64,000 bases of DNA from Trueperaceae bacterium. GTDB taxonomy: Bacteria > Deinococcota > Deinococci > Deinococcales > Trueperaceae. This document shows positions 1 to 64,000 of the stretch, one piece after another. The stretch is from NCBI GenBank assembly GCA_035703635.1, contig DASSXV010000075.1, positions 1 through 64,000 on the forward strand, in the 5' to 3' direction. A program made the position numbers and the translations under genes. Under the pieces are notes generated by a model. It ran no database searches, was not told where the DNA came from, and saw nothing but the letters and a program-made list of their open reading frames with translations. The number at the start of each line of letters is the position of its first letter. Position 1 is the first letter of the stretch.

Positions 1-1
1 C

Positions 2-679
2 CCGAGCCAACTCTCGGGCGGTCAGCAGCAGCGCGTTGCCCTCGCCCGCTGCATCGTCATGCAGCCCAAGCTCCTCCTGTTCGACGAGCCGCTCTCCAAC
101 CTCGACGCCAAGCTGCGCGAGCAGATGCGCGTCGAGATCCGCGACCTGCAGCAGCGCCTCGGCATAACGAGCGTCTACGTGACACACGATCAGATCGAGG
201 CCATGGCCATGTCTGACGTGGTGGTGGTCATGAACTCCGGCCGCGTCGAGCAGGTAGGCAGGCCGCGCGAGATCTACGCGCGGCCAGTGTCGCGCTTCGT
301 CGCCGACTTCATCGGCGACGCCAACTTCCTGCCCGGCGTCCTACTCGACGCGCGCACCGTGCGCATAGCCGGGGCGACCCTCACGCTGGCCGACCCCCTC
401 CAGGAGCAGCCGGGCGCGAGCGTGGTCGTCGTGGCGCGTCCGGAGGCCATGAACCTGGCGCGCGCCGCCGACCAGGAAGCGCGCCAAGCCGACACCCTAG
501 CTGGCACCGTGGTCCGCACGTCGTTCCTCGGCACGATCGCCCGTTACATGGTGACCGTCGAAGGGCTGCCCGACCTGCAGGTGGACGTGGCCAGCCCCGC
601 CGAGGCGGGCTTGCTGGCGCCGGGCACGCGGGTGACGCTGGCGCCAGGCGCGTTGCATGCGTTGGCGGGGGAGGGGTAG
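2..679 (+). CDS. ABC transporter ATP-binding protein (PotA/FbpC-like, C-terminal TOBE domain), 5'-truncated by window edge
   Basis: Frame open from base 2: [16 protein letters not shown] (ABC signature), [12 protein letters not shown] (Walker B/D-loop), YVTHDQ (H-loop). Confidence 0.93.
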
Positions 680-801
680 GCGGACGCACTCACCAGCGGC
701 ACAAACGACCCATGCGCTAGCGCCAAGTCCCGGCGTAACCTGAATATGCGGCGGCACACTAGCCGCGCCTGACGTCAACCTTCGTGTGTTAGGGGGTCGA
801 G

Positions 802-1530
802 TTGCTACGCGAAGCGCTACATGGCAGGTTGGCCTTCCTTGCCTACTACGTCATCATGGTCGTGTTGCTCTTCACGGTCAGGCGCATGTTCCGTTTGTCC
901 GGCGAACTTTTCCGCAAACTCTTCCACATCAGCGTGGCAGCCTCGGTCTTCGTGCTCCTGCACATGTTCCAGACCTGGTACCTGGCCGCGCTCGCCGCCC
1001 TCGGCTTCGGGGTGGTCGTCTACTTCGTCATGGGGTTCGCTGAGCGCTACCCCTCCATCATGAGGGCGCTCGAGGAGCGCAAGCCGGGAGAGGTGCGCTC
1101 GAGCCTGCTACTGATGTTCTTCACGATCGCGGCACTCATCGCCCTCGGCTGGGGTTGGCTCGGCCCAACATCAAAGTACATGGTCATCGTGCCCATCATG
1201 GCGTGGGGCTTCGGTGACGCCGCGGCGGCCCTCGTCGGCAAACGCTGGGGCCGGCGCCACCTCCGGGGCCGCTGGGTCGATAACAAGAAGACGGTGGAGG
1301 GCACCTGGGCCATGTTCGCGTTCGCGGCGGCCGCCATCCTCGTCACGCTCATCGGCTCCACGGCGTGGCCGTGGTACGTCGACCTAGCCGTGGCCGTGCT
1401 CGTCGCCCCGGTAGCTGCCTTCACAGAACTCGTCACGCGTGATGGGCTCGACACCATCACCGTGCCGTTCGCCACCTTCGCGGCGCTGCTGGTCGTAACG
1501 CAGACCCTCGCACTGATGGGCGTCTTGTGA
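802..1530 (+). CDS. Dolichol/phytol kinase-like (CTP_transf_1 superfamily) membrane protein
   Basis: Motifs RKLFH, GDAAAALVGKRWG, KKTVEG, ELVTRDGLDTITVP; multiple TM segments. Confidence 0.8.
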   Translation: MLREALHGRLAFLAYYVIMVVLLFTVRRMFRLSGELFRKLFHISVAASVFVLLHMFQTWYLAALAALGFGVVVYFVMGFAERYPSIMRALEERKPGEVRSSLLLMFFTIAALIALGWGWLGPTSKYMVIVPIMAWGFGDAAAALVGKRWGRRHLRGRWVDNKKTVEGTWAMFAFAAAAILVTLIGSTAWPWYVDLAVAVLVAPVAAFTELVTRDGLDTITVPFATFAALLVVTQTLALMGVL

Positions 1531-2195
1531 GCGGCGGTCGTAGCACTATGGAAGAGTCACGCCCGACTCCGTTGGATGCAGATGCGCACTCTGCGAAGAG
1601 CGAGCGAACGCTCCTAGTGTCATGGCTTCTTAGCGCACCAGGGCCGGTGGTAACGGCCGTCGCGGTGGCCATGAGTTCGTCTGCCACGCAGATCGCCGAC
1701 GCCATCCGCCGCACCGTGGAGTTCGGCGCGCTAGTAACCGGCTGGTGGGTTTTCAGGGCCCGTAAGGGCGTTCCCGACGAGACCGCCAAACGCGTGCTCG
1801 AGCGGCGGGCCGAAACGAGCGTTACCGTAGCCATGGCGTGCTCCGGCGTGGCGATGCTCATCGTCGGGGCTTACCGCTTCTTCAAGTACGAGCCAGGCGG
1901 GAACGTCAGCGTCGGCCTGGCAGTAGCGTTCCTTGGCCTCGGCGTCAACGCGACCTTCTGGGCGCGGTACACCCGACTCCTAAGCCACACCCGAGACGCA
2001 GTCATCGCGGCGCAGCGAACGCTCTACCGCGCCAAGACAGTGGTGGACTTGGTCGTCACCGCCGCGCTACTCAGCGTGGCGCTCATCCCGACCCACCCGG
2101 CAACGCACTACATCGATACCTTAGGGTCGTTGGCTGTCGCCGCCTACTTACTGCAGCAGGCATTCGGCACCGCGCGCCCCGCTCCGCTTAGGTAG
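1527..2195 (+). CDS. Short cation diffusion facilitator-like membrane protein lacking the cytoplasmic C-terminal domain
   Basis: ~6 TM helices, SSSATQIAD motif, IDTLGS in last helix; GTGA overlap with upstream gene (alternative ATG at 1548). Confidence 0.6.
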   Translation: MSGGRSTMEESRPTPLDADAHSAKSERTLLVSWLLSAPGPVVTAVAVAMSSSATQIADAIRRTVEFGALVTGWWVFRARKGVPDETAKRVLERRAETSVTVAMACSGVAMLIVGAYRFFKYEPGGNVSVGLAVAFLGLGVNATFWARYTRLLSHTRDAVIAAQRTLYRAKTVVDLVVTAALLSVALIPTHPATHYIDTLGSLAVAAYLLQQAFGTARPAPLR

Positions 2196-2314
2196 CTCTC
2201 AAGCGATGTTTGAGTTAGGCCACGCCAGCGGCCGCGACCATTGTGCGGCTAACGAGTGTAATCGCGAGCAATCAACGTTGCGAACGCGCCAGTAGTTACC
2301 GGTAGGCTGCAGGC

Positions 2315-3151
2315 ATGCACTCCGAGCCAGTTTCCGGCAGGTTCATCGCCGGCGCGGCCTTGAGGGAGGCCTGGGCCAGGCTGATTGGCGCCAGGCGGAC
2401 GTACCTCTACATGGCTGCTACCGCCGGCATCGTTGCCTGGTTGATTGGGGGCCTGTTGCTTGGCTGGGCGCTGCCGGCGGCCGAGCCACCGACGGTGACT
2501 CTCCCCGACGGCCAGGTTGCGCCACTCTCGCCCGGTTCGAACACGGTAGTCGACCTACCAGGTGGCAGTTCGTGGTTCATCTTCCCAGCCGCGACCGCCT
2601 ACCCGTGGGTGCAGCGCATCGTTTCCGCGGCCATCTCCGCCCTCTTCGCGGGTGCGTTCGCCGCGTACGCGCTGAGACGCGCAAGCGGATTGCCGGTGCG
2701 CTACGCCATGCTGCTGGACTACGTGCGCTTCTTCCGGAAGTTCCTTGTCCTAGCGCTGCTGGCGTTAGGCGCCGCGATGGTGCTGGCGGCCCTCGGGCCA
2801 ATGGTCACCCTGCTAGGAACCCTGGTGGGCACCGTAGCCTTCACTTTCGCTGACCTATTCGTGGTCGACCGCGATGCAGGCGTGTTCGAGGCGTTGCAGG
2901 GAAGCCTGAACATCGTCAGGGACAACCTAGTGCAGACGGCACTGATACTACTGACCGCGGCACTATTGGGCGCACTGCTGAGCGTGCCGTTACTCGTCGC
3001 GAGCGAGTTCCTGCCGAGCGTCCTCGCGGTCGTGGTTGCCCCCGCCATCTGGCTCGCCTCCACTCTGGTGTCTGCATTCATCTCGGTAGCCTTGGCCTGT
3101 GCCTTCCGAGACGCCGTCGGCATACAAACGGCGGGCGAGGCACACCGCTGA
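2315..3151 (+). CDS. Uncharacterised integral membrane protein
   Basis: 278-aa hydrophobic ORF with 'FVVDRDAGVFEALQGSLNIVR' pattern; TAGGCT -10 six nt before the ATG. Confidence 0.7.
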   Translation: MHSEPVSGRFIAGAALREAWARLIGARRTYLYMAATAGIVAWLIGGLLLGWALPAAEPPTVTLPDGQVAPLSPGSNTVVDLPGGSSWFIFPAATAYPWVQRIVSAAISALFAGAFAAYALRRASGLPVRYAMLLDYVRFFRKFLVLALLALGAAMVLAALGPMVTLLGTLVGTVAFTFADLFVVDRDAGVFEALQGSLNIVRDNLVQTALILLTAALLGALLSVPLLVASEFLPSVLAVVVAPAIWLASTLVSAFISVALACAFRDAVGIQTAGEAHR

Positions 3152-3268
3152 GGATCGGCTCTGGCGGCGTTCACTTCGTCCTAGGTGCCGATCGCCCGAC
3201 CTTGCTGCTCCGCCAAGCCGGAGTGGGAGCGCTTCCTGACGCTGTTTTCCAGCGCCTTGGACACAAGC

Positions 3269-4162
3269 CTAATCACTCAGCCCCCCCCACACCCCCCGCA
3301 GGAACTCCAACCCCTCACGTGCGATCGTGTCCTGATCCGGCGCGATTTCCCGCCAGATGCACACGGCCGCCGCTATCGAGGCCACCGCCGGCGTGAACGA
3401 CTCGATGACGATAGATCCTGAGTAGCTGATGTCTTTGAGGGCTCCCAACGCTGAGTGCCAGGCGACTTGGCCGGTACCCGGCACTCCACGGTCGTTCTCG
3501 CACGCATGAAAGTGGAACACCCTCGCGCCCGAAGCGCGAATGGCCGCGGCACTGTCCTTCTCCTCGAGATGCATGTGGAACGTATCAAGATGCAGGCCCA
3601 CGGCGTCGCTGCCAACTTGATCGCAGAGGCGTAGCCCCTGTTCGGCGGTGTTGAGCCTGTCGGTCTCGAAGCGGTTCAGCGTCTCGAGAGCCAACTTCAC
3701 GCCGCGACGTTCAGCTTCTACCCCCAACTCCCGCAAACTGCCGGCAACGCGGTCGAGCTCAGCCCTGCGCTCCGCCGCCGGCAGCGGTCGAGCAAGTCCC
3801 ACCGAGCCGTAGATCGGCCCGCAGATGACTTTGGCATCGAGAGCGACGGCCAAGTCCATGAGCCCGACCACGTAAGCCTTCGTGCGTTCCGCTACCGCCG
3901 AGTCGGCGCTGCCGACATCGCGGCCGGGACCAAACGCTCCGCAAACGACGGAGCGGAGGCCATGATGGTCAAGTTCCTCACGTAGGCTCGCGCCATCGAC
4001 GAGCTCGAGTTCTTCAACCGCGACCTCGAAAACCTCAGCACCCAACCGCGCAGCATGCCCGACCAGGTCGAGGTCGGAAGCCGTAGCGAAGGGAGAGCGC
4101 CAGATGAACGTGTTCACTCCGAAGCGTGCGGGAGCCCCGCTGCCCTTCCCTGGGGGAGTCAC
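3269..4162 (-). CDS. D-tagatose/D-psicose 3-epimerase family sugar epimerase (TIM barrel)
   Basis: Catalytic/metal motifs ETLNRFE, LDTFH, FHACENDRG, IESF. Confidence 0.85.
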   Translation of the reverse strand: MTPPGKGSGAPARFGVNTFIWRSPFATASDLDLVGHAARLGAEVFEVAVEELELVDGASLREELDHHGLRSVVCGAFGPGRDVGSADSAVAERTKAYVVGLMDLAVALDAKVICGPIYGSVGLARPLPAAERRAELDRVAGSLRELGVEAERRGVKLALETLNRFETDRLNTAEQGLRLCDQVGSDAVGLHLDTFHMHLEEKDSAAAIRASGARVFHFHACENDRGVPGTGQVAWHSALGALKDISYSGSIVIESFTPAVASIAAAVCIWREIAPDQDTIAREGLEFLRGVWGGLSD

Positions 4163-5121
4163 GACGGCCTCGCATCCCGTGCCGCGACATCTAGAGCTTC
4201 GAACGTTCGGTCATCGATCGAGATATCGAACACCTCGGCAATCACGCTGGTCCAGCCGTGCAAGAAGTAGACCCAACCGTCCTCGACGTGCAGGCCTCGG
4301 GTTGCCGCTTGCTTGCGGGCTTGGTGCAGGAAGTCAAGCTCGCCACGGTAGTTCAGCTCCCACGCTAGTCCGGCCTGGGGGAAGCGTCCACGGTCGGTTA
4401 TGGGCGACCCGGGGATGTCCTTCCCCATGCCCGTGGCGTTGATGACTACGGAGCCAAGTGGCAGGTGCCCCATGGCCTCGTCATTCTGCTCGGGTTGCTC
4501 ATGAACTAGGTAGCGGAAAACGATGTCGGTCTGGAGCTGAGCATGTACTTCCTTGAGGTGCCCGACTCGGTGGTGTGAGCGGTTCACGATAGTCATGCGC
4601 CCAGGCCGGTCCCCCGGATCACCGAAGGAAGCTAGCGCGACGCTTATCGCTATGGCCGAACCGCCGCCACCGAAGCAGAGAACCTCCGCACCCAAGCGGA
4701 AGTGTCCTGAGGGCACGAAAGCGCGCCACGCGGCCGCCGAACTTATCGGGTCTTTAGCGTGGCCTATCAGGCGGCCTTCTCGTTTCGAGATGCACGACAC
4801 CTCGCCCGTGACCACAGCATGGGGGTCGAGGGAGTCGAACATGTCCCGGCAAGCGACAAGCAGATCGATCTTGTGAGTCGTAACCAACGCTCCCAGTGCT
4901 AGTGGGTCTTGGTGGATGTGCTCGACGATGCGCCGGTATTCGTCCCTGGGCGCCCGCAGAGGAACGTCGAACCCCCTGATCTCGGCGTCAAGACCTAGGA
5001 TTTCGGCCCAACGCGGGAACACGTTCATGATGGATGATCTGCCCGTCGTGACGCCGATGAAGTAGAGCGTTGGTCGGTTGCAGGCGGGGATAGTAGCCAT
5101 TGTCACCCTTCTACGAGTCAT
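4159..5121 (-). CDS. Shikimate dehydrogenase-like NAD(P)-dependent oxidoreductase
   Basis: GALVTTHK (catalytic Lys position), HAKD, GGGGSA Rossmann loop, INATGMG, ELNY, DGWVYF. Confidence 0.75.
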   Translation of the reverse strand: MTRRRVTMATIPACNRPTLYFIGVTTGRSSIMNVFPRWAEILGLDAEIRGFDVPLRAPRDEYRRIVEHIHQDPLALGALVTTHKIDLLVACRDMFDSLDPHAVVTGEVSCISKREGRLIGHAKDPISSAAAWRAFVPSGHFRLGAEVLCFGGGGSAIAISVALASFGDPGDRPGRMTIVNRSHHRVGHLKEVHAQLQTDIVFRYLVHEQPEQNDEAMGHLPLGSVVINATGMGKDIPGSPITDRGRFPQAGLAWELNYRGELDFLHQARKQAATRGLHVEDGWVYFLHGWTSVIAEVFDISIDDRTFEALDVAARDARPS

Positions 5122-6104
5122 CGGGCTAGCCTCCGGACCACGTTCGCCCCGAGGATCCCGCTCCTGACGGACACTTCAGAGACTTCAAGTTCCACGCGAG
5201 TCGCGACGTTGGTAACGAACTCGGAGGGTCCGCCGCACGGGGAGCGCCACAGATCGGCGCCTGCGAGGTCCAGACCTAGCGCCACGTAATCTTCGAAGCC
5301 GAGCTCCAGCATCTTCAACAGGAGCGGCCACACGTGCTTGTCCGGCTCATACTTCGCCCTCAGGAAGGTGTCGTAGCCGAGTAAGACCCCGGACTGAGCG
5401 AGTTCTCGGTGCAGGCCGATGTCGGGACGCTTATCCATGTGGCACAAGTACACGCGACGAGTATCGATGCCCTGGTCGACCAGCCAAGCAAGGAGCTCGG
5501 TGACGCCAGCCCCACGCTCCGTGTGGACCAGCAGGCACGCGTCCGTACGCCGCTGCGCCTCCGTTGCGGCCTCCCACATGGCCAGGTCGTCGAAGGTAGT
5601 GCCTGAGTGAGCAGCCTTGATCGCTGCTGCTCGCTGCGTTGGCATTTCTGTCAGTCCTAACTCGATCTCGCGCTCGAACAGGTCGGCCGCGGCAGCCTCA
5701 TCTCCCCAGGGGCGCTTCCCGTCAGGGTAATAGCGCGCGAGGTGAAAGCCCGTCACGCACGCGATGGCAACTCCGGAGCGCTGGCTCAGTTCGGCCAGGC
5801 GTCGAGCGTCCCTGCCGGCGAAAGGAGGCTGGCAATCGACGAGCCCAACTCGCCGGTCGTCCAGGGGATCCACGACCCCTGAGGTGGGGTGGCCCCACCA
5901 CTTCGACGCTGCCTTGGCGAAGTCCTTCAGTGATGCGGCCTGCAGTTCTACGTCTGAGAGATCTATGGCGTGGTCGGGCGCCGTGCCTGGTTGTGGGGCG
6001 ATCCATGCGTGTTCGTGCCCGTCGACCAGGTTACTGGCGGCGACCTGAATCGGGGCGCCGAATACGGTCGGAACGCGTCCTGGATTGAGGGCGGGTTCAG
6101 CCAC
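5118..6104 (-). CDS. Phosphotriesterase-family amidohydrolase (possible sugar lactonase)
   Basis: DGHEH, TGFH, AAIKAA (carbamylated Lys position), LVHTE, LCHMD, GLD; start placed at GTG 6104 overlapping the upstream stop. Confidence 0.8.
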   Translation of the reverse strand: MAEPALNPGRVPTVFGAPIQVAASNLVDGHEHAWIAPQPGTAPDHAIDLSDVELQAASLKDFAKAASKWWGHPTSGVVDPLDDRRVGLVDCQPPFAGRDARRLAELSQRSGVAIACVTGFHLARYYPDGKRPWGDEAAAADLFEREIELGLTEMPTQRAAAIKAAHSGTTFDDLAMWEAATEAQRRTDACLLVHTERGAGVTELLAWLVDQGIDTRRVYLCHMDKRPDIGLHRELAQSGVLLGYDTFLRAKYEPDKHVWPLLLKMLELGFEDYVALGLDLAGADLWRSPCGGPSEFVTNVATRVELEVSEVSVRSGILGANVVRRLAR

Positions 6105-6687
6105 GACCCGGCATCTCGCGGTACCGAGGATTTCGGACCAGCTCCGGTCCATTCGAGCCCGCCACGACGATCTGCGCGAAGCCGCCTTCAGCGATCGGTC
6201 CATACCTGTAACCTGCGTCGGCTGGGTAGGCGGCCAAGAACACCAGGTTGTCCGTGCCGACATTGATGCTTCTATGCCCCCAGTAGGGCGGCACGTAACA
6301 GGCGGAGCCAGCTCGCATCGGCTGGACGTTGATCCGACCCTCGGGAGTCTGCATGAGGAGCAGTCCCTCACCCGCCAGCCCGTAGTAGAGCTCCGATCGA
6401 TCAGCCCTGGCGTGATAGTGACCTTTGGTCATGAAGTATTCGTTGCCGACCACTCCGGGCCGCAGCACTGTGGTGGAGAACAGAAGATGGCCATCCTCCC
6501 TGGGGATGTCGGCCGCTTCGAACACTTCGTAAAGCAGAGGGTCATCGGTCAGTAGTGCCGCCTCAGCTGTTGCGTCATTGAAGAGTCCCTTGAGATCGCT
6601 CAAGTGGCGGCTCTGCACCGCGTGGGCGGTTGGGATGGTGCCGTCCTTCAGGTCGACGAAGCGGGTCAAAGGCTCGAAATAGTCCAC
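6097..6687 (-). CDS. Cupin-type (archaeal-like) glucose-6-phosphate isomerase family protein
   Basis: EYFMTKGHYH, ELYYGLAGEG, YVPPYWGHRSINVG, YPADAGYRY; AAGGAGG RBS before GTG. Confidence 0.88.
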   Translation of the reverse strand: MDYFEPLTRFVDLKDGTIPTAHAVQSRHLSDLKGLFNDATAEAALLTDDPLLYEVFEAADIPREDGHLLFSTTVLRPGVVGNEYFMTKGHYHARADRSELYYGLAGEGLLLMQTPEGRINVQPMRAGSACYVPPYWGHRSINVGTDNLVFLAAYPADAGYRYGPIAEGGFAQIVVAGSNGPELVRNPRYREMPGRG

Positions 6688-6754
6688 TAGGCCCTCCTTG
6701 GCTCTGTCCGGCTCGCCGGACGGTGTTCACGTCGAATCGGGGAGTCGTTAGGGA

Positions 6755-7726
6755 TCAACTTCCACCGGTTCTCAGCGCGACTACGTTGGCGCCTTCCTCG
6801 CCCGCGAGCACCTTCAGGGCGTTGCGAGAGGCTGCTTCTGCCATCCGTAGGGCCGACTCAAGCGTGGCGGCACCCAGGTGAGGCGTGGCAATGAAGTTCG
6901 GCAGGCTCAGGAAGGGTGCCCCGGCCGGGGGCTCGTTCTCGAAGGCGTCGCACGCAGCGCCGGCAAGTCGCCCGTCCTCTAGCGCCCTAGCCAGCGCGCT
7001 CTCGTCAATGAGCCCGCCCCTAGCGGTGTTTATCACGACGGTACCCGGCAGCATCTTGTCGAACGCGCTGCTGTCAAGGAGGTGGTGATTCGCGGCGGTC
7101 AAGGGTGCATGCAGACTGATGATGTTGCTCGTTTCAAGTAGCGCATCAAGCGTTACCAGCCTGATCGCGGCATGTTCGGATATGAACGGGTCGTAAGCTT
7201 GCACGTTCATCCCGAAGGCGATCGCTCGGGACGCCACCGCGCGCCCGATCTGACCAAGGCCGATGAGGCCAAGGGTGCGGCCGTGGAGCTCCCAGCCCAT
7301 CAGGTGTGGCCATCCGCCGCTCTTCACTTCGGCGTTCGCTTCTGTTAAGCGCCTAGACAACGAAAGGATCAGCCCGAACACCAACTCCGCCACACCGATG
7401 GTGTTGGCCCCTGGCGTGTTGGTGACAACTACGCCGTGCCGGGCTGCGGCCGCCAGATCGACCGCGTCAACGCCGACTCCCTGTCGAGCAACTACTTTGA
7501 GACGGGGCGCCCTTGCGAAGACGCTCGCGTCGCAGATGTCCAAACCCAGGATGAGCGCGTCAGCGTCGGCAGCCAACTCACTGAGTTCGTCCGGCCCCAT
7601 CGGCGTGGGGCGCGCATGCAGGAGCAACTCATAGCCTGCGTCGGTAATCAGGCGCTTATGCAAGCCCTCGTAACGGCAGAAGCTCCGCGCGGTTGCAACC
7701 ACCTTGCCCTTTGAAGATCGGTTCAT
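6755..7726 (-). CDS. D-isomer-specific 2-hydroxyacid (phosphoglycerate dehydrogenase-like) dehydrogenase
   Basis: GVGVDAVD, TPGAN, GLIGLGQIG, SLHAPL, INTARG, DAFENEP, TPHLGA; no ACT domain. Confidence 0.9.
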   Translation of the reverse strand: MNRSSKGKVVATARSFCRYEGLHKRLITDAGYELLLHARPTPMGPDELSELAADADALILGLDICDASVFARAPRLKVVARQGVGVDAVDLAAAARHGVVVTNTPGANTIGVAELVFGLILSLSRRLTEANAEVKSGGWPHLMGWELHGRTLGLIGLGQIGRAVASRAIAFGMNVQAYDPFISEHAAIRLVTLDALLETSNIISLHAPLTAANHHLLDSSAFDKMLPGTVVINTARGGLIDESALARALEDGRLAGAACDAFENEPPAGAPFLSLPNFIATPHLGAATLESALRMAEAASRNALKVLAGEEGANVVALRTGGS

Positions 7727-9255
7727 GACGCCGTACCTGTTCCGCGCTCACCGAGGTGCCCTGCGATATCGAGCAGGTGCGCGTACTCGTCGACCGCGCC
7801 GTCATATGGATTCGAATCCGGGTCTGAGGGCTCGTAGCCCGTCATCAGGTCGTTGAAACGGTCGGCGCTCGCGGCCATGTCCTCGATCAGCCCCACGGCC
7901 CGCCCGGCTATCAAGGCGCTGCCCAAGGCTCCGCCCTCTTGCCGTGCCAGCGGGCGGTAGCTCACGCCCATCACATCGGCTTTGAGACGCCCCCAGAGCG
8001 CGGAACCGCTACCTCCGCCTACCCCGCGGACCACGACCTCGCCAAGTCCGGGGTGAAGCGCCCGAACTTGCCTCAGGTACAAGGCGTACTCGTAAGCGAC
8101 GGACTCCAGCATCGCTCGATATACGTGGGCGCGCTCATGGCTCCAGGTGAACCCGGCAAGGAGCCCACGTTGGCGCGGATCGTTCGGCGTTACGCGCCCA
8201 CCCAGGTGAGGTGCGAACCTCACGCCTGCAGCGCGGGGCGGCACCGAAGCCGCTGCGGCCTCCAGCTCGGCGAATGCCTCATCTGGACTCAGGTGTGCCA
8301 AGTCGCGCGCGAACGTGGTGCGGAACCAGTCGAGGTTCAGCCCCCCGCCCTGTACGTACGCCAATGAGTAGTAGCTATCGGGGAGCACCGCTCGGGCCGT
8401 GAAGAGGGTGGCGCCGTTATCGGGAACGAAGCTGGGGACGCTCGCTGCAAGGACGGATGCGCTCCCCGCCACATCGAGGGCATCCCCCGGCCGCACAACG
8501 CCTGCCCCTAACAGACCGGCGGCGGTGTCCCCACAGCCGGCGGCAACGGGCGTGCCTACGCGTAACCCCGTTGCCGCCGAAGCCTCCCGGCACACTTCCC
8601 CGATGGTTTCCCATGGTTGCACGATGCGCGGCAACAGCCTCTCGGGGACTTCGAAAGTGGCGATCAGTTCCTCCGACCAGCGCTCGTTCCTTGTATCCGC
8701 CAGGCACGAGAAGTGGAGGTAGGTGGGGTCGATGAAGGCGTTCGCGCCGTCGATGCCGGACAGGCGCCCAGCCAGGTACGAGGCGGGCATCACCATTGCG
8801 GCAGCACGCGTAAGCTCAGCTGTACGGTGTTCAAGCCACCACAGGAGCTTGGGGCCGTGCGAATAAGTCGGGAAACCTCCAGTGAAAGAGATGATCCGGT
8901 CGGCTTCGGTCCTCATGGCGGCCACCTGTGGTTCGCAACGTGTGTCCAGCCAGGAATCGTAGGGTCCGATAGCAGCCCCGGCGGCGTCAACGAACATGAC
9001 GCCTGCCATCTGACCGTCGACAGACAGGGCGGCCACGTCGTTGCCACTGGCACGCGCTTGCCGCAGGGCGCCGCGAATGGCAGCGTGCAGCTCCTCTTCC
9101 ATCTCCCCTGGGTACTGTTCGACGGTCGCGTCACCTCGTCGATGGAGGCGCGACTTGACGGTGGCTTCCCCATGAAGTTCGCCGGCAACGTCGTAAAGCG
9201 CTGCCTTCGTACCGCCGGTTCCAACGTCGAGGCCAAGCAGCAACTTGGTGCTCAC
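7723..9255 (-). CDS. FGGY-family carbohydrate kinase (xylulokinase-like)
   Basis: GLDVGTGGTKA, DGQMAG, SWLDTR, GCGDT, VGGGSGS, LKAD. Confidence 0.9.
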   Translation of the reverse strand: MSTKLLLGLDVGTGGTKAALYDVAGELHGEATVKSRLHRRGDATVEQYPGEMEEELHAAIRGALRQARASGNDVAALSVDGQMAGVMFVDAAGAAIGPYDSWLDTRCEPQVAAMRTEADRIISFTGGFPTYSHGPKLLWWLEHRTAELTRAAAMVMPASYLAGRLSGIDGANAFIDPTYLHFSCLADTRNERWSEELIATFEVPERLLPRIVQPWETIGEVCREASAATGLRVGTPVAAGCGDTAAGLLGAGVVRPGDALDVAGSASVLAASVPSFVPDNGATLFTARAVLPDSYYSLAYVQGGGLNLDWFRTTFARDLAHLSPDEAFAELEAAAASVPPRAAGVRFAPHLGGRVTPNDPRQRGLLAGFTWSHERAHVYRAMLESVAYEYALYLRQVRALHPGLGEVVVRGVGGGSGSALWGRLKADVMGVSYRPLARQEGGALGSALIAGRAVGLIEDMAASADRFNDLMTGYEPSDPDSNPYDGAVDEYAHLLDIAGHLGERGTGTAS

Positions 9256-9316
9256 GTGCGACCCTCGACATGACGGCGAACAATTGCGACGCGCGAGCTG
9301 GCTTCCGACGATCCGT

Positions 9317-10351
9317 TCACGGCGCTACCAGAACCACTCGCGCTTGGTCGACCGAACCGGCGGCCTCGAATGCGTCCAAAGCCTCATCAAGCTGGAACGT
9401 GCTGCTTATCAACCCCTCGGTGACAAGTCGGCCTTCCTCTAGGAGTTCGATGGTCTTGCGGAGCGAAGAGAGCGAAGCGCCCGTCGTGCCGAGTATCGAC
9501 TGGTTCCGGTAGTGGACGAGGTTGCCATCGAACGCCAAAGTCGACTCCGTCTTCGGCAGGCCCGCGAACAAGTTCAACCGACCGCCGACGGCCAAGTGAC
9601 CCTGTGAGCGAGTCACCGCCAGTGATTGACCGATCGTCACGACGATCACGTCGAAACCGTCGCCGCCATGAGCGTCAGATAACGACAGCTCGAGGTGTGG
9701 ATCGGCATCATCCAGGCACACGTCGGCGCCTAACGCAGCTGCGTGGCGCAGGCGCGCTTGGTGGCGGCCAACGAGCGTTACCTTGCCGGCTCCCAACGCC
9801 TTGGCGAGTGGGACGTGCAGGCGCCCCATCACCCCGTCACCGATGATCAGGACTGATTCGCCCGGCCCTAGCTGGCAAGCGGCTAGGCTCTCGACGGCGC
9901 ACCCGATAGGCTCAACTAGGGTGGCTTGCGCCGTGTCCAACGTGTCGGGCAGGTTGAGGAGGTGTCCGGCCGCCACCGCACGTTCAGGCACGAGCAGGTA
10001 CTCCGCCATGCCGCCGTCGACGTGAATGCCGAACGCCTCGTGCTCCAGGCAGTAGTTCGACTGCCCGCGCTTACAGGCGCGGCAATGACCGCAACCGACG
10101 TTCGGGGCGACGACAACGCGGCGTGAACCGTTGGCGATGCCCACGATCTCGTGACCAAGCGTCAAGGGTTCGCCGCTAGCGGACCCGCGTGCGGCGATCT
10201 TACGGTCGGTGGCGCATATCCCGGCGGCCGCTATCCGCAATAGAACGTCGCCGTCTTGCGGCACGGGGATCGGGACACGCTCGACCCTCAGGTCGTCGGG
10301 CCCGTGTGCCCTGGTTGCCAGCATCAACGGTGCCGTTCGCGGCTTCGTCAT
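9317..10351 (-). CDS. Zinc-dependent polyol (sorbitol/iditol-type) dehydrogenase
   Basis: GICATD, LGHE, CGHCRACKRGQSNYC, EPIG, GDGVMG. Confidence 0.9.
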   Translation of the reverse strand: MTKPRTAPLMLATRAHGPDDLRVERVPIPVPQDGDVLLRIAAAGICATDRKIAARGSASGEPLTLGHEIVGIANGSRRVVVAPNVGCGHCRACKRGQSNYCLEHEAFGIHVDGGMAEYLLVPERAVAAGHLLNLPDTLDTAQATLVEPIGCAVESLAACQLGPGESVLIIGDGVMGRLHVPLAKALGAGKVTLVGRHQARLRHAAALGADVCLDDADPHLELSLSDAHGGDGFDVIVVTIGQSLAVTRSQGHLAVGGRLNLFAGLPKTESTLAFDGNLVHYRNQSILGTTGASLSSLRKTIELLEEGRLVTEGLISSTFQLDEALDAFEAAGSVDQARVVLVAP

Positions 10352-11190
10352 CCCGGCCTCGCCCCGGAAACGGGATCTCCTGACCTGACCAGGTCTACCT
10401 CTAGGGATGTCCGATCACCACGGTGTTTGGCCTCGTAATACTCTACGGCTCGACCGTTCGGGAGATAGGTAACGCTCCGGATGAATAGTAGAGGGTCGCC
10501 TCGTTTCACGGCCAACTCGGCAGCGTCCGCAGCTGTCGCTTGGATCGCCTCGACCGTTCGGCGACCGTGCTGGATGTGCAGGCCCAGCTTCGCCAGCTCC
10601 TGATACAGGGAGCGATCGGTGAGATCGACAGCGGCCAGCTCATGACAGAGGTCATGCGGCAACCAGGTAGTGACCAACAACATGGGCTCCGTGTCCACGG
10701 AGCGCAGGCGGTCGATGCGCACGACCTTCTCGCCTGGCTCGATCTCGAGCTCCGCCGCAACTAAGTCGTTGGCTGGCTCGGCGCTCATCGCGAGAACTTG
10801 CGTGCGCGGCACGCGCCCTTGGCTGAGCATGTCGTCGTGGAAGCCCGTGAGAGACTGGAACAAGCGGCCGCTCACCTTCCGTTCGGCCACGAAGGTGCCG
10901 CGCCCTTTCCTCCTGATCAGGACGCGTTCATTCTCGAGTTCCCCGAGGGTTTGCCTTACGACCGTGCGGCTCACCCCGAAAAGGCGACACAGCTCCGGCT
11001 CGGAGGGGATCTGCACGCCAGGCTGCCAGCGACCGCTGGCGATCTGCCGTGACATGATCGCTTTCAGCTGGTGGTAATAGGGCAGCGCGCCCTCGCGATC
11101 GATGGTGCCGAGCCCGTCATCGCACCTCAGTTCGAGTGCGACGGCCGCCTCGTCTTGCATAGAATCTGTCGCTCCTTGTTCCTTGTTCAC
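10348..11190 (-). CDS. GntR-family transcriptional regulator, HutC subfamily (UTRA domain)
   Basis: PSEPEL...FGVSRTVVRQ...GRGTFV wHTH; UTRA features SLYQEL, VEYYEAKHRGDR. Confidence 0.93.
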   Translation of the reverse strand: MNKEQGATDSMQDEAAVALELRCDDGLGTIDREGALPYYHQLKAIMSRQIASGRWQPGVQIPSEPELCRLFGVSRTVVRQTLGELENERVLIRRKGRGTFVAERKVSGRLFQSLTGFHDDMLSQGRVPRTQVLAMSAEPANDLVAAELEIEPGEKVVRIDRLRSVDTEPMLLVTTWLPHDLCHELAAVDLTDRSLYQELAKLGLHIQHGRRTVEAIQATAADAAELAVKRGDPLLFIRSVTYLPNGRAVEYYEAKHRGDRTSLEVDLVRSGDPVSGARPG

Positions 11191-11197
11191 CGCATCC

Positions 11198-12361
11198 TCA
11201 GTCGTAATGGACCTTCTCGCGACAGCCGTTACTGGCCGCGGTCAGGGCAGCATCGAGCACTTGCGTCTCGCGGACGCCATCCTCGAAGTCGGGCCGGATG
11301 CGCTCACCGCGCACCACTGCCGTCACGAAGTCTGCCACGGCGTGATGAAAGGTGTGTTCGTATCCGATTATGTGGCCAGGAGGCCACCACGCGCTGACAT
11401 ACGGGTGCTCCGCCTCGGTTGCCAGGACCGTCTTGAAGCCCTGGATATGGCTGGGATCGTTCCGGGAGAAGATCTGCAGCTCGTTCATGCGTTCCAAGTC
11501 GAAGACGATGCTGCCTTCGGAACCGTAGATCTCGAACGTGTTGTGATTCTTGCGACCTGGGGCGAAGCGCGACGCGTCGAACGATCCGATGGCGCCGTCT
11601 TCGAACTCGACGATCATGAAGGTGGCGTCGTCGACGTTGACTTGGCCCACGGCATTGCCTTCCGCGGTTCCGGCTGAGAAAGTGGCCGCGCCGGCGCCTG
11701 GCAGTGGTCGCTCTTTCACGAAGGTGGCGCTGGTCGCGCTGACGGTCTTCACTTCGCCGACCAGATAACGCGCCAGGTCGATCAAGTGGCTGTTCAGGTC
11801 GTGATGGGGACCGGAGCCAGCCCTGTCCCTGATGAGGTGCCAGGTGAGCGGGAAGTTCGGATCGACGATCCAATCCTGAAGATAAGCGCTTCGCCAATGA
11901 AAGATGTTCCCCACGAACCCCTCATCAATGAGGCGCCTGGCTAGAGCTATGGCGGGTACGCGCCGGTAGTTGTGGTTCAAATAGTGAGTTACGCCGGTCG
12001 ATCTGGCGGCGCTTAACATCGCTTTCGCTTGCGCCGTGTTGATCGCTAGGGGTTTCTCGCAGAAGATGTGTTTGCCGTTCTCTGCTGCCGCGATGGCAAT
12101 CTCGGCGTGGAGATCGGTTGGCGTGCATATGTCGATGATATCGACGTCCTCGCGCTTAACTACTTCCCGCCAGTCAGTGGCGGTTTCTTGCCAGCCCCAG
12201 CCGGCCGCGAACTCCTTCAGGGACTCCTGATTTCGGCCGCACGCCACCTTCAGCACAGGCGTCGCTGGTAGGTCGAAGAACTTGCCCGCGTTGCGCCATG
12301 CGTTCGAGTGGGCCTTGCCCATGAAGTTCTGCCCGATGATAGCAACGTTTAGTTCCTTCAC
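11198..12361 (-). CDS. Gfo/Idh/MocA oxidoreductase (levoglucosan dehydrogenase-like clade)
   Basis: FMGKAHS, CEKPL, NYRRVPA, YLQDW, DLNSHLID, WWPPGHIIGYEHTF. Confidence 0.9.
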   Translation of the reverse strand: MKELNVAIIGQNFMGKAHSNAWRNAGKFFDLPATPVLKVACGRNQESLKEFAAGWGWQETATDWREVVKREDVDIIDICTPTDLHAEIAIAAAENGKHIFCEKPLAINTAQAKAMLSAARSTGVTHYLNHNYRRVPAIALARRLIDEGFVGNIFHWRSAYLQDWIVDPNFPLTWHLIRDRAGSGPHHDLNSHLIDLARYLVGEVKTVSATSATFVKERPLPGAGAATFSAGTAEGNAVGQVNVDDATFMIVEFEDGAIGSFDASRFAPGRKNHNTFEIYGSEGSIVFDLERMNELQIFSRNDPSHIQGFKTVLATEAEHPYVSAWWPPGHIIGYEHTFHHAVADFVTAVVRGERIRPDFEDGVRETQVLDAALTAASNGCREKVHYD

Positions 12362-12380
12362 GGTTTCTCGCCCTTCCGCA

Positions 12381-13241
12381 TCAGGTCAAACTCGCGGCGA
12401 TGCGCTTGAGGTTCGCCACGCTCTTACGGACGACAGCGTGCTCGTCACCGGCGTAGTCGGGGTGGAGGAAGTCGGTCTCCACGGCGAGGAAGCCGTTGTA
12501 GCCGCTGTCTTTGAGTTTCTGGGCGAGCGCTTGGTTGTCAACCAACCCGTCACCAACGGGCGTGCTTGAGAAGAAGAACCAATCGTCAGGGGCGGCTGAG
12601 CGGTTGAGTTTTAGGTCCTTGATGTGAGTTGCGAACGTGTACTTCGCTAGCTTATCCATGCCCTTCAGCGGATCGTCGAGCAGTCGTAGGAAGTTCCCCG
12701 TGTCGAAGTTGATGCCGAAGTTGGGTGACGCAACGGCTTCGATCATCTGCACCATCTCGTCAGAGGTGAAGTCGATGTGGTTCTCGACGGCGATCTTCAT
12801 GCCGGCCGCCTCCGCCTGTGGCATGACGCGGCGGAACTGCTTCACCAGTGCCTCGATCTGAGGCTGATGTGGTTCATGTCGGAACATGAGGCTGGAGGCC
12901 ACGACGCGCATGGTGTCGGCGCCGATGAGCAGGGCGCGATCTATGGAAGCCGCCATGTCCTCGTAGGCGGCGGGGTTCTGGCCGCGTTCGAGGCCATCGG
13001 GGTGTCCCCAGGCGTACACGCGATCGAAGCCGTAGTCGTCGAGTTTCGCCTTCAGGTCCTTAAGGAAAGCGGGTTCGTAGCTGGGGAAGAAGCATGACTC
13101 GAGCGAAACGCCGTCGACCTCGAGTTCCTTGGCGAGATCGAGGAAGTCATCCATGTTCATCTGAAAGTCGGGCGCTTGCTGCTCCGGGTAAACCTCACCG
13201 AAGTAGCGGTGGAAGCAATAGCTGTCGATTCCGATCTTCAC
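12381..13241 (-). CDS. Xylose isomerase-like TIM-barrel sugar phosphate isomerase/epimerase
   Basis: AVENH, NFDTGN, HIKD, AVE metal motifs; start set at GTG 13241 after GGAGG. Confidence 0.85.
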   Translation of the reverse strand: MKIGIDSYCFHRYFGEVYPEQQAPDFQMNMDDFLDLAKELEVDGVSLESCFFPSYEPAFLKDLKAKLDDYGFDRVYAWGHPDGLERGQNPAAYEDMAASIDRALLIGADTMRVVASSLMFRHEPHQPQIEALVKQFRRVMPQAEAAGMKIAVENHIDFTSDEMVQMIEAVASPNFGINFDTGNFLRLLDDPLKGMDKLAKYTFATHIKDLKLNRSAAPDDWFFFSSTPVGDGLVDNQALAQKLKDSGYNGFLAVETDFLHPDYAGDEHAVVRKSVANLKRIAASLT

Positions 13242-13303
13242 GGCCTGCTTGGCCTCCAATCTGTAGTTGCGCACTGAACCGAACCGGTGATGCCTGGATG
13301 TTT

Positions 13304-13327
13304 GGGAGGGGCGATGAGGCCCCTCCC
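13304..13327 (-). terminator. GC-rich stem-loop after the solute-binding-protein gene (mRNA stabiliser or partial terminator)
   Basis: GGGAGGGGC-GATGAG-GCCCCTCCC, perfect 9-bp inverted repeat. Confidence 0.6.
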
Positions 13328-13344
13328 TTCGGCTTGCTTGGTGA

Positions 13345-14469
13345 TTAGCGACCGCCCCAGCGTTGGGGGAAGTTGGGCATGGTCTGGCAGCCGCACATGG
13401 CGTAGAAGAGCGGCGGCATGTTCGGCTCGATGTAGTCATCGAGCGTGTCGGCGGTGATGACGAGTTGGGGCAGGACCCACGGGGATGGGATCGATTCTCC
13501 CTTTAGGGTCTTGACGGTAGCGATGATCGCGGAGCGCCACTGGAAGGTCGGGTAGGTCGGAGCTATGGCGGTTAGGCCTTCTTCCTTCCACTTGATGAGG
13601 AAGTCCTGCTGGTCCTCGCCGATGATGATCGGATAGGGCGCACCGGCGTCCTCGAACGCTTCGAGGGCGGCCACGGAGGTGGCGCCAGCGTCCATCCACA
13701 CGGCGTCGATGTTGCCGCGCTGGAGGTAGTCCTCAACGATGGCTTTGGTGGTCGCGGTGGAGCCTTCGGTGAACTCGGCGCCTACTACGTTCACGCCTGC
13801 TTCCTTGAAGATCTGTTCGGCGCCGCTCCAGCGGGTCTCGAGCACGTCTACACCAGGCAGAATGCGCAGAGCCAGAACGTTGCCACCCTTGGGGAGGTTA
13901 TCGACGATGAACTCAGCGCCGGCGATGCCGAACGCGTAGCCGCCGATGGGGCCCACGAAGGCCACCGGGCAGTCGGTGTTCACGCCGCGGTCGAAGATGA
14001 TGACGGGCAGCTGCTTGCAGGCGGACTCCACGACGGGGGTCAAGGCGGCGGTCGTGTTGGGGGACACGATTAGGGCGTCACAGTTGCCGCTGGCGAGCAG
14101 GCCGTTGATGTCACTGATCTGCTTGTCGTCGCTACCTTCGGCGTCAACGTGAATGAAGTTGGCGATCTCGGGGTGAAGGTCTACCTCGGCTTGCATCGTC
14201 GTCCAGCCAACCACGCGCCAAGCGTTGTTTACGCCGGCGTTCGAGAAGCAAATCGTCCAGGGCGCCTCAGTGGCGTACTGGGTGGTGTCGATGTAGTTGG
14301 GGTTAATGGCCTGCAGCCATGGTTGATCGGCGGGACCTTCGGGGGTCGTCGTCATGGCCGCTCGTTGGAAGGCGAGTTCCTTTGCGTCGAAGAACTCCGA
14401 TGCTTGGCTTAAGGCGACCGTCATCCCTGCCAGAGCAAATAGTACGAGGATCGGTTTGATTAACTTCAA
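13345..14469 (-). CDS. Sugar ABC transporter substrate-binding protein (Peripla_BP_4)
   Basis: Signal peptide; ICFSNAGVNNAWR, DALIVSP, IFDR; TTG start after GGAGG. Confidence 0.88.
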   Translation of the reverse strand: MKLIKPILVLFALAGMTVALSQASEFFDAKELAFQRAAMTTTPEGPADQPWLQAINPNYIDTTQYATEAPWTICFSNAGVNNAWRVVGWTTMQAEVDLHPEIANFIHVDAEGSDDKQISDINGLLASGNCDALIVSPNTTAALTPVVESACKQLPVIIFDRGVNTDCPVAFVGPIGGYAFGIAGAEFIVDNLPKGGNVLALRILPGVDVLETRWSGAEQIFKEAGVNVVGAEFTEGSTATTKAIVEDYLQRGNIDAVWMDAGATSVAALEAFEDAGAPYPIIIGEDQQDFLIKWKEEGLTAIAPTYPTFQWRSAIIATVKTLKGESIPSPWVLPQLVITADTLDDYIEPNMPPLFYAMCGCQTMPNFPQRWGGR

Positions 14470-14550
14470 CGTTCTAACCTCCAAAGTGTGATGATGCGCG
14501 ACCCGGGCAGACACCCGGGCTATTGCCGGTTGCTTCACTGAGCCAATAGT

Positions 14551-15582
14551 TCAAGCCTCCGTTTCCTGGCCACCGCGCGCAGCTCGCCATGACGCAAAAC
14601 CGACCGCGCCGATGATGATCACTCCCTGCACTGCCACCCGAATCGGCGAGGGCAAGCCGAGGAAGTTGAGGAGAGTGAACAGCGCTTGGAGTGTCAGCGC
14701 GCCGGCGAGAGCCGCCAGCATGTTGCCGCGTCCGCCGAGCAGTGCTGCACCACCAAGGACAACCGCTGAGATGGATTCAAGTTCAAGGCCGTCACCCACG
14801 TTCAGTGAAACGCCGGAGAAGCCCCCGAGCATGATGCCGGCCGTGACGGCGGAAAGTGCTGACACCACGAAAGCAGCGATCCGCACTAGACCCACGTTGA
14901 CACCTGAGAGGCGAGCCGCATGCTGGTTGTCGCCGACGGCTAGTGCCTGCTTGCCGAACTGGGTGTAGTGGAACAAGAAGATCAGGACACCGCCGATCAC
15001 CAGCAGCACGATCACGGCCCAAGGAACACGGCCCAGAAGGGGCACGCCTTCGATGTAAGCACGCCCGAACGCCCTGAAATTCGTGGGCAAGGCGCCCCGT
15101 GGTGCTCCGCCGGTCGCCAGCAAGGCGGCTCCTTTGAGGGTGAGCAGCATGCCAAGGGTCGTGATGAAGGAGGGCACTCGCAAGTAGCTCGTGACGGCGC
15201 CGTTGAAAACGCCAACCGCCAGCGCGATGCCGTAGAGCAGGAGGATTACCCACCAGGTCGTGCTGGGGTCGCCGGACGCCAGAAGGGCGCCCAACAGCAC
15301 GGTGAGCGTGACGAGGGAACCCTGGGAGAGGTCGAAGCCGCCAACTACGATCACGAACAGTTGGCCGCCCGCCAAGATCATGAGCGGGGCCGAGCGCCTG
15401 ATGAAGTTAAGGAACTGTGCTGGCTCCAAGAAGCGTGGGTTGAGGAATGCAATCCAAACCAGGATCCCAGCCAGGATAAGGAAGATCGGCAGCACTTTGA
15501 TGACGCCCGCGATGGCGGGGTGCCAGGACCGTCCGCGCATGACGCCGGCGGCCGCCTGCTCCGTAGAGACGTTCGGCGCCAT
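14551..15582 (-). CDS. Sugar ABC transporter permease (RbsC-like)
   Basis: GGFDLSQG, PSFITTLG, AVGDN...AARLSG, ELESISAVVLGG. Confidence 0.93.
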   Translation of the reverse strand: MAPNVSTEQAAAGVMRGRSWHPAIAGVIKVLPIFLILAGILVWIAFLNPRFLEPAQFLNFIRRSAPLMILAGGQLFVIVVGGFDLSQGSLVTLTVLLGALLASGDPSTTWWVILLLYGIALAVGVFNGAVTSYLRVPSFITTLGMLLTLKGAALLATGGAPRGALPTNFRAFGRAYIEGVPLLGRVPWAVIVLLVIGGVLIFLFHYTQFGKQALAVGDNQHAARLSGVNVGLVRIAAFVVSALSAVTAGIMLGGFSGVSLNVGDGLELESISAVVLGGAALLGGRGNMLAALAGALTLQALFTLLNFLGLPSPIRVAVQGVIIIGAVGFASWRAARGGQETEA

Positions 15583-16571
15583 CAGCCCACAACCTCACGC
15601 GAGCGCGCCGCGTAGATGGCGACCGCGCCGATGATTATCAGGCCACGCAACACCTGCTTGAGGTAGGAGTTGACGCCGAGTTGGTTGAACATGGTGTCGA
15701 GAACCGCGAAGATCAAAACCCCCGCCACCGTGCCAAGCACGCCACCGCGACCGCCCGCTAACACGGTGCCCCCCACCACAACGGCGGCGATGGACTCCAG
15801 GTCATAGACTCCATCGGTGCCGATCCATGGAGCGCCCGACCGCAGCCGACTCGACAAGTACAACCCGGTTATCACCGCGGTGATGCTGGTGATGACGTGC
15901 GCTCCGATGACCACACGGTGGTCGCGGATACCCGATAGTCGTGCCGTGATGCGGTTGCCGCCGACAGCGTAGATGTGCGCGCCGAAACGCGTCCGGGCAA
16001 GCAGCAGGGCGGAGATTAGCGTCAGCCCGGCCAGGATGATTACCGGTACGGGGATGGGTCCGACCGAACCGTAGGCGAGGAACTGGAAGCTTGCTGGAAC
16101 CGAGCCCGTGAAGTTCTGGAAACTCGCGTTCAGGACGCCGCGCAGGATGAGGCCAACCCCGAGTGTGGCGATGAGTGGATTGATGCGCGCCTTGGTGATT
16201 AGCAGACCGTTGATGGCGCCAACTACTGCACCGATGCCAAGCACCACCAGTATGGCCAGCGGCACCTTGGCAGGGTCGCCCTGCATGATGAAAGAAGCCA
16301 TGACGGCCGCGACACTGATCAGGTAGGCAACGGACAGGTCGATCGAGGCGACCAGAATAGCGAAGGTCTGGCCGATTGCCACGATGCCGAGAGCCGTCGC
16401 TCGTTCGAGGATGTTGCCGAGGTTGTTGGCGGACACGAAATCGCCGCGGCCGAACAACGACACGAGCAGCCAGGCAATCGCGAATATCCCTAGCAACAAG
16501 ACCCAGATGATCGGAAGCCTGAACCTGCTCGCCCGTGGTTTCGCGCTCGTAGCGGGGGTCGTCACGCTCAT
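15582..16571 (-). CDS. Sugar ABC transporter permease (RbsC-like)
   Basis: IDLSVA, PLIATLG, YAVGGN...ARLSG, LESIAAVVVGG. Confidence 0.93.
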   Translation of the reverse strand: MSVTTPATSAKPRASRFRLPIIWVLLLGIFAIAWLLVSLFGRGDFVSANNLGNILERATALGIVAIGQTFAILVASIDLSVAYLISVAAVMASFIMQGDPAKVPLAILVVLGIGAVVGAINGLLITKARINPLIATLGVGLILRGVLNASFQNFTGSVPASFQFLAYGSVGPIPVPVIILAGLTLISALLLARTRFGAHIYAVGGNRITARLSGIRDHRVVIGAHVITSITAVITGLYLSSRLRSGAPWIGTDGVYDLESIAAVVVGGTVLAGGRGGVLGTVAGVLIFAVLDTMFNQLGVNSYLKQVLRGLIIIGAVAIYAARSREVVG

Positions 16572-18115
16572 GCTTCACCGCCGTGTGTGGCTAGTAACAT
16601 GATCTGCTCTTCCGTGGCGCCCGCCGCTAGTTCACCGGCCACCTCGCCGAATCGCATCACGAGTATGCGGTCGCTCATCCCAATGACCTCGAGTAGGTCG
16701 GAGGAGATCATGATCACGGCCTTACCTCTGCGGGCGGAATCTCTGATCAGTTGGTGGATACTGGCTTTTCCGTTGACGTCGATGCCGCGCGTCGGCTCAT
16801 CGTAGATAGTCAGGCTTCCGTCTAGCGCCAGCCACTTAGCCAGCACTACCTTTTGCTGGTTGCCCCCCGAGAGGAACTGGGCTTCCTGGTGCAGCCCGGC
16901 GGACCTGAGGTCAACGGACTTCGTGAGTTCCTCCACGCTTGTCCCGGAGCGACTGCCGCTGCTACTAACCAGACTAAGTAATGGGCGCCGGCCTCTGCGG
17001 GCCAGAGCTACGTTGTCGGCGATGGGCTGCCGTAAGGCGAGTCCGAGCCCCTTGCGGTCTTCGGTAACGAAGCCGAGGCCGTGGCCTATTGCCTGGCGAG
17101 GGGAACGTGAGTGGACGCGGCGACCATGTAATTGGACCTCGCCGTAAGTGAACGGGTCGACACCGAAAAGCGCTTGCGCCAGCTCACTTCGGCCCGCCCC
17201 CTGTAATCCGGCGATGCCCAACACCTCGCCGGCCCTGACCTGGAAGCTGATGTTCCGCAGCTTCGCGTTCCCCGCGGATTTGACTGAGAGCACGACTTCG
17301 CCCAGGTCTCCAGGATTGGCGCGTGGGGGGTAGTACTCGGAAAGGTCCCGGCCGACCATCAGGCGCACCAAGTCGGCGACCGTCACCTCGCCCACATCGC
17401 GCGTGGTGATGATCGCGCCGTCTTTTAGTACCGTCACGCGGTCGGCTACTGAGAAGATCTCGGGGAACCGATGCGAGATGTAGATGATGGTCATGCCTTG
17501 CTCTTTGAGGTTGGCGATGAGGCTTAGGAGCGCGTCGACCTCTTGATTGGCTAGGGCGGCAGTGGGCTCGTCCATGATCAGGAGGCGGGCGTCGTACGAC
17601 AAGGCCTTCGCGATCTCCACCATCTGTTGTTGCGCGACGGAAAGGTCGGCAATCAAGTCATCAGGGTGGATGCTGGCTGAGATGCCGAGGCGTGTAAGCA
17701 GCGCGGTGACGGCTGCATTCTGGGCGCGCCGGTCGATCACGCCGAAGCGGTGGGGTTCACGTCCGAGGAAGATGTTCTGCGCCACGGTGCGGTGCGGTAG
17801 GAGATTGAACTCCTGGTGGATGACGCTAACGCCCGCGGTTTGCGCTTCAACTGGGTGCCTGAACGTCACGCGCCGCCCAAAAAGCTCGATCTGACCCTCG
17901 TCCGGCGACTGCGCCCCGCCGAGGATCTTCATCAGCGTCGATTTGCCGGCACCGTTCTCGCCGATCAAGGCGTGCACTTCGCCTACCTGGCAAGAGAAGT
18001 CGACTTTGCTCAGCGCCGTGAAGGCGCCGAAGCGCTTGCTGATGCCCTGCATGCGCAGGGCCGTGGGCGGCGGCGCGGAGCTGGCCTCCGGGGGTTTCTC
18101 AGGCGTTGCTGTCAA
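16568..18115 (-). CDS. Sugar ABC transporter ATP-binding protein (tandem-domain RbsA-like)
   Basis: GENGAGKST, MDEPT, ISHR, TEDRK, LSGGNQQK, DEPTRGID; TTG 18115 follows GGAGG. Confidence 0.93.
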   Translation of the reverse strand: MTATPEKPPEASSAPPPTALRMQGISKRFGAFTALSKVDFSCQVGEVHALIGENGAGKSTLMKILGGAQSPDEGQIELFGRRVTFRHPVEAQTAGVSVIHQEFNLLPHRTVAQNIFLGREPHRFGVIDRRAQNAAVTALLTRLGISASIHPDDLIADLSVAQQQMVEIAKALSYDARLLIMDEPTAALANQEVDALLSLIANLKEQGMTIIYISHRFPEIFSVADRVTVLKDGAIITTRDVGEVTVADLVRLMVGRDLSEYYPPRANPGDLGEVVLSVKSAGNAKLRNISFQVRAGEVLGIAGLQGAGRSELAQALFGVDPFTYGEVQLHGRRVHSRSPRQAIGHGLGFVTEDRKGLGLALRQPIADNVALARRGRRPLLSLVSSSGSRSGTSVEELTKSVDLRSAGLHQEAQFLSGGNQQKVVLAKWLALDGSLTIYDEPTRGIDVNGKASIHQLIRDSARRGKAVIMISSDLLEVIGMSDRILVMRFGEVAGELAAGATEEQIMLLATHGGEA

Positions 18116-18187
18116 GGATGAGGCCTCCCTAAAGCGCCAGCGACGTTGGTCGCCATCCACTTCTCGTCCCGTTCTGCTTCTTGACGT

Positions 18188-18227
18188 CCTGTCATTACAT
18201 CCTAGGTTCCACTTGCATCGGTGTCAA
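18188..18227 (-). promoter_or_regulatory. Sigma70-type promoter (TTGACA-17-TAGGAT) with overlapping GntR operator TGTAATGACA, driving the leftward sugar operon
   Basis: Minus-strand -35 at 18227-18222, -10 at 18204-18199; operator at 18190-18199 also recurs at 19268 and 21788. Confidence 0.75.
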
Positions 18228-18280
18228 GGCGCCGCGGCGCTGGACTAACGTTCACACTGCCTACCGGAGGCCGAGCTCTC

Positions 18281-19129
18281 CTAGTCCGCGATCAGGCGGT
18301 TACCTACGAGCTTCTTCATGAAGGGGAGGCTGCGCTCCGCTTCGTCGATCGTGCCGCACTCCACCGATAGGGTGATGTCTCGGTCGAGTGGGTCGAGGAT
18401 GCTAAGAACCTTGTCCCAGTCGACAACGCCCTCGCCGCATGCGCACCCTACCGGCGTGCCGGTCACTTTGCCCCGCTCGCGCTCGGACTGGTCGAAAGCG
18501 ATGTCTTTGGCGTGCACGTGATACACGTGATCTCTAACGTTCGAAAGCGATTCGTATGGGTCTTCGGCTCCGGCCAGGTAGGAGTTACCGGTGTCCCAAT
18601 TCACTTGGATCCAGGGCGACGGCGCGAGGTTCACGATGCGGAGCAGGCCCTCGCTGAACTTAGTGTAGATACCGTGCGGCTCGATGCAGATGTAGACCTT
18701 ATGCCGCGCAGCGACGTGGCTCATGCGCTTGAGGGTGTAATGCATAGCCTCATGGGCTTCTTCGTCGTTCATCCAGTCCGGCTTAAGCATCTCGTCGGAG
18801 TTGACGATGTTAGTTCCGACCATCGTGGCCTGAACGATGGCCCTCGTGAGCCGGCTGACCGCCGCTTCGGGCTTCATCAACGGACTATGGCCGCTTATCG
18901 ATGAGACCCGCACGCCATTGTTATCGCAGATCTCTTTCATGAGCAGAGGATCTTCCTCCATCGACCAGGAATGGAAGTAACCGACCTCTGACAGCAGACC
19001 CCAACCCGTATGGACCATCGGCTCGACGAACTTGTAGCCGAGCTTCCCAGCTACCTCGACGCCGTTGCGGAAGTCAAGGTCGGCGCTGCGAACGAACTCC
19101 ATGTTGACTGCGATGCGGTACCTGGCCAT
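18281..19129 (-). CDS. Xylose isomerase-like TIM-barrel sugar phosphate isomerase/epimerase
   Basis: IEPHG, NWDTGN, HVHAKD, LSVECG; ATG 19129 after GAGGA. Confidence 0.85.
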   Translation of the reverse strand: MARYRIAVNMEFVRSADLDFRNGVEVAGKLGYKFVEPMVHTGWGLLSEVGYFHSWSMEEDPLLMKEICDNNGVRVSSISGHSPLMKPEAAVSRLTRAIVQATMVGTNIVNSDEMLKPDWMNDEEAHEAMHYTLKRMSHVAARHKVYICIEPHGIYTKFSEGLLRIVNLAPSPWIQVNWDTGNSYLAGAEDPYESLSNVRDHVYHVHAKDIAFDQSERERGKVTGTPVGCACGEGVVDWDKVLSILDPLDRDITLSVECGTIDEAERSLPFMKKLVGNRLIAD

Positions 19130-19261
19130 GAATAGTCCTCTCGTATGGCTCTGCCGAGGTTGCTGATCGCGATCGCGCAGCCTCGGCTTTGCGAACCAAC
19201 CGCTAGATGGATGGTGGTCCAGACCAGATTCAGACCGGCCCAATTGAACTCTTGAACTACA

Positions 19262-19281
19262 TGTTATCCTATCATTACAGG
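19262..19281. promoter_or_regulatory. GntR-type operator CCTATCATTACAGG adjoining an extended -10 (TGtTATCCT) in a divergent intergenic region
   Basis: One mismatch to the TGTCATTACA sites at 18190 and 21789; flanking CCT/AGG are palindromic. Confidence 0.6.
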
Positions 19282-19343
19282 TCAGCGATCCACTAGTTGG
19301 AAGCTAAGAACAGGAGACTGGGCATGGCTACGGAGGACTCGAA

Positions 19344-20366
19344 GTGACGACCGTAAACGTTTGCGTCATCGGGACGGGTAGGGCCGGAATGGTGCATGCC
19401 GAGAACTTCCGCTGGCGGGTCAAGCACGCCGAGCTTGTCGCCGTCGTCGACGCTGACGCCGGACGCGCCGCCGAGGCGGCCGCAGCCCTTGGCCTTCCCG
19501 GCATGGGTTTCACGAGTCTTGCTGACGCTACCGCGGCTACCGACATCGATGCCGTGGTGATCACGACGCCTACGTTCACCCATCGCGCCCTAGCCGTCGA
19601 GGCGGCGAACAGCGGCCTCCATGTGTTCTGCGAGAAGCCCATGGCGTTGACGTTGGCCGAGTGCGACGCGATCATCAACGCCTGCGATAGCAATAGCGTG
19701 AAGTTGCAGATCGGCTTCATGCGGCGCTTCGATCCGCCGTTCGTGAGCGCGAAGGCCGATCTCACCGCGGGCCTGGTGGGCGACCCACTGCTTGTCCGCT
19801 CACTCACCCGTGGCCCAGGGTTGCCGCCAGCGTGGGCTAACGATGTCAGTACGTCGAACGGCATGTTGGCTGAAGTGAACAGTCATGACTTCGACACCGT
19901 CCGTTGGTTAGGTGGAGCGGACATCGTGGAGGTTCATGCCGTAGCAGCGGCACTGAAGCGCCCCGACCTGCGCAAGGAACTACCCGACTTCTACGACACT
20001 GCCGTTGTGACGGCAACACTAGCCAACGGCGCGTTCGGCGTCATCGATGGAGTATGTCCGGCCGATTACGGTTACGACGCCCGCGCTGAAGTGGTCGGCT
20101 CCGCAGGCGTTCTGATGGTGGGCGAGTTGCGCGATACGTCAAGCCTCCGCTTCACGCGGGAAGGTGGCGGGGTTCGCGGTCACTTCGTAAGTTGGCGTGA
20201 GCGCTTCAAGCGGGCTTATGAGCTGGAGGCGGAGGAGTTCATAGCGTGTATCGAGGAGGATCGCGCACCGAGCGTCGGCGGGCCTGACGGTAGAGCTGCT
20301 GTGGCCGCGGTCCTGGCCGCACGAACCTCGCTGGCCGAGGGAAGAACGGCCAAGGTCGTGTTCTAG
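19344..20366 (+). CDS. Gfo/Idh/MocA oxidoreductase (myo-inositol 2-dehydrogenase-like)
   Basis: IGTGRAG, FCEKPMA, GFMRRFD, SHDFD, YGYDARAEV. Confidence 0.9.
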   Translation: MTTVNVCVIGTGRAGMVHAENFRWRVKHAELVAVVDADAGRAAEAAAALGLPGMGFTSLADATAATDIDAVVITTPTFTHRALAVEAANSGLHVFCEKPMALTLAECDAIINACDSNSVKLQIGFMRRFDPPFVSAKADLTAGLVGDPLLVRSLTRGPGLPPAWANDVSTSNGMLAEVNSHDFDTVRWLGGADIVEVHAVAAALKRPDLRKELPDFYDTAVVTATLANGAFGVIDGVCPADYGYDARAEVVGSAGVLMVGELRDTSSLRFTREGGGVRGHFVSWRERFKRAYELEAEEFIACIEEDRAPSVGGPDGRAAVAAVLAARTSLAEGRTAKVVF

Positions 20367-20438
20367 TCGGAACACGCCTGGGTTTACTGACACCGTCGGC
20401 TACCTGGGGTCGCTGCTTAGGACCACCGGGTGCCGCGG

Positions 20439-21761
20439 TCAGTCGAGAGTTTCGATATTAAGGCCGAACAGTTTCCCTATCATCCGCAGTTCCGTGGCGT
20501 GATGCCCGGCCATCAAGACGGTGTGGTGGCTGCTGAGGTTCTCCACCAACTTGCGCCCGTCAGGTACGCGGATGACGCCGCCGTTTAGGCAATCGGAGCC
20601 GGGATATTGCGCGTAGCCCACTAGCTCCGCCTCCACCACCTGCAGAGTTCCAAGTGATGGCGAGAGTTTGATGAGGCTTACGGCACCTTCCGCCATGCGG
20701 GCGTCGATGGCGCTTGCGTCGTCATCGACGATCGCCAGGACCTTCTGGCGTAGCGCCCAACTGGTAGACATCGACTCCGGGAGCACGCCGAGGTAACCAC
20801 AATGTGCCACCAAGATGTGGTTCTCGGGATCGCCGACGACGGGGAACTCAGGAATGCGCTCATGCTTGAGCGCGGCCTGACCCATCAGGAACGGGTAGAG
20901 GTTCGTCATCATCAGCGGGGCCTGCAGGCTGGTGTGAAGCAGATGCTGTGTGAGCATCGAAACTACGTCGGCCTCGCAGCCCCAAGTGAGCCCGCGCTCC
21001 TCGTACAGGAGGTTCCATGCCAGGCACGGCGTGGAGTCAGAGAAGAAGGATTCGTTCAGGCAATTTATTCCGGCGCCGGTGATGAGCGGATCGTCGCCCA
21101 GGGAATCCTTCAACGCCAGGTAGAGCTTCAGCGCGGCCCGTCGACTCTGGTCGGGCATGCGCTCCATGTTCGGCTTGTGAGGCATCGCTTCCCAGGCGGA
21201 ATCGGCCGCGCTGTCGGGCAGCAGCTTGGCGTCGGCGCCAAGCTGCTTGAAGCTGCGTTTCTCGATGACTAACCCGAACTTATCGAGGATGCGCGACGCG
21301 CACTCATCCTCCCACCAATAGAAGCGCTTGAAGATGCTCGCTTGCATGCCTTCGCCTGGATCGTCTTGGTACACCACGAACCGCTGACCGTTGAGGGCAC
21401 GCTTCAAGCCGAGGGCCCGGCATACGACCCGCGCCTGCTCCAGATTGTAAGGAGCGATCACTTCGACGCCCGCCTCAGTCAAGTAGCGGCCGATCTCCCA
21501 GTCCCACATCGACATCGTTCCGAACTCCGATGTGATCACTAGCCGAGGGCGGTTCAGCGCCCGCAGCGCCTCGACCTCCCGGAAGGCGTCACCGAGCATC
21601 TGGGGGAAGACGACTGCCTCCGACTCCGGGGCGGGCTGCCCGAGATCGATGGGTTCGAGGAACGAAGCGACGTCACCGAGCAGGACCCTCAGATTCGCGA
21701 GCTGCGAGTCGAAGCCGTTGTCATGGGACGGGAAGCGCACGGGCAACAGTCGAGGCAGCAT
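20439..21761 (-). CDS. L-fucose/L-arabinose isomerase-like protein
   Basis: GINCL, PCLA, GCEAD, AHCGY and terminal SSHH...GH patterns typical of FucI-like proteins. Confidence 0.55.
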   Translation of the reverse strand: MLPRLLPVRFPSHDNGFDSQLANLRVLLGDVASFLEPIDLGQPAPESEAVVFPQMLGDAFREVEALRALNRPRLVITSEFGTMSMWDWEIGRYLTEAGVEVIAPYNLEQARVVCRALGLKRALNGQRFVVYQDDPGEGMQASIFKRFYWWEDECASRILDKFGLVIEKRSFKQLGADAKLLPDSAADSAWEAMPHKPNMERMPDQSRRAALKLYLALKDSLGDDPLITGAGINCLNESFFSDSTPCLAWNLLYEERGLTWGCEADVVSMLTQHLLHTSLQAPLMMTNLYPFLMGQAALKHERIPEFPVVGDPENHILVAHCGYLGVLPESMSTSWALRQKVLAIVDDDASAIDARMAEGAVSLIKLSPSLGTLQVVEAELVGYAQYPGSDCLNGGVIRVPDGRKLVENLSSHHTVLMAGHHATELRMIGKLFGLNIETLD

Positions 21762-21787
21762 GATGCCAACATGCTAGTGCACGCGGG

Positions 21788-21799
21788 TTGTCATTACAA
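21788..21799. promoter_or_regulatory. GntR-type operator TTGTCATTACAA between divergent genes
   Basis: Imperfect palindrome, third copy of the island motif. Confidence 0.65.
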
Positions 21800-21846
21800 G
21801 ACCGGTTTATGCTGACGTTCTCGAACGCCGTTCGCTATCCTCAGGC

Positions 21847-22893
21847 ATGACTGAACTAGCGTGGCTTGATGCTTGGCGCTCGGCGGGGCTGGGACCGCGC
21901 GTAGTGGCGTGCGGGGCTGGCTACCTACTCTCCACCGTCCGCGGGGCGAGGGCTTTCCCCTTGGACGAGCACGGCCAGCCACTACTGTGGGTAGCGCCGG
22001 CATTGCGGCCGAACGCGTCTCCCACTGGCAGGGCGATGGCGGACCACGAGTGGAACCTGGGTGGTGAGCGGCTGTGGCTTGCGCCGGAGATCAAGTTCAT
22101 GATTCACGATCGGCGCAACTTTGATGGCAGCTACGAGTTGCCAATCGCAATGGACCCAGGGGACTGGTCGAGTGACCCAGACGAGCCGGGGCGCTATCGG
22201 CAGGCGCTGGAACTGGTTGCACGCGACACTCAGGAAGTGGTGCGGTTGGACGTAATCCAGCGCTTGGCGCCCGCCGCCGACCCTTTGCGGCGCAAGGACC
22301 GCTCCAATGCCGTGCGTCACTTGGGTTGGACCCGTGAAGTGCGCTTGCGGCGCACCACCTCCGATCCCGAGTTGGTCGCATGTCAGGCGTGGGTGGTTAC
22401 GCAGGTGCAGGCAGGTGGCGTCGCGTGGGTGCCCGGGGCCGCCGGGGCGCGGGTCACAGACTATTTCGAGCCAATCGACGGCTCCTACCTCGGAGCAGTC
22501 GGGTCACACCTTTCGCTTAAAGCGGATGGCGAGCGGCGCTACAAAGTGGGTGTTATCAGCGGCGAGCACCGTGGTCAACTTCTCTACTGGCATGAAAGTG
22601 ACGACCGCGCGGTGCTCTATCTGCGCCGGTTCCTCGACCTCGCGTCCGGACGATACCTGGAGCAGCCACCCGAACTCTTGGATCACGAAGGCGACAGCGT
22701 GTTCGTGTACAACGACGATGGCAAGCACGGCCACTTCGGTGAGCTAGAGGTCCTCGGCCGCACCCTCGAGCCCAACCTGAGAACGGTCAGCGATCTTTTT
22801 GAAATGCACGTCTGGTGGGGAGTGAAGGATGAGGTCGTAGAGGTAGCGCGGGAGTGGTTGGGGGCGGACTGGAATCCGGAGGGAGAGGCGTGA
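21847..22893 (+). CDS. Conserved hypothetical protein (DUF6786-like, possible mutarotase-like beta-sandwich)
   Basis: WNLGGERLWLAPE and YNDDG...FGELE motifs; TATCCT -10 five nt before the ATG. Confidence 0.55.
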   Translation: MTELAWLDAWRSAGLGPRVVACGAGYLLSTVRGARAFPLDEHGQPLLWVAPALRPNASPTGRAMADHEWNLGGERLWLAPEIKFMIHDRRNFDGSYELPIAMDPGDWSSDPDEPGRYRQALELVARDTQEVVRLDVIQRLAPAADPLRRKDRSNAVRHLGWTREVRLRRTTSDPELVACQAWVVTQVQAGGVAWVPGAAGARVTDYFEPIDGSYLGAVGSHLSLKADGERRYKVGVISGEHRGQLLYWHESDDRAVLYLRRFLDLASGRYLEQPPELLDHEGDSVFVYNDDGKHGHFGELEVLGRTLEPNLRTVSDLFEMHVWWGVKDEVVEVAREWLGADWNPEGEA

Positions 22894-23102
22894 AGGTGAC
22901 GCTCCCATTGGCATCGACCCGTTCCTGTTGACCGTTCGCTAGCTCAAGCTTCGGTGCGGGGGAAGGCTGGTTGCATGGCGCGCGGGTATTCGGGCGGGCG
23001 TCAGACGAACCGAACCGCCCACCCATCTACGCAGTAAGCTGCGGTTCCAGGCGGAAGCCCATCGTGCCTATTCGCTCAACAAGGCGAAGGCGACCCTTCC
23101 GC

Positions 23103-24158
23103 TTACCTAAGTGCGCTACGCAGCGCCATGGAAGCGATGGCGCTCAGGTTCGATCGCAGGAACGCGTTGAGCGTCATCTGCTCACCGTTCGAGAAGGTGA
23201 GGTTGAGATCGTCGCCCAGAAGGCCGCTTGAGCCGAGCGTGCCCTCGAAGCTCACCGCTACGCTGCCGTTCACCGTGAGCGCACCACCGCTGAGGCGCAC
23301 GGATTGCAGGTTGCGACCGGCGTCCAGCTGCACGTCGCTGAAGTCGAAAGCCAGGCCGAGGCTGTCGTCATTGGCGGAGATCCCCAGATCAACGCTGCCG
23401 GAGTTGACGTCGACGTCGTCCACGAAGCAGCTGGTGGCATCGCGGTGGGCAGTGCCATTGGCCGAGAGAGCCCAGTTGAAGGAGAGCGCGTCGCCGCCGC
23501 TGACGGCCGACACCTTACCGCTGAGGGTGAATGTGCCGCTATCAAGGGGGATCCTCAGGCGGAAGTTTTCTAGGGAGAGCCGACTGGTTCCGTCGGCTAT
23601 GGCGCCCGAGGCGTCGAGGCTGGCGGGTTCCAGGATGAGGCCGCAGCCCGGCACGTTCTGCCAGGTGGCCGACGAGGCGAACTCGCCGATACTGGCGCCG
23701 CCGACGGTCACGTCCACGGTCGCGCCCTGAGGCGCCTCGTGCAGCGTGCCCGCCTCGTCGTTCGCATCCACGGTCGCGCCCCAATCCACGGTCAGTTGCG
23801 CTGCTTCCTCGTCACCCAGTTCGGGCCAGCGCAGAACCAGCTCAGCGCTGTTCTCCACGAAGAGCCAGTCGGACGTTGCTTCGTTCCACACGTACACGCC
23901 GCGCGGAAGCCGGTTAGGCGTCTCACCCGCTGGCAGGCCGCTTGAGAGGGCGCCCATCGTCCTGGCATCCAAACCGAAGGTCGCCCCCTGGAGGATGTTG
24001 CCCGCGGACGCCTGCATGTTGTCTAAGGCGGACGCCGTTGCGCTTGGGGAGTACTTGACGGCGGGCTGCCTGTCTGACGGGTCGCTACACGCCGTTAGGC
24101 CAATAGCAAGTACGGCGACAGCGAGCAACGGAAGACGCCAGGCTCGACGCTGCATCAT
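23103..24158 (-). CDS. Uncharacterised beta-rich lipoprotein
   Basis: Arg-rich N-terminus, hydrophobic core, lipobox LTAC; AGGAGA RBS. Confidence 0.8.
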   Translation of the reverse strand: MMQRRAWRLPLLAVAVLAIGLTACSDPSDRQPAVKYSPSATASALDNMQASAGNILQGATFGLDARTMGALSSGLPAGETPNRLPRGVYVWNEATSDWLFVENSAELVLRWPELGDEEAAQLTVDWGATVDANDEAGTLHEAPQGATVDVTVGGASIGEFASSATWQNVPGCGLILEPASLDASGAIADGTSRLSLENFRLRIPLDSGTFTLSGKVSAVSGGDALSFNWALSANGTAHRDATSCFVDDVDVNSGSVDLGISANDDSLGLAFDFSDVQLDAGRNLQSVRLSGGALTVNGSVAVSFEGTLGSSGLLGDDLNLTFSNGEQMTLNAFLRSNLSAIASMALRSALR

Positions 24159-24476
24159 GTTCTTCTCCTAGTCATGAACTCCTCCTAGTTGGGTCGACTC
24201 TGCCTGGTCGTAAGCACCGAACCGTGGAGGCGACCACCCTACTTCGTCGTGGCCTCCGGCCGGCGGCAGAGTGACAATCGGACGTACGGCTGACGGTAGC
24301 AGCCTTCTATGAGAGCCCTCCTCACTGAGCTCATGGGGGTGACTGCCGCCCTTGGCGCCGCCGACCACATCGGTCGGCACCTTCGGAGTTTCCTGCCTCT
24401 ATCATGGCCGCGGGACCGATCAACACCCTTCCCATCTTCTCCGTCGGCCACCCGCAAGCCAGTGGAGGAACACAAC

Positions 24477-25610
24477 ATGGCCCAGGAACGATGCATCGGT
24501 CACCATTCCATACGGCTGAGTCTCTTTGCCGGCCTCTTGCTAGCGACGCTGGTCGGCTGCCAGGCGCCGACTCCGTCCTCACCGCCCAAGGCCCTGAGCG
24601 TGGAGGGGTTGTGGCTAGTGACGCCCGCACCCGGTACCGAGTTCGGCTCCGGCGGTACCACCACCCTGGAGTTCAGTTCCGCCAGCAGCGGCGCCGCCAC
24701 CTACCTGAGTCAAAGCACCGCCAATGGCCTCACCACCTGCACGGAACCCGTGTACTCGCTCGTGTCAACGAACGTCCTCCTGCTCGATGGCACGTACTAC
24801 ACCTACGTCGCGGACGGTGCCGACAAGTTGGAGCTGAAGGCAGGCGCGGAAGAGATCACCTTGGAGCGGGTAACGGGCGCCCCACCAGTCGCCGCTTGCG
24901 ACCCAGCTTCGACCACGCTGCTCACCACCTTGGACGAGGAGGTGAGCTACTGGTCGAACCTGAACGCCGTGGGCACCGTCCTCTACCTCAACTTGGATAC
25001 GGCTGGCGATCCAATAGTCGGCTTCGATAGCGCTAGCGACACCATCGGCGCGCCGCGCACCTACACCACCTCGGTGAGCGGTGGCGCGCAACGCTTCGTG
25101 GTCGCGGCGCGCAGCAACGACCTCTTCTACGGCCAGTGTGCCTGCGGCGGCTCAACCACCATCGACTACTTCAACCTCGCCACCAACACGAGCGTCACGC
25201 ATAAGGAAACCGGCACCGACCTCGGGAATCAACTCAGCGTCCGCTTCGGTTACGCGGCCGGCGCTGATCTTTTCATCGGCGGCCCGGACTACAGCGGAAC
25301 GAACACCAACCTCCTACTCAAGCTGAACCCAGACACCCTCGATCTCTTGAGTTCCCGCAGTTTCATGAGCGGCCTGCCGGACGAAGGGCCGCGGGTCGAG
25401 GACGTCACTGCCCGCGGCGGCGATCTTCTGGCGCTCGTGGGCGACAGCATCGTGATCGTGGGCCCCACCGGCCGCGCCGAGCGCACATACAAGTTGCATG
25501 GCGTCGGCTCGAGCGCACCCACGGGCCTCACCACCGTCGGCTCGAACGTCTACCTCCTCACCCTCACGGCCGAAGGAAAGGGCATCATCTACCAGGTGAA
25601 CCTGCCTTGA
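24477..25610 (+). CDS. Uncharacterised lipoprotein (lipocalin-like N-terminal part plus probable beta-propeller)
   Basis: GGAGG RBS before ATG 24477; lipobox LVGC; Thr/Ser/Gly-rich beta composition; CxC motif GQCACGG. Confidence 0.75.
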   Translation: MAQERCIGHHSIRLSLFAGLLLATLVGCQAPTPSSPPKALSVEGLWLVTPAPGTEFGSGGTTTLEFSSASSGAATYLSQSTANGLTTCTEPVYSLVSTNVLLLDGTYYTYVADGADKLELKAGAEEITLERVTGAPPVAACDPASTTLLTTLDEEVSYWSNLNAVGTVLYLNLDTAGDPIVGFDSASDTIGAPRTYTTSVSGGAQRFVVAARSNDLFYGQCACGGSTTIDYFNLATNTSVTHKETGTDLGNQLSVRFGYAAGADLFIGGPDYSGTNTNLLLKLNPDTLDLLSSRSFMSGLPDEGPRVEDVTARGGDLLALVGDSIVIVGPTGRAERTYKLHGVGSSAPTGLTTVGSNVYLLTLTAEGKGIIYQVNLP

Positions 25611-25684
25611 ACTCGGCTGGGTGAGGCTGCCGAGCCATCCAGGATCGTCGCTCCCACCTCAGGTCACCGGAACGCTCGACCGCG

Positions 25685-26533
25685 TCATGGCGAGAGCGTC
25701 CGGTGGCGGAAGAGATAGCCGGCCAACGGCATGCACACCACGACGATCCCGAGCGACCATACGAGCGACAGCCAGATGTGATCACCAACTGGCGTGCCGT
25801 TCATGAGCGCGCGGATGGCCTCGATCACGTGCGTTACGGGCTGATTCTCCGCGAAGACCCGCAGGGCGTGGGGCATGGTGCTCGTGGGCACGAAGGCGGC
25901 GCTGGCGAAGGTCAGCGGGAAGATGATCAGGAAGCCCATCCACTGCACCGACTCGATGCTTCTGGCCAGCAGACCAAGGATGGCCGACAACCAGGAGATC
26001 GCGAGGGTGAACAGGAGGATGATCCCGAAGATCACGAGCCAGTCCACGGCGGAGGCTACCGGGCGGAACCCCACGAAGAACGCCGCCACGATCATGATCA
26101 ACGACGAGAGCGTGTTGCGCACGAGGTCCGCCACCACGTGCCCGGTCAGCACGGCCGAACTGGTCATGGGTAAGGACTTGAAGCGGTCGATGATGCCCTT
26201 CTTCAGGTCGTTCGCCACCGAGAGCGAGGTGGTGGTGGCTCCGAACGCGGCCATCTGCACCAGGATCCCCGCCACCAAGAAGTTCACGTACACGATGCCG
26301 CCCGTGTTGATGGCGCCGCCGAACACGTAACGGAAGAGCAGCAGGAACATGAGCGGCTGGATGGTGAGGCCTAGGAGTTGATCGACGTTCCGGAAGATGT
26401 GCTCGAGGCTACGCCCGATGAGCATGGAGGTGTCCGAGAATGCCCAGTAGAGCTCGGAGTGCCGCTTCATCTCGGTGCCGAACCTGCGCGGCGGACCGGA
26501 CAGTTGCGGACCAACGTCAAGCGAGCGACGCAT
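25685..26533 (-). CDS. ABC-2 type exporter permease (DrrB-like)
   Basis: QPLMFLLLFRYVFGG, GIIDRFKSLPM, FASAAFVP, ENQPVT. Confidence 0.9.
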   Translation of the reverse strand: MRRSLDVGPQLSGPPRRFGTEMKRHSELYWAFSDTSMLIGRSLEHIFRNVDQLLGLTIQPLMFLLLFRYVFGGAINTGGIVYVNFLVAGILVQMAAFGATTTSLSVANDLKKGIIDRFKSLPMTSSAVLTGHVVADLVRNTLSSLIMIVAAFFVGFRPVASAVDWLVIFGIILLFTLAISWLSAILGLLARSIESVQWMGFLIIFPLTFASAAFVPTSTMPHALRVFAENQPVTHVIEAIRALMNGTPVGDHIWLSLVWSLGIVVVCMPLAGYLFRHRTLSP

Positions 26534-27569
26534 GGGCTTCTCCCGCTCCCGCTGGCCGACCGCCGGTTTCGTGGCCGGTGAGCTGCAAGAACACGTCGTC
26601 CAGCGTCGGTTTCTGCACCACCATGCGCTCGAGCTCGATCCCCGCATCGTAAAGCGGATCGAGCACCTGCTTGATGGCGCGAACGCTGCCGTCGGTTGCC
26701 ACGCTCAAACTGCGCTCTCCTTCACTACTCTGTAGGCCCATCCCGAACGCGCCCACGATCCGTTGGGCGGCGGCGAAGTCGTTCCCGGGCGCTATCACCA
26801 TCTCTAGCCGCTCCGAACCGACCCTGGCCTTCAGCTCATCGCCCGTGCCCTCCGCGATGATCTTGCCGCGGTCGAGAACTGCGATGCGGTCGGCAAGTTT
26901 GTCTGCCTCGTCTAGGTACTGCGTGGTGAGAAGGATCGTCACGCCGCCCACCATCAGCTTCTCGATGACGTCCCACATCGCCAGTCGGCTGCGAGGGTCG
27001 AGGCCCGTCGTCGGTTCGTCCAGGAAGACGATCGGCGGCACCGCCACGAGGCTCGCCGCGAGGTCCAGGCGCCGCCGCATGCCTCCGGAGTACGTCTTGA
27101 CCATCCGTCCAGCCGCGTCCTCCAGATCGAACTGCGCCAGCAGCTCCTCCGCGCGGCGCTGGCTGACGGCCTTGCTCAGGTGGTAGAGCCGCCCCATCAT
27201 CTCGAGGTTCTTGCGCCCCGAGAGCAGTTCGTCCACCGCCGCGTACTGCCCGGTGAGGCCGATGATGCTGCGCACGGACTTCGCGTCGCTCACGACGTCG
27301 AACCCACCCACCATCACGGAGCCGCCGTCGGGTATCAGCAGCGTAGCGAGGATCCTCACGATGGTCGTCTTGCCTGCCCCGTTTGGCCCCAGCAGGGCGA
27401 GCATCTTGCCGCGCTTGACCGTGATGTCGATGCCCTCGAGAACCCGCACCTTCTTGAAGGACTTCGTAAGTCCCGTGATGACGATAGCGTCGTCCGGGGC
27501 CGTCGCCGCCGCGGAGTACTCAGGCTGCACCCAGTTGTCTGAGGCTTGTCGCCTAGCTGCGGTAGTCAT
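26517..27569 (-). CDS. ABC exporter ATP-binding protein (DrrA-like)
   Basis: GPNGAGKTT, GQYAAVDE, YSGGMRRRLD, LDEPTTGLDP, TTQYLDEAD, LDDVFL; GGAGGTG RBS. Confidence 0.93.
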   Translation of the reverse strand: MTTAARRQASDNWVQPEYSAAATAPDDAIVITGLTKSFKKVRVLEGIDITVKRGKMLALLGPNGAGKTTIVRILATLLIPDGGSVMVGGFDVVSDAKSVRSIIGLTGQYAAVDELLSGRKNLEMMGRLYHLSKAVSQRRAEELLAQFDLEDAAGRMVKTYSGGMRRRLDLAASLVAVPPIVFLDEPTTGLDPRSRLAMWDVIEKLMVGGVTILLTTQYLDEADKLADRIAVLDRGKIIAEGTGDELKARVGSERLEMVIAPGNDFAAAQRIVGAFGMGLQSSEGERSLSVATDGSVRAIKQVLDPLYDAGIELERMVVQKPTLDDVFLQLTGHETGGRPAGAGEAHASLA

Positions 27570-27886
27570 GCTCACCTCCGGAAGCTTCACGGGCAGGCGT
27601 GGCGGGACTCGGTCCGGTACTAGTTAGCCGCGCACTTCCTCCCGACCGATGGCCCTGCCCACTCCCTAGTGGCGACCATGGAGAGGCGGAATGCTAGCAC
27701 CGGAGTTTGGGCCTTAGCTGTGCGCGTTGAAGCTGGCTTCTCTCAAGGCGCCAGAGCGCTGGCCCTGGGACCCGCTATGGCCTACGTCCACGGACTCGCC
27801 GAGGCGAGCGGCGGCCCCTCGGGGCCGTCATCTCGCAGCTGGCGCGCACTGCCATGCGCCGCGAGAGCGCGGCTAGCCGACCGCCT

Positions 27887-30286
27887 TCACGGCGCCAGGT
27901 CCGGGAACCGGAAGTCCCAGCTCGAGGTCCCGCTGCCGCCGACGTCGGAGGTGAAAGCGGCACTTCCGGCCAGTAGGCTGCCGCCGGCCCCATCGCTGGC
28001 CACTTTGGGCGACGGGTTGCCGGTCTGGAACAGGGGCACGTTCTCGTCCTTCTTGCCGCCCATGCAGCCGTCGTCGGCGCCGGCGGCAACGTACACGTAA
28101 CCCGAGCCGTAGTAGGTGCCGTCCGGGGAGAGGACCAGCAGGCCGCTCACGTAGGTGCCCAAGTTGGGGTCGGTGTTCACGACCCGTAGGTTGTCGCCCG
28201 AGCTGGTTATCGAGCAGCCGGCCGTGTAGTCGGCTTGGTCCGTCCACGACACCGTTGCGCCGGTCAGGTTGAACTGTTGCGGGTTCTGCGGGTCCTGCAC
28301 CCAGGTGAGGCCAGCGCCCGTGGTGTGCACGTCCCAGGCGATGCCGTTGACGGTATCCGGCTGACTGTAGTCGTAGCTGGTGCCGCCCGTGCAGGCGGCC
28401 ATTGGTTCCAGCGACAAGCCCAGCCCTGCCACGCACACGCCGGCCAGGTTCACGATCACCGTGGAGTTGGCAGTCACCTCGAGCGGCACCTCGACCACCT
28501 TGGCGAGGAGGTCATCGACGACGAACGCCTGGAAGCGGTACTCGCCTCCTGCCAGTCCGGTGGTGTCCCACACGGTGTCGAAGTCGGATTGGTTGGAGGC
28601 GCTTAGGGGAATGGTGCGGAAGAGGGTGGGCTCGTCGGACCCCTGTGACATGTAGATCAGGACCTTGCCGACGTTGTAATGCCCCAAGTAGGTGAGGTGG
28701 TCGGCGTCGAGCGCCACGTGCAAGTGCACTTGGTCGCCTGGCACGGCGTTGGTAGCGGACGCCGTGAAGGTCCCTGACGGCGACTTCGAGATCGGGTAGG
28801 TCTCCTGGAACTGCGCCACCTGCGCGGAGACCCCGATGCCGAGCCACGACAGGAGCTTGTCTAGGTCAGCGCCTATCCCTACGCTGGCGACTAATGACAG
28901 GTCGTAGGCAGAAGCGTAGGCGCTGCTGTCTGCCTGCGCCTCTGCGCTCGCCAGATCGAAGCTCTGCTGCGCGCCGAGTTGCGCCTGCACCAGCTCGATG
29001 TCCGCTAGCCCAGCGATCTGTAACTCGACGCCGGAAGCCAGGCCCACGAAGCCGCTGGCCCCGACCCTGAAGCCGGCTGGCGTCACGAGGTCGAAAGTCA
29101 GGTCGGGTGAGCCCGGCTTCGGCGTGACGTCGTGGAGCAGCGTCAGGCCGCCCGCCTCGTCATAAGTGAAGCCGGCTTTGAGGTCGAGGCCGGAGCTGGC
29201 TTCGAGGTTGACGCTGAGCGCCGCCGCCGTGATCGAACCGGTAACGCTCGCCGCCACCCCTACGGGCACCACCGGCCGCGCGACGAGCGCCGCCACGCCC
29301 GCGATAGGGATAGGGATGCGGAAGAAGACCTTCTTGCACGTGTACGTGCCGGAGTAGCCGGCCTTGACGTTCAGGCCACCAGAGACCTTCTGGGTGAGGT
29401 TACCGTCCACGTAGAGTTCGGTCGGTCGCGGGTCGGTCCCACCATCCTGCAGGTGCAGGTGATAGCGCAGCCCGTTCTCGAGGGTGGTGTTGAGGCCCGA
29501 GATCGACACGTACGTCGCACGGCCCTCGCACTCGATGCCTAGCGCGGCCGGCTGGAGGGTGTTGGCGGGGCCGAATGTCGTCGTGCCCCCGCTGTGGCTG
29601 CGCACGACCAACTGGCCGGCAACGTCTTCTGCGGGCACGACGGGGGCGGCGGCTAGGTCGAAGTCGGCGTTTATCGACAGCCGTTCGAAGAGGTCTTGTG
29701 GAGGTAGCGGGGCGTAGATGATCTCGACGCCGCCGGCGGTGGGCGTTGCCGACACGACCCTACCGCCGATGCTCACCGCCTGGGAGCCGATGATGAGCGT
29801 GCCCGGCTCGAGGCTCGCCGCTCCTGACAGAACCACGCGTTGCTGGATGGGGTTCGCGGTGCCCTCCACCGGCGTGGGCGGCCCCTGCACCTGGTCGTCT
29901 GTGAGGAGCACAGCCCCCGTAGCGGGCTGCGCAACAATTACGAGCGCCGGAAAGGAGGCGACGCCACCCGCGGAGGCCGTAATGGTGGCGCTGCCGAGCG
30001 CGGCGTGCGTGGTCAGCTTGCCGTCCTGGTCAACCTCGACCACGCTAGGGTCGGAGGAGCTCCACGTGACGCCCTCGTCGAGTGGCGCCCCGGTGGAGTC
30101 CGTGACCGAAGCGACCAGGACCGCGGACTCGCCTGCCTTAGTGAAGAGCAGCGCCCCCGGCGCGATGACCACGCTGGCGGCCCGCTGCGGTGGCACGGCG
30201 CCGCCGCCTCCGCAACCGGATAGCAGGACCGACGCGATTACGAGCACCGTACTGCCGAGCCTCACGCATGCCTGCACCCTCGTCAT
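27887..30286 (-). CDS. Large lipoprotein with N-terminal bacterial Ig-like (Big_2) domain
   Basis: AGGAGG RBS before ATG 30286; lipobox LSGC; VTWSSSDPSVVEVDQDG...GSATITASAGG Big_2 pattern; 799 aa. Confidence 0.8.
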   Translation of the reverse strand: MTRVQACVRLGSTVLVIASVLLSGCGGGGAVPPQRAASVVIAPGALLFTKAGESAVLVASVTDSTGAPLDEGVTWSSSDPSVVEVDQDGKLTTHAALGSATITASAGGVASFPALVIVAQPATGAVLLTDDQVQGPPTPVEGTANPIQQRVVLSGAASLEPGTLIIGSQAVSIGGRVVSATPTAGGVEIIYAPLPPQDLFERLSINADFDLAAAPVVPAEDVAGQLVVRSHSGGTTTFGPANTLQPAALGIECEGRATYVSISGLNTTLENGLRYHLHLQDGGTDPRPTELYVDGNLTQKVSGGLNVKAGYSGTYTCKKVFFRIPIPIAGVAALVARPVVPVGVAASVTGSITAAALSVNLEASSGLDLKAGFTYDEAGGLTLLHDVTPKPGSPDLTFDLVTPAGFRVGASGFVGLASGVELQIAGLADIELVQAQLGAQQSFDLASAEAQADSSAYASAYDLSLVASVGIGADLDKLLSWLGIGVSAQVAQFQETYPISKSPSGTFTASATNAVPGDQVHLHVALDADHLTYLGHYNVGKVLIYMSQGSDEPTLFRTIPLSASNQSDFDTVWDTTGLAGGEYRFQAFVVDDLLAKVVEVPLEVTANSTVIVNLAGVCVAGLGLSLEPMAACTGGTSYDYSQPDTVNGIAWDVHTTGAGLTWVQDPQNPQQFNLTGATVSWTDQADYTAGCSITSSGDNLRVVNTDPNLGTYVSGLLVLSPDGTYYGSGYVYVAAGADDGCMGGKKDENVPLFQTGNPSPKVASDGAGGSLLAGSAAFTSDVGGSGTSSWDFRFPDLAP

Positions 30287-30505
30287 CTGCCTGCCTCCTG
30301 GGCCCCGCCCCTTGGACGTTGCGTCTGGCGTGTTTAGGAAAAACAGGGCATTACAGCATGGCTGAGGAGAGTGCGCCGTGATGGGGTTCAAGCGGAAATG
30401 ACAGGGCCACCGGTCTGCTGCGCCCCAACCTGAGCAGGTTCGCGGAGGCGGGTCGTGAGGCGAACGCAGCGCTCCCCTCACGACTCGGATGAGTTGCCCC
30501 TGCCG

Positions 30506-31552
30506 CTACTGCCAGACCGTCTCGAACACGCGCATGAAGTTGCCGCCTAGGACCTTCTGCGTGGCCTCCACGCTGAACCCACGGCGCAGGAGCGAGGCCG
30601 TCAGGTTCGGCCACTCTGACCACTTGGAGAAACCCTTGGCGTGTTTCTGGTCTTCGGGGTAGCCGCCGAAGAACCCCGGGAATGTGCGCTCGAAGCCGGC
30701 GCGGCTGACGCGCACGTAGTGGGTGTCGTATTGGAAGTTGTCTGTTCCGATGGCAGCATGGTCTATTCCAACTAGGTCAACGACGTACTGGATGTGGTCG
30801 ATGTAATCGTCAACAGTGGGCCACTGCTTGCGCTGCTTCTCGATCATGATGGAGTGGGGACAGAGGCCGATGACGCCGCCCGTTGTGGCTACGGCCTCTA
30901 TGAGCTCGTCACTTAGGTTGCGTACGTGGGGGTTGAGCTTCTTCACCCCGGCGTGCGAGACGATTACGGGCGCCTTTGAGTGCCTGGCGGCTTCGAGCGC
31001 GGTGCGTTGACCGACGTGCGAGAGGTCGACGACCACTCCCAGGCGGTTCATCTCCTCAACCACCTTCTGCCCAACGCGCGTGAGTCCGGTGTCGTTCGGC
31101 TCCATGCAGCCGCAGCCGATGGCGTTGCGCTCGTTGTAGGTGATCTGCATGATCTTGACGTCGAGGTTCTTCAACACCCAAAGGTTGCGTGTGTCCTCAC
31201 CGATGCAAGCCAGCCCCTGCGTCGAGAGGATTATCCCCACCCTGCCGCTGCGCTTGGCTTCGTAGATGTCAGAGGCGCGCCGCACGACCAGCGCCTTCTC
31301 GGGGAACGCCTCCGCGATCGCGTGCTCCTGGTAAAGGTTCATCATGGCCTCTGGCATCGACTGGGGGTAGGCGTCAGCGACGATGGAGTCACAGAACGCG
31401 GTCACTCCGCTGGCTAGGATGTGGTCGAACATCAGGTCGTCGATGCCGCCTTGCGGAGGGATCGGCGAGTACAGCTTGCAGAACAGGCCGTCGATGATGA
31501 CGGCGTCGGCGTGCACGTTGTCGGGCGCAACTGGATCAGTGATCTGGCTCAT
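30506..31552 (-). CDS. Membrane dipeptidase (peptidase M19)-like amidohydrolase with non-canonical metal site
   Basis: QITYNERN, VDLSHVG, VSHAG, RNLSDE, IGTD, GGNFMRV; IDGL replaces DxHxD and STQG replaces the bridging Glu. Confidence 0.85.
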   Translation of the reverse strand: MSQITDPVAPDNVHADAVIIDGLFCKLYSPIPPQGGIDDLMFDHILASGVTAFCDSIVADAYPQSMPEAMMNLYQEHAIAEAFPEKALVVRRASDIYEAKRSGRVGIILSTQGLACIGEDTRNLWVLKNLDVKIMQITYNERNAIGCGCMEPNDTGLTRVGQKVVEEMNRLGVVVDLSHVGQRTALEAARHSKAPVIVSHAGVKKLNPHVRNLSDELIEAVATTGGVIGLCPHSIMIEKQRKQWPTVDDYIDHIQYVVDLVGIDHAAIGTDNFQYDTHYVRVSRAGFERTFPGFFGGYPEDQKHAKGFSKWSEWPNLTASLLRRGFSVEATQKVLGGNFMRVFETVWQ

Positions 31553-31577
31553 TACGGGTCTGCCTCCTTGGTCGGAG

Positions 31578-32303
31578 CTAGCTATCGTTCTCTGCGTCCA
31601 CCTGAGCCAACCTCGCGACCAGGCGCACCTCGCCGTGTTCCAACGTTTCGGTGATGGTGCGTCTGACCTTGGCGGGGTCGCGCTCGCGGAGGGCGTCGAG
31701 CAGCACCCTGTGGCGGGCGTCGCTGTAACGGATGTTCTGGGGGGTGAACGGGATGCGCTGCCTTACCTCGAGCAGCACCTCGAACGTCACTTCCCACAGG
31801 CGGGTCATCACAGGGTTGCCTGCCAGTTCGCTTAGGGTGCGGTGAAACTGCCTGTCTAGGCGGACGTGCTGCTGGATGTCGGTGTCCGGGGTCTTCTCCA
31901 TGTCGCGGCAGTACTGCTCCAGCTCCTCGAGATCTTCCTCCGTCAGGTTCCGGGCAGCCAGCTCTCCCAGTTCTGCCTCGAGCAAGCGGCGCGCCTGGTA
32001 TAGGTGCCGGATCTCCAGCTCGCGCAGGAGCATGTCGACGTAGAGGGCTTTGGTCAGCGCCGGCATGCTCATCCCCTCGCTGACGAAGGAGCCTTCGCTG
32101 CGACGCGTGATGAAGCCGAGGGTCTCGAGCGCCTTAAGAGCCTCGCGGACCGATGAGCGTCCAACGCCGAGCTGTTGACTCAGGCCGTGCTCGGTGGGCA
32201 AGCGGTCACCGGGCTTGAGGGTGCCCGTGCTGATCAGCTCCATGACCTGATCGATGACGGTGTCGGAAACGCTGGACCTGTCTACCCGGGTGAATACGGA
32301 CAT
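31578..32303 (-). CDS. GntR-family regulator, FadR subfamily (FCD domain)
   Basis: PGDRLPTE...LGVGRSSVREAL wHTH; RRLLE, DRQFH, AGNP. Confidence 0.92.
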   Translation of the reverse strand: MSVFTRVDRSSVSDTVIDQVMELISTGTLKPGDRLPTEHGLSQQLGVGRSSVREALKALETLGFITRRSEGSFVSEGMSMPALTKALYVDMLLRELEIRHLYQARRLLEAELGELAARNLTEEDLEELEQYCRDMEKTPDTDIQQHVRLDRQFHRTLSELAGNPVMTRLWEVTFEVLLEVRQRIPFTPQNIRYSDARHRVLLDALRERDPAKVRRTITETLEHGEVRLVARLAQVDAENDS

Positions 32304-32367
32304 TCCACATTCTGCAGCAAGCTGCAGTCTCCTCTCCGTAGCTGCGGTCGCCCAAGGACGCGCCGTA

Positions 32368-32421
32368 TTGACAGCCACATAGCATGGCCATATTATCCTA
32401 TCTACAGATTGTCTGACAATC
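32368..32421 (+). promoter_or_regulatory. Sigma70 promoter TTGACA-17-TATTAT followed by FadR-type palindrome GATTGTCTGACAATC
   Basis: -35 at 32368-32373, -10 at 32391-32396, 7-1-7 perfect palindrome at 32407-32421 between the divergent regulator and operon. Confidence 0.85.
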
Positions 32422-32487
32422 AGTCAATCGCACGGCCCTCGGGTTCCCGACGATGGAGCCCGACCGCCACCATAGGAGCGAGACAAC

Positions 32488-33552
32488 GTGTACCAGGCGT
32501 TCGATTTCGGACTGGACGAGGCGCAGGAGCAGCGCGCGGTGGCGCTGCACTCCGAGGCCTTCCTTATCGACGGTCTCGGTGGATCCATGCTCATGCGCCC
32601 GGTGCCAGACGTTGACGGCGCAGACAGGATCGACCAGTACCGGCACAACGGGGTGAGCGTCAGCGTCGAGACCATCGCAATGCCAGGCGAGGACGCCACG
32701 GCGACCATCCGCCGCGTCTTCGACTACCTTTGCCTCGACGAAGTGGCTGCCGGCAGGGCACGGCGGGCCAAAAGCATCGCCGATCTCTTGCGGCATCACG
32801 CCGACAGCGTCCTGAGTCTGGTGTATGGGCTACAGGCGGCCGACCCGTTCGAAGGCTCTACCTACTTGGTGAAGGTGTTCCACGAGTTGGGGGTGCGCGT
32901 CGCCAACCTCGTCTACAACCAGCGCAACCGCCTGGGTGACGGCTGCCTCGAGAACGCCAATCAGGGCCTGACCGCGTTCGGCCGCAGCGTGGTCCTTGAG
33001 ATGAACCGCGTAGGCATGACCGTCGACCTCTCCCACACGGGCGAGCGGACCTCGCTTGACGCGGCCGCCTGCTCCCGAGCTCCAGTGGTGTTCTCGCATT
33101 CCTGCGCCAAGGCTTTGACCGACCACCCACGCAACCTGACGGACGAACAGATCCGCGCCGCCGCGTCCACGGGCGGCCTCATCGGCCTGTGCCCCCACTC
33201 GCAGTTCTGTGAAAGTCGAAGCGGCGTACGCCCAACGCTTGAAGACTTCCTTGATCACATCGTCTACGTGGTCGACCTAGTCGGGGTGGACCACGTTGGC
33301 ATCGGCACCGACCTGTTCGGAGGCAAGACCTTGGGTGAGTCAGTGTTCCGCTTCGAGTTCGGGAGTCAAGTGCCCGGGGCCTGGGGCGGTTACGGCATCG
33401 ACGAGAAGTACGTAGCGGGGTTCGACAACGTCTACCACTGGCACAACGTCGCGCGCGGCCTCGTGGCGCGCGGCTTCGGTGACGAGGAAGCCCTCGCCAT
33501 ACTGGGCGGCAACTGGCTGAGGGTCTTCGACAAGAGTTGGAGTGCAACATGA
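32488..33552 (+). CDS. Membrane dipeptidase (peptidase M19)-like amidohydrolase with non-canonical metal site
   Basis: LVYNQRN, VDLSHTG, FSHS, RNLTDE, IGTD, GGNWLRV; IDGL and GLQA substitutions; AGGAG RBS. Confidence 0.85.
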   Translation: MYQAFDFGLDEAQEQRAVALHSEAFLIDGLGGSMLMRPVPDVDGADRIDQYRHNGVSVSVETIAMPGEDATATIRRVFDYLCLDEVAAGRARRAKSIADLLRHHADSVLSLVYGLQAADPFEGSTYLVKVFHELGVRVANLVYNQRNRLGDGCLENANQGLTAFGRSVVLEMNRVGMTVDLSHTGERTSLDAAACSRAPVVFSHSCAKALTDHPRNLTDEQIRAAASTGGLIGLCPHSQFCESRSGVRPTLEDFLDHIVYVVDLVGVDHVGIGTDLFGGKTLGESVFRFEFGSQVPGAWGGYGIDEKYVAGFDNVYHWHNVARGLVARGFGDEEALAILGGNWLRVFDKSWSAT

Positions 33553-34535
33553 GCAGCTTCCGTCTCCAAGGGTTGGAAGTCGCACGCGGTGACAGGGGCA
33601 GAACGCGTTTGCCCGTCGCCGACCTTGCGGGCGGCTACAACCTAAGCGTGCCCCTCCACGTTGTGCACGGCGCGAAGGACGGTCCGACACTGCTGGTCGT
33701 TGGCGTGGTGCACGGCGAGGAGATCTTCGCCGTCGACGCCATCAGGCTGGCACTGGCGAAGATCGACGCCTCGCGCCTCGCGGGGACGATCATGGCCGTG
33801 CCCGTGGCCAACCCACCCGCGTTCGCGGCCCAAACGCGCAACATGCCGCTCGACATGCTCGACCTCAACCGCCAGTTCCCCGGCAGTTCGAACGGCTGGC
33901 TGAGCGAGCGCATCGCCGCCACCATCAGCCCACTCATAGACCGCAGCGACTGCCTCATACATATAGATGGGGGCAGCCTCGAGCGGGTAATCCATTACGT
34001 GTTCGTCAAGTCAGACGGTTCACCTAACGACGAAACTGAACGGCTTTCCCGCGCCTTCGGCCTCAAACTCCTCTACCGTGGAGCCCATTCGCACGGATCC
34101 ATCACCAGCTACGCCGCGGGTCGCGGTATCCCGGCTGTGCTGGCTGAAATCGGCGGCAGCACCCTCTACGCGGATCCGCGCTACTTGCAGAGCGCCGCCG
34201 GTGGGGTGATCAACGTCATGCGCGCGCTCCACATGCTCGACGAAGCCCCTGAGGCTACCAGCGGGCAACTGCTCCTTACCAAGCGAACCCTGGTGCGCGT
34301 ACCCGTTGGCGGGATCCTCCACCCCGCCGTCGGCCTCGAGGCGATAGACCGCGAACTGGCGGCGGACACGCTGCTCGGCACCGTCATCGATCCATACACA
34401 TTGGAAGAAGTTGGAGCCATCCGGACCCCCTACCCCAGATCGGTGCTGCTTCAGATGCGGGTTCTGCCCTCAGCGGTGCAACCCGGGGACTACGCCTTCA
34501 TCATCGCCGACCTGGCTTCTGCAGAACCACAGTGA
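33549..34535 (+). CDS. Succinylglutamate desuccinylase/aspartoacylase (AstE/AspA, M14-like) family protein
   Basis: VHGEE, VPVANP, DLNRQFPG, AEIGG; ATGA overlap; IHIDGG instead of the usual DLH. Confidence 0.88.
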   Translation: MSSFRLQGLEVARGDRGRTRLPVADLAGGYNLSVPLHVVHGAKDGPTLLVVGVVHGEEIFAVDAIRLALAKIDASRLAGTIMAVPVANPPAFAAQTRNMPLDMLDLNRQFPGSSNGWLSERIAATISPLIDRSDCLIHIDGGSLERVIHYVFVKSDGSPNDETERLSRAFGLKLLYRGAHSHGSITSYAAGRGIPAVLAEIGGSTLYADPRYLQSAAGGVINVMRALHMLDEAPEATSGQLLLTKRTLVRVPVGGILHPAVGLEAIDRELAADTLLGTVIDPYTLEEVGAIRTPYPRSVLLQMRVLPSAVQPGDYAFIIADLASAEPQ

Positions 34536-34659
34536 CTTCGAGCACGCGAGCTGGCGCGCACTTCGCCAGCAGACGGAAGGAGGAGCGCCCGCCCTAATTA
34601 GTCGACTTCGTTAGCACGCCGGGGGGCAACACGCTAGACGTTACTCGGAGGCACCGCAA

Positions 34660-36189
34660 ATGCGACGAAATAGCTTCATCCTCACGCTCCTGGCAACCCT
34701 CCTGCTACTGGGCTCGGTCGCCCACGCGCAGGGAACCGAACCGACAACGGTGACGATCGCCCTCACCGACGACCCGCCATCCGGCGACCCACACAAGACG
34801 AGGGGAGCGAACGGCGGCCACCTGCTTTTCAACCTGTTCGACGGCCTCGTGGCGCTTAGCGGCGACATGACGACGATCATGCCGGCGCTCGCCACATCGT
34901 GGGAGCAGGTAGACGACCTGACCTGGAGCTTCACACTTCGTGAGGGCGTGAAGTTCCATAACGGGGAGCCGTTCACCGCCGCGGCGGTGCAGTACTCCAT
35001 CACCCGCATCCTCGACCCTAACGCAGTGCGTTTCAACACTGACTACAAGCAGATAGGCGAAGTTGACGTGGTTGACGACTACCACGTCATCATCCACACC
35101 AAGGTTCCCGACCCGAACTTCATCGCCAAGATGGCCGGCTTGCACATCGTGCCTCCCGTCTACACCGCCTCAGTGAGCGAGGAAGAGTTCGGCTCTCACC
35201 CCATCGGCACGGGTCCATACCACCTAGTCGAGTGGACCCTCGGGCAGCGCCTCGTCCTCGAAGCCAACGACGACTACTGGAACGGCCGTCCGACCGTCGA
35301 TCGCCTGGTCTTCCGCCCCATCCCCGAAGCTTCGACGCGCCTGGCGGAGCTGCAGGCCGGCACCGTCGATCTCATCGTCGGCCTCAACTACGACGCCATC
35401 CCGCTGCTCGACGCCGATCCCAACCTGCGGGTGGAGGCAAACACCGGCCGCCGCACCGTGATCATGCACATGGACCTGCTCAACGGCGCCAAGCCACTCC
35501 AAGACGTGCGCGTGAGGCAGGCCATGAGCTACGCCATCGACCGGCAGCTGCTCATCGACTCGGTCCTCAACGGTTACGGCACGCCACTGGCCACCATCTT
35601 CCGGCCCGACATGGCAGGCTACTCGGCAGACTTCCAGCCGTACCCATACGACCCGGAGCGCGCCCGCGAGCTACTTGCGGAAGCTGGTTACCCGGACGGC
35701 TTCTCCATCCGTTTCATGACGAGCGACGGCATCGTGACCAAGGGCGTTGAGGTCGCTGAGGCGCTCGGCGCCATGCTGGGCGACGTCGGCATCAAGGTCG
35801 ACGTGCTTCCCGTAGCTCTCCAAGTGATGCGCGACATGTACATCGGCAACCCCGAGCCGGCCAGCGGCAAAGTGGAACCGCTGTTCATGTTCAACTACGG
35901 CGCTCCCACGCCGGACGCTACGAGTCCGCTCAAGGCGCTCGTGCAGACTGGCGGCATCGAGGCGTTCTACAACGACCCCACCATGAACGCGCTGATCGAC
36001 GAGTACGCCTCCGAAATGAACCCCACCACGCGCGCAAGCGTCGCGCACGACATCCAGGAGAAGCTCTACAACGACCTTCCGATCATCGCGCTCTACCTCC
36101 AGCTCGACACGTACGGGGTAAGCGAACGCCTCAACTGGACCGCCCGCAAGGACGAGTACGTCCTCGGCAAGGACATAAGCATCCGCTAG
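34660..36189 (+). CDS. Peptide/nickel ABC transporter substrate-binding protein (SBP_bac_5)
   Basis: Signal peptide ending AHAQ; PALATSW, LREGVKFHNG, IGTGPY, DVRVRQA. Confidence 0.93.
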   Translation: MRRNSFILTLLATLLLLGSVAHAQGTEPTTVTIALTDDPPSGDPHKTRGANGGHLLFNLFDGLVALSGDMTTIMPALATSWEQVDDLTWSFTLREGVKFHNGEPFTAAAVQYSITRILDPNAVRFNTDYKQIGEVDVVDDYHVIIHTKVPDPNFIAKMAGLHIVPPVYTASVSEEEFGSHPIGTGPYHLVEWTLGQRLVLEANDDYWNGRPTVDRLVFRPIPEASTRLAELQAGTVDLIVGLNYDAIPLLDADPNLRVEANTGRRTVIMHMDLLNGAKPLQDVRVRQAMSYAIDRQLLIDSVLNGYGTPLATIFRPDMAGYSADFQPYPYDPERARELLAEAGYPDGFSIRFMTSDGIVTKGVEVAEALGAMLGDVGIKVDVLPVALQVMRDMYIGNPEPASGKVEPLFMFNYGAPTPDATSPLKALVQTGGIEAFYNDPTMNALIDEYASEMNPTTRASVAHDIQEKLYNDLPIIALYLQLDTYGVSERLNWTARKDEYVLGKDISIR

Positions 36190-36202
36190 TCGCCGACGCT
36201 CT

Positions 36203-36232
36203 CGTTACCCCGGGCCTTCGTCCGGGGTAACG
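36203..36232 (+). terminator. Stem-loop after SBP gene (mRNA stabiliser or partial terminator)
   Basis: CGTTACCCCGG...CCGGGGTAACG, 11-bp perfect inverted repeat. Confidence 0.65.
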
Positions 36233-36268
36233 GGTCTTCGTCGCTAGCGGAGCGGATCGCGAGGAGAG

Positions 36269-37186
36269 ATGGGTCGCTACGTAGTCAGCCGTTCGTTGCA
36301 GGCCGTGTTCGTGATCCTGGCGGTGCTGGTGGTCACGTTCATCATCGTGCGTGCCGTTGGCGACCCGTCGAGGTTGCTGGTGAGCCCGGAAGGTTCTCGC
36401 GAGAACCTCGCGCAGATACGCCACGTCCTTGGGCTCGACGCCCCACTGCAAGTTCAGTTCGTGAGGTTCGTCGGCGACGTCGTCAGAGGCGATTTCGGCA
36501 AGTCGTTCACGTTCGGTAGGCCCGCCTTGCAACTCGTACTTGAACGCGTGCCCGCCACCCTGCTACTCGCCCTTACCGCTCTCGCCCTCGCGGTGCCTAC
36601 CGGCATACTGCTCGGGATGGTGTCCGCCGTGAAACGGAACACCATCTACGACAACCTGGCGACCACCCTGGCCGTGTTGGGGCGCGCCGTGCCCAACTTC
36701 TGGCTCTCCATCATGCTCATCGTCGTGTTCGGCGCATACCTTAAGTGGTTACCGCCATCCGGCTACGGCACCCCACTTCACATCATCATGCCGTCCGTGG
36801 CGCTCAGCGCAGGCTTGGCTGCCATAGTCGCAAGGCTGACGCGGTCCAGCCTCCTGGAAGTCATGAGTCAGGACTTCGTGCGCACGGCCAGAGCCAAGGG
36901 CCTTAGCGAGTCGCGCGTCCTCACCCGCCACGTGCTACGCAATGCCCTCATCCCCATAGCCACTGTCGTTGGCCTGCAGGCTGGTCACCTCCTGGGAGGC
37001 GCCATCATCACTGAGACGATCTTCGCATGGCCCGGCGTTGGCAGACTCCTCACCCAGTCGATCTACAACTACGACTACCCCGTGGTGCAAACGAGCGTCT
37101 TCATCATCTCCGTCACCTTCGTGTTCCTCAACCTGGCCATCGACCTCCTCTACGCCCTGATCGACCCGCGCATCCGCTATGACTGA
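36269..37186 (+). CDS. Peptide ABC transporter permease (DppB-like)
   Basis: GDFGKS, PNFWL, RTARAKGL, RNALIP, ETIFAWPGVG, DPRIRY. Confidence 0.95.
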   Translation: MGRYVVSRSLQAVFVILAVLVVTFIIVRAVGDPSRLLVSPEGSRENLAQIRHVLGLDAPLQVQFVRFVGDVVRGDFGKSFTFGRPALQLVLERVPATLLLALTALALAVPTGILLGMVSAVKRNTIYDNLATTLAVLGRAVPNFWLSIMLIVVFGAYLKWLPPSGYGTPLHIIMPSVALSAGLAAIVARLTRSSLLEVMSQDFVRTARAKGLSESRVLTRHVLRNALIPIATVVGLQAGHLLGGAIITETIFAWPGVGRLLTQSIYNYDYPVVQTSVFIISVTFVFLNLAIDLLYALIDPRIRYD

Positions 37187-38048
37187 CACCGCGACCAAGA
37201 AGCGCGCGAAGACCGGCCTACGCGGCTTGCTCAACAGCCGCACCGCCACTGCAGGAGCCGTCATACTCATCTGCCTCGTGGTGTTGGCGGCCTTCGCTCC
37301 CCTAATCGCCCCACACGACCCCGCCAAGCAGGACCTGCGCGCGCGACTCGCGCCGCCTGCTTGGGTCGCCAAGGGCAGCATCACGCACCTGCTGGGCACG
37401 GACCAACTCGGCCGGGACATCCTCTCCAGAGTGATCTACGGCACGCGGATCTCGCTGCTCGTGGGGGTATCCGTCGTCCTGCTCGCAAGTACGGTCGGCA
37501 CGCTGCTCGGGTTGTTGGCTGGCTTCCTAGGAGGCCGGGTAGACGCGCTGCTCATGCGCATCGTCGACGTCTTCCTTGCCTTCCCGTTCCTGTTGCTTGC
37601 CATCGTCATCATGGCCATGCTCGGGGCCAGCCTCACCAACATCATCCTGGTGCTGGCGATCACGGGTTGGGTCGACTACGCCAGGGTAGTCAGGTCGCAA
37701 GTGCTATCCGTCCGGGAACTCGAGTACATCACGGCGGCCAAGGCGCTGGGTGCCCGCAACCCCGTCATCATGCTCAAGCACATCCTTCCCAACGTCGTTG
37801 CCTCCGTAATCGTGATCGGCAGCCTGCAGTTGGGTTCGGTCATCATCGCCGAGGCGTCACTGACGTTCCTCGGCCTCGGCATCCCGCCGTCCATCCCGAC
37901 CTGGGGCTCCATGCTCGCTTCAGGTCGCGAGTACTTCGTCCTTGCCTGGTGGCTTCCTACGTTCCCGGGTATCGCCATCGTCCTGACGGTGCTGTCAGTC
38001 AACTTCCTCGGCGACTGGCTGCGTGACGTGTTCGACCCCACCCTGTGA
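37179..38048 (+). CDS. Peptide ABC transporter permease (DppC-like)
   Basis: LGTDQLGRD, YITAAKALGA, HILPN, EASLTFLGLG, GDWLRD. Confidence 0.95.
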   Translation: MTDTATKKRAKTGLRGLLNSRTATAGAVILICLVVLAAFAPLIAPHDPAKQDLRARLAPPAWVAKGSITHLLGTDQLGRDILSRVIYGTRISLLVGVSVVLLASTVGTLLGLLAGFLGGRVDALLMRIVDVFLAFPFLLLAIVIMAMLGASLTNIILVLAITGWVDYARVVRSQVLSVRELEYITAAKALGARNPVIMLKHILPNVVASVIVIGSLQLGSVIIAEASLTFLGLGIPPSIPTWGSMLASGREYFVLAWWLPTFPGIAIVLTVLSVNFLGDWLRDVFDPTL

Positions 38049-38085
38049 AGCACAAGACTCGCTCCTCACCCTCAAAGGAGTACGC

Positions 38086-39108
38086 ATGACAGACCAAACC
38101 CCTTCCACGGCCGAACCCAAGCGGTCACATCGCCTGGCGCCGGTCACGACTCGGGCATCAGGCGAAACGCTCAGCCTGGCCATCCACACCATCACAGGGG
38201 CGCAACCCGGCCCCACCCTTGGTCTCTTCAGCACGTCGCACGGGGACGAGGCCTTCACTGTGCAGGTGATAAAGGCGGTGCTCGAGCGCGTTGACCCCGC
38301 CCACCTACGCGGGACCATCCGCGCCCTGCCGGTAGGCAATCCGGTCGCCTTCGAGTCGTACACGCGCTCCACGGGCCAAGGCATGAACACCGACAAGACG
38401 AACCTGAACCGCGTCTTCCCTGGCAACCCCCGAGGTTGGCTCACGGAGCAGATCGCCCACGTCATCAGCGAGGAGTTCGTCCCTGGGCTCGACGCGCTCA
38501 TCGACTTCCACTGCGGCAACTCGGAGACGGCGATCGACTATGTGCTCCTCGAGGCCGACGACAGCGCTGCGGGGCGCCGTTCGACCGAATTGTCAAAGCT
38601 TTGCGGCAGCGACCTGCTCTACACCGCCCCGACGCCGGAGCAGGGCGGCACCCTATCGCAGTACGCGAAGAGCCTCGGGATACCGGCGGTCATAGCCCAG
38701 TGGGGTGGCAACATCCAGAACCCGAGCGCGTACGTTGACCGCTGCTTCGTGGGCGTCCGCAACGTGCTCATCCACTTGGGCATGCTCGACGGCGACATCG
38801 TCCTGCCCGAGCGCCAGACCATGCTAAGCGGTGCTCGTACGCTGTTGTCTCCTCAGAACGGCGGGCTGTTCTTCCCCGTCATCGGCTTCGATCAGTTGAG
38901 CCAGACGGTGCCGCGCGGCACGGTACTGGGACGCGTCTATTCCCCCCACACGCTGGAACTATTGGAGGAGCTGCGAGCACCATACGATCAGAGTGTGGTG
39001 ATCATGCTCCGCGGCACCCTGTCGCGCGTGAACCCTGGCGACTACGCCTACATACTGTGCAACGGCGCCACGGCCGAAACCATCGACAACAAGAAGAGGG
39101 CCAACTGA
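38086..39108 (+). CDS. AstE/AspA (M14-like) family protein with the catalytic Glu position occupied by Gln
   Basis: SHGDE, LPVGNP, NLNRVFPG, IDFH; PAVIAQWGG; AAGGAG RBS before ATG 38086. Confidence 0.88.
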   Translation: MTDQTPSTAEPKRSHRLAPVTTRASGETLSLAIHTITGAQPGPTLGLFSTSHGDEAFTVQVIKAVLERVDPAHLRGTIRALPVGNPVAFESYTRSTGQGMNTDKTNLNRVFPGNPRGWLTEQIAHVISEEFVPGLDALIDFHCGNSETAIDYVLLEADDSAAGRRSTELSKLCGSDLLYTAPTPEQGGTLSQYAKSLGIPAVIAQWGGNIQNPSAYVDRCFVGVRNVLIHLGMLDGDIVLPERQTMLSGARTLLSPQNGGLFFPVIGFDQLSQTVPRGTVLGRVYSPHTLELLEELRAPYDQSVVIMLRGTLSRVNPGDYAYILCNGATAETIDNKKRAN

Positions 39109-39329
39109 TGACGCCTGAAGCGACGGACTCCGCCCTGGACCTGGACATCGAACAAGTACGGTTCTTGCTCAAGCAGCAGGGATATGTGATCCCAGAAGAG
39201 GAACTCGTGGAAGTAACGGCCAGCCTGAACGCCCTCATCGAAGGCCTGAGTCACATGGAGCATTACGGCGAGCTCCAGAACGAGCCCTGGCCCACCCTCG
39301 TCGGCTACACGGGAACCGCGGATGCTTGA
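39108..39329 (+). CDS. Small acidic amidase partner protein (AtzG/GatC-like, 73 aa)
   Basis: TGATG coupling to the upstream gene, overlaps the amidase start; helical acidic sequence ending NEPWP. Confidence 0.6.
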   Translation: MTPEATDSALDLDIEQVRFLLKQQGYVIPEEELVEVTASLNALIEGLSHMEHYGELQNEPWPTLVGYTGTADA

Positions 39330-40755
39330 CGAGCACTACGCCTTCATGTCGCTGACGGACCAGGCCGCACTCATCCGCACCGGTGAGTTGTCGCCCGTGG
39401 CCCTCGTCGAGCTCTATCTCGACCGTATAGCTAAGTACAACGACCGCATCAACGCATTCATCACGGTGGCGGCCGACTCGGCGCTGGCCAGGGCGCGGCT
39501 AGCGGAGCAAGAGATCAAGGCTGGCGACTACCGCGGCCCGCTTCACGGCATCCCCGTCGGCGTCAAGGATCAGATGCAGATTAACGGCATGCGCGTGACG
39601 GGCGGTTCGAAGATCTACGCTGACGCCATCGGCACGCGCGACGCCACCGTCATCGCGCGACTGAGGGCGGCTGGAGCGGTCCTGCTCGGAACCCTCAACA
39701 CCCACGAGTTCCACATGGGCCCGACCGTCAACTTCCCTTACGGCACACCGCGCAACCCGTGGAACCTCGAGCGCAACCCCGGCGGTTCGTCGAGCGGCTC
39801 CGCCACTGCGCTCGCAGCTGGCCTCGTCAGTGCGGCCCTCGGCGGCGACACCGGCGGCTCGATTAGGGGGCCAGCCACGGCCTGCGGTGTGGTGGGACTG
39901 AAGCCGACCTGGTCACGCGTGAGCCGTGACGGCGTGTTCCCGCTCGGCTGGACGCTTGACTGCGTCGGGCCGCTAGCCAGGACGGTGCCAGACGCGGCCG
40001 CCGTGCTTCAGGTCATCGCCGGATACGACCCACTCGACGCAACAAGTAGTCGGAAGGCAGTGCCAGATTACGGCCAGGCCCTCACAGACACCTCCTTGAA
40101 GGGCCTACGCATCGGCGTGGTCAAGGAGATGTACAGCGACGACATCACGGGCCCCGACGCGCTCGCGGCCGTGAAGGGCGCGCTGGACTTCCTCGAAGCC
40201 AAGGGTGCCATCCTCAGCGCCGTCAGCTTGCCCCTCATGCGGGAGACGCGCTTCGTCTCACCCGCCCTCACGAAGCCGGAGGCGGCCAGCTACCACCGGA
40301 GGAACCTCCTCGAGCGCTACCTGGACTTCGACTACAACACCCGGGTCAGCTCCATGGTAGGGGCCATCCTGCCCGCTGGCCTCGCGTCGCGCGCGCAGCG
40401 CGCCAGGGTCGTGATCGGGCAACAAGTGCTGGATGCCCTAGAAGACGTCGATGTACTGGTGGGCGCCGGTTCGGCCGGAGGAGCCGTGCCCATCGTTCCC
40501 CGCCCGCCGATCAAGACCAAGCAAGAGGCGTTGGAGAAGATCTACGGAGTCGGCAAGGCGGCAGGCCAATACACCCGCGTATTCAGTCTTGCCGGCACAC
40601 CGGCGATGGTGGTGCCGGCCGGCTTCGATCACGAAGGCCTGCCGCTCAGCCTCCACATCGCTGGGGGGCTATTCGACGAAGCGACAGTCTTACGTGTAGG
40701 TAACGCCTTCCAACGAGAGACGAATTGGCACGGGAGGCGACCGCCCTTAGCTTGA
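39322..40755 (+). CDS. Amidase-signature family enzyme (GatA/AtzE-like)
   Basis: GVKD (Lys), PGGSSSGS, GGDTGGSIRGPA: Ser-cisSer-Lys triad intact. Confidence 0.93.
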   Translation: MLDEHYAFMSLTDQAALIRTGELSPVALVELYLDRIAKYNDRINAFITVAADSALARARLAEQEIKAGDYRGPLHGIPVGVKDQMQINGMRVTGGSKIYADAIGTRDATVIARLRAAGAVLLGTLNTHEFHMGPTVNFPYGTPRNPWNLERNPGGSSSGSATALAAGLVSAALGGDTGGSIRGPATACGVVGLKPTWSRVSRDGVFPLGWTLDCVGPLARTVPDAAAVLQVIAGYDPLDATSSRKAVPDYGQALTDTSLKGLRIGVVKEMYSDDITGPDALAAVKGALDFLEAKGAILSAVSLPLMRETRFVSPALTKPEAASYHRRNLLERYLDFDYNTRVSSMVGAILPAGLASRAQRARVVIGQQVLDALEDVDVLVGAGSAGGAVPIVPRPPIKTKQEALEKIYGVGKAAGQYTRVFSLAGTPAMVVPAGFDHEGLPLSLHIAGGLFDEATVLRVGNAFQRETNWHGRRPPLA

Positions 40756-40772
40756 CGGGAGAAGGGCGCAGA

Positions 40773-40801
40773 AGCGGGGCCGCTACGGTAGCGGCCCCGC
40801 T
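40773..40801. terminator. Probable bidirectional terminator hairpin between convergent operons
   Basis: AGCGGGGCCGCTAC-G-GTAGCGGCCCCGCT, 14-bp perfect inverted repeat. Confidence 0.75.
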
Positions 40802-40883
40802 GACGTTCAGGTCATCGGGTTGGCGAGCGTAACGGCAATGCACCCTGGCTGAGAGCGCGCTAGCTGCAGACCTTCAAGAGCGA

Positions 40884-41777
40884 CTAGTCTGCATAGAAGA
40901 CCTTGTTCAAATCCATGGACGCCTCGATCGTCGTGAGTCGCTCCATCGCCGAGCGGTGTAGCCGCTTGCCAACTGCTGCAACTAGCGCGTGCGCCAACGC
41001 CACGACAGCGGTATACGACTGAATGAACGCCTCAGACTGCATGGCGACTAGCATCACGTAATCAGCCCGCGTGGCCAGTGGCCCAATAGGATCGTCCGTG
41101 ATGGCGACGACCTGGGCGGATGCCCTCCGGGCCGTATCGATCGCGTTGATGGTATGCACCGATTGTCGCGAGAAGGCGAACCCGATGACCACGTCCTGAG
41201 GTCCAACGTCTATCAGGTGGTCTATCAACATGTCCGCCTGGTGGGTGAGTGCAGTCACGCTCGGGCGCAGCATGCTTAGGGAGTAGCCTAGAAGCTCGGC
41301 GCCTGGCGCCGCACCACGCATGCCGACGGTGACTACGCGACGGGCGCCAGCAATCACAGATATGCACTTTTCAAACTCGTCTGGGTCGACCTGCTGCCGA
41401 GTGATTTGAAGGTTGTATGCGTCTGTATCGAAGGCGGCTTGCAATGGGTTCGAGTCGCTCGACCCACGGGATACGGCTTCTTCAAGGCGGTCCGGAGTAA
41501 CGCGAGTAAGCCGCTTGCGAATCTCCTCTTGTACCTCAGTTTGCAGCGCTGGGTAGTTAGCGTAACCAAGCGCCTTGGAGAAGCGGAGCACGCTCGATTC
41601 ACTTACGCCCACCAGTTCACTTAATCGCGCCGCTGGGAGGAAGGCGGCATCAAGCGGTCGCAGCGCCAGATGCTCGCCGATGCGCCGTTCAGACCGGGTC
41701 ATCTCACCAAGACGCGTCTTGATGCGGGCGATGAGTGGACCGTTCGGTAGCTGCAATGCGCTTGAGTCGCCTGTCAT
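40884..41777 (-). CDS. MurR/RpiR family transcriptional regulator (HTH plus SIS)
   Basis: MTRSERRI, VSESSVLRFSKALGY, DVVIGFAFSR, VAITD. Confidence 0.92.
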   Translation of the reverse strand: MTGDSSALQLPNGPLIARIKTRLGEMTRSERRIGEHLALRPLDAAFLPAARLSELVGVSESSVLRFSKALGYANYPALQTEVQEEIRKRLTRVTPDRLEEAVSRGSSDSNPLQAAFDTDAYNLQITRQQVDPDEFEKCISVIAGARRVVTVGMRGAAPGAELLGYSLSMLRPSVTALTHQADMLIDHLIDVGPQDVVIGFAFSRQSVHTINAIDTARRASAQVVAITDDPIGPLATRADYVMLVAMQSEAFIQSYTAVVALAHALVAAVGKRLHRSAMERLTTIEASMDLNKVFYAD

Positions 41778-41825
41778 ACTCCCCAACTCCTCCTTCAGTC
41801 AACTGACGCTCTGGAGTCTTCTCGG

Positions 41826-42722
41826 TCAGCTAACGACGCGTGGGTCAAGAAGGTCCCGTAACCAATCACCAACAAAGTTGATGGCGAGTACCGTAACCAT
41901 TATTGCTGCGCCCGGCAAAGTCGTCAGCCACCAAGCAACCCTCATGTAATCGCGTCCCTCTGCCAACATAGAACCCCATGTCGGAATACTCACGTCTACG
42001 CCGAGCCCAAGGAACGAGAGCGCCGATTCCGTGAGGATGTTGGTGGCGATGGAGAACGACGCCACGACGACGACGGTATTCAAGACGTTGGGGAGCAGAT
42101 GGCTCAACATCACCCGTACACTGCCCATGCCTAACGCCCGACACGCCTCGATGTGCTGCCTCTCCATCAAGCCTTTGGCCTCGCTGCGCACTACCCTGGC
42201 GAACACATCCCAACGACCCACGCCTAACACCAGGATCAGCTGCGGGAGCCCAGAACCTAGTGCGGCAAGAACGGTCAGCGCTAGGAGAATGAACGGAAAC
42301 GCGAGCTGGGCTTCTACCAGCCTCATGAGCACGTTGTCGAGCCAGCCGCCGTAGTACGCAGCTGTCAGGCCGATGGTAAGGCCGAGTACCAGCGAGATGG
42401 CGACAGCGATCAACGAAACTGAGAGTGAGACCCGGGCGCCATAGAGCAGGCGTGCGAACACGTCGCGGCCCAGCGCGTCTGTCCCGAGTATGTGAAGCTG
42501 ACCCTTGGTCGTGGTCAAAGGGGCTTGTAAGCGACTTCCAAGAGATATGGCGCGGGGGTCTGCATCGGAGATGAAGCCAGCCCCTAGTGCAGCGGCCACC
42601 AGAATGACGAGCACGATCGCGCCAATCAGGCCGTTCCTGTGGGCGAGCAGCTTGCGAAGCCAAGGGGCCATCCTGGCCCCAGCCGGTCCCTTATCTGCGC
42701 GCCTGGTCGCTGGAAGGGCCAT
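41826..42722 (-). CDS. Peptide ABC transporter permease (DppC-like)
   Basis: LGTDALGRD, HLLPN, ESALSFLGLG, GDWLRDLLDPR. Confidence 0.95.
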   Translation of the reverse strand: MALPATRRADKGPAGARMAPWLRKLLAHRNGLIGAIVLVILVAAALGAGFISDADPRAISLGSRLQAPLTTTKGQLHILGTDALGRDVFARLLYGARVSLSVSLIAVAISLVLGLTIGLTAAYYGGWLDNVLMRLVEAQLAFPFILLALTVLAALGSGLPQLILVLGVGRWDVFARVVRSEAKGLMERQHIEACRALGMGSVRVMLSHLLPNVLNTVVVVASFSIATNILTESALSFLGLGVDVSIPTWGSMLAEGRDYMRVAWWLTTLPGAAIMVTVLAINFVGDWLRDLLDPRVVS

Positions 42723-43636
42723 CAGTAGCGCAACCTCGGGTCGACGACGGAATGAGTAATGTCAACCAGGGCATTCACCAGAACGAACCCGATAGCAAGG
42801 AACGCGACGATCGTCTGCAATAAGGGGAAATCCTTAGTTACGATCGCTTGCACCGCCAATCGCCCAACGCCGGGCCAAGAGAAGACTGTTTCCGTGATCA
42901 CTGAGCCGCCAACGAAGCTGCCCATCTGGATCCCTATTACCGTCAGTGTTGGGCCGATAGCGTTGCGTAGCGCGTGCTTGAACAGGAGCGCCGCCTTGGG
43001 CACCCCTTTGGCTTGCGCCGTGCGCATGTAGTCTTGCCCAAGAACCTCGAGCGTGGAAGATCGAATCAATCGAACGTTGTAGGCCAATGGGAACAGCGAG
43101 AGGGTGAGAGTGGGCAGCACGAGGTGAGCCCACGTTCCCCGGCCGGACGCCGGGAACCAGCCGAGCATCACCGAGAAGACCATGATCGCTAAGCTTCCCA
43201 GCCAGAACACCGGCGCCGCCTGCCCGATAAGGGCCACGTTCATGATGAGGTTGTCTACCCAGGAATTCTTACGTGAAGCGGCCAGCACTCCTGCAGGGAT
43301 GGCGAGGATGGTTCCTAGGGTCAAGCTGAGCGCAGCCAGCTGCAGCGTGGCTGGCAGCCTCGCCGAGAAGAGGCGTACGTTGGGCTCTTGATGGTAAAGG
43401 GAGGTGCCGAAGTCGCCATGTAGCGCTCGCCAGAGGAAAGTACCGTACTGGGCGATAAGCGGCTTATCGAAACCCATGCGGACGCGAAATGCTTGGATCT
43501 CCTGCTGCGTCGCGCCTTCGCCCAGCATCAAGCCCGCTGGGTCACCCGTAAGGAACGTGGTGAGGAACACGAAGAGCGTGACCAAGATGACCACAGCGAT
43601 CGCCTGAAGGGCACGATTCACTAGGAGTCTCATCAT
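42722..43636 (-). CDS. Peptide ABC transporter permease (DppB-like)
   Basis: GDFGTS, PVFWL, RTAQAKG, ETVFSWPGVG, DPRLRY. Confidence 0.95.
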   Translation of the reverse strand: MMRLLVNRALQAIAVVILVTLFVFLTTFLTGDPAGLMLGEGATQQEIQAFRVRMGFDKPLIAQYGTFLWRALHGDFGTSLYHQEPNVRLFSARLPATLQLAALSLTLGTILAIPAGVLAASRKNSWVDNLIMNVALIGQAAPVFWLGSLAIMVFSVMLGWFPASGRGTWAHLVLPTLTLSLFPLAYNVRLIRSSTLEVLGQDYMRTAQAKGVPKAALLFKHALRNAIGPTLTVIGIQMGSFVGGSVITETVFSWPGVGRLAVQAIVTKDFPLLQTIVAFLAIGFVLVNALVDITHSVVDPRLRY

Positions 43637-43665
43637 CGTTGCCTACTCCTCACCATCGCTCGGAC

Positions 43666-44799
43666 TCAGCTTGCCGTTGCTTGGTAGCGGTTTAGAACGG
43701 CGGTGGCGCCTGCTAGTTGCCATCTCACGCGGTCTGCGAGCGGCGCCCATCTTCCTGTCTCAAGCGTGATCGAAGGGCAGTGCCGATCGCAGTAGTTCCC
43801 GAAGGACGTTCCCTCCAACGCTGCGCTCTGCACCCTACCGACCATCATTCCTGGCTCGGGTTCAGTCAGCCCTTCACGAATACGCGGCCCGAATGAGCGC
43901 TCTAGGTCGGCGAGGGTTACGGGGCCGTGCCCGTCGGAGCCCATTGCTTTCAGGGCTTCTCTGGCGAACTCCCGAGTGGAGGCGTGGGGCGAGTCGGCTC
44001 CGACGAACACGTAATAACTGGTCCCTTGTCCTTCATGCAGGTCGAGGACCAAACCAGGCTTGACGTCGTCCACCAATTCGCGCAGGAGCCTAACTTCAGC
44101 TGGCTCCTCGGGTCCACCGAAGCCGCGGTTCATGTCGGCAACGATGCCCTTGCCGCGAATCGTGGCGCTGAAAGCGCGGAGAAAGTCGCCTACGCCCTCG
44201 GCAGATCCCGCGTTAGAAGGGAACACGATGCGCTTACCCAAGGTCCGTTTAACCAGTTCAGGGTTTGCAGTGAGCGCAACATTCACGGCTTGTTCGAGTT
44301 GCCGCGGCCCGATGGGCGGGTCCTCGGTGGGCATGGTCGCGAAGACCATCCCACCGATCTCCGCGATCACCAGCCCGCCCTCGTCATGCAGCTTCTCACC
44401 GCGTGACAGTAGCGCTTCGACCGACGACCGATAATCGGTGATGGGGTCGTCGATTTGGTCGCCCCCACAGGCGAACTCCAAGGCCGGTTCGTAACCCTGC
44501 CAAGCGAATGGATCTCGCAATGGGACGATTATCGTGGGTGCAGCGAAATCGTAATCCCGCGCCAAGAGCAGAGCGGCGAGAACGCCGGAGGGTTCGCCAG
44601 CGTGGGCACCGGCAGTAATCACGATGGGGCGGCCTGAGGCGCCGCCCCTCCTCGTAACCAACAATGGTTGCCCGGCGAAGTTGTTCCCCAGGGAGGCAAC
44701 CGTCAGGCCAAGGCTCTCCAGCCAGGCGCTTATCTGCTCAACGCTCGCCAGCGGACCGAGACCAAGGTACTCGCCGGGTTGACGAAGCGTTTCACTCAA
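43666..44799 (-). CDS. M14-family zinc carboxypeptidase/deacylase with internal insertion
   Basis: GAHAGE, DMNRGF, LDLHEG, ITLETG: all Zn ligands and the catalytic Glu present. Confidence 0.8.
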   Translation of the reverse strand: MSETLRQPGEYLGLGPLASVEQISAWLESLGLTVASLGNNFAGQPLLVTRRGGASGRPIVITAGAHAGEPSGVLAALLLARDYDFAAPTIIVPLRDPFAWQGYEPALEFACGGDQIDDPITDYRSSVEALLSRGEKLHDEGGLVIAEIGGMVFATMPTEDPPIGPRQLEQAVNVALTANPELVKRTLGKRIVFPSNAGSAEGVGDFLRAFSATIRGKGIVADMNRGFGGPEEPAEVRLLRELVDDVKPGLVLDLHEGQGTSYYVFVGADSPHASTREFAREALKAMGSDGHGPVTLADLERSFGPRIREGLTEPEPGMMVGRVQSAALEGTSFGNYCDRHCPSITLETGRWAPLADRVRWQLAGATAVLNRYQATAS

Positions 44800-46261
44800 G
44801 GCTGGCGTCCCACAGGAAGATGTACTCGTCGCGGCGCGGCTCCCAGTTGAGGCTATCAGTCACACCATAGAGAGAGGGCTGACGCCACAGGAAGAGCCAG
44901 GGGGCCTGCTCGAAAGCGAGCTCATCGAGCGATTGGATAAGCGCGAGCCGTTCTGAGTCATCGAAGGTCGTCGCGAGGGTCTCAAAGCCTGAGACGAAGT
45001 CTTCGTTCACCCAGCCGGTGTTGCTGGTCTGATCGAGCAGCCAGGTGAGTTCACCCTGGCCATCGAACCAGCCGCCAAGCCCGAGGAGGAACATCTCTTT
45101 GCTGCCCTTGGACAACCAGGCTGACGAGAAGACCGACCATTCAAGCACTTCGACTCTCGTCTTGATTCCTACTTGGTCAAGGTACGCGGCGACTGCCTGA
45201 GCGGCCTCAACGTCCTTCAGGTAACGGCCGTTGGGGGACTGGAGGGTGATTTCGAAACCGTTCGGGTAGCCAGCCTCGGCTAGTAGTTCACGGGCGCGGG
45301 CTGGGTCGTAAGGATAGGGTTCAACGTTCGGGCTGTTATTCGGGGGCATCACTACCGACCCATAGAGTTCGCCGTACCCGCCCAAGATCGCCTCGTTGAT
45401 AGCTTCGCGGTCGACCGCATAGTTCACGGCTTGACGAACGCGCACATCGTCGAAGGGCTTGAGGTCGGAGCGGAGACCGATGAACACGTCACGTCCGCCT
45501 TGCGAGATGACTGAACGCGTACGCGCGGTGGTGATGGACGGAAGGTCGTCGGGCGGAACGTTGACGATCAGGTTGACGGCCCCAGTCAAGAGCTCAGCGA
45601 CGCGTGTAGAGTTCTCCGGAATGGCGCGGAATGCTACTTCTTTGATCGCAGGGGCTCCACCCCAGTAGTCGAGGTTGGCACGCAGTTCTACACCTGAGTC
45701 GCGGACCCACGCCTCGAACCTGTATGGACCAGTTCCCGAGGCAACGCTTACAACCGGCTCTTTGCTGGCGTAAACGGTCGGGTCGACCATCAGCACGGTA
45801 CGCAGGAAATGCGGCATGAGAACCGTTGGGGTACGGGTAATGATGCGCACCGTGTAGTCGTCAACCACTTCAACACGGTCCAGGGGTATGTCGCGGACGG
45901 CGCGGTGGATCGTCGTGATCTCGGGGTCGAACATACGCTCGATCGAGAACTTCACGGCCTGGGCGTTGAACGCGGCGCCGCTGTGGAAGGTCACGCCCTG
46001 CCGCAACACGAACTCCCAAGTGAGCTCGTCTATCGCCGTCCAGGAAAGCGCAAGCATGGGCTGGAGGACCATGTTGTCGTCACGCAACATCAATGGTTCA
46101 AAGACATGATGCAGCACGTTCCAGGTTGCCGTACTCGACGCGAAGGTCGGATCCATCGTCTCGATGTCGACGCCCTGAGCCACAACGACGCGTCCTTCCG
46201 GCGCCTGAGCGAAACTCAGCGTCGCGAGAACGAACGCAAGTACCATCAACAGCTTCTTCAT
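44792..46261 (-). CDS. Peptide/nickel ABC transporter substrate-binding protein (SBP_bac_5)
   Basis: Signal peptide MKKLL...SFAQ; PMLALSW, GTGPY, DVRVRQAVNYAVDR; AGGAGG RBS. Confidence 0.93.
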   Translation of the reverse strand: MKKLLMVLAFVLATLSFAQAPEGRVVVAQGVDIETMDPTFASSTATWNVLHHVFEPLMLRDDNMVLQPMLALSWTAIDELTWEFVLRQGVTFHSGAAFNAQAVKFSIERMFDPEITTIHRAVRDIPLDRVEVVDDYTVRIITRTPTVLMPHFLRTVLMVDPTVYASKEPVVSVASGTGPYRFEAWVRDSGVELRANLDYWGGAPAIKEVAFRAIPENSTRVAELLTGAVNLIVNVPPDDLPSITTARTRSVISQGGRDVFIGLRSDLKPFDDVRVRQAVNYAVDREAINEAILGGYGELYGSVVMPPNNSPNVEPYPYDPARARELLAEAGYPNGFEITLQSPNGRYLKDVEAAQAVAAYLDQVGIKTRVEVLEWSVFSSAWLSKGSKEMFLLGLGGWFDGQGELTWLLDQTSNTGWVNEDFVSGFETLATTFDDSERLALIQSLDELAFEQAPWLFLWRQPSLYGVTDSLNWEPRRDEYIFLWDASLE

Positions 46262-46342
46262 TCATGCCTCCTGAAATGTGCCGCTTCCATGGATGTGCCC
46301 GATTAGTGATCGAGCCGGGTGCTTGTTAGAGGTAGAGAACGC

Positions 46343-47260
46343 TTAGAAATCGCGTTCGAACGGAGTGAGCGTGGCCGTAACCAGTTCGCGCAGCATCTGA
46401 ACGTATGCCATCGAGGATTCGCCCGATACCCCATCAACAGCGAAGACGGCCTTTCCGGTGCCCCCATCGCGGCAATCGAGCTCTATCGCCTTCTCAAGCA
46501 TCGCCTTCTCTTCGGCGGGATCCAACGCGAGGTCAGGCCGGTTGGCCCCAATCGCCAAGGCCGCTGCCAACGCGTATGCTCCCCAGTTGGAGATTGCTAC
46601 GGGATAAAGGAAGGTGGTCGCCACGGTCGTAACGATGGTGTCGCCGAAGGGGAGAATGCGCGCGGCCAGTTCGTAAGTCTTCCCGAAACCAATCTCGTTG
46701 CCGCCATCACCGATACCGACCGTGACTTTACCGGCCTCGTTCATGCTTCTGATGAGCTGATCGATGTTCGCTCGTGTGTGACTACGAGGATTGGCGTTGA
46801 TGGAGTGCAGCAACCCCTCCTTGTTTCCGCCAGCTTTCTCAACAGTGATGCCGACGTCGTACGTTTGGGCTATCTCGGCGTGCTGTCCGCCGGCTCTGAC
46901 GAGTTCAACGATCGCCACATCAGACCCGAGGAGCTCGGCGAATGCTCGCTGTGGAGCCAGGACCTCGGCCTCCGTAAAGATGGTCACGTCGGCGCCGAGC
47001 CTCTCAAGGGCTCGCGCCAATACGATCGCGCCCATCGGGCCGTCATTCTCTCCGTTGGGCAAGTGATCTGGAACGGTCGCACCGGTGAAGATGGCGATTC
47101 GCGCTCCAAGGTTCCCGAGCAGACTCTGGGCGATGTCGTACGAGATGGCGTTCTCGTCCTTGGCGGCGTCGTAAACCTCGACCATCGCGCCTCGCGGCAT
47201 GCCTGGGGCCCTAATGCCAACGTTCACGAGCCGATCGATGTTCTCGCAAGCAATCTTCAT
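46343..47260 (-). CDS. D-glutamate cyclase-like protein (DUF4392)
   Basis: ENDGPMG, VEKAG, GIGDGGNEIGFG, SNWGAY, VDG; AAGGAG RBS. Confidence 0.85.
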   Translation of the reverse strand: MKIACENIDRLVNVGIRAPGMPRGAMVEVYDAAKDENAISYDIAQSLLGNLGARIAIFTGATVPDHLPNGENDGPMGAIVLARALERLGADVTIFTEAEVLAPQRAFAELLGSDVAIVELVRAGGQHAEIAQTYDVGITVEKAGGNKEGLLHSINANPRSHTRANIDQLIRSMNEAGKVTVGIGDGGNEIGFGKTYELAARILPFGDTIVTTVATTFLYPVAISNWGAYALAAALAIGANRPDLALDPAEEKAMLEKAIELDCRDGGTGKAVFAVDGVSGESSMAYVQMLRELVTATLTPFERDF

Positions 47261-47386
47261 GGAAGTTCTCCTTCGCGCTAGTCAAATGTCTTGTTTGACC
47301 CGTTAGCCAAACAGGGGGCCACAAGACACATATGACGCCATAGCATCTTCTTGCGACTAGCTTTGGCGGGTTTCCGTCATAGCCGC

Positions 47387-47416
47387 ATCATAGGCACGGC
47401 GTTTTGCGGCTGTCAA
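47387..47416 (-). promoter_or_regulatory. Sigma70 promoter TTGACA-18-TATGAT for the D-glutamate cyclase operon
   Basis: Minus-strand -35 at 47416-47411, -10 at 47392-47387. Confidence 0.65.
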
Positions 47417-47576
47417 TAACCAGGCTTTGCGGCTCTAACTAAACGGTGAACGCAGATAGGACCTTGCCATCTGGTGTGAAGGACGGGGCCTAACCTGACA
47501 CTCATCGATCGCTAGTCGATGCGGAGGTTGGATCAGAACATCATCAAGAACGAGCTTGGCGTGGGTAAACTCCAGC

Positions 47577-47948
47577 ATGCGCCTCTCCCCGCGTCTCCTA
47601 ACCCGCAGCGCGCGTCACGGTGCGCTCATCGCCGCCGCACTGATAGCACTGACCTTATCCGCCTGTACACCATCGCTCACGGTCGACGTGGGCGCGTCCG
47701 TCCGGGTGACCGCCACCCCTACCAGCAGCGGACTGCTGACGGTGCACGTGCCAGCCAGCCGTAAAGGCGCCATCGAAGTGCAGGACGTGGACGGCCGCTA
47801 CTTCAAGATCCCGCCCGGACACTTCCCACCACCCGGCACCTGCCGCATCTGGTATCCGCACCAGCCACCCGGCCAGCAACCCCCTCCCGGCGCATGCCGC
47901 GAGCTTGAACGACGCGTGCCGGCGGGCGCTTACCTTGTGTACGGGTGA
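47577..47948 (+). CDS. Small proline-rich lipoprotein
   Basis: Lipobox LSAC; KIPPGHFPPPGTCRIWYP...PPGQQPPPGAC motif; TAAACT -10 five nt before ATG 47577. Confidence 0.75.
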   Translation: MRLSPRLLTRSARHGALIAAALIALTLSACTPSLTVDVGASVRVTATPTSSGLLTVHVPASRKGAIEVQDVDGRYFKIPPGHFPPPGTCRIWYPHQPPGQQPPPGACRELERRVPAGAYLVYG

Positions 47949-48019
47949 GGACGCGGACGGCTGTGGCCAGAGGGCGTTGGGACTAACCGAGCTCACAACG
48001 TCAACAGGCAAGCGTTGCG

Positions 48020-49264
<1,245 letters not shown>

Positions 49265-49370
49265 TCACAGGCTTGCACCACTATTAGCCTCAGTGCTCGT
49301 GAGGTCGGAGGCCGCGCGATTACAGTTTCGAACGACTCAACCGACTTCGACGAGGCGGCAACAGCGCCTC

Positions 49371-49715
49371 CTAGACCAGACCCCAATGCACATGCCGGCG
49401 AATGTATTCGGATCTCCCCATCCTGCTCGGGCCCGCTTCCTCGTACCTACCCGCCGCAGCTACAAGGGCCGAGTCAACTCCAGAACTCTCGACCAGCCAG
49501 AACAGCATCTGCGGGTTGACCACGTGGTTGTAGGCAAAGCGGGCATCGCGGCCACCGGTGACCTTGCGCCCATATGTACGGGGACCGTCGTACTCCCACA
49601 GCCAGCCGAGCCAATGCTCCTTCTGTGTCCGGTACCAGACCCCGGGAGAGTCCACCGGCTCATCTTCGGGAAGCCGGGAGATCTTAGTCCTCAGCTCACT
49701 TGGTGTGCGAACCGG
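49371..49715 (-). pseudogene. Hypothetical protein, probably degraded (no clear start; early TAG)
   Basis: Protein-like WYRTQKEHWLGWL.EYDGP...YGRK...RDARFAYNH; frame open upstream of GTG 49655 without an ATG. Confidence 0.5.
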
Positions 49716-49797
49716 CTAGGCGGACATAATCATGAAAGGCGTGCTGCGAGTTCACCGGTAGGGCACCAAAGACCAAAACTCCGTACCACATGTCCGA

Positions 49798-50388
49798 TCA
49801 TCCGGCGCTCCGAGAGTTCCACTCTAGGCTGAATCGCTTGATGAGCCCAAGCTCTAGACCAGCACTAGCGTGAATCGGCAGGCCGTTCCATTCCAGGTCT
49901 GGGGGCGTGGCAACGAAGATTTCTACGCTTCCACCTTGCTCCAGTAAGTCTCTGATGATCGTGTTCAGACGGAGGCTGGTGCGTTGGGTAGAACCTGGCC
50001 GCAGGTACGACCGGAATCGGGTGGCCAAGCTGCGAGTCGCTACACCCACGTAGACCGCATAGCCTTTGACTACAAACGCGTACGCACCTACCGCCTTGGG
50101 CAAAGGCCGCTCCAGCTCAATCCGACCATCGACCGAGAGTATCCAAGAGCCGGCAGAGACGAAGCCACCCGACCTAAGAGTCTCGACGGAAAGCGGCGGT
50201 TTATTAGAGGGCGACTCTGCGCGTCGAGGAGCCTTGGACGTGACCTCTCCAGGGATCCTCGAGGGCAACATCCCGGACCTGCATAGGACATCGTAGGCAT
50301 GCTGGTAGCGGATACCTAGGATTCCAGCAATCTCCACAACTGAACTGCCCGAACGGGCTAGTTCGCGAATCTTGTCGGCCTTGGTCAT
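49798..50388 (-). CDS. GIY-YIG nuclease family protein with N-terminal HTH
   Basis: GAYAFV...VYVGVA...LATRFRSY, LELGLI...WN; N-terminal KADKIRELARSG...EIAGILGIRYQHAYDVL. Confidence 0.78.
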   Translation of the reverse strand: MTKADKIRELARSGSSVVEIAGILGIRYQHAYDVLCRSGMLPSRIPGEVTSKAPRRAESPSNKPPLSVETLRSGGFVSAGSWILSVDGRIELERPLPKAVGAYAFVVKGYAVYVGVATRSLATRFRSYLRPGSTQRTSLRLNTIIRDLLEQGGSVEIFVATPPDLEWNGLPIHASAGLELGLIKRFSLEWNSRSAG

Positions 50389-50517
50389 CTCTTGTGACGA
50401 CAGTGTAGTCCAGATTCCATTGTCTTAACCTAGGGGCGTGCACCGAGCCGCGCCGGGTGCGCTCTCTCCCAACTTGCGTGGAGCATTACAGAGGTTCAAT
50501 GCCTGCGACAGGCGGCC

Positions 50518-51689
50518 TCAAGGAGCATGTACCGCCGCCCTAGCCGCGGTATGCCCGGCACGGAGCTCCTCCACATGGAACTCAACGGCCGCGAAGAAGT
50601 GAACCTTGCTGTCTACGGCTAGGAGAAGGCTCAGATCAAACTCCGGCATCTGCCGTCGCCTATTCGCAGGGATGGTGAAGCCCTTGAGTCTCTCGTACCG
50701 CGCGATCAGGTTGTCACGAGCCCCCTCATAGCTGAAGGGCTCAAACTCATCTAGAGCGTTGAGGGCTACACTGTGCCTACCGCGCATCGAAATTCCTGCG
50801 ATGCGCACGACTCCGCTATCAACAGGCAGCTCCAAGTAGGCACCGCCCACCTTCGCTCCAAGGCCGAAGCGAACTATGAGCCCGCTCAGCCGCGCCCAGT
50901 CAAATAGTTCACGGGCGAGGCCAGCAGCCTGAGGGCCAGCGTGCTCGCTCATCGACGTGAGCAACAAGTCCTCGTTCCACTCAACATGCGCAGCACTAGA
51001 GTCGGGTCCCTTGCGCCTTCTCGCCTTCGCTGTTTGACCCAGTAGGCGCGGGACCAGCGTTTGAACGCCCTCATTCTCTCCAAGGTACTGGCGAACCTCG
51101 ACCGCAAGCACCTCCGCAGGGCCAATCTGGTCGTTCAGGAACTCAACCACGCGCTGCACTTCAAGTGGGACGCGATCCGCCACGAAAACCATTCGTACCC
51201 GACCAGCATCAAGGTTCGTGGCGACACGTTGCCAGAATGCCTCGGCGGTCTGACATCACTTAGAAACTCGCTCAAGACCTGCTCCGGCTGCCATCCAGTC
51301 TGTTCGCAAGTCGCTTCGAAATCGGGGGAGTGACTGTCCGCAGACCAGAAGGTCGCGGCATTGGCCGCGTAATCGAGCATCTGTCCGATCATCTCGCGGC
51401 GGATCCGAGTGTCGCTCGAACGATTGACCTCTACTAATATCGGCGCTACTTGGGTAGCTACGAAAAGGTGCTCGACCGACCACCGGCCCGACGACTCTTC
51501 GCTATCAGGGACCGATGCCTACCGCCGGACCAGCAACAATTGCGAGTCACGATCAGAGATGCTGGAACCCAACGACTGGGGGAAGGTCTCGAGCAGCGAT
51601 TGAAGCACGTCCTCTTTGGCGTAAGGGCTCGGCACCATCTTCACCTGCCCCGTCGACTCGCTTAGTAGGAAGACATCATCTTCAATCAC
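50518..51689 (-). pseudogene. PD-(D/E)XK (NucS/restriction endonuclease-like) nuclease pseudogene
   Basis: In-frame TAG at 51519-51521 (LLVRR*ASVP); WSVEHLFV...LVEVNRSSDTRIRREMIGQMLDYAAN; frameshift near 51250 into FWQRVATNLDAGRVRMVFVAD. Confidence 0.72.
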
Positions 51690-52961
51690 GGTGTCATCAC
51701 CATGACACTCCGACGGGTTCGAAATATGACCCTTTCCAAACGAGATTGTCCGATTGGTATGGAAGTATGCTAAATACCGGTCACAAGCGGCTCCGGTCGG
51801 CCCGGCCGTAGCGAAGGTGAGGTGCCTCCGACACGCGAGAATGTGTCCTTGACAACCAGCTGGTATTGATGTTCGAGCCGAGCTTCCGGCAGTCCCTCGA
51901 CACGCCTCTCGAGAACATCGGAGTGTTGGCCCAAGGCAATGCGTCGATGATCCCTCATGAGCTCGACGCCATAGATTGGTGAAACCGTCGGCTGGCACGG
52001 GGTGCGCCTTTCCGTCGTGGAAGCGGAAACCTTCGACGTCGTCACGCGGTGCCGGAAGGGCAGCGTGGGGTTTAGGGACGTCATCACCGAAACGGCGCGC
52101 TAAGGTCGTCGCGGCGAGATCTACCCAGCGCGCTTGAGTCCCAATAACGTTGTGGCCAGCTGTTTCTGCTCGCATAAGTTGGATTGACAAGTCGGCGCGG
52201 AGTGCGTACAGGACGTGTTGTTTAGGAATGTCGGCGTATAGGTCAGCGAACGATTCTCTATCCTTGCTAGCTGACGGGCGGCCGCCGTGGATCATCACCC
52301 GGCTGAAGCGGTCTGCTTGCTCCTTGAGGGCTGAATACGCCGACATTCGTGGGGCGCTGTGGTAGTAGCGGGGCGGTTGCGGGCGGCATAGGCGAGTGCG
52401 GCCGGCGTCGGCCTCGGCGATCAGGTCGTGTTGGCCCCAGCGGCACACTCGAGCCCTGGGCGTTGGCGTGTGTTCGGGAAGAAGCGGATGATCGTGACGA
52501 CGATGCAGGGACGGCGGAAGTCGCCGACCAGCATCTCGCCGTAGTTGTGGGGCAGGTCGATCAGCTTGCGGACCGGGTCGCTCCACGGGTGACCGCCCTC
52601 GACCAAATAGCGCATCGCGGTGCGGGCATGGGGCGTCTGCGTTCAGGGCCTTTGGCGCCGATAATTCGGTGCTTGACCACTCATCACGTAGGAGCGGGAG
52701 CAGGCGATTGGCTCGGGTCGTGCCCTTGAGGCGGCCTATCGACAGATAGACCTGCTCACGGCTGGATTGGTCGATAGCTGGCACCTAACGGCCGCCGTAT
52801 CGACGGTCAGTGGGTGGGTTAGTACTGGAGAGCATGACGTCGAGTCAGGCATGCATAGCGGAGCGGATGAGTGTATAGGTGCAAGGGTGCAAACTGGCCG
52901 AAATGTGGGCGGGCGCCCCCTTGAGACGCCCGCGATTTTGCGTCCTACACGTTGTTTCTCA

Positions 52962-53036
<75 letters not shown>

Positions 53037-53054
53037 TTACCGCCAGCGTTACGA

Positions 53055-53083
53055 AGTCTAGCCTCTGGGCCGGGGGCCGTCAA
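53055..53083 (-). promoter_or_regulatory. Promoter of tRNA-Val (TTGACG-17-TAGACT)
   Basis: Minus-strand -35 at 53083-53078, -10 at 53060-53055. Confidence 0.7.
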
Positions 53084-53139
53084 CGCCTTGCCCTCCCCTT
53101 CTCATCGGCCGAGGTCGCCTCCAGGGGCCCACCGGAGCC

Positions 53140-53258
53140 CCACCCACCAAATCCTCAACGCGCGTGTTGCGCGCAACCCCCCACTCACCGCGAAGGACGG
53201 CGCCAGCCTCCCTAACGCTCTCCCGGAGCTCCTCGACCCGCGCGTCCCCCATACTCAA
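53140..53258 (-). pseudogene. N-terminal remnant of a NadS/HigA-like antitoxin (HTH missing)
   Basis: MGDARVEELRESVREAGAVLRGE pattern, then loss of similarity. Confidence 0.45.
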
Positions 53259-53715
53259 CTCCCGGCGCGGGACAGGAAGAAACTACGCCCGTAGCAATCT
53301 CCTCCTCTATGAAGCCCTTGAGAAGTCCTGCGATTTCCGGCGTGATCTCGACCTCGGTCAGCGGGTAGTCTTCCTTCCGCTTCGTCACTTCATCGCCTCC
53401 GCCCCAACTCTCTGGTAAAGCCTCGCGCCGCGACCCAACCGGACCCAGCTGCCGTAATTGCAACGTGCGAAACATGAATTGGGTCGCGGTTACGAGACGT
53501 TGATTCAGGGATGGTTGATGACACACTCACGCGACTTGAAGGCGCCGTAGCTGAGGTGGAGTTCATAGGTGTGCCAATAGCGACCGGAGTGCCACAAGTT
53601 AATGCAGGCGGTCCCATCTGGAACTCATTGCCATCCTCACTCCGATGGCGCCCCAGAACAGACGCCCACCCAGGACTCGGCCGTGCTCGCACTGGCCACT
53701 GCTGATCCGCGTTTT

Positions 53716-54053
53716 TCACGGCAGTAAGTCGAGCATCTGCGGCCTCGCTTTCATCGAGTGGATCACCAACTCGTTGCCGCTGTCGAAGACGAGAACGACG
53801 GTTTCCAGAAGACCCCCTTGGTATCGAAACCAAGCCGAAGCTGCCGGGCAGGACTGTCATCATCCAGCTCCTCGAGTTCCTCGGGCGTGAATCTGATCGC
53901 TACAACCTGAGATGGTTGCGCACCGCGACCAGGCCGACCACGGCCGCGCTTCTTCAGAGCCGCAACGTCATAACCCGCCTTAGCTTCAGGTACCCACTCG
54001 GCTATCTGCCCTTCCGTAACGGGAACACCCTTGATCGTCTCCCGTGAGGCCAA
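53716..54053 (-). pseudogene. Chimeric remnant of a CopG/RHH-type antitoxin N-terminus fused to a toxin C-terminus
   Basis: ETIKGVPVTEGQIAEW...GRGRPGRG...VVAIRFTPEEL joined in frame to DDDSPARQLRLGFD; after a frameshift LLETVVLVFDSGNELVIHSMKARPQMLDLLP*. Confidence 0.65.
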
Positions 54054-54426
54054 GGGGTTATTGTATTACAGAAAGATTGGGGGTCATGAACCACCATCCC
54101 CAATACTCAGGCTGCGGCTCAGTACTTCTTCCTTGGCTCTAGCCGTCCGTTAGGGTAACGGTAGTGCGACGTGGACAGACTAAGAAATCTCATGTTGGAG
54201 GTTCCAATCCCTAGCCGGCTTAGGAACCTCCACTCTCTAACCCACAACCGTCTCACCTATAACGGAACTCAAACACTAAAGGCCCTGGCGCTAAGTACGC
54301 GTCACCGCGCGAAGAAGTCGTTGAGGCTGCTAGCAGTCGGACGGCATAGAAGTTGCTGGCGGGATGTTGGGACTAGAGACCCATCACCCCGCCAGCGGGC
54401 CAAGCTCAACGCGGGTACCGGGAATG

Positions 54427-55239
54427 CTACCCGCCGCTCACCGGCAGACCTACCTCCGGAGCCGGGGCCGGAGCCTGGGCTGGCGCCGGGCGAGCGTTGC
54501 GCGTCACCCAGTCGGCAAGCTGCAGCTCGGCGATCTTGGCACCCTCACCCGGCAGCAGGACGTCTTCGTCCATGGCCACGACGCCGAAGTACGGCGCTTG
54601 CGGGTCGGTGACGACCTCCCGCGGGTCGCCCTTCTTGGCAAGTGCGCCGCGCACCAACTCATCGAGGCGATAGCGCTGCGGGCCAGCAATCTCAACGATG
54701 CCGTTGAACGGCTCACCGACTGAAGCCTTGCCAACGCCTTGGGCGACCTCGTCCGCGGCCATTGGTTGGATGAACACGGGCTGCAGACGCACTGTGCCGC
54801 CCACGGTAGCGGCGTCGGTGATGCGGCCCAGGAACTCGTAGAACTGCGTTGCGCGCACGATCGTGAAGGGGATGCCTGACTCGCGGATGAGCCGCTCCTG
54901 TTCGAGCTTGGCGCGGAAGTAGCCGCTTTGCTGCAGCCGCTCGGTGCCCACGACTGACAGCGCCACGTGATGCTTTACGTTGAAGGCATCCTCTGCGGCG
55001 AGCAGATTGCTCGTAGCGGTCTTGAAGAACTCCATGGCGGCGGCGTCCTCGAAGGACGGGGAGTTGGAGACGTCGACGACGACGTCCGCACCATCCAGAA
55101 CTTCGGCGATGCCGGCCCCGGTGAGGACATTGACGCCGGTTTCTGGTGACGCCGCGATGGCACGGTGACCGCGCTCCGTGAGCTTGCTGACGAGCTTCGA
55201 GCCGATGAGTCCGGTCCCGCCAATTACGACGATGTTCAT
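54427..55239 (-). CDS. NmrA-like/atypical SDR NAD(P)-binding protein
   Basis: MNIVVIGGTGLIG, DVSNSPSF, LSVVGT, GYFRAK, RATQFYEF. Confidence 0.88.
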   Translation of the reverse strand: MNIVVIGGTGLIGSKLVSKLTERGHRAIAASPETGVNVLTGAGIAEVLDGADVVVDVSNSPSFEDAAAMEFFKTATSNLLAAEDAFNVKHHVALSVVGTERLQQSGYFRAKLEQERLIRESGIPFTIVRATQFYEFLGRITDAATVGGTVRLQPVFIQPMAADEVAQGVGKASVGEPFNGIVEIAGPQRYRLDELVRGALAKKGDPREVVTDPQAPYFGVVAMDEDVLLPGEGAKIAELQLADWVTRNARPAPAQAPAPAPEVGLPVSGG

Positions 55240-55340
55240 GATCTGCCCTTTCGCTTGTGTGGTGGCCGCGCCGATGGCGCTACCCGAGAGATTGCTCGCC
55301 AGACTGCCGGCAGGCGTGATCTTGTTTCCTGACATGGCGC

Positions 55341-56111
55341 TCAGCGGCCTTCGGCCGCATCGATGATCATGGCCGCCACCTCGTGTGGATGGGAGACCAT
55401 GACCGCGTGCGAGGCGCCGCTTATGACGCGAGTCTCGCGGGCGCTAGCTCTCTCGGCCATGAACGCCAGCACTTGCGCGGGGATGTTCAGGTCGTCAGAG
55501 CCGTATATGAAGTAGCTGGGGAGCGTCTTCCAAGCCGTCCCGACGGTCGGCTCCGCCAGCGCGGTCAGCGTTACTGGGCGCTGCGTTACGGCCATCAACT
55601 CTGCCTGCTCTACTGGCACATCGGCCGCGAACTGCTGCGGAAACTTATCTACCTGGATGAACAGATCCTGCCCGCCGTCAGCCAACTCGACCGGCTGCAG
55701 CGCCTCACCCAGCGTGCTCCCGGGGAACATGCTGCTGAGGGTCAGCGAGGACTCGCCGAGATCGGGGGCAAAGGCCGCCACGTACACCAGTGCGATCACG
55801 TTGGGCTGGCCAACGGCCGCCTCGGTGATGACCGGGCCACCGTACGAGTGACCGACGAGGACGACTGGGCCGGGAATCGAGCGCAGCACGGCGGCAACCG
55901 AAGCCGCGTCACTGGCAACGCTGCGGAGCTGGTTCGGGACGGCGATGGCAGTGTAGCCAGCCGCCTCGAGATCGCTGATGACGCCGTACCAGCCCGATGA
56001 GTCGGCGAAGGCGCCGTGCACCAGAACGATAGTCGGGGTTTGCTGGGCGAGGGCTTGGCCCGCAAGGCCCGCCGTGAGGGCGAGCGTCAGAGGGAGCAGT
56101 GTCTTAAGCAT
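55341..56111 (-). CDS. Secreted alpha/beta hydrolase
   Basis: Signal peptide; LVHGAFAD, VGHSYGG, D in DDLNIP, ASHAV; AAGGAG RBS. Confidence 0.9.
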   Translation of the reverse strand: MLKTLLPLTLALTAGLAGQALAQQTPTIVLVHGAFADSSGWYGVISDLEAAGYTAIAVPNQLRSVASDAASVAAVLRSIPGPVVLVGHSYGGPVITEAAVGQPNVIALVYVAAFAPDLGESSLTLSSMFPGSTLGEALQPVELADGGQDLFIQVDKFPQQFAADVPVEQAELMAVTQRPVTLTALAEPTVGTAWKTLPSYFIYGSDDLNIPAQVLAFMAERASARETRVISGASHAVMVSHPHEVAAMIIDAAEGR

Positions 56112-56121
56112 GGTTGTCTCC

Positions 56122-56943
56122 TTACGACCGGATGAACGCCAGCAGGTCGGCATTGATCCGGTCCTGGTGGGTAACGGTGAGTCCGTGGGGGGCCTCGGGG
56201 TAGTAGATGGCCTTGACGCCCTGGATGATGCGCTCGGCCTTCTTTGCGGTGTCGTGGACCGGCACGATCTGGTCGTCCTCGCCGTGCATGAGTAACGTTG
56301 GGACGTCGAAGCGCCGCAAGTCCTCCGTGAAGTCGGTCTCGGAGAACGCCTTGATGCACTCGTAGGCGTTCTTCAGGCCGACCTGCATGCACAGGCGCCA
56401 GAACTGGTCGAGTACGCCCTGCGGGACGTTCGCGCCCGGGCGGTTGGCGCCGTAGAACTGCACGGCGAACTCTCGATAGAACGTGGTCCGGTCCTTGGCG
56501 AGCGCCGTACGCAGCCCGTCGAACACGTCTAGCGGGATCCCTTCAGGATTGGCGGCGGTCTGCAGCATGAGCGGCGGCACCGCTCCGATGAGTACGGCCT
56601 TGGCAAGGCGCGAGGTGCCGTGGCGGCCGATGTAACGTGCCACTTCACCCCCACCGGTGGAGTGCCCGACAAGCGTGACGTCTGTCAGGTCGAGCGCCTC
56701 GATCAACTCAGCCAAGTCGTCGGCGTAGCCGTTCATGTCGTTGCGCGTCGAGGCTTGGCTCGAGCGGCCGTGACCGCGCCGATCATGTGCCACCGTGCGG
56801 TAGCCGTGTTGCGCTAAGAAGAGCAGTTGCCCGTCCCAGGCGTCGGAGTTGAGCGGCCAGCCGTGCGAGAACACCACTGCTGGGCCGTGACCCCAGTCCT
56901 TGTAGTAGAGCTCGGTGCCGTCCTTGGTCGTGATGAAGCTCAT
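56122..56943 (-). CDS. cpo: Non-heme chloroperoxidase/perhydrolase-type alpha/beta hydrolase
   Basis: [43 protein letters not shown]. Confidence 0.9.
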
Positions 56944-57049
56944 GGTTCCTTCCTCTCCAGCGACGACCGCTGCCTAGCCCGGGCGGCAGGTGATGGTCGT
57001 GCTGGGCAGAAGGTAGATCCTGCAGTGCAGGCGTCGCGTCCGTGAGAAT

Positions 57050-57109
57050 CCCCAGTCGGGTCCCTAGCCGGGTGCCTGGTGTGGCCCCTAGCCGAAACCC
57101 TGGGGACCG
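57050..57109. repeat. Five imperfect tandem 12-bp repeats (core CCCTRG), putative regulator-binding array
   Basis: CCCCAGTCGGGT / CCCTAGCCGGGT / GCCTGGTGTGGC / CCCTAGCCGAAA / CCCTGGGGACCG at exact 12-bp spacing. Confidence 0.6.
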
Positions 57110-57123
57110 AAGTAGTCGCCGGG

Positions 57124-59892
57124 CTATTCGCCTGCCTTGAGTGCCCCAGCGAGCTCCCGGCGCGAGGAGATGTTCAGCTTGGCGAACACCTTGTGCAGGT
57201 GGTACTCGACGGTACGCGGGCTGAGGTAGAGCTGGCTGCCGATTTCAGGGTTGGTGTGCCGTTCGGCCGCCAGGCGCGCGACCTGTAGCTCTTGAGGAGT
57301 GAGGAGGTCGCGCGTGTTTTGCGAGCGCTTGTGCACCGTCTCACCAGTGGCGATGAGCTCACGCCGAGCACGTTCCGCGAACGCCTCGGCGCCGAAACCA
57401 CCGAACATCTGGTAGGCAATCCGCAGGTGCTCACGCGCGTCCTGCCGCCGGTTCTCGCGCCGCAGCCACTCGCCGTAGGTGAGGTGGGCCCGAGCTTCGT
57501 GGATGGCGATGCCACTGCGCTCAAGGAGGTTGATGGCCGACTGGTAGAAGCCTTCGGCCTCCCGCCCCACTGCCAAGAGTGCCTGGGAGCTCGCGGCGAC
57601 ACCCTGCGCCCAGTCGGTGCCCGCCGGGTCGGTGCGTAGTCGCAATCGTGTCAGCGCTTCGGCAGCCACTTCGTGCGCACCGGTCCGGACGGCGGCCTCC
57701 ACCAACTCGACTAGCGAGAAGCCGCACAGCTCGAGGTCGTCGTGTTCGGCGCCTACGCGGGCAGCGTCCAGCGCCAGGTCGTTGCGGCCAAGCGCGTTGT
57801 AGAGCACCGCCGTCGTGTAACCCGCGAGGCCGATGACGCGACCCTCACCATTAGCGGTCGCTATGGCCACCCGAGACTCGATGAGCGGCTTGGCGCTCGC
57901 CTCGTCTCCGCGCCAGGCCGCCAGCACTAGCGAGCAGTAGCGCAGCGGCTCGTTGCCCGTAACCTCGCTGATCGAATCGGACTCTTGGATCAGCGCGCCG
58001 GCGGAAGCGAAGTCACCGGCATGAAGCGCAGCCGCGGCACTGCCTTCTAGGCACACGGGCAAGAAGTTAAGGGCCCCCGCCTCGCGCGCCAGCGCGGTAG
58101 CACGCTCGGCCAGAACCCTCCACCAGTGACTGTCCCAAAGGTCGCCGGCCAGGAACCAGGCCAACCACAGCCAACGCGTCGTGTCCTCGTCGCTACGGTC
58201 AGCGTTCTCGCAACCCGCCAGGGACTCCCTTAAAAGCGGTACGGCGGCGGCGTGCCCCTCGGTGAACCTAGTAGCCAGACCTCTTAGTAGCAGGTCCACT
58301 GGTCTCGGATTGCTGCCATGTTGCGGTAGCGCCAAGACGGCCTTTGCCACCGCCTGCAGTCCATGGGCATCGTCAAAGCGACCTGTGAAAAGCGCTGCAG
58401 CAAACGCCTCTAAGTAGGTCTCACGCGCCAGCGCGCTGTTCAAAGGTTCGAGCCTAGCGCCTGCCTCCAGCAGCAACGACGACGCCTCGGGCCCCCGCCG
58501 ACTGGCGAAGTCGATCTGGGCGTGAAGGCGCTGCAGACGGGCCCGTTGCATGTCGTCGAGTGGCCCGGCTTCGGCGGCGCCGAGCAGCCGGTCGGCCGCC
58601 TCTGGCGCGCCCGCCTCGTAGGTCGCACGTGCGGCTGCCAGGGCCCGCGCGGCCCGGCGCCCAGGGCTCGGCGTCAGCTCTGTCGCGCGTTTGAGGAAGG
58701 CCGCGGCAGCCGCGTTACCGCCGCGTTTCTTGGCGCGCTCGGCCGAGCGCTCGAGCGCGGCGGCAACTTCCTCCTCAGGTGCGGAGATGGCATGCGCCAG
58801 GTGCCACGCGCGCCTGTCGGGATCGGCAACCGGGTCGGTCGCCGCCGCCAGGGCACGGTGTATCTCGGAACGCTCGGTTGCGTCCGCCGACCGGTAGACG
58901 GCCGAACGCACCAACGGGTGACAGAAGCGCACACTCACACCCACTTCGATCAACCCCTCGGCCGTAGCTGCGGCCGCGGCGCTCGGACCAACTCCTAGAG
59001 CGGCCGCCGCGCGCCATAGCAACGCGGCGTCACCAACCGACTCGGCCGCAGCAAGCAGCAACAGTCGCTGGCTATCCACCGGCAGTCGCTGCACGCGCTG
59101 GAGAAAGCTCTGCTCTATCCAACCCGACAAAGGAGCGGCCACCGGCGGAGCGAACCCACCAGCTAGCGCAGCCACCGAGGTACTGCGAGGTAGCTCCAGG
59201 AGCGCCAAGGGATTGCCGCGCGTCTCGGAAATGAAGCGGTTACGGACATGTTCGTCTACCCGGCCGGGCACGACCGCGTCGAAGAGCGCCCTCGCGTCAG
59301 TGACACTGAGTCCCTCAACCGCCAGGCGCGGAAGGCCGTCGAACACCGCCACCCGATGCGGTTCGCGTACAGCGAACACCATGGCGATCGGTTCGGCCAG
59401 CAGGCGCCGCGCGACGAAGGCGAGTAGTTGTGCCGAAGTGCTGTCGAACCACTGGGCGTCGTCGAGGATGCATATCAGAGGCCGTTCGGTCGCCGCCTCT
59501 GACATGAGACTCAGGACGGCCAGCCCCACCAGGAACTTGTTCCCGACCTCGCCGGCAACGAGCCCAAAGGCGATGCCCAGGGCCTCGCGTTGCGGGCCAG
59601 GCAGCGCCGGCAAGTGGGCCAATAGTGGCGTACAGAACTGGTGAAGGCCGGCGTAAGGAAGCTCCATCTCCGACTCGACACCGGTGGAGCGGATAACCGT
59701 GCAATCACCGGCCTTGCTGGCGAGGTAGTCGAGGAGAGTCGACTTGCCCACCCCCGCTACGCCGTGCAGCAACAATGCGGCACCATCGTTGGCGCGTGTC
59801 GAGGAGAGGAGGTCGTCGAGCATCTCGCACTCGCGTTGACGGCCCAACAACTTTGGGTTGTGAGTACCGTGTTCGGAAGCGCTCATGACCAT
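57124..59892 (-). CDS. Large ATP-binding LuxR-family (LAL/STAND) transcriptional regulator
   Basis: LLGRQRE, GVAGVGKST (Walker A), LDDAQW, GNPLAL, C-terminal LTPQE...TNPEIG...SPRTVEYHL LuxR HTH. Confidence 0.93.
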   Translation of the reverse strand: MVMSASEHGTHNPKLLGRQRECEMLDDLLSSTRANDGAALLLHGVAGVGKSTLLDYLASKAGDCTVIRSTGVESEMELPYAGLHQFCTPLLAHLPALPGPQREALGIAFGLVAGEVGNKFLVGLAVLSLMSEAATERPLICILDDAQWFDSTSAQLLAFVARRLLAEPIAMVFAVREPHRVAVFDGLPRLAVEGLSVTDARALFDAVVPGRVDEHVRNRFISETRGNPLALLELPRSTSVAALAGGFAPPVAAPLSGWIEQSFLQRVQRLPVDSQRLLLLAAAESVGDAALLWRAAAALGVGPSAAAAATAEGLIEVGVSVRFCHPLVRSAVYRSADATERSEIHRALAAATDPVADPDRRAWHLAHAISAPEEEVAAALERSAERAKKRGGNAAAAAFLKRATELTPSPGRRAARALAAARATYEAGAPEAADRLLGAAEAGPLDDMQRARLQRLHAQIDFASRRGPEASSLLLEAGARLEPLNSALARETYLEAFAAALFTGRFDDAHGLQAVAKAVLALPQHGSNPRPVDLLLRGLATRFTEGHAAAVPLLRESLAGCENADRSDEDTTRWLWLAWFLAGDLWDSHWWRVLAERATALAREAGALNFLPVCLEGSAAAALHAGDFASAGALIQESDSISEVTGNEPLRYCSLVLAAWRGDEASAKPLIESRVAIATANGEGRVIGLAGYTTAVLYNALGRNDLALDAARVGAEHDDLELCGFSLVELVEAAVRTGAHEVAAEALTRLRLRTDPAGTDWAQGVAASSQALLAVGREAEGFYQSAINLLERSGIAIHEARAHLTYGEWLRRENRRQDAREHLRIAYQMFGGFGAEAFAERARRELIATGETVHKRSQNTRDLLTPQELQVARLAAERHTNPEIGSQLYLSPRTVEYHLHKVFAKLNISSRRELAGALKAGE

Positions 59893-60111
59893 CTCCCGCG
59901 CTGCAGGTCGTCAGTACGAAGTCCACTTTGACCGCCCTACACTAGTCCTCTGCCGCTAGGTTCTACCTCCTCGCAAGTCAGTAGCAACCGCATGGCCGAA
60001 GCTCTCACTACCCCAGCATCATATAGGAGGCGCAGGTAACAATATTGACCGGTACCACTCGGTATGCGCAGTTTTGGCGTCTATGAAGCTCGTGTCTGTT
60101 GCTCTACGACT

Positions 60112-60426
60112 CTATCGAGCCAGGTGGGAGCTACTTTCGGGCCGCGAAGGGCCTTCGGAGCGCGATCGTGCGGTTCTCACCCAAGGGTCCGTACCGCCAA
60201 AGCCAGCGGCTAACTCGTCGAGCTCCACTGCCCAGTCCTCGGCCAGTGTCGTAGCCAGCAGCAAGACTCGGAACCGCATCGGGGTCACCGTTGCCGCCGG
60301 AGCCGGAGGCACGAGCCTAGCGATGTCACGGTTGTGGCGCGTAACAATGCACGACTCGCCCTGCTCGACTTCAGACAACGTCTGAGTAAGGTTCCGGCGC
60401 AACGCCACGACGGGAACCGTCTTCAT
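60112..60426 (-). CDS. Phd/YefM-family antitoxin (orphan, possibly degraded)
   Basis: MKTVPVVALRRNLTQTLSEVEQGESCIVTRHNRDIARLVP. Confidence 0.75.
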   Translation of the reverse strand: MKTVPVVALRRNLTQTLSEVEQGESCIVTRHNRDIARLVPPAPAATVTPMRFRVLLLATTLAEDWAVELDELAAGFGGTDPWVRTARSRSEGPSRPESSSHLAR

Positions 60427-60476
60427 GGATTGGTTGTGTCACGTGTCGGGCAGTTTCACAGACCCGGCACGCCGCC

Positions 60477-61337
60477 CTACCTCCCCCGCCGCATCCTCGG
60501 ATCGATCAGGTCCCGCAAGCCGTCCCCAAGAAAGTTGAACCCGAACACGGCCAGCATGATGCAGCCGCCAGGAAATATCGTGAGGTGCGGGTACTGCTCG
60601 AGGTACGTCTTGCCCGAGTTGAGCATGGCGCCCCAGGACGGCTCTGGCGGTTGAATGCCGAGGCCGACGAAGCTGAGGCCCGCCTCCGCGAGCATGGCGT
60701 AGGCCACGGTCACGGTGAGTTGCACGGTTATGGGCGACAAGATGTTGGGCAGCACGTGCCGCAGCGCCACGCGCGTGCCGCGGTTGCCGATGGCGGTGGC
60801 GGCCTCCACGAACTGCTCCTCACGAACGGCCAGCGTTGCCGCGCGCGCAACCCGCGCGAACTGCGGCATGTAGATGACCCCTAACGCGATGACGATGTTC
60901 CGCAGGTCGGTGCCGAGGACGATGACGAGCGTCAGGGCGAGGAGGATGGCGGGGAACGCGAAGAACACGTCCATGACGCGCATGAGCACCGTGTCGGTGC
61001 GGCCGCCCGTCAGACCGGCGATGAGCCCTACGCTGACGCCGAGCAGGCCGGCGAGCAGCGCGGAGCCGATGCCAACGCCTAACGAGGCCCGCGCACCGTA
61101 GATCACGCGGCTGAGCATGTCGCGGCCAAGCTCGTCTGTACCGAACCAGTGCTGCCAACTCGGGCCCTGAAGGGTGGCGGAGAAGTTCATCTGGTTGGCG
61201 CCGTACGGGCTCACCCAGGCGGCGAACACCGCCACCGCCACCACGAGTAGCACGACGGCGGCGCCGACCACGGTCGTCGGGTCCGCCAGTGCCCTACCCA
61301 CTACTCCGCGGCGGCGCCCACGAACGCGCTTCATCAC
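60477..61337 (-). CDS. Peptide ABC transporter permease (DppC-like)
   Basis: FGTDELGRD, HVLPN, EAGLSFVGLG, GDGLRDLIDPR. Confidence 0.95.
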   Translation of the reverse strand: MMKRVRGRRRGVVGRALADPTTVVGAAVVLLVVAVAVFAAWVSPYGANQMNFSATLQGPSWQHWFGTDELGRDMLSRVIYGARASLGVGIGSALLAGLLGVSVGLIAGLTGGRTDTVLMRVMDVFFAFPAILLALTLVIVLGTDLRNIVIALGVIYMPQFARVARAATLAVREEQFVEAATAIGNRGTRVALRHVLPNILSPITVQLTVTVAYAMLAEAGLSFVGLGIQPPEPSWGAMLNSGKTYLEQYPHLTIFPGGCIMLAVFGFNFLGDGLRDLIDPRMRRGR

Positions 61338-62275
61338 TCGAACCTGATCTTGGGGTCGAGCCAGGCGTACGCCAGGTCGACGAGTAGGTTGATGAGCACG
61401 TAGAACGCGGCCACCACCACGACGATGGTCTGGATCACGGGGTAATCGCGCTCGTAGATCGCCTGCAGGGCGTAACGCCCCATGCCCGGCCAGGCGAACA
61501 CGTCCTCGATGATCACGGTGCCCCCGATGAGGGCGCCGATCTGGATACCGACCACGGTAGTAACGGGCAGCAGCGCATTGCGCAGCGCGTGGCGCAGCAG
61601 CACCGCGGTCGGCCCGAGGCCCTTGCCGGTGGCGGTGCGCACGTAATCGAGGCGCAGAACGTCGAGCAGGGACGAGCGCACGTAACGCGCGATCACCGCC
61701 GCCATGCCCACCGCCAGCGTGAGTGCAGGCAGGGCCACATGGCGTAGGTGCTGAATGGGATCAAGAAGCAAAGACGCGTAGCCGGTAGCTGGCAACCAGC
61801 GCAGCTTGAGCGCGAACCACAAGATAAGGAGGAGCGCCAACCAGAAGTTGGGCACGGAGAGCCCGAGGATGGAGGCCACCCGGGCGAGGAAGTCGGTGCC
61901 GCGCCCGCGCCACAGGACGGCCAAGATGCCGAGCGGCACGCCCAAGAGCAGCGCCAACAAGGTGGCGGCGAACGTCAGCTCGAGCGTGGCGGGCAGCCGC
62001 TGCCCGATGGTCTCCAGCACGCTGCGCCCCGTCACCATCGAGACCCCGAAGTCGAGCGTCGCCACCTTCACGAGCCACTCCCCCAACTGCACCAGCACGG
62101 GCCGGTCGAGCCCGTGCTGGTCGCGGAACTGTTGAATCAGTTCGGGGGTGGCGTCGGTGCCGAGGCGCGCCATCATGGCGTCGCCCGGGATCAGCTTCAT
62201 GATGAGGAACACGGCAACGGTGATGCCGAGCAGCACCGGGAGGGTGAGCAGCAGGCGGCGCAGGACGTAGCTCAT
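61334..62275 (-). CDS. Peptide ABC transporter permease (DppB-like)
   Basis: DFGVS, PNFWL, YVRTATGKGL, RNALLP, FAWPGMG, DPKIRFE. Confidence 0.95.
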   Translation of the reverse strand: MSYVLRRLLLTLPVLLGITVAVFLIMKLIPGDAMMARLGTDATPELIQQFRDQHGLDRPVLVQLGEWLVKVATLDFGVSMVTGRSVLETIGQRLPATLELTFAATLLALLLGVPLGILAVLWRGRGTDFLARVASILGLSVPNFWLALLLILWFALKLRWLPATGYASLLLDPIQHLRHVALPALTLAVGMAAVIARYVRSSLLDVLRLDYVRTATGKGLGPTAVLLRHALRNALLPVTTVVGIQIGALIGGTVIIEDVFAWPGMGRYALQAIYERDYPVIQTIVVVVAAFYVLINLLVDLAYAWLDPKIRFE

Positions 62276-62296
62276 GGGCTGCGCCGCCTGCCAGGC

Positions 62297-63856
62297 TTAC
62301 TTCTCGACCCAGGTCGTGATGAGGGCCGACAGGTCGAGGGTCATGTGGTGGTAGAAGCCCTTGACGTAGGCCTGGTGGGCTTCCGACTGCTTCTGGTTCC
62401 AGATGAACACCTGTGGCGCTTCCTCGACGAGGATGCTCTGGAGTTCGTCGTAGATGGCCTTGCGTTCACCGCGGTCGGTGACGCGCAGCCCGTCGGCGAG
62501 GAGTTGGTCGACCACGGGGTTCACGTAACCCATGACGTTGCGGCCGCCGCCCTCGCGGAAGGCTTCGAAGAGGTAGTCGTGAGGGTCGATGTTGCCCCCG
62601 AAGCCCTGCAGCGTGGCGTCGTAGGTGCCGCCGGTGACGGCGCCCCAGTAGGTGGCCCAGTCGCCTTGTTGGTCGATGGTCACCTTGATGTTGAGTTCCG
62701 CGAGGCTCGCCTGGATGATCTGCGCCGCGCGCACCGCGAACTGCTGCGGCGACCACACGCGCAGCGTGAACGAGAAGCCGCCAGCGTAGCCGGATTCGGC
62801 CATGAGCTCCTTGGCGCGCTGCATGTTGCTGCCGCTGAACACGGGGGCCAGCGCCGCCCAGTGCCACTCGGCCAACGAGCCGCCCAAGAGCGGGAAGCCC
62901 TCATCGTCGAGGCTCACGCGGGCAAGCAGCTCGCGGTCGAGGGCGTAGGAGATCGCCTGGCGCACCTTGAGGTCGTCGAACGGCGCCTGCCGCACGTTCA
63001 TGATGAAGGAGAACCACTGACCAGAGGAGCCGTCGCCTTCGGGGATGACCACGTTGGGGTCTTGCCTGAGGAGGCTGATGTAGTTGTCGGTCACGTGGGT
63101 GATGAGGTCGAGGTCGCCCGTGCGCACGGCGGTGTTGCGCGCCTGGTTGTCGGCAACCGTCGTGAACACGATGCTGTCTAGGTACGGCAGTCCGTCCACG
63201 AAGTAGTCGGGGTTCTTCTCGATGAGGATGCTGTTGTCCGCCTGCACCCCGCGCAAGATGAACGGTCCGGAGCCTGCGGCGTGCTGGCTGAGGTCGCCGA
63301 ACTCCTCGACCCCCTCATGCGCCACGATGCTAGCCGCGGCCTGCGTCAGCTGCGTGAGCATGACGGCGTTCGGGCGCGCCAGCGTGAGCACCACGGTGTA
63401 GTCGTCAGGCGTGTCTATCGCGGAGATGTCGCTGTAGTTGGCGCGGCGTGAGGCGCCCGTTTCTGGGTTCAGGAGGCGCTCGAAGGAGTAGCGCACGTCG
63501 GCTGAGGTGAGCTCGCGCCCGTTCTGGAACTTGACGCCCTGCACGAGGTGGAACGTGTAGACGAGACCGTCGTCCGAGATCTCCCACGAGCTTGCCAACT
63601 CGGGGACGACGTTCAGGTCGGCATCGAGGTCAACGAGAGTGCTGTAAACGAGCTTGATGATCCAGTAGTCGGGCCCGTGAACGATGCCCTTGTGCGGGTC
63701 TAGGGTGCCGCCTGAATAGTTCCAGCCCACCTTCAGCTGGCCCCCCGGCACGGGCGTCGATTGCGCGCTTGCAACTGGCATGAGCTGCAGCGCTACGGCC
63801 AACAAGCCGGCCGCTAGCGTGTAGAGGTACTTCTGCTTGGTCCTAGGGGTTGCCAT
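62297..63856 (-). CDS. Peptide/nickel ABC transporter substrate-binding protein (SBP_bac_5)
   Basis: AAGGAG RBS before ATG 63856; signal peptide ending ASAQ; PELASSW, GSGPF, DLKVRQA. Confidence 0.93.
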   Translation of the reverse strand: MATPRTKQKYLYTLAAGLLAVALQLMPVASAQSTPVPGGQLKVGWNYSGGTLDPHKGIVHGPDYWIIKLVYSTLVDLDADLNVVPELASSWEISDDGLVYTFHLVQGVKFQNGRELTSADVRYSFERLLNPETGASRRANYSDISAIDTPDDYTVVLTLARPNAVMLTQLTQAAASIVAHEGVEEFGDLSQHAAGSGPFILRGVQADNSILIEKNPDYFVDGLPYLDSIVFTTVADNQARNTAVRTGDLDLITHVTDNYISLLRQDPNVVIPEGDGSSGQWFSFIMNVRQAPFDDLKVRQAISYALDRELLARVSLDDEGFPLLGGSLAEWHWAALAPVFSGSNMQRAKELMAESGYAGGFSFTLRVWSPQQFAVRAAQIIQASLAELNIKVTIDQQGDWATYWGAVTGGTYDATLQGFGGNIDPHDYLFEAFREGGGRNVMGYVNPVVDQLLADGLRVTDRGERKAIYDELQSILVEEAPQVFIWNQKQSEAHQAYVKGFYHHMTLDLSALITTWVEK

Positions 63857-63937
63857 TCGTTGCTCCTTCGGGGGTACGTGCTGTTGCAACGCGGGCCGCA
63901 GTCGCGATGGCCTGCGGTCCCGGCCGTGCCAAGTGGA

Positions 63938-64000
63938 TCAGGTGGGTGACTGCTCGGGGTCGAGGCTCGGCTTGGCCGCCTCGTACTCCGCCAGCACGCG
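63938..64000 (-). CDS. 3' end of an upstream gene (RVLAEYEAAKPSLDPEQSPT*), product unknown
   Basis: Open frame with GC3-rich codons running off the window edge. Confidence 0.45.
   Translation of the reverse strand, partial: RVLAEYEAAKPSLDPEQSPT

Follow-up and report, generated by a model that had tools for sequence, protein, structure and literature searches.

A GntR/FCD-linked gene cluster of a Trueperaceae bacterium with a predicted role in the uptake and stepwise hydrolysis of a peptide-like nitrogen compound

Introduction

What compound is served by a compact gene cluster that combines four metallohydrolase homologues, an amidase and an ABC importer under a regulator of its own? The question is raised by a divergently transcribed unit in a Trueperaceae bacterium (phylum Deinococcota), located on a contig of which we analyzed a stretch of 64,000 nucleotides (the window). 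The host is a member of the Truepera group from soil or a saline habitat. A previous sequence-only reading had proposed a dedicated pathway for an amide, ureide or N-heterocyclic compound rather than peptide scavenging, in which all four metallohydrolases carry non-canonical active sites. Following up these claims, we consider it probable that the cluster, repressed by its GntR/FCD regulator, takes up an N-blocked or amidated peptide-like compound and hydrolyzes its C-N bonds step by step.

Organization, control and conservation of the cluster

The unit comprises ten genes (30506-40755), all of which are intact ORFs with Pfam assignments matching the earlier description, apart from one small protein without a Pfam match. 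On the minus strand, the gene for a FadR-subfamily GntR regulator carrying an FCD ligand domain (31578..32378; PF00392 and PF07729) is followed after a gap of 25 nt by the gene for M19-like amidohydrolase A (30506..31552; PF01244, 255 bits), a 'Q-type' protein resembling PDB 2i5g. The plus strand encodes M19-like amidohydrolase B, likewise Q-type (32488..33552; PF01244, 250 bits), the AstE/AspA-like deacylase A (33537..34535; PF24827, 68 bits), an exported family-5 solute-binding protein of the Dpp/Opp/Gsi/Nik/opine type (34660..36189; PF00496, SBP_bac_5, 325 bits), two ABC permeases of the DppB/NikB type (36269..37186; PF00528, BPD_transp_1, and PF19300) and the DppC/NikC type (37179..38048; PF00528 and PF12911), the AstE/AspA-like protein B (38086..39108; PF24827, 70 bits), a GatC-like small subunit of 73 aa (39108..39329) and an amidase-signature amidase resembling the GatA/AtzE catalytic subunits (39322..40755; PF01425, 347 bits). 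Two of the start sites probably need refinement: the ORF of AstE/AspA B spans 38023-39108, and its start is likely the ATG at 38086, which is preceded by AAGGAG, and the regulator ORF extends to a GTG at 32378, its relatives being alignable only from residue 18 on, with Met26 (about 32303) as the likely start. The regulator could be assigned to no equivalog model, all scores being below cut-off (top NanR, 121 bits vs 260).

Promoter, operator palindrome and terminator had also been proposed earlier, and we found a counterpart for each. The promoter scan returned three promoter-like sites in the region vs 1.1 expected. The rightward sigma-70-type promoter TTGACA-17-TATTAT (32368..32396, plus strand) matches at 11 of 12 positions, and all six related loci preserve both hexamers exactly or almost exactly, while a divergent promoter-like site for the regulator/M19-like A transcript, TTGTCA-16-GATAAT (32392..32419, minus strand), matches at 10 of 12 and has its -35 hexamer within the palindrome. 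This inverted repeat (32404..32424; arms 32404-32413 and 32415-32424) would fit the GT-N-AC type of GntR-family operators. Its core TTGTCTGACAA (32409-32419) lies just 3' of the rightward -10 and occurs as a single copy in the 2.9-Mb genome vs about 0.8 expected; the TTGTCNGACAA core and the promoter are retained in 6/6 related loci, in which the remaining spacer has diverged. At the other end, a perfect hairpin with a 14-bp stem (40773..40801; -33.9 kcal/mol, z = -4.66) separates the amidase gene from the convergent RpiR gene. Lacking a T-run, it was not called by the terminator scan of the region, and it is likely a terminator without a U-tract.

The cluster is conserved as a whole. Among 301 Deinococcota genomes sampled, AstE/AspA B orthologues with at least 78% identity were found in seven others, and a scan of species genomes showed synteny, either full or truncated by contig ends, at seven of eight loci, in Trueperaceae; the eighth, a Nitrospira locus with 25% identity, is without any other cluster gene. 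This agrees with the co-conservation of a self-contained unit with its own regulator, for which a neighborhood check had been suggested. Furthermore, five metagenome contigs (L078, L079, L081-L083) are syntenic, ranging from near-identical to 80% identical, and one contig (L086) carries a distant module with 27-54% identity to the window proteins. It encodes a GntR regulator, the importer components (binding protein and two permeases), a Q-type M19, an AstE/AspA without the Glu, and a small protein with an amidase, together with a 2-hydroxyacid dehydrogenase. Gene content varies: M19-like B is lost in the relative L007, the AstE/AspA A-type gene is missing in L009 and L086, and L010-L012 possess a third M19-like gene. 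Moreover, genome G187, of the same genus, and genome G227 contain paralogous modules of these families. As the earlier reading had supposed, we found no described pathway with this gene combination in the literature searched.

Hydrolase homologues, amidase and transporter

Both M19-like proteins (39% identical to each other) lack the HxD motif, carry Gln in place of the metal-bridging Glu and Tyr at the His150/152 position, and retain both beta-site His as well as the Arg and the Asp; in M19-like A the residues at the HxD, Glu, His152, His, His, Arg and Asp positions are L,C,Q,Y,H,H,R,D. The Gln is kept in the M19-like A orthologues and in all aligned M19-like B orthologues. In the PDB, both proteins match 2i5g best (E 7e-46 for A, E 1e-43 for B), and the same substitution pattern occurs in two of three 'dipeptidase' genes that adjoin ABC importers on a plasmid of Rhizobium leguminosarum. 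The non-canonical sites noted earlier are thus present, but they are no peculiarity of this cluster: judged from the alignments, they are a trait of a widespread subfamily that includes Pseudomonas 2i5g and proteins of rhizobial plasmids.

AstE/AspA A and B both retain the H-x-x-E and NRxFPG motifs. In A, the H..E motif and the catalytic Glu are kept and the third metal-ligand motif reads H-I-D where relatives have D-x-H; this deviation depends on the alignment, since HMMER offers an alternative that pairs His with His via a gap of two residues. In B, the Zn ligands are intact and Gln occupies the position of the catalytic Glu ('iaQwgg' opposite 'ttElgg' of DoeB and 3na6), a state found in 15 of 15 orthologue hits. 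In other Deinococcota paralogues, often several per cluster, the equivalent residue is V, M, G, F, N or Y according to BLAST alignments, which may be shifted at low identity. The claim that all four metallohydrolases deviate therefore stands for both M19-like proteins and AstE/AspA B, and for AstE/AspA A under one alignment only.

The amidase contains the Lys / cis-Ser / Ser motifs, in line with the intact triad reported before. It remains below family cut-offs, scoring 304 bits with the AtzE model (cut-offs 461 and 425.75) and about 302 with the gatA model (481), and is 35% identical to AtzE and 36% to the GatA-like protein of its own genome, in which a true GatC gene and a GatA-like gene are located elsewhere. 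The 73-aa protein has no sequence match in Pfam, NCBIfam or PDB, but profile alignment with hhalign matched it to the N-terminal half of GatC (94.6%, E 7e-8, 56 columns). Its predicted structure is a helix-loop-long helix, for which Foldseek placed GatC chains at ranks 1, 2, 4, 6 and 8, none below E 0.05. Its gene is tightly embedded, with a start overlapping the AstE/AspA B stop (TGATG) and an end overlapping the amidase start by 8 nt. A small gene lies directly upstream of the amidase in all seven metagenome loci of at least 3.5 kb (amidase 50-58% identical; L086 included), and in L087, L089, L090 and L091 the pair occurs without a nearby M19 or AstE/AspA gene. In addition, natural fusions of small domain and amidase form two clusters in other phyla, one of which is 49% identical to the amidase and has five members from NCBI, JGI/IMG and Logan (four of 553 aa, the fifth a 378-aa partial). 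This profile evidence makes the family of the 73-aa protein a homologue of the GatC N-terminal half. Because of this homology and the natural fusions, the earlier prediction of a two-component amidase is supported, with an enzyme presumably built like GatCA and AtzEG.

The binding protein remains below every NCBIfam equivalog cut-off. Its nearest solved structures (5u4o, 8upi, YliB/GsiB, AccA and NikA) belong to relatives that take glutathione, peptides, opines or nickel complexes. Importers of the same type, each with a binding protein and permeases, number about 27 in the genome, versus only two OppD/F ATPase pairs, and the cluster itself has no ATPase genes. On contig C30, another such importer adjoins a canonical M19 dipeptidase.

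Discussion

In the reading that we favor, the GntR/FCD repressor would bind the single TTGTCTGACAA palindrome; as this site lies between the rightward -10 and the operon start and covers the -35 of the regulator promoter, the repressor would silence both transcripts, until a ligand, probably substrate or product, frees it. The binding protein and the two permeases would import the compound, powered by OppD/F-type ATPases encoded elsewhere. Judged from family chemistry, the GatA-like and GatC-like chains would remove a primary amide as ammonia, and AstE/AspA A, with its catalytic Glu, may free a carboxylate-bearing substrate of an N-acyl group or terminal residue. What is then left, a dipeptide-like amide, might be cleaved or at any rate bound by the Q-type M19-like proteins, which retain both beta-site His together with the carboxylate-binding Arg and the catalytic Asp. 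The substrate class is likely that of N-blocked and/or amidated, carboxylate-bearing peptide-like nitrogen compounds, for which N-acetylglutaminylglutamine amide serves as an illustration and not as a claim. Residues required by canonical family members are missing from three of the four metallohydrolase homologues, whose hydrolytic activity enters this scheme as an assumption. Further points against the reading are the variable gene content of related loci, the small protein-amidase pairs that stand apart from any M19 or AstE/AspA gene, the presence of orthologues in only seven other genomes among the 301 Deinococcota sampled, and the solved relatives of the binding protein, whose ligands range from glutathione and peptides to opines and nickel complexes.

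That the cluster instead scavenges ordinary peptides, importing common di- and oligopeptides for divergent broad-specificity peptidases, appears unlikely to us, although the transporter is of the Dpp/Opp type and one of about 27 in the genome, the dipeptidase on contig C30 stands beside just such an importer, and peptide-like amides are what the M19 and AstE/AspA families act on. Counterarguments are the dedicated FCD-type regulator, whose operator occurs only once in the genome, and the primary-amide-type amidase with a small subunit of its own. Moreover, residues that one would expect an ordinary dipeptidase or carboxypeptidase to retain are lost, namely the ligands of the binuclear site in M19-like A and B and, in AstE/AspA B, the catalytic Glu. 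The contrast with peptide scavenging drawn in the earlier reading is weakened by the many importers of the same type and by the paralogous modules of relatives; the cluster looks like one member of a family of such modules, serving peptide-like or N-acyl-amino-acid compounds. A ureide or s-triazine-type catabolism, with an AtzEG-like amidase pair acting on a carboxy-ureido intermediate and the other hydrolases opening or trimming a ring compound, seems highly improbable. The AtzE family is the top NCBIfam match of the amidase, the small subunit-amidase architecture is that of AtzG-AtzE, and atzG-atzE clusters are reported to be frequently linked to ABC transporters and nitrogen-compound genes (PMC6219798). 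However, the score is below both AtzE cut-offs and equaled by the gatA model (302.5), identity to AtzE is no higher than to the host's own GatA-like protein, the 73-aa protein shows no similarity to AtzG, and Pfam annotation revealed no AtzH/DUF3225, AtzD, AtzF, hydantoinase or allantoinase gene in the cluster. We thus found nothing specific for the ureide or N-heterocyclic substrate suggested earlier.

Non-catalytic M19 homologues exist, e.g., human DPEP3 and PvdM, and AstE/AspA B, perhaps with one or both Q-type M19-like proteins, could be a non-hydrolytic subunit that holds the substrate or acts as a scaffold, AstE/AspA B taking with the GatC-like and GatA-like chains the place of GatB in GatCAB. 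The invariant Gln beside a complete set of Zn ligands and the overlapping stop and start codons from AstE/AspA B through the small protein to the amidase would fit this proposal, as would the varied residues at the catalytic-Glu position in other Deinococcota paralogues. Moreover, a Glu-less AstE/AspA directly precedes the small protein and amidase in the distant L086 module (Phe, with no Glu-bearing partner), and one adjoins the paralogous pair in G187 (Met). Nevertheless, an M19-like gene and not AstE/AspA B precedes the pair in L009, the four loci L087 and L089-L091 have the pair without any AstE/AspA gene, the low-identity residue states may reflect shifted alignments, and Gln might still serve another chemistry, which together make such assemblies quite unlikely in our view.

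The favored reading, uptake and stepwise hydrolysis of a peptide-like compound, can be set beside several known systems. PDB 2i5g, an M19-like 'amidohydrolase' of Pseudomonas aeruginosa from an uncharacterised subfamily of the renal dipeptidase family, shares with M19-like A and B the lost HxD, the Gln for the bridging Glu and the Tyr for His150/152; no functional assignment for it was found in the literature searched. DoeB (N-acetyl-L-2,4-diaminobutyrate deacetylase, PDB 6twl/6twm), AstE and aspartoacylase have the catalytic domain PF24827 in common with AstE/AspA A and B, which nevertheless reach only 67 and 74 bits with the DoeB model (cut-off 402.7), differ by H-x-D for D-x-H in A and Gln for the catalytic Glu in B, and have no ectoine genes nearby. 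ABC importers of the Dpp/Gsi/Nik/opine type likewise combine a family-5 binding protein with two DppBC/NikBC-type permeases, whereas the present cluster is without ATPase genes.

The amidase pair is best compared with AtzE-AtzG, the 1-carboxybiuret hydrolase of Pseudomonas sp. ADP (PDB 6c62), whose ancestor is the GatCA of the GatCAB transamidosome. AtzG is reported to be a GatC-derived, non-catalytic obligate partner of AtzE; the two assemble into a heterotetramer, and AtzE is not soluble without AtzG (PMC6219798). In both systems the amidase-signature chain is encoded directly after a chain of ~70 aa. The 73-aa protein has neither detectable AtzG similarity nor a Pfam match, no AtzH gene follows the amidase, and fused forms exist. 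AtzE-AtzG is found in Proteobacteria, whereas the Trueperaceae pair has a host in Deinococcota and relatives in Chloroflexota.

Organisation of the module and its regulatory signals

The ORF list and two profile scans recovered, intact and in place, every gene that a sequence-only reading of this DNA had assigned to the module. Leftward (-), a GntR regulator with an FCD domain (31578-32378; PF00392, 61.6 bits; PF07729, 100.2 bits) is followed 25 nt beyond its gene by M19-like A (30506-31552, -; PF01244). The rightward operon (+) comprises M19-like B (32488-33552; PF01244), AstE/AspA-like A (33537-34535; PF24827), a family-5 solute-binding protein (34660-36189) and two permeases (36269-37186 and 37179-38048), the last three identified by profile scans, then AstE/AspA-like B, a 73-aa ORF (39108-39329) and an amidase-signature amidase (39322-40755; PF01425, 346.6 bits). 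AstE/AspA-like B extends to 39108 from an ATG at 38086, which is its likely start with AAGGAG in front, and its stop overlaps the start of the small ORF within TGATG, while the small ORF and the amidase start overlap by 8 nt. The host genome comprises 2.9 Mb and is 97.65% complete. Directly upstream of the module lies an 864-aa ORF (27887-30481, -) with a single Big_2 domain and no further family match, which we place outside the module because the flanks differ among relatives.

With its helix-turn-helix and C-terminal FCD domain the regulator belongs to the FadR subfamily of GntR proteins, but it is not FadR itself, scoring 25.5 bits against a cut-off of 189 for the fatty-acid-regulator equivalog. 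Its start is likely Met26, near 32303, since relatives align from residue 18 onwards only. A promoter scan yielded three promoter-like sites in 10.7 kb versus 1.1 expected, including a rightward promoter TTGACA-17-TATTAT (32368-32396, +) with 11 of 12 matches and a divergent leftward promoter TTGTCA-16-GATAAT (32419-32392, -). An inverted-repeat search found a palindrome with the core TTGTCTGACAA (arms 32404-32413 and 32415-32424), located just past the rightward -10 box and covering the leftward -35 box; the core occurs once in the genome, compared with approximately 0.8 occurrences expected from composition. All six related loci retain both the promoter hexamers and the TTGTCNGACAA core, whereas the remaining spacer has diverged. 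The clean promoter and putative operator palindrome proposed earlier are upheld. The proposed terminator corresponds to a hairpin with a perfect 14-bp stem (40773-40801; -33.9 kcal/mol, z = -4.66); it lacks a T-run, and the terminator scan did not call it.

Active sites of the metallohydrolase homologues

The M19 residue roles (HxD, bridging Glu, two His, Arg, Asp) are known from work on Sco3058 and human DPEP1. Both M19-like proteins score far above the PF01244 cut-off of 26 bits (A, 255.3; B, 249.9), and neither has the canonical binuclear zinc site: HxD is gone (IDGLFC, IDGLGG), the bridging Glu is replaced by Gln, and the His150/152 position is occupied by Tyr. Both beta-site His residues are present (DLSH, xSH), and the carboxylate-binding Arg (RN) and catalytic Asp (GTD) are found in A, B and every aligned relative. 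The best PDB match of both proteins is 2i5g (E 7e-46 and 1e-43), a Pseudomonas aeruginosa 'amidohydrolase' without an assigned function, which shares the HxD loss, the Gln and the Tyr; our literature search returned no function for M19 proteins of this type. The genome encodes five M19 homologues, among them a fully canonical one on contig C30 adjoining another peptide importer, one on C52 that retains the Glu and one of the Gln type on C51. Moreover, a Rhizobium leguminosarum plasmid has three 'dipeptidase' genes, two of which carry the Gln-type pattern. The deviations in the M19 active sites are hence real, but, recurring in 2i5g, in the C51 paralogue and on the Rhizobium plasmid, they belong to a widespread subfamily and are not peculiar to this cluster.

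The two AstE/AspA-like proteins score 68.3 (A) and 70.1 bits (B) against PF24827 (cut-off 25), and neither is DoeB (TIGR02994, 66.7 and 74.2 bits versus 402.7). In B, the zinc ligands His, Glu and His are all present, and the catalytic Glu, the general base, is replaced by Gln ('iaQwgg' aligned to DoeB 'ttElgg'). This Gln stands in 15 out of 15 orthologue hits (some genomes being reached twice), in agreement with the deviation noted from the sequence alone. We rejected a recent pseudogene, as all orthologues keep both the ORF and the Gln at 74-85% identity. In A, where a non-canonical site had likewise been proposed, the catalytic Glu and the first two zinc ligands are intact, and the third motif reads H-I-D, as in eight out of eight A-type hits, versus D-x-H in relatives. 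This deviation is less certain, since HMMER can align the third-motif His of A to His via a two-residue gap. We consider an obligate A-B heteromer unlikely because two related loci (L009 and L086) have a B-type gene without an A-type gene. Overall, 20 of 55 AstE/AspA hits in the Deinococcota loci show the fully canonical pattern; those that differ at the Glu position have, apart from the Gln group, V, M, G, F, N or Y.

The amidase and the 73-aa small protein

In the amidase, KDQ, GGSSSGS and GGSIR align with GatA, confirming that the Lys / cis-Ser / Ser triad motifs are intact. The protein is 36% identical to the GatA-like protein of the same genome and 35% to another paralogue, and its score lies below the cut-off of the gatA family profile. 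A genuine GatC is encoded elsewhere in the genome (C86), and a GatA-like gene (461 bits) is found on C42.

The 73-aa protein had no match by Pfam, NCBIfam or PDB sequence search, including no direct hit of PF02686 (GatC), and its relatives were reached by a word-based search, a profile search of a representative library and profile-profile comparison. The word-based search returned 31 relatives, the named ones all from Trueperaceae. Searching 1.84 billion representatives with a profile gave 33 clusters (50% identity) at E <= 0.001, mostly of 63-120 aa, with the common signature L..QGY.vP..dL.EiT.rLNAl...l......EPWP. In two long hits, P0057 and P0044, the small-protein domain is fused N-terminally to an amidase domain. 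P0057 (553 aa), whose amidase part is 49% identical to the window amidase, represents a cluster of five members (four of 553 aa) collected from NCBI, JGI/IMG and Logan; the two named members, P0057 itself and a 378-aa partial sequence, are Dehalococcoidia amidases. P0044 (587 aa) represents a cluster of two. Such natural fusions argue for a physical partnership of the small protein with the amidase.

The hhalign comparison used 18 aligned GatC sequences of relatives and gave a probability of 80% (E 1.4e-5) for close homologues alone and, once the wider family was included, 94.6% (E 7.2e-8), the latter placing residues 11-66 of the small protein on GatC 2-57, the N-terminal half; the C-terminal half of GatC is missing. 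The AlphaFold model (mean pLDDT 73, >90 over residues 11-40) comprises two helices, the first short and the second long, joined by a loop. In Foldseek nothing reached E <= 0.001, GatC chains leading weakly at ranks 1, 2, 4, 6, 8 and 24 (best E 0.056). Alignments of the small protein against AtzG of plasmid pADP-1 gave hhalign probabilities of 1.2% and 0.8%, a negative result of little power, since the GatC control against AtzG fails as well (0.1%).

Conservation and variants of the locus

Gene-neighbourhood analysis showed that the module is co-conserved: a species-genome scan with AstE/AspA-like B as query yielded eight loci, seven of which are Deinococcota and preserve the module's gene order over as much of it as each contig covers, and the eighth, from Nitrospira at 25% identity, has none of the module's other genes. 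Across 301 Deinococcota genomes, 81 carry some B homologue, with an orthologue of at least 78% identity in seven besides this one. The arrangement varies in detail. In L007, M19-like B is lost, with roughly the first 30 codons left and running straight into AstE/AspA-like A (L007:5131-5371); this metagenome-assembled genome has a further copy of the module, L009, in rearranged form, which lacks an A-type AstE/AspA gene and in which an M19-like gene, the small gene and the amidase stand upstream of the regulator. A third M19-like gene follows the amidase in loci L010-L012, and L010 has an additional Glu-bearing AstE/AspA gene.

In a genome of the same genus (G187), several paralogous modules lie 20 kb upstream of the orthologous cluster, with a paralogous set of two permeases, small gene (45% identity) and amidase (56%), three more AstE/AspA paralogues, two more GntR/FCD regulators, an M20 peptidase, an Amidohydro_2 protein and a RidA-like protein. 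Importers on a 19-kb contig of another genome (L074, G227:C55:1-19000) are surrounded by six AstE/AspA-like genes and three M19-like ones. L074 and the G187 locus L072 (G187:C28:78500-98499), both from related Trueperaceae, form islands of AstE/AspA-like, M19-like, GntR/FCD and importer paralogues, in which many AstE/AspA copies lack the catalytic Glu and have G, F, M, V, N or Y instead.

A metagenome scan with the amidase alignment kept 80 loci. In all seven of at least 3.5 kb whose amidase is 50-58% identical, a small gene lies directly upstream of the amidase. Taken together with the GatC homology by hhalign, the gene overlap and the fusions, this supports, at the level of sequence, the two-component amidase proposed in the sequence-only reading. 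One of the seven, L086, repeats the whole module logic at 27-54% identity, with a divergent GntR, binding protein, two permeases, Gln-type M19, D-2-hydroxyacid dehydrogenase, an AstE/AspA in which Phe takes the place of the catalytic Glu, small protein and amidase. In four further loci (L087, L089, L090 and L091) the pair lies amid unrelated genes, namely molybdenum hydroxylase, Rieske oxygenase, aldo-keto reductase and Amidohydro_2 genes, and is thus a movable two-gene unit. The link of the amidase pair to the M19-like and AstE/AspA-like genes is therefore recurrent, not obligatory. Plasmid searches for annotated look-alikes returned the full set in none, with hits of 28-36% identity in other contexts (Neorhizobium, Rhizobium).

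Discussion

The best-supported reading of the module is repressor-controlled uptake and multi-step C-N hydrolysis of a small carboxylate-bearing multi-amide compound. The repressor would control import of a compound with several amide bonds, of which the GatA/AtzE-type amidase would cleave a primary amide and an AstE/AspA-type enzyme an N-acyl or terminal-residue bond; the enzyme types make both kinds of bond likely in the substrate. We infer the substrate, the order in which the steps occur and any activity of the three degenerate homologues. As an illustration, and not as a claim, N-acetylglutaminylglutamine amide is a candidate that would need exactly these three bond types; in the titles and abstracts covered, no catabolic pathway for it was found.

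Import would probably rely on shared components. The cluster contains no ATPase gene, and the genome has approximately 27 sets of family-5 binding protein and permeases versus only two OppD/F pairs (C32 and C16), each in its own operon; many importers therefore probably draw on common ATPases. The solved relatives closest to the binding protein bind glutathione, peptides, agrocinopine or nickel complexes, and the binding protein itself reaches no equivalog model in the family-profile scan. The window itself has three Dpp/Opp-type importer sets (34660-38048, 41826-46261 and 60477-63889), each consisting of a binding protein and two permeases with no ATPase gene. The second belongs to the neighbouring convergent operon (40884-46261, -), which is headed by an RpiR/SIS regulator. 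Besides its two permeases and family-5 binding protein, this operon encodes a 377-aa protein (43666-44799) whose only AstE/AspA match is faint (E 0.0025) and which may be a third, very diverged member of that family. An integrase-core (rve) ORF (48719-49264, -) and several ORFs without a family match (47655-53863), downstream of the importer clusters, may be the remnant of a mobile element.

Other explanations of the module have to be weighed against this reading. Plain peptide scavenging would draw on the same kind of importer. Another rival is a ureide or triazine role like that of AtzEG; the amidase is 35% identical to AtzE and scores below both AtzE cut-offs (NF006631, 304.1 versus 461; TIGR02715, 297.4 versus 425.75). 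A bolder view has the degenerate homologues serving as non-catalytic subunits in larger complexes. In its most specific form, which we regard as improbable, the Glu-less AstE/AspA-like B would join the GatC-like 73-aa chain and the GatA-like amidase in a three-protein machine descended from GatCA, with the degenerate metallohydrolases as working non-catalytic parts and the Q-type M19-like pair as a binder or single-metal enzyme. The M14-type zinc domain would then hold or present the substrate, in the place that GatB takes in GatCAB. If true, this would be a new way to build amide-cleaving complexes, spread over at least Deinococcota and Chloroflexota.

On the reading we prefer, uptake and stepwise hydrolysis, Trueperaceae, which are common in saline, alkaline and compost habitats, would use a nitrogen-rich substrate so far unrecognised. 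The gene families and the architecture principle are already known. New are the small-subunit family without a Pfam match and its fusions, the occurrence of such a small subunit with an amidase outside Proteobacteria, the combination of families in one module, and, in the AstE/AspA gene adjoining the amidase pair, a catalytic Glu whose loss is conserved. The open-access literature, with subscription journals and supplements outside the search, gave no description of this combination, and on GatC-like proteins it gave only a paper on yeast GatF. The module also provides a conserved, well-regulated test locus for the role of Q-type M19-like (2i5g type) and Glu-less AstE/AspA homologues, both of which are widespread. 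In addition, the small-subunit family that it defines should aid the annotation of many 'hypothetical' 60-80-aa genes beside amidases.

The closest parallel is AtzE-AtzG: passages of Esquirol et al. 2018 (PMC6219798) describe AtzG as a non-catalytic protein in an obligate heterotetramer with AtzE, which is insoluble without it, and both are thought to descend from GatCA. Judged by sequence, the small protein and amidase of the window form a pair of this kind, but the small subunit comes from another family, one that makes up a second, sequence-distinct lineage of GatC-to-AtzG-type partners. As in AtzEG, an amidase is encoded with a small putative partner, yet the comparison of the small chain with AtzG, itself of little power, showed no similarity. 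Compared with GatCAB, it matches the N-terminal half of GatC, whereas the profile scan found no GatB-type gene in the cluster, which sets the pair apart from the GatCAB transamidosome.
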